A stretch of 20,812 nucleotides of DNA. Source: a virus. The stretch is from IMG/VR virus record IMGVR_UViG_3300020215_000677; one strand, written 5' to 3'. How positions within the stretch are numbered: the first letter of the stretch is position 1; every line of letters begins with the position of its first letter. The notes below the pieces were generated by a model. That model did no database searches and was not told the origin of the DNA. It saw nothing but the letters and a program-made list of their open reading frames with translations. Position numbers and translations under genes: made by a program. This document shows, one piece after another, positions 1-20,812 of this stretch.

Positions 1-127
1 CAGCGTGGTGCTTTTGTCAGTCGATCGGTAGGGTTCATGAGGTTGCTTCCCCTATCTGATCGGCACCCCGCCCCCGCTTCCCCCGGCCCTTCACATTGCC
101 GATGATGGCTTGCGAGCCGTGCGAGAC
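1..127. repeat. Terminal exact duplication, copy 1 (identical to 20686-20812); circular-contig overlap
   Basis: Base-by-base comparison: cagcgtggtgcttttgtcag...gagccgtgcgagac occurs at both window ends, 127/127 identical. The unique length is therefore 20,685 bp. Confidence 0.97.
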
Positions 128-721
128 GGTGACGTGCTTGACGACAATGCTTTGCTTGCCCTTGGCACGATAGACCTTGAGCGCCTGCATTTGAGCGGTG
201 AATGTGCGGGCGAAGCGATTAACTTGCCTCTCGAAACTTTCCTCTCGCACTAGATCCGTAGCAGCCGCGTGCTTGGCGGCCATCCGCATATAGGTGCAAT
301 GCGTTATCGCCATTTGCGAGGCGAGCATTACTTCGATTTCGTCTTTCGGGTTGATACCCTGAAGCACTGGAAGGCAGAAGTTTATAGCTTCCTCGTCGCG
401 CTCTGCCGCAAGGCTGTTTCTATCGGCGGTCGCCTCTGCGAGCTGCAATAGGAGCGTGCGAACGAACGGTTCATTCCCAACTGAATTTATGGAGGCAGCG
501 AATAGATCAAATGCCGCTCGCATGTTGGGGTGTTTCCAGCCAAACTGCCTTGTGATTTTGCCGCCTTCGGTTTTCTGGTCTTCAACCTTCATGCAAGGCG
601 ATGGGGCGCGGTGCTTCACGCGCCTGCGATGCGCGGCAAGGGTGCGCTTTTCCTCTTGCGTCGGCGCATACGCCGGCACGGCGGGAGTGTTTTCGTTGGT
701 TTCGGCCTCTCTCAATTCCAT
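35..721 (-). CDS. Hypothetical protein, 228 aa, in the virion-like operon
   Basis: Long ORF. Its TGA (35-37) overlaps the ATG (36-38, equal to 20721-20723 in the terminal copy) of the 81-aa ORF, giving ATGA coupling across the junction. Its start overlaps the upstream ORF by 10 nt. No family recognised. Confidence 0.75.
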   Translation of the reverse strand: MELREAETNENTPAVPAYAPTQEEKRTLAAHRRRVKHRAPSPCMKVEDQKTEGGKITRQFGWKHPNMRAAFDLFAASINSVGNEPFVRTLLLQLAEATADRNSLAAERDEEAINFCLPVLQGINPKDEIEVMLASQMAITHCTYMRMAAKHAAATDLVREESFERQVNRFARTFTAQMQALKVYRAKGKQSIVVKHVTVSHGSQAIIGNVKGRGKRGRGADQIGEATS

Positions 722-1101
722 GGCTCACCTGTGAGGTTGACGCCATGGGCTTGCAGGGTCGCGCCGGTCGTGGCGGTGATGTAGTCTTGAATCCGCTGCA
801 CCAGCCCCACGATGTACGGGACATATTCAGCCACGTTTTCCTCTTGCGGCTGATTGCTGGGGTGCATGGCGACCACAACCTCGCGAATGCATGAAAGGAG
901 GATCAGCGCGTCAACCGGCATCTTTGGCTCTAGGGTGCCGATGACACCTAGGCGCTCGATTGCCTCTGCATACAGGCGAGCCGTCTCCTCCTGGCTTATT
1001 TCGGCTTGGCGCAAGGTGAAGCTCTGGAATGCCTTCCCGAGCGCGAGCGCATGGGGAATAAACGGCGAGTCAGCCGCCTTGCCTTGATGAACGCTACTCA
1101 T
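712..1101 (-). CDS. Hypothetical protein, 129 aa
   Basis: AGGAGG lies 9 nt upstream of ATG 1101. There is an ATGA overlap with the stop of the 70-aa ORF (tcat at 1098-1101). Confidence 0.75.
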   Translation of the reverse strand: MSSVHQGKAADSPFIPHALALGKAFQSFTLRQAEISQEETARLYAEAIERLGVIGTLEPKMPVDALILLSCIREVVVAMHPSNQPQEENVAEYVPYIVGLVQRIQDYITATTGATLQAHGVNLTGEPWN

Positions 1102-1310
1102 CGGGGTATACCTCCTAGCTCGATGTCAAAGAGCGAGTTGCCACAGGGCGCGAATAGCTGGCTGGTGAATTGGAGCCGGCTTGCAAAGCTCGCCATATTC
1201 GCCGTGGTCATGCTTGGCGTGTACCACTTGGCGGTCTGGGCGGTCGGCTCGTTTGGGCCATTGATTGCCATTCCCATCGTCGCGTGTTTCCTTTTCATCG
1301 CCTGGCTCAT
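1098..1310 (-). CDS. Small hypothetical protein, 70 aa, filling the gap in the operon
   Basis: ATGA stop/start overlaps at both ends (tcat at 1307-1310 and 1098-1101) and G/C-rich third codon positions. It competes with a plus-strand ORF (1123-1371) that has two TM-like helices. Confidence 0.5.
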   Translation of the reverse strand: MSQAMKRKHATMGMAINGPNEPTAQTAKWYTPSMTTANMASFASRLQFTSQLFAPCGNSLFDIELGGIPR

Positions 1311-3430
1311 TGACGTAAGAGACCGAGCGACCGGCCGGCTGTCGGAGACAGAAGACCAACAGAGCGAGTGAGAACCTTTGTCGCGATTATCTCGATATTG
1401 CGTGCGGTGCGCTGGTTCTGCGGAAGGCGCGCGGCCATCTGCTGTAATTGCCTAATCAGCTTGTCACGCTGAGCGCCGGTAGAGGTTAGCCTATCGGCTG
1501 TTTCCCTAATCGTGCGCTGCAGGCCAGAACCGAGCGCACCAGCTGCCTGGCCTCCTAAGCGCCGCCCGATAGTGCCGATTGCCGCGCCTGTTGCGCCAAG
1601 GACGCCGCCGCCAGCGTAGCCGCCAACTGCGGACGATGTAACGTCACCAAGCAGACCGCGCCCGGATCTTCCCCACATTTCCTCGGAAACTTGGGTAAGC
1701 GGAGCGGTGCGGCTGTTGCGCCGGACATCGGCAAGGTTAGATGTTTCGGTGAATGTTTCCTCTCGGCCAATGCCACGGCGCAAGCGCTCTGCGCCTTGCG
1801 TGCCTATGGAAGCCTCAAGCTTCTGCTGTGCGGCGTTGCTGCCTAGAATGCGATCAATGGTGAGCCCCGGATTCTGACGCGGCCGGTCAAGCTTCTGCTC
1901 AATATCGTAGCGCATACCAGCGTTTGACATTTGCCGTTCGGGCGCTGAGTAGCCGGCGACGTTCGCGCGATGCTGGCCTACCGAAACATCGTCCCGCAAA
2001 GCGCGGCGGCCGGATTCATAAGCGCTCTGCTGCCGTGCAATCGGGGCAAAGGCTTCATCCGCCTCTCGAAAGCCTGGAACATGGGTCTTGAGGGCATCAT
2101 CAACAGCGCCGCGAATATCGCTTAGGATGCCCTGAGCGGCCTTGTCTTTGCTGCTATAGCCGAAGCGCGCGACTTGATCGGTCTCTATCTCGGCATCAAG
2201 AGCTTGCCTGATTCGCTGTAGACGGCCGGCCGTAGCTTCGGGCGACGGGGCGTCGAAAGCATCATCAATCTGCCGCAGCCATCGGATGACCGTATCTCTT
2301 TCCGCTGCGGTGTAACGTGCATTGGATAAGCGGTCGGCTATCTGCAGCCGAACTTCAGGAGGGATTGCCGGCGCATTGGTCAATGCGTCTTCGTATTGCG
2401 GCCCGATGCTGCCGCGCTGGGCGCGATTAGATTGCATCTGAGCGTAGGGGTCAGCAGGCGGGCCGATAGTCGCATCTAGGTCTTGCGCAATGCGCTGTGG
2501 TGCCCGGTCCATGCGCCCACCAAGGCGCTCTGACACAAGAGCCCCCGCGCCGGGGTCTCTGCTGGCCGTTGCTCCGGTAACAACCTGCATACCGGGATTT
2601 ACGTCCGCAAGCATACCTTCGGGGCCAAGCTCATCAAGGCGCTGTTGCGCCTGTGCTGGCGAAAGGCCCGTGGCCTGAAGCCGTTCAAGTATCTTGCGCA
2701 CTGCGGCCGGGCTTTGAATGCCGCGATTTGATAGCCAGTTAGCAACGCTGTTCCAGCTCGCACCGATAGCGCGTCCCGCTAGCGGAGCTGCAGAGCCAAG
2801 GATTGAGCCAATGCCCGCGCCAACGCTTGTGTTTTGAAGCCGCTCGCTTATGCTGTCAGCGTCCTGAATCGCGCCGCCTATGCCGCCATAAGTGCCCGCC
2901 GTTATTGCGGCGTTGCCAGTGCGAGGGAGAAGCCCCGCACCCTTGAAGGCGGAAATAGCCGGCAGGCGAGCGATGCCAACGCCAAGGCCGGCAGCTTGCC
3001 CAACGCGCTTTTTGACAGGGTGCTGTTGTCCATACTGCTCTTGCGCGGCGCGCTGTTCTGCAAGCTCGCGATTGTATGGAGTAGAGAAGTCCCAACCCTT
3101 GCCTTGAATGGCCCCCACAGTCGCATCAATCAGGCCAACGCCGGCAGCATTCAACTTGCTCTGGCCGCCCATGGTGAGAAAATCCATCGTTTCCTGACCC
3201 ATGGTCCAAGGTGCGGCAGTGCCGGCAGATGCAGAGCCTCTTAGTTGCTCTGCGGAAACGCCTTCGGAGGCAACATATTCGTCAATCTCTGACTCAGGAG
3301 CGCCTAGGTCAATCATACGCTCGATGTTTTCTTTGATGCGATCAATGTCCGCTTGGTTGCTTGACGCTGATTGTGCGCCGGCCTGGCCTGTTACCAGAGC
3401 CGAAAGTCCGTAAGGCGCGACGCGATCCAT
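1307..3430 (-). CDS. Large Gly/Ala-rich virion-like protein, 707 aa (possible internal/ejection or tape-measure-like protein)
   Basis: ATG at 3430 has AGGAG 8 nt upstream and a TAATG overlap with the upstream stop. The ORF-track start at 3451 is GTG. The protein has several Gly-rich hydrophobic stretches (AAGLGVGIARLPAISAF, GGYAGGGVLGATGAAIGTIG). The function is inference only. Confidence 0.8.
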   Translation of the reverse strand: MDRVAPYGLSALVTGQAGAQSASSNQADIDRIKENIERMIDLGAPESEIDEYVASEGVSAEQLRGSASAGTAAPWTMGQETMDFLTMGGQSKLNAAGVGLIDATVGAIQGKGWDFSTPYNRELAEQRAAQEQYGQQHPVKKRVGQAAGLGVGIARLPAISAFKGAGLLPRTGNAAITAGTYGGIGGAIQDADSISERLQNTSVGAGIGSILGSAAPLAGRAIGASWNSVANWLSNRGIQSPAAVRKILERLQATGLSPAQAQQRLDELGPEGMLADVNPGMQVVTGATASRDPGAGALVSERLGGRMDRAPQRIAQDLDATIGPPADPYAQMQSNRAQRGSIGPQYEDALTNAPAIPPEVRLQIADRLSNARYTAAERDTVIRWLRQIDDAFDAPSPEATAGRLQRIRQALDAEIETDQVARFGYSSKDKAAQGILSDIRGAVDDALKTHVPGFREADEAFAPIARQQSAYESGRRALRDDVSVGQHRANVAGYSAPERQMSNAGMRYDIEQKLDRPRQNPGLTIDRILGSNAAQQKLEASIGTQGAERLRRGIGREETFTETSNLADVRRNSRTAPLTQVSEEMWGRSGRGLLGDVTSSAVGGYAGGGVLGATGAAIGTIGRRLGGQAAGALGSGLQRTIRETADRLTSTGAQRDKLIRQLQQMAARLPQNQRTARNIEIIATKVLTRSVGLLSPTAGRSLGLLRQ

Positions 3431-4101
3431 TAGCTTAACTCCTGAGGCCACGCGGCCTTCAGCTGATCCACCGTTGTGGCTTTAGAGAAGTCCCGCTTGT
3501 ACGCGGCCTTAAGCGCCGCCTTTCTTGCAGCAATCTCGTTCATCGCTTGGGAGCGCGTGGCGGGCTCGTCAATTTCCTTTGCGAGGATTTCTGCGTTGGC
3601 AAGTTCAAGAAGTTTGCGGTTGTAAGCAATGTAAGCTCTGTTATCAGCTATTAGACGGGCCTTTTCCATGTTGTGCCCGAGCTTGCCGTCCGCGACTTCC
3701 CAAGCATCCCTGAAAGCATGGTCATGCTTGATGCGGCCCTTCTCGTCCACAATTCCTATCTTCGAGTCGATTAGCTCTTGCCGCGTTAGCTTGCGTATTG
3801 TTGAAACCCTGGCGGCATGCGCCGGGTGCTTTGCAGAAACAATTTGTTCGGCGCGACGAAACTCGCACGTGTACCCTTGGAGAGAATCGGCCTCCAAGTC
3901 GGCAGGGTCAACGTTCTGGTCCCCTATATCAACCTCGCCGCCGCTTCCATCGGCAAAGCTCCCATATAGAACGCGCCTGCCGTTTCGCTTTCTACTGCCG
4001 CGAACGGTAAACACGGCTCCATCTGTTTTCCGAATAAGCGTGCGCGGGCGGCTGCCGTATATCTCAACCGAGCCATCTGAATTGACAAGAACGTGTCTCA
4101 T
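3430..4101 (-). CDS. Hypothetical protein, 223 aa
   Basis: ATG 4101 forms an ATGA overlap with the stop of the 419-aa ORF (tcat at 4098-4101) and has GGGGGA 6 nt upstream. An alternative start at 4131 gives 233 aa. Confidence 0.75.
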   Translation of the reverse strand: MRHVLVNSDGSVEIYGSRPRTLIRKTDGAVFTVRGSRKRNGRRVLYGSFADGSGGEVDIGDQNVDPADLEADSLQGYTCEFRRAEQIVSAKHPAHAARVSTIRKLTRQELIDSKIGIVDEKGRIKHDHAFRDAWEVADGKLGHNMEKARLIADNRAYIAYNRKLLELANAEILAKEIDEPATRSQAMNEIAARKAALKAAYKRDFSKATTVDQLKAAWPQELS

Positions 4102-5357
4102 GCCAGGTCCCCCATTCCTAGGAAGCTCCATGTTGCATTCCCTGAGCCCGAAGAGGGATCGGCGCCGCTGCCAGCTTCCACAACGCTCCTGAGAATGACC
4201 GAGCCCGCCGCCTTGGCGTCATAGGTCGCGCTATAAACCAGCGTCATGTCGTCTTCCGCGCGAGAGACAAGGCAGGCCCAATCAACACCAGACATATCGG
4301 TGTCTAGGTTGACGGTCATTGCGCCCGTTGCGGTGTCAGCCACCGTGTCCACGTTGTAGTCCGTTTCAATGGTGGTAGAGTTTGCAAGAAACTCTCCCCA
4401 TGCTTTCGGATGGCCGGGGTGATAGTGCTGGAAAAAGGGCGAGGAAAATGCAACGCCTGTGCCTGCTGCCTCCATCGCCGGCTGACCCGCTGTAAGTGGC
4501 CCAACTATGCGCCACTTTTGGCTTGTATTGTCATACCAGCCAACCAGCGTCATTTCAGCGCCCAGATTGCACTGGCCGTTTGAGTCGAAGATGAAACGAT
4601 TAGCCTCCGCCGAAGCCGCATCATTCCGGTCTAGTTGGATTAAGTTGCTTCCGGCATTTACGAGGAGAACCATTCTCCCGTCAGCGCCCCCAGCGAGGCC
4701 CGTAATATCTCGACTGGCATCGCTTGAAAGTCGGAACACCGTTGCTGTTGCGTGACCAGTTGGGGCGTAGTCGTTCTGATCTGCGGTGATCTGCGATGGG
4801 GTAAGGTCGCCGGATAGAGCTAATTCCTTCGCAATCGTAACGGTGTTGTTGAAAGTCTCTGTGCCGGCATGGGTGTTATTGCCTGTGAAGGCATTGGCCG
4901 ATGCAAGCGCAACCGCATCGCCGTCAACATTCACAAGGACAAACGAATCATCGGCTAAGTTATAGGCAACGCTAATCAGGTCGCCGCTTGCCAGCTCGCC
5001 AGACGACAAAGCCGTTTTAACGCCGGCAACTATCTTCTTTATGGTCTTCGCACCAAGCGAGTTTATGTTTAGGGTTGCTGAGCCTGTGTTGGCGAAATTC
5101 GTATAGAAGGTGAAGATTTGGCCGTCATAGAGAGCGGCTGGCACTACCGAGTAGGTCAGGACATAAGCGTTGGCTGAGCCGGTGCTAGTCCGCGTGGCAT
5201 TGCGCCAGTTCCATTCGCGGGTAACAGCGCCTTGTAGCGCCCGCGCGGAATCATTGATCTGGCTTGGCGCTTGACCTTCGGCCCAGGTTGGGACCGTGCC
5301 TGAATTGTTGTCCGCGTCGGCCTGTCGGAAGACTGACGTGTTGCCTATCTCGGCCAT
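4098..5357 (-). CDS. Tail-fibre-like / receptor-binding-like protein, 419 aa
   Basis: The N-terminus (...APSQINDSARALQGAVTREW...) and the following ...GSANAYVLTYSVVPAALYDGQIFTFYTNFANTGSATLNINSLGAKTIKK... match, from memory, the conserved N-terminal module of many proteobacterial prophage tail fibre proteins. Not verified by search. Confidence 0.7.
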   Translation of the reverse strand: MAEIGNTSVFRQADADNNSGTVPTWAEGQAPSQINDSARALQGAVTREWNWRNATRTSTGSANAYVLTYSVVPAALYDGQIFTFYTNFANTGSATLNINSLGAKTIKKIVAGVKTALSSGELASGDLISVAYNLADDSFVLVNVDGDAVALASANAFTGNNTHAGTETFNNTVTIAKELALSGDLTPSQITADQNDYAPTGHATATVFRLSSDASRDITGLAGGADGRMVLLVNAGSNLIQLDRNDAASAEANRFIFDSNGQCNLGAEMTLVGWYDNTSQKWRIVGPLTAGQPAMEAAGTGVAFSSPFFQHYHPGHPKAWGEFLANSTTIETDYNVDTVADTATGAMTVNLDTDMSGVDWACLVSRAEDDMTLVYSATYDAKAAGSVILRSVVEAGSGADPSSGSGNATWSFLGMGDLA

Positions 5358-5358
5358 G

Positions 5359-6600
5359 TCATTGCCCCCTCGGTCTTAAGCCGTATTTTGCTCGCAGCTC
5401 ATCGCCGCGCGACTTGAGATTGTCAGGGTGCAGATTGCTTTTTCTCGCGAACGGCACGACGCCGTAAGTGTAGTCGGGCGCAACCTCATCGGGATTCAGC
5501 CCCCGCTGCCTGGCAAGATCCTGATAGGTCTGCCTTGTAGTGCTGTAGGATGAAAGCTGGCTCTGATACTGAGCCGTGGCCTGATCTAGGAAGGCATCGC
5601 GAAGATCAGGGGAAAGTTTGTCGCCCTTGCGGAGATTGTTGTAGAGGGTGATAATATTTTCGGGCACGCCGCCCGCGTTTGCCGCGTTCGCATACTCGCC
5701 TTGCATGACCGTGCTGCCAGGGTCGAGCATCTTCATGTAGCTGAAGATCAGCGCAATATCAGCCGGGCCGGGGTTATCCGGGTTTGCAACCGCGCCTTCA
5801 TAGGCGCTCACGATATTCTGATAAGCAACGCGCTTTTTCTCAAAGGGCTCTGCCGCCTTGGTGTAATCAGTGCGGAGGTCTCGCGCCTGCTTGAAATCGC
5901 GGCCTTCACCTTCGTTGCGGTTCGGGCGTTCGCCAATCTTGCGCTTGTTGCCGCTTCCCCGCTCTATTTCATAAACGCCGTCCTCAAGGATCACCGTGTC
6001 ATATTTGGGCTCATCAGGTCCGCCCGTCGCAATCGGTTTATTGTCTGGCCCAAAGCGCGTTTGACCGGGACCGAGTGTGTACGGCTCGCCGCCGCCTTGG
6101 AGCTTCAAGAGAACTTCGCCGGCCTTACCAGGGAAGGCGCGGACAAACTTCTGCAAATCTGGCGGCAATGTGGGCAGCAGCGCTTCAAGCGCCTGCCTCT
6201 GGTTTTCTTCCTCTTGTCGTTTCCGCTGCAGCTCGTCCGTTTGGAATTTCCAAAGCGCGTCCTGCGTGTAGTTTTCGCGGCCTTGCTGCATTCCTTGAAC
6301 CGCACCCTTTGCCGCGCGACCTATGACGCCGCCAAAGCCTTGCGGCGGGGCGTGCGGGTCTGGGTTCATCATCGCAAGACCGGCTTGCACTAGTGCGTTG
6401 TTAATCTGCGCGCGGCGCATCTCGGCAGGATCGAACAATGGCGGAAGATTGCCCCCGAGCGCGTTCGCGCTGGGTTTCCCTGTTCCAGGGATTCCTGCGA
6501 GCGCTCCGATGCCCGGAACGCCGGAAATTCGACTCAGATTCCTAAGCCCCAGAAGACCGGGGATTTGCGTGGGTCCAATCGGACCCAGAAGGCCAACCAT
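5359..6600 (-). CDS. Hypothetical virion-like protein, 413 aa; first gene of the late-like operon
   Basis: GAGGA lies 8 nt upstream of ATG 6600. The N-terminus is Gly/Pro-rich, the middle is coiled and charged, and the C-terminal half carries the motif IALIFSYMKMLDPGSTVMQGEYANA. No family confidently recognised. Confidence 0.8.
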   Translation of the reverse strand: MVGLLGPIGPTQIPGLLGLRNLSRISGVPGIGALAGIPGTGKPSANALGGNLPPLFDPAEMRRAQINNALVQAGLAMMNPDPHAPPQGFGGVIGRAAKGAVQGMQQGRENYTQDALWKFQTDELQRKRQEEENQRQALEALLPTLPPDLQKFVRAFPGKAGEVLLKLQGGGEPYTLGPGQTRFGPDNKPIATGGPDEPKYDTVILEDGVYEIERGSGNKRKIGERPNRNEGEGRDFKQARDLRTDYTKAAEPFEKKRVAYQNIVSAYEGAVANPDNPGPADIALIFSYMKMLDPGSTVMQGEYANAANAGGVPENIITLYNNLRKGDKLSPDLRDAFLDQATAQYQSQLSSYSTTRQTYQDLARQRGLNPDEVAPDYTYGVVPFARKSNLHPDNLKSRGDELRAKYGLRPRGQ

Positions 6601-6798
6601 TGGCGCGTCCTCGTTAAAGCATCACAGCCCGCGAACATCGTTCGCGAACTTTCAAAATCCGATTGTTGTGATGACCTTTAACGCCAGCCCGTGCGGTGCG
6701 CCCGGTTCTGTGCAGGGCGGCGGCCCCTGTTTCCATTTTTGGCCTTGTAGCACACTTCTGCTCGCGTTGTCACGCTCAGAAATTGCTTTCCGTCACTC
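6601..6798 (-). promoter_or_regulatory. 198-bp intergenic region upstream of the virion-like operon, with a hairpin/palindrome
   Basis: This is the largest non-coding gap inside the minus-strand gene train. It holds a perfect 7-bp palindrome, cgcgaac-atc-gttcgcg, at 6630-6646. No convincing promoter hexamers were identified. Confidence 0.3.
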
Positions 6799-7662
6799 TC
6801 ACGCTGCTTTCTTCATCCCAACTGCCTCTAAGAGCTGCGGTGTTATCATTGAAGCCGGCACACAACACTTGCGCTCGCCTGGCCTCGGCCCCCAATCGGG
6901 TGACCATTCCTTGCGAGTGAGCGCAGCCTGTATGCGATAGCTCCATTGAGCATTATCAAGCGACGCAGGATCTGGCGGAAGCGGATGCGATTTCGCAAGC
7001 GCAGCCTCAATATACGAAACGGGATCAGCCGTTCCCGCTCGCTTCGCGGCATTGATGACGGAGAGAAGCGCGTCGGGGTTTTCGCCCATGCGCGTCCGCT
7101 TCGCCCATTTGCCGATCAATGAACGCGCGCGGGCCTCTGGCTGATACGGTCTCAGAAGGGCAAGGGCTTCATTCCAAATAATACTCCCTCTTGTGGGCGC
7201 GTTAGCGCCCCTGCCGGGAGGCAATGTCTCCGCTTGGGAAGTGATGCCCGGAAAATCTCCGCTCTCCGTAGGAGTACTATAAGGGTTCAATAAGGGGTTG
7301 GGGGCATGTGGTGCCGGGTTTTGTGGAATGACATGCCGGGTTTCTTCAATAAAGGGGGCATGTGGTGCCGGGTTTACAAGCGCCAACGCGTTCAATGCAT
7401 CAATGTCGAGACGGTATATTGTCGGCCTGTTTCGGCCGCCACCAGGCGCGACGAGAACAAGGACGCCCATCGCTTGCAGACGCCGCATTGCCAGCCTTAC
7501 AGCTCGTTCACATAGCTCCGTCTCGCGAGCAATCTTAGCGAGTGACGGATAGATGCGCGTTCCATCGTCTCTCGCAACATCGGCAAGTCTGACCGCGACC
7601 GCCTTAATAGGCACCGAACCGAACCGGCGCGCGTAAACGAGATTGATAAGCTTGTTGCTCAT
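6799..7662 (-). CDS. Replication initiator-like protein with N-terminal winged-helix HTH, 287 aa
   Basis: The N-terminus (...YPSLAKIARETELCERAVRLAMRRLQAMGVLV...) looks like HTH_36-type phage/plasmid replication proteins. The C-terminus (...LIGKWAKRTRMGENPDALLSVINAAKRAGTADPVSYIEAAL) is typical of phage replication proteins. The start overlaps the dnaB stop by 4 nt (7659-7662). Confidence 0.75.
   Translation of the reverse strand: MSNKLINLVYARRFGSVPIKAVAVRLADVARDDGTRIYPSLAKIARETELCERAVRLAMRRLQAMGVLVLVAPGGGRNRPTIYRLDIDALNALALVNPAPHAPFIEETRHVIPQNPAPHAPNPLLNPYSTPTESGDFPGITSQAETLPPGRGANAPTRGSIIWNEALALLRPYQPEARARSLIGKWAKRTRMGENPDALLSVINAAKRAGTADPVSYIEAALAKSHPLPPDPASLDNAQWSYRIQAALTRKEWSPDWGPRPGERKCCVPASMITPQLLEAVGMKKAA
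7286..7375. repeat. Iteron-like direct repeats inside the initiator gene (candidate ori)
   Basis: The exact 22-mer gggggcatgtggtgccgggttt occurs at 7300-7321 and 7354-7375, each preceded by ttcaataa(g/a)gg. A partial third copy, catgccgggttt, lies at 7332-7343. The repeats encode the duplicated NPAPHAP in the linker between the two protein domains. Confidence 0.6.
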
Positions 7663-9095
7663 GCCGGGGCCTCGCTCCGGTCAAGGATGACGTTAGCGCC
7701 CATGTCGGCCCATAGGTCTATTGAGCCAATCGGGCCTGACCTTTGCTTAGCGAGAATGACTTCAAGCGAATTTGAGCACCTTGCGAGTTGGCAAAGGCGG
7801 TCAGCATCTTCGGCCACGTTCTTGCCGCGCGCTCGCTCAAGGTAGTAGGCGTCACGAAACAGGAATGCGACAACATCAGCGTCTTGCTCGATTGCGCCGG
7901 ACTCTCTCAAGTCCGCCAGCGTTGGGCGCTTGTCGTCGCGCCCTTCAACAGCACGGTTCAACTGAGCGAGCGCGATAAGCGGAATATTCAGCCGCTTTGC
8001 GGCTTCGGCTAGACCGGCGCTTATGTCGGAATATTCCGCAACCCGGCTTTGGGCTCCGGGTGATCTCATCTTGTGGACGTGATCGACAATGACAAGATCC
8101 AGCCCCGAGCCCTTGGCCTTGAGCTTCGCGGCGATCACCCGGGCTCTGGCTTCCAGTTCGGCAGCGCTTAGACCCGGCTCATCTTCGATGATGAGAGGCC
8201 ATGACGCCATTTCCTGCACGGCGCTCGCAAGGTGTCTCCGTTGCTCCGGTAAGATGTTCTTGCCGCGCAAAATGTCCTGATACGTGGGCGAGGCAATGCC
8301 AGGCATCCACACCCGCGCCGAAAGAAAGCGGGGCGTCAAGATGGGCGCTGGCATCTCTAAACTGAAGTAGGCAACGCCGCTGCCCCGGCTTGCCACGTTC
8401 AAGGCGAGCTGCGTTGCCAAGGCAGTCTTGCCCATCGAAGGGCGAGCGCCGATCACAACATATTCGCCGCGCCGAAAGCCGCCCGTCATTTCGTCAAGCT
8501 CGGCCAAGCCCGTCATGACTGCATTAGGATCGGGCGTGCCGGCGCTTAGTTGCTCCAAGCGGCGAAGCGTATCACTGCCGGCCTCTTGCAGCGTGAAGGT
8601 TGTTTTGCGCTCGGCCGTCCCGTCGAATGTGGACATCAAGCCGGTGATATGAGCGGATAGGGACTTGCGAAACTCGCTTGCGTCAGTCTCTTGTGCGGCG
8701 GCTTCTCGCATTTCCTGTGAGGCGCGCATGACCGCTCGTCGGTCGGCAAGGCAGCGGATAAGATCAGCAGTGGCAGGAATGCCAATTCTCGGCCCAGCCG
8801 CACCGACAAGGCGGGCGATGTAATTGAAGCCTCCGACTTCGGCCAATGTCTCGTCATGCTCAAAATGGCTCTTGAGAATGACCGGCGAAACGAATTTGCC
8901 TTCTCCCGATAGCTCTAGAACCTTTTCATATATGCGCGCGTGCAGCCCTTCATAAAATTGCTCGGGCTTCAGCTTGTGAGCGACCAGCGGCCAGCTATCG
9001 GAATAGGCGAGAATGCTCCCTAGTAGGGCCTGTTCCGCCTCAATGTTGTGGGGCAGGGGCTCATACTCTCGGGGCCTTAGCTGAATTACACCCAT
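7659..9095 (-). CDS. dnaB: Replicative DNA helicase, DnaB family
   Basis: N-terminal signature HNIEAEQALLGSIL, Walker A GARPSMGKTALA, and DLVIVDHV / IPLIALAQLNR motifs. ATG 9095 has GGAGGG 8 nt upstream. The ORF-track start at 9134 would overlap the upstream gene. Confidence 0.93.
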   Translation of the reverse strand: MGVIQLRPREYEPLPHNIEAEQALLGSILAYSDSWPLVAHKLKPEQFYEGLHARIYEKVLELSGEGKFVSPVILKSHFEHDETLAEVGGFNYIARLVGAAGPRIGIPATADLIRCLADRRAVMRASQEMREAAAQETDASEFRKSLSAHITGLMSTFDGTAERKTTFTLQEAGSDTLRRLEQLSAGTPDPNAVMTGLAELDEMTGGFRRGEYVVIGARPSMGKTALATQLALNVASRGSGVAYFSLEMPAPILTPRFLSARVWMPGIASPTYQDILRGKNILPEQRRHLASAVQEMASWPLIIEDEPGLSAAELEARARVIAAKLKAKGSGLDLVIVDHVHKMRSPGAQSRVAEYSDISAGLAEAAKRLNIPLIALAQLNRAVEGRDDKRPTLADLRESGAIEQDADVVAFLFRDAYYLERARGKNVAEDADRLCQLARCSNSLEVILAKQRSGPIGSIDLWADMGANVILDRSEAPA

Positions 9096-9096
9096 C

Positions 9097-9402
9097 CTAA
9101 GCGCCCTCCGATCTAGAGGGGCTTTGCTTTTCAAGGTGACCGACTCTCGCCCTTAGATAGGCAATTTCGTTGAGTAGGTGGCGAACGCAATTGCCGGGGT
9201 TGGTGCGGAACGTCACGTCATGCTCAAGATCCAGCAGATGCCCCGCTGTCTGCCGTTGCCGTTCATCGAACTTTAATTGGAACTCAGCTTGAGCTTTTCT
9301 CTCGGCCCTTTCTCTCTCCGCGATTGTGCGCGCTTCGCTGAGTGAATACCCGCGAATTAGAAGCGGATAGAGATGCCTTAACTCGCCAAAGCCTTTGAAC
9401 AT
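9097..9402 (-). CDS. Hypothetical protein, 101 aa
   Basis: ATG 9402 shares one base with the upstream TAA (TAATG, cattag at 9400-9405). The alternative start at 9429 would overlap by 28 nt. Confidence 0.65.
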   Translation of the reverse strand: MFKGFGELRHLYPLLIRGYSLSEARTIAERERAERKAQAEFQLKFDERQRQTAGHLLDLEHDVTFRTNPGNCVRHLLNEIAYLRARVGHLEKQSPSRSEGA

Positions 9403-9782
9403 TAGGCCGCCTCCTGTCGCAGAACGCACCCAGGACGGCCGCTTTCATTTTCGGCACCAGATGACGGCTCATCCTCTAAATCGCCGCCAGCGGCGCGTTC
9501 CACATACCGCCGCAAGTTAATGCCGGCCTGTGTCTCGCTCACCGTCAGCCGGGCAAGCTTTTCAATGTCGCCCTTCAGTCTGGGAAAGCCTCTGGTATTG
9601 TCCCACATCTCGATAGGGCCAGTGATGTTTTGAGCCAGCAAGCAGCGGGCAGCATCAAGCATTGGCTGGCTTGTTCCCTCAAGCAGTAGGGGGCCGTCCG
9701 CGCTGTTCAAATGAACCGCATACCTAGGACCGCGCTTGCCGTGACCTCGTAGGGAAATGAGAATGCGATGGGGGGCGCTCAT
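9402..9782 (-). CDS. Hypothetical protein, 126 aa
   Basis: Internal ATG 9782 makes an ATGA overlap with the stop of the 105-aa ORF (tcat at 9779-9782). The 203-aa version in the ORF track would fully overlap that gene in another frame. Confidence 0.65.
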   Translation of the reverse strand: MSAPHRILISLRGHGKRGPRYAVHLNSADGPLLLEGTSQPMLDAARCLLAQNITGPIEMWDNTRGFPRLKGDIEKLARLTVSETQAGINLRRYVERAAGGDLEDEPSSGAENESGRPGCVLRQEAA

Positions 9783-10096
9783 GCTGCGGCCCTCTTGCCA
9801 TCCTGATCGGATTTGACGACCAGTGAAATTCTTGACCGCAGCACGTATCGGGCGTGATGGCCTGCGAACTGGCCGCCGTGACTTTCGGTGATAGTCTCGA
9901 CGGCGAAGCCCAGCCCGCGCAATTGGTAGACATAGTGGCTCCACCTTGGCGCTGGGTTGTGGTACGGGGTGCAGCCTTCCGGGCCAGCACGGTGCAGCTC
10001 TAACAAAGCCCATGCCGGCCTGCCGTCAATGGTCATGGCCTGCCCATCGGGAAGCACGCGAGCGATGACGGTTAGGGTGTTCTTGCGCTTACCCAT
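9779..10096 (-). CDS. Winged-helix DNA-binding protein (HTH_39-like), 105 aa
   Basis: The pattern ...RPAWALLELHRAGPEGCTPYHNPAPRWSHYVYQLRGLGFAVETITESHGGQFAGHHARYVL matches, from memory, the phage/plasmid winged-helix family that ends in ARY-x-L. Confidence 0.7.
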   Translation of the reverse strand: MGKRKNTLTVIARVLPDGQAMTIDGRPAWALLELHRAGPEGCTPYHNPAPRWSHYVYQLRGLGFAVETITESHGGQFAGHHARYVLRSRISLVVKSDQDGKRAAA

Positions 10097-10223
10097 GGCT
10101 GCGCCCCCAATGATCGGAGACCACGCGGGCGTGAAGCTCAGAGATGATGCAATGCTTGATTAGCCAGCCGATGCGCTCGCCTTCGCGAAGCGCTTGCAGA
10201 GGGGGGAGATTTTTGCTATTCAT
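10089..10223 (-). CDS. Small hypothetical protein, 44 aa
   Basis: ATG 10223 has AAGGTG 6 nt upstream, and the ORF overlaps the next gene by 8 nt. The longer GTG-initiated 72-aa version (to 10307) has no SD. Short ORF, so low confidence. Confidence 0.4.
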   Translation of the reverse strand: MNSKNLPPLQALREGERIGWLIKHCIISELHARVVSDHWGRSHG

Positions 10224-10313
10224 CAATTTCACCTTGTTGAAGTTACGAAATCCGAAATTCGTGCGCCCGGCGAAGCTGCTAACTTCGTCCGGGCGTTTCC
10301 TTTTCACTTTCTG

Positions 10314-10589
10314 TCATGCCATTGGAAGCAACCCCCGTTTTTCCGCTTCGGCTGCTGTCTCTTTCAAGCCCTCAATGAGGGGGCGAAGCGCCGAAAGAGC
10401 GATGACCATTCCTCTGCGCGTATCTTCAGAGCCCTCCATCGCCCGCAAATCCACTTCGCCCCGATCTGGGCCGCGCGGGATTAGCGCGAGGCGAATGTCC
10501 TCGGTCACAGGCTGCTGATAGTGGAGGCCCACGCGGCGGCTTTTTTTCTGCACGTGTGGGATTCGCAATGTGAAGACCGCCCTAGACAT
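10314..10589 (-). CDS. Hypothetical protein, 91 aa
   Basis: TAATG overlap with the xis stop (cattag at 10587-10592). No family recognised. Confidence 0.65.
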   Translation of the reverse strand: MSRAVFTLRIPHVQKKSRRVGLHYQQPVTEDIRLALIPRGPDRGEVDLRAMEGSEDTRRGMVIALSALRPLIEGLKETAAEAEKRGLLPMA

Positions 10590-10801
10590 TAGGCAGCTGC
10601 CCCCGTCTCAAGCGTCGGCAGTGAGCGCAAGTAGCTCTGCACGTCCTCGAAAAGCAGAAGCGTGCGAGCGCCGCACTTCCGCGCTTTCAGTTTGCCGGTC
10701 CCTATTTCCTCGTAGACAGTAGATCGGCACACGCCGATGTACCGTGCCGCCTCCTCGACGGACATTGCGCCGATATTCGGAGTGGCGATTTGTGGGTCCA
10801 T
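10589..10801 (-). CDS. xis: Excisionase/AlpA-type helix-turn-helix DNA-binding protein, 70 aa
   Basis: MSVEEAARYIGVCRSTVYEEIGTGKLKARKCGARTLLLFEDVQSYL is the classic excisionase-family (MerR-superfamily) HTH pattern. GAGGAGA lies 6 nt upstream of the ATG. Confidence 0.85.
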   Translation of the reverse strand: MDPQIATPNIGAMSVEEAARYIGVCRSTVYEEIGTGKLKARKCGARTLLLFEDVQSYLRSLPTLETGAAA

Positions 10802-10926
10802 GCGGGTCTCCTCGCGTTAATTGCTGAGTACCGGCATTTTTCCATTTTAACGGGAGACAATCAACCCTAAAACCTTGAAAACACAGGGTTTTCTGACATT
10901 AAGTCCAATAAGGGTTTCTGTCTGAG
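10802..10926 (-). promoter_or_regulatory. AT-richer intergenic region upstream of xis with repeated AACCCT/AGGGTT half-sites
   Basis: aaccct at 10863-10868 is inverted relative to agggtt at 10885-10890 and 10911-10916 (agggtt(t)tctg occurs twice). On the minus strand there is a candidate TTGATT-N17-AAAAAT promoter. Confidence 0.4.
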
Positions 10927-12111
10927 TTACTGTGCTTTCTGTCCTTTGCGACCAGCAAGGAAACGCTGGCGAACCTTTTCAACGTGGTCCCGCACTGATG
11001 AGCGAGAAGGCGCTGACGACCAATTTTTCTGGCGTTCGCACCATTCCATCATTTCGTTGATGGCCGCTTGCTTATACCAGCCGCCGCCTATCTTCTTTGA
11101 AAAATCCCCCTCGTCTTCAAAACGCTGCAGCAGCACTGCGTCAAATTCATTCCAACGATATTCTTCTGGGCGATGCGCTGGCGGCACGTCTCGGGGCAAT
11201 GTTTGATCGGGCGCGCTGCCTCGTATTTGCCTGAGCCAAGTCTTGAGCGTTGCCGCCGTAATATACACATGGCTCCACTTTTCAGTAGGTGGCAGGTCAA
11301 GGTCTGGCTCGTCAATATCGCTGGGCTTCGGCTTTTTATCAATTGCGTTACCAAGCCAATTCGCCGCGCGCATGTCGCGAAACAGACTGGCGTCTATTTT
11401 CTGCGGTTCTGACTTGCCCGATGCAATGCCGCGTATGTCAATCTGGCCCTTGCTCGCGGCGTGGAAAAGCACGCGCGCAGCAAGGCTTCCTAGCTCATAA
11501 GGCATCGTGGGCGGCCATGCCTTGATAGCATCGGTGTCGTTATCAATATCTGAAAACCGCCCCGCCGCCAGAGCAACAATCGCCTCGGCCAGTGTCACGG
11601 ACTCTTGCCGCTTGGGCATTTCCAAGTCTCGAATGGGAAAGAGCGTGCAGTTGCTCTCACGCTCAAATGCGGCCACTTGCTCGTAAGAAAGCCTCTTGCC
11701 GTGGCTCTGTTCTATGAACCGCTGGACTAGGATAATATTGTTGGCCTTGCGTTCAATAGCCGCAAGGTCGTCAAGAGAAAGCAGGCTGCGCCATGGCTTA
11801 GGGATTTTGACGTCCGATCTAAAGCGCGACGCCCATTTGTGGCTTGGGCTCCTTAAGACACAGGCGCGCTGATAGATAAACCAACCAACCTCAACTAGTC
11901 TTTTATCGGAGATCAGCGCCGGGTCAGGTCCGGGCCTCCACTTCTCACCAGTCTGTTTATTCCAGAAGGCCACAACTGCACGAAAGGCCAGATTGACCTC
12001 GCCGGAGCGCTTTCTCCCTTGAGGAAAGCGGGCGCGGATGGCCCTATCGTAAACCATGCGCCCGATGATGTTTTTTTTCGGGCCGGGCTCGTCAAGCTCG
12101 GGGGTGTTCAT
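10927..12111 (-). CDS. Unknown 394-aa protein, translationally coupled to the integrase
   Basis: Its ATG (12109-12111) shares a base with the integrase TAA (12111-13), giving TAATG. No motif recognised. It contains an A8 run (T8 on plus, 12071-12078) at codons 11-13. Confidence 0.8.
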   Translation of the reverse strand: MNTPELDEPGPKKNIIGRMVYDRAIRARFPQGRKRSGEVNLAFRAVVAFWNKQTGEKWRPGPDPALISDKRLVEVGWFIYQRACVLRSPSHKWASRFRSDVKIPKPWRSLLSLDDLAAIERKANNIILVQRFIEQSHGKRLSYEQVAAFERESNCTLFPIRDLEMPKRQESVTLAEAIVALAAGRFSDIDNDTDAIKAWPPTMPYELGSLAARVLFHAASKGQIDIRGIASGKSEPQKIDASLFRDMRAANWLGNAIDKKPKPSDIDEPDLDLPPTEKWSHVYITAATLKTWLRQIRGSAPDQTLPRDVPPAHRPEEYRWNEFDAVLLQRFEDEGDFSKKIGGGWYKQAAINEMMEWCERQKNWSSAPSRSSVRDHVEKVRQRFLAGRKGQKAQ

Positions 12112-13346
12112 TAGGCGCTGCTTCCCTTCTCACGCGAAAGCTGCACAACATTGCTGGCGGCTTTGGGCTCGATGTAGTTGGCCCAGGCGCTCATGAGCTT
12201 CGCGCGCTTGGCAAGTAGATCGCCGCGCGCATAAGCCCGCTGCGTCTCATCCTCTGTTTTGTGGGCAAGAGCGCGCTCGCAGACTTCATAGGGAAAGCTT
12301 GTCGTCTCGTTGGCCCAATCGCGGAAGGTTGATCGGAAGCCGTGAACCGTGACGTGCTGAAAACCCATGCGGCGCAAGAGCATCAGCATGGACATATCAG
12401 ACATCGGCCGGTTGATTGTGTTGCCGGGAAAGAGATAATCGCCCCAACGGGTTTCCATGAGCTTGCGAATGATCTCGACGGCGCGCGGCGAAAGTGGAAC
12501 GCGGTGTTCCTCTCCCATCTTCATGCGCGCGGCGGGCACGGTCCAAATGTTCTTTGACAAGTCGATTTCGGTGAACTTGCCGTGCAGAACTTCGCTCGTT
12601 CGCAGCGCCGTCAGAATCGTCAGCTCCAAGGCATAGGCCGCAAGCGCGGTGTCAGCTTGCCGATTGCGCAGCTCAGCGATGAACGCCGGCACTTCGCTGT
12701 AGGGCAATGCGGGGTGATGGCGTCGGAGGCCGCGCTTGCGCTTCGGCAGGAGTCCTTTGAGGTTGTCTTTCCAGCGAGCGGGGTTTTCACCCGCGCGGTA
12801 GTTGTGCGACGTGGCGTAGCTCAGGACCGCCTCAAGCCGCCCGCGAAGCCTGCGGCCGGTCTCGGGAACGCGGTCCCAAACGGGGCGCAGCACGGCAAGA
12901 ACGTCCGTTACGCCAATGCTGTCAACCGGCTTGGCGCTCAGTGGAGCGGCCAGCACCTTGAGGGAATAGCGCCATTGATTCGCGTGTTTCTTATTCCGCC
13001 AGCCCCGCTCCATGGTCTTTAGGAACTCATCAACAACCTGGCCCCAGGTGCGCCGCAGATCCGTGGCGCGCTTCGCGGCGTCTCTTGCGGCCTGCGGGTC
13101 ATTACCAGCGGCCAATTCGTTGCGGGCGTCCTGGGCTTTGGTGCGGGCTTGCTGTAGCGTGACGCGGCCGATGGCGGCGGAGCCAAGGCCCAATTCCTTT
13201 TCCTTGCCCTTCCAGCGATAGCGAAACGTCCATTGCCGGGTGCCCGCCTTGGTGATGACCAGATAGAGATTGCCGCCGTCCCCATATCGGCCGGGCTCTT
13301 TAAGAGCTTCAATTTCCTTGACTGTCAGCCTGTTTAGGGCGCGCAT
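12111..13346 (-). CDS. int: Tyrosine recombinase / P4-type phage integrase with DUF4102-like arm-binding N-terminus
   Basis: The N-terminus is LTVKEIEALKEPGRYGDGGNLYLVITKAGTRQWTFRYRWKGKEKELGLG. Catalytic-region motifs are LTALRTSEV (R), HGFRSTFRDWA (H-x-x-R) and ALAH...RAYARGD (H, Y). Confidence 0.93.
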   Translation of the reverse strand: MRALNRLTVKEIEALKEPGRYGDGGNLYLVITKAGTRQWTFRYRWKGKEKELGLGSAAIGRVTLQQARTKAQDARNELAAGNDPQAARDAAKRATDLRRTWGQVVDEFLKTMERGWRNKKHANQWRYSLKVLAAPLSAKPVDSIGVTDVLAVLRPVWDRVPETGRRLRGRLEAVLSYATSHNYRAGENPARWKDNLKGLLPKRKRGLRRHHPALPYSEVPAFIAELRNRQADTALAAYALELTILTALRTSEVLHGKFTEIDLSKNIWTVPAARMKMGEEHRVPLSPRAVEIIRKLMETRWGDYLFPGNTINRPMSDMSMLMLLRRMGFQHVTVHGFRSTFRDWANETTSFPYEVCERALAHKTEDETQRAYARGDLLAKRAKLMSAWANYIEPKAASNVVQLSREKGSSA

Positions 13347-13668
13347 TTGGGAACCTATTCCGGGGCAGCTTTTATCCCCGCAAATATCTTAGCAGGAAAC
13401 GCGGCTGTGCGCGAACATCTGTGAACGCCTGTCAACAGGCGTGGATAGGAAAGGCTTGATAAAAGGCGGGCTTCTGGACGCCTGCGCACAGGGGCAAACG
13501 ATGGTACTCTAGAAGGTGGCGGAGGGGGAGGGAGCCCAAAAATCCCGCCAACGAATTGATAAGGCTGACAGTTCGCTTTTTAGTGCTTGCGCCATCCCCG
13601 CAATTATCCCCGCGACGGGGCTCGCTAGACAGCGCAAAGCATAGCCAAACTTTCCTTGTCTTGACAGG
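13347..13668. other. Putative attP region (core candidate 13517-13533)
   Basis: This non-coding stretch lies directly upstream of int. The minus strand at 13533-13517 reads TCCCTCCCCCTCCGCCA, which corresponds to T-stem 3' half, acceptor 3' strand, discriminator and CCA of a tRNA. It is flanked by ATCCCCGC repeats at 13374-81, 13594-601 and 13606-13. Confidence 0.5.
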
Positions 13669-13713
13669 TTGTCGCATCTCCTAAGACGCCACATATTCCC
13701 GCCAGAGCCGCCC

Positions 13714-14184
13714 ATGCGCAAGCCTCCGAATCGGCCTTCCCTACCGCTTGTTATAGCCGCCGCCTGGTGCGTTGCGACTTCGACGGCAATGGCGGAGCCC
13801 TATACCTACCAGGGGTATCTGGTCCGGGTCATTGACGGCGATTCCATCGTGATCGACGTGCCAGCGTGGCCCGCTCCCTTCCGGCCGGCGCGTGTGCGCA
13901 TTGATGGGGTTAATTCACCCGAAAGCCGACGCGGCGTAGGCGGCGCCGAATGCGAGATTGAACGCAATCTCGGAAAACAGGTGAGCGCCTGGCTGCGGCA
14001 GAAGCTTCCGAAAGGATCTGCGGTCACGCTGGTTTGGGAAGGCAAGCGCGAAAAGTATGGGCGTTTGCTCGGCCGGATCATCATGCCGGACGGTCAGGAC
14101 GCGGCGGCGGCTATTGTGAAGGCTGGCTATGCCGTGAGCTACGATGGCGGCCGGCGCTTAGGCTGGTGCCGGTTCGGGCGCTAA
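13714..14184 (+). CDS. nuc: Secreted thermonuclease (staphylococcal-nuclease/SNase-like) homologue, 156 aa
   Basis: From ATG 13714 there is a signal peptide, MRKPPNRPSLPLVIAAAWCVATSTAMA. SNase-like motifs follow: RVIDGDSIVI, VRIDGVNSPE and EKYGRLLGRI...AAAIVKAGYA. The ORF-track start at 13669 is TTG. Confidence 0.8.
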   Translation: MRKPPNRPSLPLVIAAAWCVATSTAMAEPYTYQGYLVRVIDGDSIVIDVPAWPAPFRPARVRIDGVNSPESRRGVGGAECEIERNLGKQVSAWLRQKLPKGSAVTLVWEGKREKYGRLLGRIIMPDGQDAAAAIVKAGYAVSYDGGRRLGWCRFGR

Positions 14185-14381
14185 GCTTTCCGCTCTTGAC
14201 GGTTCTTCACTTCATAGCCAGCGTCAGCCAGGATTTTAAGTGAGCGTTTGAGCAGCCCCGCTTCGCGGCGTATATCGTCCTCTAGATCAGACTGTGAGAG
14301 AACCCGGCCCAGGCGCTTGTTCTCAGCGTGAACAAAGTTTTCCGCTACAATCCAACTGATAAACTCATGATCCCCGGTCAT
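14181..14381 (-). CDS. Small hypothetical protein, 66 aa
   Basis: Taken from ATG 14381 (MTGDHEF...). The 97-aa version would begin inside the left 40-bp inverted repeat. The ORF converges on nuc and overlaps it by 4 nt. Confidence 0.5.
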   Translation of the reverse strand: MTGDHEFISWIVAENFVHAENKRLGRVLSQSDLEDDIRREAGLLKRSLKILADAGYEVKNRQERKA

Positions 14382-14442
14382 AAGGGACAGGATTTTACTA
14401 GACAGTGGGCAAACTTTCAACTGTCGCGCGTGTTGCCTGGAA

Positions 14443-14482
14443 CTAACAATTGTTGCTGCTGTGCGGCAAGCCAAGGCTTCGA
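14443..14482. repeat. Left 40-bp inverted repeat
   Basis: Verified 40/40 complementary to 15000-15039. The match stops on both sides (a14442 against g15040; c14483 against t14999). Confidence 0.95.
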
Positions 14483-14496
14483 CGCCCCCCCCCGCT

Positions 14497-14904
14497 TTAA
14501 GAACAGGACCGGGTTAGCCGGCGCGGAACGGTCAGCATCCGGCTTGTGAGCCCGCCTTGCGAGTTGACCCATCGCCGGACAGGGGGCGAGAGCTGGCGCA
14601 TATAGAATGCTTTGGCAGCGGCGTTGCCCTTGCCAGCACCCCATGGCGCGTGAACCTTAAACGAGCCGCCCGGGCCAAGGCAGGCCCCGCAGCGGAGCGC
14701 CGCAGCAGCGCAAGCACTCTCGCAAGATGCAAAGACCCGAACGGGTTTAGCCCCGCAGAAGCGCACGATATATTCCAGAACATTGCCGCCCCGGTCGCGG
14801 GCAGTGATGTCGAGCGCAGCAGCAGGGCTTGAGAGAGAAAAGGCGAGGGCGATCAGCGCGGGCAGGAAGCGCCCCCTTGCCCCCGGAACAAGGGGAGCGC
14901 CCAT
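14497..14904 (-). CDS. Passenger ORF inside the IR-bounded segment: exported Cys-rich protein, about 135 aa
   Basis: ATG 14904 has GGGAGA 9 nt upstream (alternative ATG at 14913). The signal-peptide-like N-terminus is MGAPLVPGARGRFLPALIALAFSLSSPAAA. There are six Cys, and ...ASCESACAAAAL...FKVHAPW faintly recalls COG3904-type periplasmic proteins (weak). Confidence 0.55.
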   Translation of the reverse strand: MGAPLVPGARGRFLPALIALAFSLSSPAAALDITARDRGGNVLEYIVRFCGAKPVRVFASCESACAAAALRCGACLGPGGSFKVHAPWGAGKGNAAAKAFYMRQLSPPVRRWVNSQGGLTSRMLTVPRRLTRSCS

Positions 14905-15189
14905 CTCACGCATTCTCCCTAACGGTTGAAGGCGTGAGCATTCGCTTGAAAATGGCAATGCTCGTTTTCGGTCTGGCGACTGGCCGAAAGCTCTGCGCTT
15001 CGAAGCCTTGGCTTGCCGCACAGCAGCAACAATTGTTAGGAATTGTCGAGGGTCTGACGGGGCGAGCGGATTTGCTGCCCGGTTGATGGTGTAAACCCGG
15101 CCCTTGATCGGGCCGGGGCATGGCACGCCCCTGAGTTTCCAACCGTCGCGGATGCAAACGACCGCTTGTCCAGGGCGAAAGGCTGACAT
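14497..15189 (-). CDS. Uninterrupted 230-aa ORF, probably a chimera of a small phage gene 5' part with IR read-through and the passenger ORF
   Basis: ATG 15189 lies 9 nt after the stop of the upstream gene. Codons 1-50 (MSAFRPGQAVVCIRDGWKLRGVPCPGPIKGRVYTI...) lie outside the IR segment, codons 51-63 are encoded by IR-R, and the rest is interior sequence. Confidence 0.45.
   Translation of the reverse strand: MSAFRPGQAVVCIRDGWKLRGVPCPGPIKGRVYTINRAANPLAPSDPRQFLTIVAAVRQAKASKRRAFGQSPDRKRALPFSSECSRLQPLGRMREMGAPLVPGARGRFLPALIALAFSLSSPAAALDITARDRGGNVLEYIVRFCGAKPVRVFASCESACAAAALRCGACLGPGGSFKVHAPWGAGKGNAAAKAFYMRQLSPPVRRWVNSQGGLTSRMLTVPRRLTRSCS
15000..15039. repeat. Right 40-bp inverted repeat
   Basis: Reverse complement of 14443-14482, 40/40. 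Confidence 0.95.
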
Positions 15190-15198
15190 GACCCGCCC

Positions 15199-15933
15199 TC
15201 AAGCCGCCTGAGCCGCAACTAGGGTGCGGAGATTGCGCAGGACGCGGACAATGCTGTGGTCAATCTCGGGCGACCATGACGCGCCGCCTATTGCGCCATC
15301 CAGGTCCACGATTTCCGCTTGCGCGGCGATGCCCTGCAAGGTCGCGGCCTTCGTCCGCAGAATGCGCTTGAGCGAGCGCCACTGTTCCGAACACAGCCTT
15401 GACCACGCTTTCTCAAGGCGGTTATGCGCTGCCCAATTCCGTTTGTATGCGGCGTCCCGCTCATCAATTATGGCAATGAGCCGTTGCGCATGGGCGCGGC
15501 ATTCGTCAGTCGGCACAAACGCCACGCTGACGGGCTGACCGTTCTGGTAGGCTCCGCGACGGTTCAGCATGTTCAGCAGGCGCGCTTTCGTCCATGGCGC
15601 TCGCTCGTCAGGGAAGGTGTAAGGCGAGGCCCACAGGTTGCCGCGAATATTGATCTTCTCGAAAAGCTCGGGCGGCAGGGGCGGCTGTTGCGCCTCTCTC
15701 GCCTCTGCCTCTTTTGCAAGACGCGACAATTCCTTTTCGCCTTTGCGAATGACGCGCTGGCGTGCTTTCCACTGCCGGCATTGTGCCAGCAACTCGGCAT
15801 CGCCAGCGGTGAGCTGGCGAGCGGTGTTGCCTGCAATTGCGGCAACCGGGACCGAAGCGCCAGCCAATGCAACGGCGAGACCGCGCATCATGGACCGGCG
15901 AGACAAAGCGGGAGCGTTGGAAGAAACGCGCAT
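15199..15933 (-). CDS. Hypothetical protein with twin-arginine-like signal, 244 aa
   Basis: AAGGAGA lies 7 nt upstream of ATG 15933. The N-terminus MRVSSNAPALSRRSMMRGLAVALAGASVPVAA resembles a Tat signal (S-R-R-x-x-x-x-G-L followed by a hydrophobic stretch). The remainder is helical and charged. Confidence 0.8.
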   Translation of the reverse strand: MRVSSNAPALSRRSMMRGLAVALAGASVPVAAIAGNTARQLTAGDAELLAQCRQWKARQRVIRKGEKELSRLAKEAEAREAQQPPLPPELFEKINIRGNLWASPYTFPDERAPWTKARLLNMLNRRGAYQNGQPVSVAFVPTDECRAHAQRLIAIIDERDAAYKRNWAAHNRLEKAWSRLCSEQWRSLKRILRTKAATLQGIAAQAEIVDLDGAIGGASWSPEIDHSIVRVLRNLRTLVAAQAA

Positions 15934-16022
15934 AGTCGTTCTCCTTTGAAAGGATCAGGTTTCAGGGATTGCAGTCTGTCGGCGTGGGCGGCTTTGGCCC
16001 TCGGGCTAGGCGTTAACCTCCT

Positions 16023-16199
16023 TTACTTGCGGCACCGAAGGTCGCGCAGCCGGGCAAGCTCATCGGGCGAAAGGCGCGTCTTGCGCTCAAGCATCTCGAT
16101 TTCGCGCTCAGCTGGCGAAGCAGCCGCCCACGCGGCGGCATACTGTTCGATGTAGAGGGCGATTTCGGCCTTGCGTTCTTCTGCGGAAATGGTTTTCAT
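16023..16199 (-). CDS. Small hypothetical protein, 58 aa
   Basis: Taken from ATG 16199 (MKTISAEERKAEIALYIEQY...). It is the first gene leftward of the divergent promoter region. The 80-aa extension would cover the AT-rich promoter DNA. Confidence 0.5.
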   Translation of the reverse strand: MKTISAEERKAEIALYIEQYAAAWAAASPAEREIEMLERKTRLSPDELARLRDLRCRK

Positions 16200-16322
16200 C
16201 GCTAAACCCGTTTGTAAATTGCCTTCCACGGGTATAAATATGCTCTTTCTAGGTATTGGCGTCAACCCCTGTCGGGCATATTTTTACCTGTTTTTGGCAA
16301 TAACTTACTCTTTGGAGACCTT
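16200..16322. promoter_or_regulatory. Divergent promoter/operator region (candidate genetic switch)
   Basis: Plus strand: TTGTAA (16212-17), N17, TAAATA (16235-40). Minus strand: TTGACG (16265-60), N17, CATATT (16242-37). The two -10 hexamers overlap. An inverted 8-mer, aaatatgc (16236-43) / gcatattt (16276-83), is present, along with GTATTGg (16253-59) / GCAATAa (16297-303). Confidence 0.4.
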
Positions 16323-16559
16323 ATGGAAACAGCCGCGCAACTAAGAGCCGCAAGGGCAATGGCGAAGCTAACTAGGGCAGAGCTGGCCCAGGCGGCCGGC
16401 GTCTCGGAAGAAACCGTGAAGCGCCTAGAGGCGATCAACGGCCGAATCTCCGCCAACACTTCGACGGTCGCGGCCCTAGTGAAAGCCCTAGAGGCGAGGG
16501 GGGTTGTTTTCGTCCCTGAGAACGGCGGGCCGGCCGGCGTGCGCTTCCGGGGGGCTTGA
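16323..16559 (+). CDS. XRE-family helix-turn-helix transcriptional regulator, 78 aa
   Basis: GGAG lies 6 nt upstream of the ATG. LRAARAMAKLTRAELAQAAGVSEETVKRLE is a canonical XRE HTH. It is a paralogue of the ORF at 17615-17842. Confidence 0.85.
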   Translation: METAAQLRAARAMAKLTRAELAQAAGVSEETVKRLEAINGRISANTSTVAALVKALEARGVVFVPENGGPAGVRFRGA

Positions 16560-16657
16560 TGGACAGCGCTTGGGAGCCGAATGCCGTTTCCCGTTATAGC
16601 GGTTCACCAAGGACGGCGATTTGCCGTTTTTGTGGGCTCGGCTACCTCGGGGCGCTC

Positions 16658-16683
16658 CGCAGCCGCTGGCGGTGCGTTTTTTT
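16658..16683 (+). terminator. Rho-independent terminator candidate downstream of the plus-strand HTH gene
   Basis: cgca-g-ccg ctgg cgg-tgcg forms a 7-bp stem with one bulge, followed by T7 (16677-16683). Confidence 0.55.
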
Positions 16684-16773
16684 GCGGCCGGATTCCCTCA
16701 AAGACATTGCACCAGGGGCGAGCCCGCCCCATTGTCTTAGCGTCAACTCGGTTTGGAGCGAGGAAAGACACAC

Positions 16774-17166
16774 ATGCGCAGACTAAAAGCCAGGCTTCTG
16801 ACGGCGCTCGCCCTCTCCATCGCTGTACCAGCCAGCGCTCAAGAGCCGGCCTTTCCCAAGGACTGGCAAGGAATCTGGAACGACCAAGGGGAAAGGTGTT
16901 TGGCGAAAGACTTGGGAAATAATGACCGGCTGTTACAGATTTCAGGCCGAACGGCGCACTGGTATGAGTCTCAATGCGACCTCAAGGAAATAACGCCATC
17001 ACCCGAAGATCCGGGCGCATTGGATATTCGGCTCTTATGTGCCGGCGAGGGGTATGAGTGGACGGCGGCTGAGCTGTGGAAGCATGTGGCTGTTGACGGC
17101 AATAGGTTCCTTCTCGCGGCGAATCCCGAACGCAAGTCAGTCAGCCTTTATCGGCGCTGTGAGTGA
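16774..17166 (+). CDS. Exported small protein with Sec-type signal peptide, 130 aa, 4 Cys
   Basis: From ATG 16774, with AGGAAAG upstream. The signal peptide is MRRLKARLLTALALSIAVPASA-QE. The ORF-track start at 16753 is TTG. Confidence 0.75.
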   Translation: MRRLKARLLTALALSIAVPASAQEPAFPKDWQGIWNDQGERCLAKDLGNNDRLLQISGRTAHWYESQCDLKEITPSPEDPGALDIRLLCAGEGYEWTAAELWKHVAVDGNRFLLAANPERKSVSLYRRCE

Positions 17167-17237
17167 GAACGGACCCGACTTAGGATGGGGGGCAATCGCG
17201 ATCACTACGCCCTACGCGCGCGTATTGCTGACAAAAC

Positions 17238-17251
17238 CCCGTTGGAACGGG
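17238..17251 (-). terminator. Weak hairpin between convergent genes
   Basis: cccgtt-gg-aacggg; on the minus strand it is followed by GTTTTGT. The stem is short, so confidence is low. Confidence 0.25.
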
Positions 17252-17252
17252 A

Positions 17253-17510
17253 CTAACCGCTTGATTTTGCGGAGCCGCTTAAGACCATGGCCTTGATTTG
17301 CTCAGCCACGCGCACTGAATAGCCGAGATGCGAGGGGCCGGCCGTGTCGGCCAGATTCTTCAGCCTGTTAGCGGCCTCATCGAACGCGGTTTCAACCCAC
17401 GGTCTCATACTTGGGTTAGCGATCAGCAGGGCCTTGCAAATCTCAGCAAGGGCAAATTGCATTGCCAGCGTCTCGCCGGCGACGGAGCTTATTTCTTTGT
17501 TCATGTCCAT
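17253..17510 (-). CDS. Hypothetical protein, 85 aa
   Basis: AAGGTG lies 8 nt upstream of ATG 17510. No family recognised. Confidence 0.7.
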   Translation of the reverse strand: MDMNKEISSVAGETLAMQFALAEICKALLIANPSMRPWVETAFDEAANRLKNLADTAGPSHLGYSVRVAEQIKAMVLSGSAKSSG

Positions 17511-17539
17511 TTGTTTTCACCTTTCCCGCGCGCTCGCGC

Positions 17540-17588
17540 GTATTGCTCCGAAAACTGTGCCACAGGTACACTGCAATACCGTTTTCGG
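17540..17588. promoter_or_regulatory. Interleaved inverted repeats (candidate operators or RNA element) between HTH-75 and orf85
   Basis: GTATTGC (17540-46), t, CCGAAAAC (17548-55), 17 nt, GCAATAC (17573-79), c, GTTTTCGG (17581-88). Each block is the reverse complement of its partner, but the block order is not mirrored. Confidence 0.4.
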
Positions 17589-17614
17589 CCTGTAGAAACT
17601 GTTCCCCAAGTACA

Positions 17615-17842
17615 TTAGCCGGCGAGCCGCACGTATGGCGTCGGCCAAGCGTCGGCCAGGATGCCGCGCTTCTGAAGCGCCTCGCCTATGCGCGTCACTG
17701 TCATGCCGCCCAGCCGGTCCTCCATGCGCTCAAGCCGCTTGATCCCGTTCACATGGACGCCGGCAAGCTCTGCGAGCTGCGCTTGTGTCAGACCGGCCAT
17801 TGCGCGGGCCGCCGCGATGTGTCTTCCGTTTCTGAATGTCAT
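17615..17842 (-). CDS. XRE-family helix-turn-helix transcriptional regulator, 75 aa (paralogue of 16323-16559)
   Basis: AAGGGAG lies 9 nt upstream. IAAARAMAGLTQAQLAELAGVHVNGIKRLE aligns with the other regulator's HTH. Confidence 0.85.
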   Translation of the reverse strand: MTFRNGRHIAAARAMAGLTQAQLAELAGVHVNGIKRLERMEDRLGGMTVTRIGEALQKRGILADAWPTPYVRLAG

Positions 17843-17861
17843 GCCGTTTTGCTCCCTTTTC

Positions 17862-20465
17862 TCAAGCTGCTACTGGAATTGCCCCAGGCGGGGGCTCATA
17901 AGCGGTTACGTATTGCGGGTATTGCTGGCCCGGAACCTGGACGAAATAGCCGCGCAGGACTTCCTCTAAGCGGGCTTGCAGATTCTGAATGTCGCGGGGC
18001 GATTGCTTCTCTGCCCACTCTCTCACGGCGCGCTCACCCCCGGCTGTGCCGCCATCATAGGAATGGCCGTGGTCCGCGCCTTCGGTGTAGGGACCGCCTG
18101 GGTTGTTTCCGAGTCTCCCCTGCCGGCCCATTGCGCCAAGCTGTTGCAGGCCGTCGGTTGCGAGACCGGCACCGGGAACGCCCGTGGCAAGGCCCAGACC
18201 CGTGGTCAGAGCTGTTTCAGCGCCCCAACCTAGGTGAGCATCGCGCCTTGTGCCCGCTGGACGACCGGGAACGCTGAATGAATAGGACGGGTCCATGTAT
18301 GGCGATGGTCCATATACGCCCGGCTGCGGAGCGCCTGGGGCTAGACCATAGTTTCCGGCAACCGCTTGCGGCGGCTCGTCCGCAGGCGCACCGATCAGTG
18401 AGGAAACGCCGGAAGTGATGCCGCTTTGAATGCCGCTTATCACATTGCCGAGCGCGGCGTTGCCCATCTTGCCGATTTGCGATTTGGCGATGCTGCCAAT
18501 GATCGGCGCATTGATGAGGCCCTTGTTTTCTTCATACTGCCTCATCGCACTGCCCAAGCCCTCGAAGCCTGAAGCAATCGACTCACCGAAACTGCCAAGC
18601 GCTCGCCCAAAGGGTGAGTCTGCGAAATTCTCGGTTGAGACCGGCTCTGTGCGCCCCATTTGATCGGGAATTCCTTGCGCCACTTGCGGCGGCATATCCC
18701 CTGGCAAGTCAGGATTGAACGACATGCCCCCGGTCTGATTGCGCGGAAGCCCCGGATTGAAGGCCATGCCGCTGATCGGGTTCCTTGGGGGCGATGGATT
18801 GAACGCCATGCCCGAAATAGGGCTACGCGGAAGGCCGGGGTTGAAAGCCATCCCTGAAATGGGATTGCGAGGTAGGCCAGGCGTGAATGACATTCCCGAT
18901 GCCAGATTGTCGGGCAGGCCCGGGGTAAACGACATTCCGCCCGCTGGCTTGTTGGGCAGAGCTGGGTTGAAGGCCATGCCAGAGCTGGGGTTGCGCAGCT
19001 GTGCTTCGCTCACAGGTTCCGGCGCTCCAACTGCCGGAAATTGCCCCGAGACATTGGCAAAGCTGCGGCCAGGGTTCTGATAGCTTGGCCGCGCTGCAGG
19101 GAAGCCCTCCCAACCCGGTATTTCCGGCATGCCGGCAACCGTGCTGGCCGGCGTCGTCATGCCTCTTTGAGAGGGCGCTATGCCGTAGTTAGCCATAGCC
19201 GCGCCAGAGTAAGCTGGCGCGGGTGCGCCGGGATAAGCTCTAGGCGGATTTACCCCAAGGCCGGCCAGCACATTGCGCGTGGCTGCTGTCGAAGCAAGAT
19301 TGGGATCTTTCGGGCGAGGAGCGTTAGCCATAAGACCGCGCGGGTCAATTTCCGCCTCAATGCGGTCTTGCATCTTTGGCGAGCTGACAGCGGCGGAGAG
19401 TGACGGCGCAACACTGTTCCCCACCACAGCATCCCAATTAGGTTCTTGTCCAAATCCGCTTGCAATGGCATCTCTTTGCCATTGCGGGGCCGTGGCAAAA
19501 CTACCACCAGGCCCCCAATTCGTCGGTCCCGCTGGCGGCATTGAGCGCGTATCAACGTGCACCATGTTGGGATAATCCGCATAGGACGCACCGATGCCGC
19601 CGAAGCCTAATTGCGCAGCAAGCTCGGCAACTCTGGCTTTCTCGGCAACTCCGCCTGGTACACTCAAGTCAAAAGCATTGCCCTTTACATGCATACTGCC
19701 CGGTCTTCCGGGCCTAGGCGACATTGCGTCAGTTATCGCGATGGGCTTGCCGTATAAGCTCTGAAGATTCGAGATGCCCAGCAGCGCCCGCTCACGTTCG
19801 GCCTGAGTCACGCCCGGAGGGGCCTTGCCTAAAACTACATCGGGGTCAATTCGGTTGAAGCGCCGTGAGTCGCCAAACATGATACCGAATCCGGTATCCA
19901 TCTGGTGCCTTTTGCCGAACGCTGTACCCGCTTCGACTATAGCGCGGTCCATCTGATTGAGCTGATTAAGCAGCCCGCCCATTGACGGAGCGGGGCGGGT
20001 TGAGCCCAGCAAGCCGCCTGCATTTCGTGATTGAGTGACGGCCTTGGAGGGGCTGCTTAGGACAGTCCCGCCCGATGTATTCCGCACTCCACCAGCGCCG
20101 CCTGGACCGCTCTTAGGCCCAGCATTAGCCGCCGCTCGGGCTTGTGCAGCTTGAGCTGACGCAGCGCGTGACGTGTTGGAGGGACCGCCTCTGCTAGTGT
20201 TCCCCGTCGAAGCACTAGCGGCGCGACTATTAGCAGCGGCGGCGCTCGCGGCGCGCGAAGCATTGGACGGCCCAGCGCCCCCCCTGCTTGTGTTGCCAGT
20301 TGATGCGCCGGCCCGGCTATTTGCAGCGGCGGCGCTGCCAGCTCTTGAGGCATTCGAGGGACCGGCTCCGCCCTGGTTCTGTGAACCGCCAGGCGCACCA
20401 CTGGCGGCGGACTTGGTTGTCCCTGTGACTTTGTTTGTCCCCATATTTGGGGTGCCGCTGGGCAT
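17862..20465 (-). CDS. 867-aa multidomain virion-like protein with M15 (LAS-type) peptidoglycan peptidase motif and two internal repeat arrays
   Basis: AGGAGA lies 9 nt upstream of ATG 20465. SMHVKGNAFD (H259...D266) plus MVHVD (H303) match the Peptidase_M15_3 zinc-ligand pattern S-x-H-x-x-G-x-A-x-D ... H-x-D, at roughly 19536-19853. The C-terminus is Gly-rich (GSIAKSQIGKMGNAALGNVISGIQSGITSGVSSLIG). Confidence 0.85.
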   Translation of the reverse strand: MPSGTPNMGTNKVTGTTKSAASGAPGGSQNQGGAGPSNASRAGSAAAANSRAGASTGNTSRGGAGPSNASRAASAAAANSRAASASTGNTSRGGPSNTSRAASAQAAQARAAANAGPKSGPGGAGGVRNTSGGTVLSSPSKAVTQSRNAGGLLGSTRPAPSMGGLLNQLNQMDRAIVEAGTAFGKRHQMDTGFGIMFGDSRRFNRIDPDVVLGKAPPGVTQAERERALLGISNLQSLYGKPIAITDAMSPRPGRPGSMHVKGNAFDLSVPGGVAEKARVAELAAQLGFGGIGASYADYPNMVHVDTRSMPPAGPTNWGPGGSFATAPQWQRDAIASGFGQEPNWDAVVGNSVAPSLSAAVSSPKMQDRIEAEIDPRGLMANAPRPKDPNLASTAATRNVLAGLGVNPPRAYPGAPAPAYSGAAMANYGIAPSQRGMTTPASTVAGMPEIPGWEGFPAARPSYQNPGRSFANVSGQFPAVGAPEPVSEAQLRNPSSGMAFNPALPNKPAGGMSFTPGLPDNLASGMSFTPGLPRNPISGMAFNPGLPRSPISGMAFNPSPPRNPISGMAFNPGLPRNQTGGMSFNPDLPGDMPPQVAQGIPDQMGRTEPVSTENFADSPFGRALGSFGESIASGFEGLGSAMRQYEENKGLINAPIIGSIAKSQIGKMGNAALGNVISGIQSGITSGVSSLIGAPADEPPQAVAGNYGLAPGAPQPGVYGPSPYMDPSYSFSVPGRPAGTRRDAHLGWGAETALTTGLGLATGVPGAGLATDGLQQLGAMGRQGRLGNNPGGPYTEGADHGHSYDGGTAGGERAVREWAEKQSPRDIQNLQARLEEVLRGYFVQVPGQQYPQYVTAYEPPPGAIPVAA
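18690..18983 (-). repeat. Seven in-frame 42-bp tandem repeats (14-aa unit SGM(A/S)F(N/T)PGLPRNPI)
   Basis: The (T/G)T(G/A)AA landmarks sit at 18715, 18757, 18799, 18841, 18883, 18925 and 18967, an exact 42-nt period. The units are diverged at the DNA level. Confidence 0.9.
20136..20372 (-). repeat. About 2.5 copies of a 90-93-bp in-frame repeat (GGAGPSNASRA(G/A)SAAAANSRA(G)ASTGNTSR)
   Basis: Residues 32-61, 62-92 and 93 to about 110 of the 867-aa protein form a low-complexity Ala/Ser/Gly/Asn region. Confidence 0.8.
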
Positions 20466-20477
20466 TGTGTTTCTCTC

Positions 20478-20723
20478 CTAAACTGGAATTGGCTGAAGCA
20501 TCTGCCGCAGCGCCCTTAAAGCGTCACGCTGCAAGATGGCCTCTTGTGTGTAGTGACCGTGGCGATAAGCGCCGTTTGCCGCTCCCTTCGGAGCGCCGCC
20601 GCGTGCGCCATGGACTCGGCAGACTCGAAAGCCTCTCACTGCAGGGGCCTGGCAACGCTTCCCCGTTCGCTTTGACGTGGCGTGGCAGCGTGGTGCTTTT
20701 GTCAGTCGATCGGTAGGGTTCAT
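20478..20723 (-). CDS. Small Cys/His-rich HGG-motif protein, 81 aa
   Basis: ...CHATSKRTGKRCQAPAVRGFRVCRVHGARGGAPKGAANGAYRHGHYT resembles the C-x-n-C ... C-R-x-HGG-x-x-GAP-x-G-N-x-N-A-x-x-HG-x-YT small proteins seen in proteobacterial phages and plasmids. The ATG is ATGA-coupled to the 228-aa ORF. The ORF spans the start of the terminal duplication. Confidence 0.7.
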   Translation of the reverse strand: MNPTDRLTKAPRCHATSKRTGKRCQAPAVRGFRVCRVHGARGGAPKGAANGAYRHGHYTQEAILQRDALRALRQMLQPIPV

Positions 20724-20812
20724 GAGGTTGCTTCCCCTATCTGATCGGCACCCCGCCCCCGCTTCCCCCGGCCCTTCACATTGCCGATGATGGCTTGCGA
20801 GCCGTGCGAGAC
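20686..20812. repeat. Terminal exact duplication, copy 2 (identical to 1-127)
   Basis: Same 127-nt string as the window start. It contains the 3' end of the 228-aa ORF and the start codon of the 81-aa ORF. Confidence 0.97.

Follow-up and report, generated by a model that had tools for sequence, protein, structure and literature searches.

Podovirus-type ejection and fibre genes on a 20.7-kb circular element without recognisable head genes: a probable satellite of Mx8/P22-like phages

Introduction

What kind of element carries genes for reaching and entering a cell, yet none that can be recognised for building or filling a head? The window analysed here, the whole 20,812-nucleotide stretch of IMG/VR record IMGVR_UViG_3300020215_000677, raises this question. 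An earlier note, made from the sequence alone, offered two answers: (a) a very small temperate virus with head and packaging genes diverged beyond recognition, or (b) a satellite that supplies its own adsorption and ejection proteins and borrows heads from a helper.

Results

A circular element with integration and replication genes

Comparison of the termini showed that bases 1-127 of the window recur exactly as the final 127; this assembly overlap (20686..20812, unstranded) marks the closure of a 20,685-bp circle. The circle is matched at 100% identity by two MEGAHIT contigs of 20,826 bp (20,685 + 141), assembled from two ENA samples, and was thus recovered from three independent assemblies, all of them clonal. 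Neither an attP nor a tRNA-like site was found in the window.

Domain matches bear out the integrase, AlpA protein and replication module read earlier from the sequence, all on the minus strand. The tyrosine integrase (411 aa; 12111..13346, minus) contains Arm-DNA-bind_3, Phage_int_M and Phage_integrase domains, matches phrog_1 and is 47% identical to the integrase of the sister element L132 (see below). The AlpA/excisionase-type HTH_17 protein (70 aa; 10589..10801, minus; PF12728, E 1e-10) matches phrog_66 (excisionase/regulator), and a 105-aa HTH_91 protein (9779..10096, minus; phrog_25676, E 3e-25; PF22324 precomputed for the gene in L005) has homologues upstream of the replication genes in L008, L105, L106, L116, L126, L132 and L139. 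The replication genes encode a DnaB-type helicase (7659..9095, alternative end 9134, minus; DnaB_C, E 3.8e-71; DnaB N-terminal domain, E 1e-22), 34-37% identical to DnaB of L008, L105, L139 and L148, and a lambda O-like initiator (6799..7662, minus; phrog_391 and other initiator PHROGs, best E 2e-12). Iterons within the initiator gene (7300..7375, unstranded; direct-repeat families D8 and D17), in which the 22-nt unit GGGGGCATGTGGTGCCGGGTTT occurs twice beside one degenerate copy, probably mark the replication origin; the rep gene of L139 likewise holds internal iterons. Two further regulators are a 75-aa HTH_3 protein (17615..17842, minus; PF01381, E 1.9e-8) and a 78-aa HTH protein on the plus strand (16323..16559; transcription-regulator/repressor PHROGs, best E 2e-8; HTH_31 precomputed for the gene in L004), the latter possibly a repressor.

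Ejection proteins, a hydrolase and a fibre

The minus-strand block described earlier, from 6600 to 35 and on through the junction from 20723 to 17862, proved to be continuous; its virion genes occupy 9.4 kb, or 46% of the element's DNA. At the P22 gp20 position lies the gene for a 413-aa ejection or internal-virion protein (5359..6600, minus; phrog_13634, E 9e-22). Podoviruses L001-L003 encode 346/353-aa counterparts with 50-55% identity to it, and Mx8 p56, which is annotated as a virion structural protein, matches the conserved C-terminal domain of the 413-aa protein. Homologues are found in at least 533 IMG/VR loci, with a nozzle gene upstream in most of the best 80 of these; in L021 and L023, both P22-like phages, the homologue takes precisely the place of gp20. 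Fusions to peptidoglycan hydrolase domains occur among the homologues. The 707-aa (707/714-aa) protein at the P22 gp16 position (1307..3430, minus; phrog_5880, E 1.5e-57) has counterparts of 690 aa in L001 (70% identity), 708 aa in L002 (52%) and 682 aa in L006 (52%) and belongs to a family of 17,804 representative clusters; its gene always follows a 413-like gene. In its N-terminal part it shows homology to Mx8 p57 (hhalign probability 94.5%, E 7e-8), which likewise carries the annotation 'virion structural protein'. Synteny, the virion annotation of the Mx8 homologues and composition point to an ejection role for both proteins. Of the earlier suggestion that the Gly-rich proteins serve in ejection or as tape measures, the former part stands, as ejection or internal-virion proteins, and the latter does not.

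The tail-fibre-like protein of the earlier description is a 419-aa tail fibre, or receptor-binding protein (4098..5357, minus), the C-terminus of which matches the tail-fibre family phrog_11355. Over residues 2-141 it shares 59-61% identity with the L001-L003 fibres, from which the remainder differs, and residues 60-417 are 38% identical to the fibre of L006. From its position after the fibre gene, the 223-aa (223/233-aa) protein (3430..4101, minus) probably assists the fibre, in its assembly or as an accessory protein; over its last ~105 residues it shares 31% identity with the product of a 166-aa gene following the L006 fibre gene, and nothing else matches it. The peptidoglycan peptidase motif reported in the 867-aa protein (17862..20465, minus) corresponds to a Peptidase_M15_3 domain at residues 218-305, identifying a virion-associated peptidoglycan hydrolase or large internal-virion protein. 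Residues 435-630 are 39% identical to a 650-aa lysozyme-domain protein encoded after the nozzle gene of L001, and the phage equivalents bear other hydrolase domains (Hydrolase_2, VanY or Phage_lysozyme2).

Two genes previously counted as virion-like form, instead, a plasmid-type cassette. The first encodes a 228-aa protein (35..721, minus), which is also found on alphaproteobacterial plasmids, has no phage match and is 47% identical to the product of a gene on Methylobacterium sp. FF17 plasmid pC; on pC, an HGGxSTG gene follows directly, and the second gene of the window's cassette encodes an 81-aa HGGxSTG-domain protein (20478..20723, minus; NF041373, E 1.7e-4, below the curated cut-off). A 394-aa cargo protein between int and alpA (10927..12111, minus), the only unassigned ORF above 300 aa, has no match in Pfam, PHROGs, NCBIfam, PADLOC or PDB sequences, and a 129-aa protein (712..1101, minus) has no significant match in any library searched. 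In all, about 10 ORFs of the window lack a detectable homologue in Pfam, PHROGs and NCBIfam.

Absence of head, packaging and tail-hub genes

Searches of the window against Pfam, PHROGs and NCBIfam yielded no capsid, portal, terminase, scaffold, adaptor or nozzle match, and tblastn with 30-odd head and tail proteins of related phages found none of those genes, in agreement with the earlier failure to recognise a terminase, portal or capsid gene. Nor did we find a pac/cos site, a small terminase or a capsid-size gene in the window. The Walker A motif had been assigned to DnaB only, and a motif scan confirmed that the one at 8424-8447, in DnaB, is the only one inside a real ORF. AlphaFold modelling, which the earlier note had proposed as a check, covered the 413- and 707-aa proteins: the 413-aa model is helical (pLDDT 75), the 707-aa model is all-helical with Gly-rich low-confidence segments, neither matches capsid, portal or terminase structures, and the latter has no match in the PDB.

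Related complete podoviruses

The 413-, 707- and 867-aa proteins and the fibre N-terminus share 39-70% identity, over whole or partial length, with proteins of Mx8/P22-like podoviruses, and contigs with these homologues also bear SU10_adaptor, nozzle and major head protein genes. The related podoviruses possess ordinary HK97-type capsid, P22-type portal and terminase genes, and their genomes measure 35-44 kb. In complete podoviruses, the homologues are the post-nozzle genes, ejection proteins and then fibre, a position which in P22 is that of the ejection proteins gp7, gp20 and gp16. In phages with P22_portal, Terminase_3/6, Phage_capsid_3 and Phage_stabilise, the positions of gp20 and gp16 are taken by a 413-like gene and then a gene of 627-833 aa, respectively. 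Internal-virion genes, and then fibre genes, lie to the right of the tail-tube genes in Mx8/P22-like lineages (PMC10386132). At the position of sieA, the related phages also have small reverse-strand genes for multi-transmembrane proteins. No non-coding similarity was found between the window and these phages, and no helper phage was identified in the same samples.

A wider family of head-less elements

The same order of int, alpA, replication genes and ejection-protein cassette, again with no head genes, is found in at least 9 further loci. In L008, L105, L106, L116, L126, L132, L136, L139 and L148, int, alpA, HTH_91 or DnaB/Rep replace the phage capsid, adaptor and nozzle genes, and in all head-less loci the replication genes directly adjoin the ejection genes. 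Two of them, L139 and L148, lie on chromosome-sized contigs (0.69 and 1.42 Mb, respectively). These loci are divergent, with identities of 34-37% for DnaB, 26-47% for the integrase and 26-36% for the 707-type protein. A clear P22 gp7 homologue (phrog_598) is present in L126 and L139 (E 1.8e-16 and 3.3e-13), and a 142-146-aa protein with a weak small-terminase match follows the cassette in satellites only. Between L126 and L132, the cassette has a dN/dS of ~0.10 at a dS of 0.75-0.82, indicating purifying selection and hence functional genes. By gene content and order, the element thus belongs to a family of same-layout elements rather than being a one-off, and this family is absent from descriptions in the literature that we searched.

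Discussion

A probable satellite with its own ejection proteins

Collectively, these results make it probable that the window is a satellite of a temperate Mx8/P22-like podovirus of Alphaproteobacteria, namely, a complete, circular, integrative and self-replicating element of 20.7 kb which is unable to build a virion; its dependence on a helper and its packaging we infer. The post-nozzle homologues and the recurrent head-less layout both support this, the second of the two earlier readings. Several satellites have 707-type proteins whose nearest relatives are phage proteins (62-70% identity), and the exchange of such genes between satellites and phages, as these comparisons suggest, lends further support.

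In the presence of an active helper, the element would excise, replicate and express its late block, and the helper terminase would package its DNA into helper capsids. One possibility is that two copies enter each head, amounting to 41.4 kb, a length inside the range of the related phage genomes. The satellite's own ejection proteins would be loaded into the helper heads and its own fibre mounted on the helper tail hub, yielding particles that deliver satellite DNA via a conduit and a receptor of the satellite's choosing. What purpose this might serve is a matter of speculation: a private conduit may permit entry where the helper's ejection proteins are blocked or, alternatively, may open cells of a different host range. 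The proposal draws on the sieA-position genes of the related phages and on SieA, a P22 prophage protein that blocks injection via gp20 and gp16: mutations that escape it lie in gp16 and gp20, and partial resistance results from ejection-protein genes of foreign origin (PMC10883804).

Alternative explanations

The element could instead be a defective prophage remnant, in which head, portal, terminase and tail-hub genes were deleted, the ejection and fibre genes are leftovers and the circle is an excised self-replicating episome. The podovirus origin of the virion genes is indeed clear, no packaging determinant was found in the window, and the clonality of the three assemblies could reflect one recent event. 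Nevertheless, we regard a remnant as unlikely: all large ORFs are intact, the head-less layout is repeated in at least 9 divergent loci, a comparison of two such elements shows purifying selection on the cassette, and the adjacency of replication and ejection genes in every locus is not reproducible by random decay.

Rather improbable, too, is an anti-phage interference island, whose ejection and fibre homologues would act as dominant-negative decoys that poison the assembly or entry of related podoviruses and thereby protect the host. At 50-70% identity to the phage versions, these proteins are close enough for co-assembly, and satellites and islands often target phage structural proteins, as in the tail assembly interference by PICIs (PMC11364771). 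However, 9.4 kb, almost half of the genome, is a costly decoy, PADLOC gives no defence match for these proteins, and the full set of conduit proteins, wall hydrolase, fibre and fibre accessory gene resembles a working entry kit; moreover, interference and self-transfer can coexist.

The first of the earlier readings, a tiny autonomous temperate phage, fails on capacity and is very improbable. The ORFs without detectable homologue leave some room for divergent genes, but with a single unknown above 300 aa (394 aa) and no ATPase motif besides that of DnaB, portal, terminase and capsid cannot all hide. The assigned proteins are of tailed-podovirus type, needing terminase, portal, capsid, adaptor and nozzle, and the checkable versions of these in close phage relatives are recognisable, with none matching the window. 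Finally, a plasmid or an integrative conjugative or mobilisable element, suggested by circularity, self-replication and the plasmid-borne 228-aa/HGGxSTG pair, is scarcely credible, given the phage-type integrase, the AlpA protein, the lack of relaxase, coupling protein, type IV secretion, partition genes and second ATPase in the window, and the lack of a megablast match for the window among 72,556 plasmids.

Comparison with known systems

For the satellite that we favour, the likeness to PICI and P4 satellites noted earlier holds for the backbone but not for membership of either family. Gram-negative PICIs of the AlpA type are likewise integrative and self-replicating, lack most virion genes and have co-oriented int, cargo, alpA, replication module and late block. 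Whereas PICIs carry packaging and capsid-redirection genes of the terS, rpp and cpm type and no ejection or fibre genes, the element displays the reverse pattern; it is also larger (20.7 kb) and would depend on an alphaproteobacterial podovirus. P4, a satellite of P2, combines an integrase with its own replication genes and needs its helper for head and tail, a need that would apply here as well. However, P4 alters capsid size and has no entry proteins, and homologues of Sid, Psu, Delta, Epsilon and the alpha primase-helicase were not found in the element with Pfam or PHROGs.

PICMI and the marine VEIMEs are, like the element, small integrative satellites without capsid-remodelling genes, and their DNA enters full-size helper heads in the form of concatemers (PMC9618062; PMC10803314); by analogy, concatemer packaging with two copies per head is plausible here. 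Yet they are minimalist, with lengths between <5 kb and 16.8 kb and without reported major capsid genes, whereas the element devotes 46% of its DNA to virion proteins.

The ejection genes themselves resemble P22 gp7/gp20/gp16 and Mx8 p56/p57, which follow the nozzle and needle genes, precede the fibre or spike and are of similar size. The 413- and 707-aa proteins are homologous in sequence to Mx8 p56 and p57, respectively, whereas the families of these two proteins have no detectable sequence homology to P22 gp20 or gp16. No gp7 homologue is detectable in the window, and sister satellites carry a true one, as does P22. Unlike in P22 and Mx8, the genes reside on a head-less element rather than on a phage genome.

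A further parallel in strategy would be the capsid-forming PICIs (cf-PICIs), in which the satellite builds part of the virion and borrows the remainder; their particles are chimeric, which can alter the host range (bioRxiv 10.1101/2025.02.11.637232). The cf-PICIs make heads and borrow tails, whereas the family described here would borrow heads and tail hubs and supply ejection proteins, together with a fibre in the case of the window element. If this is true, the family represents a mirror image of the cf-PICIs.

A circular element with integration and replication genes

The window closes into a circle of 20,685 bp, its first 127 bases recurring as its last 127, and 2 MEGAHIT contigs of 20,826 bp (20,685 + 141) from the 2 ENA samples ERZ27252495 and ERZ27257312 are 100% identical to it. 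Recovery of the identical circle from separate ENA samples means that it is no artefact of assembly. With few exceptions the genes are on the minus strand, in the order integrase, a 394-aa protein, an HTH_17/AlpA protein, small genes including one for an HTH_91 protein, DnaB, and an O-like initiator, followed by genes for proteins of 413, 419, 223, 707, 70, 129, and 228 aa and, past the junction, of 81 and 867 aa. The integrase, with three integrase domains in Pfam, and the HTH_17/AlpA protein provide the element with its own integration and excision functions, and DnaB, the initiator, and 22-nt iterons at 7300-7375, within the initiator gene, constitute an autonomous replication module. This origin layout is mirrored in the sister element L139, in which iterons (ACGCGTCGAGCACGCGTG, two copies and one degenerate) also lie inside the initiator gene (5193-5382). 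Searches for tRNAs, Rfam families, and T-loops yielded no attP site, and promoter- and terminator-like sites did not exceed their frequency in shuffled sequence.

The gene set for building and filling a virion is missing from the window. The earlier note had recognised no capsid, portal, or terminase among the ORFs; Pfam, PHROGs, NCBIfam, and tblastn searches agree and extend the result to scaffold, adaptor, and nozzle proteins, so that the major capsid protein, portal, and large terminase of an autonomous tailed phage (Caudoviricetes) were not found. As the same note had stated, the only Walker A motif within a real ORF is that of DnaB. The window yielded no packaging-capture device (pac or cos site, small terminase, or capsid-size redirection), nor were there relaxase, coupling protein, or type IV secretion domains, or a second ATPase, that would point to a conjugative or mobilisable element, and megablast of the whole element against plasmids gave no match.

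A virion block of podovirus origin

The 707-aa protein matches phrog_5880 over nearly its full length (E 1.5e-57), and its relatives at 70% and 52% identity reside on ~32-kb contigs. There, genes for an SU10-type adaptor, a nozzle, and a large protein with a lysozyme domain precede five genes of small to medium size, after which come genes for a relative 50-55% identical to the 413-aa protein, for the 707-aa homologue, and for a fibre, to which the window fibre is 59-61% identical across the first 140 residues. A more distant relative, the podovirus contig L007, also encodes a clear major head protein (phrog_9953, E 1.4e-74), the nozzle of podovirus L001 matches those of podovirus isolates (35-44 kb) from Bradyrhizobium, Rhizobium, Paracoccus, and Pelagibacter, and a Rhizobiales genome holds an integrated relative. 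The synteny with phage contigs indicates that the block is the distal structural module of ordinary Alphaproteobacteria podoviruses that have head genes of their own. The 223-aa protein resembles the product of the gene next after the fibre gene in the related phage L006. Neither the 707- nor the 228-aa protein had a tblastn match among 50,697 phage records.

The peptidoglycan peptidase motif noticed previously in the 867-aa protein corresponds to a Peptidase_M15_3 domain. Repeats at 18698-18986 and 20219-20373 in its gene comprise about seven copies of a 14-residue unit (SGMAFNPGLPRNPI-like), with a 42-nt period detected by TRF at 18799-18899, and a low-complexity Ala/Ser/Gly repeat at the N-terminus of the protein. 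A segment of the fibre (residues ~39-110; 5028-5243) is ~40% identical over 73 residues to part of the L001 SU10-type adaptor (E 1e-5), and this sequence similarity between fibre N-terminus and adaptor may reflect a shared docking domain. HNH endonuclease genes occur within or near the internal-virion gene block of two related podoviruses (L001 8366-8908; L002 16419-16949).

Function of the 413- and 707-aa proteins

In two P22-like podoviruses, L021 and L023, which encode P22_portal, terminase, Phage_capsid_3, and Phage_stabilise proteins, the homologue of the 413-aa gene occupies the exact position of P22 gene 20, the following gene (627-833 aa) that of gene 16, and the genes ahead of it fit gp26, gp14, and gp7 in size. 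By synteny, two large proteins occupy the gp20 and gp16 positions, after nozzle and needle and before the fibre, in L021, L023, Mx8, and L001. Of two Mx8 products annotated as virion structural proteins, p56 is matched by the C-terminal domain conserved in the 413-aa protein, and p57 aligns through its N-terminal portion with a broader profile of the 707 family (hhalign probability 94.5%, E 7e-8). In a study of phage ΦGT1, the Mx8, P22, and LUZ24 lineages were described as carrying internal-virion genes followed by fibre genes to the right of the tail-tube genes, and the ΦGT1 internal-virion proteins match the syntenic Mx8 genes (PMC10386132). In some homologues, the 413-like domain is fused to peptidoglycan hydrolase domains (SLT, VanY, M15, or GH108). 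On the strength of synteny, the Mx8 virion annotation, and composition, we therefore call the 413- and 707-aa products ejection, or internal-virion, proteins.

Judged by their profiles, the two are not members of the P22 gp20 or gp16 families: hhalign revealed no homology of either family to P22 gp16 or gp20, nor to a Bradyrhizobium phage protein or the 627-aa protein of L021. With 44 queries run, a weak tblastn match of P22 gp16 to the 707-aa gene (E 0.018) falls short of significance, and no gp7 homologue is detectable in the window. The AlphaFold models, a check suggested in the earlier note, are helical and not head-like, with Gly-rich segments of low confidence; in a viral library, they matched only uncharacterised tailed-phage proteins. 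Foldseek of both models against the PDB gave nothing below E 0.1, and its weak top matches, to alpha-pore-forming toxins and coiled coils, were set aside. Sequence and profile searches of the PDB likewise gave nothing significant; a match of the fibre to SAKe6BC (E 4e-7) spans ~30 residues and is irrelevant.

Both proteins belong to very large phage families. The 707 type comprises 17,804 representative clusters (phrog_5880), and the 413 type is present at no fewer than 533 IMG/VR loci (phrog_13634), i.e., at least that many; among the best 80 of these, most have a nozzle gene upstream and none is of the satellite type. Two families hitherto labelled 'unknown' thus gain a functional context.

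A family of head-less sister elements

A distant relative of the window, the 21-kb contig L008, has the same design: AlpA, HTH_91, DnaB, initiator, a 313-aa Peptidase_S74 virion protein, and then two large proteins, one of 776 aa ending in a 413-like domain and one of 658 aa belonging to the 707 family, followed by regulators and cargo. A metagenome scan with the L008 branch of the family recovered 67 loci, which were sorted by their matches to a set of head, tail, replication, and integrase proteins. Nineteen are phage-type, with a nozzle ~5 kb upstream of the 707-type gene and often a capsid gene farther upstream; 8 are satellite-type, lacking any head or tail match and having int, alpA, HTH_91, or DnaB/Rep in the same interval; 6 more carry a small protein otherwise observed only at satellite-type loci; and the remaining 34, too short or too divergent, were left unclassified. 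The contigs that bear two of the satellite-type loci measure 0.69 and 1.42 Mb, indicating that these loci are integrated. In one sister element, L139, the integrase directly follows a VanZ-like gene, presumably of the host; a candidate att pair there, a 13-bp repeat 20.5 kb apart, is at chance level.

In the sister elements L126 and L139, a P22 gp7 homologue (phrog_598, E 1.8e-16 and 3.3e-13; P22 gp7 itself scores 2e-95) is encoded immediately ahead of the two large proteins, and this is direct evidence from homology for a P22-type ejection cassette. The window has in common with its sisters the integrase (47% identical to that of L132), DnaB (37%, L139), and the 707-type protein (36%, L136). 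The three cassette genes of L126 and L132 have a dN/dS of 0.10 with unsaturated dS. In several satellites, the 707-type protein has its closest relatives in phages (identity 70% in the window, 65% in L106, and 62-63% in L148 and L143), which suggests repeated exchange with phages.

Satellite-type loci also carry, after the ejection cassette, a protein of 142-146 aa (phrog_15261; L008 10913-11341, L126 12750-13187, L132 12223-12660, and also L105, L113, L115, L119-L121, L143, and L148), found in none of the 19 phage-type loci. It weakly matches the small-terminase family phrog_641 (E 2e-4) and, between L126 and L132, is 97% identical with a dN/dS of 0.02. We regard it as a family marker and a candidate packaging or regulatory factor.

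Taken together, the best reading of the window is a helper-dependent satellite that would add its own ejection proteins, wall hydrolase, and fibre, the second of two possibilities raised in the earlier note. Decay of a prophage, which would account for the missing head genes by loss, is unlikely, being hard to fit with an architecture that is recurrent, divergent, and under selection. The other possibility raised, a very small autonomous phage, is excluded by virion proteins of tailed-podovirus type, a single unassigned ORF above 300 aa, and the lack of a spare ATPase.

Other genes of the window

The 228-aa protein and the 81-aa HGGxSTG-domain protein (35-721 and 20478-20723) constitute a two-gene cassette that recurs, with both genes side by side, on plasmid pC of Methylobacterium sp. 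FF17 (L019 17785-18692), in a non-phage context. The pair is not structural. Plasmids of Microvirga, Sulfitobacter, and Haematobacter carry weaker relatives of the 228-aa protein. At 14443-15039, the two arms of a 43-nt inverted repeat (98% complementary) enclose a stretch of 511 nt whose lone gene (14497-14913, minus strand) encodes a 138-aa protein with a signal-peptide-like N-terminus; it has homologues in phages L001 (124 aa) and L006 (123 aa). A small mobile cassette and an invertible segment are two possible explanations for this region. Adjoining the integrase end, three genes whose products are predicted to be exported lie in a cluster (13669-14184, plus strand; 15199-15933, minus; 16753-17166, plus): they encode a staphylococcal-nuclease-like protein bearing a signal peptide (PADLOC 'SNc+LTD', E 2e-7), a 244-aa protein whose signal is twin-arginine-like, and a 137-aa protein that again has a signal peptide. 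The nuclease was the sole real match in PADLOC, in which no virion or cargo protein rose above noise.

A proposed private conduit for DNA entry

We infer that the element would use the capsid, portal, terminase, and tail hub of a helper, to which it would contribute ejection proteins, wall hydrolase, and fibre. Close homology to podovirus genes and the recurrence of such elements as a family are indirect evidence that a helper phage may induce the element and package it in its particles. The fibre, conserved at the N-terminus and divergent elsewhere, is consistent with attachment to the helper hub and a receptor specificity of its own. A head as large as those of related phages (35-44 kb) would be filled by two genome copies (41.4 kb), and packaging of concatemers is known for the PICMI and VEIME satellites (PMC9618062).

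Why a satellite should keep its own ejection proteins is a matter of speculation, for which P22 offers a precedent. Injection is blocked by SieA, an inner-membrane protein of the P22 prophage; mutations that escape it lie in the C-termini of gp16 and gp20, and ejection genes of foreign origin confer partial resistance (PMC10883804). P22 ejection proteins also vie with DNA for space in the head (PMC8402733). In related podoviruses, small reverse-strand genes for multi-transmembrane or lipoprotein-like products lie just after the gene at the gp16 position (L007 11889-12717, L006 10062-10774, L001 11985-12224, L023 13671-13847, and Mx8 11358-12654); their location, the same as that of P22 sieA, makes them candidate superinfection-exclusion genes. 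A private conduit would benefit a satellite that needs to enter helper lysogens. We thus propose tentatively, and with somewhat less than even confidence, a widespread family of podovirus satellites whose private ejection proteins (here together with fibre and wall hydrolase) re-equip helper heads and tail hubs with a conduit of their own, allowing entry into helper lysogens with SieA-type exclusion or into hosts closed to infection by the helper. If so, short-tailed phages would possess, in their ejection proteins, a specificity module that can be swapped and that is targeted in conflicts among phages, prophages, and satellites. This raises the questions of whether ejection proteins from another replicon can load in trans into helper heads, and whether entry into a given cell depends on them, as the escape of P22 from SieA suggests.

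Comparison with known satellites

Phage satellites are already known; a family defined by an ejection cassette (and here a fibre) is undescribed in the literature searched, where we found no papers linking satellites to ejection or internal-virion proteins. P4-like satellites are characterised by Sid, Psu, Delta, Epsilon, and the alpha primase-helicase, none of which was matched by any window ORF in PHROGs or Pfam, and other known satellites borrow the whole virion or remodel the capsid. Capsid-forming PICIs (cf-PICIs) encode their own major capsid protein, portal, protease, and head-tail connector, all absent from the window. Whereas cf-PICIs build heads and borrow tails, the family described here is the converse, with the DNA-entry machinery as its hallmark, and a satellite lineage that conserves this machinery would be the missing mirror image of cf-PICIs.
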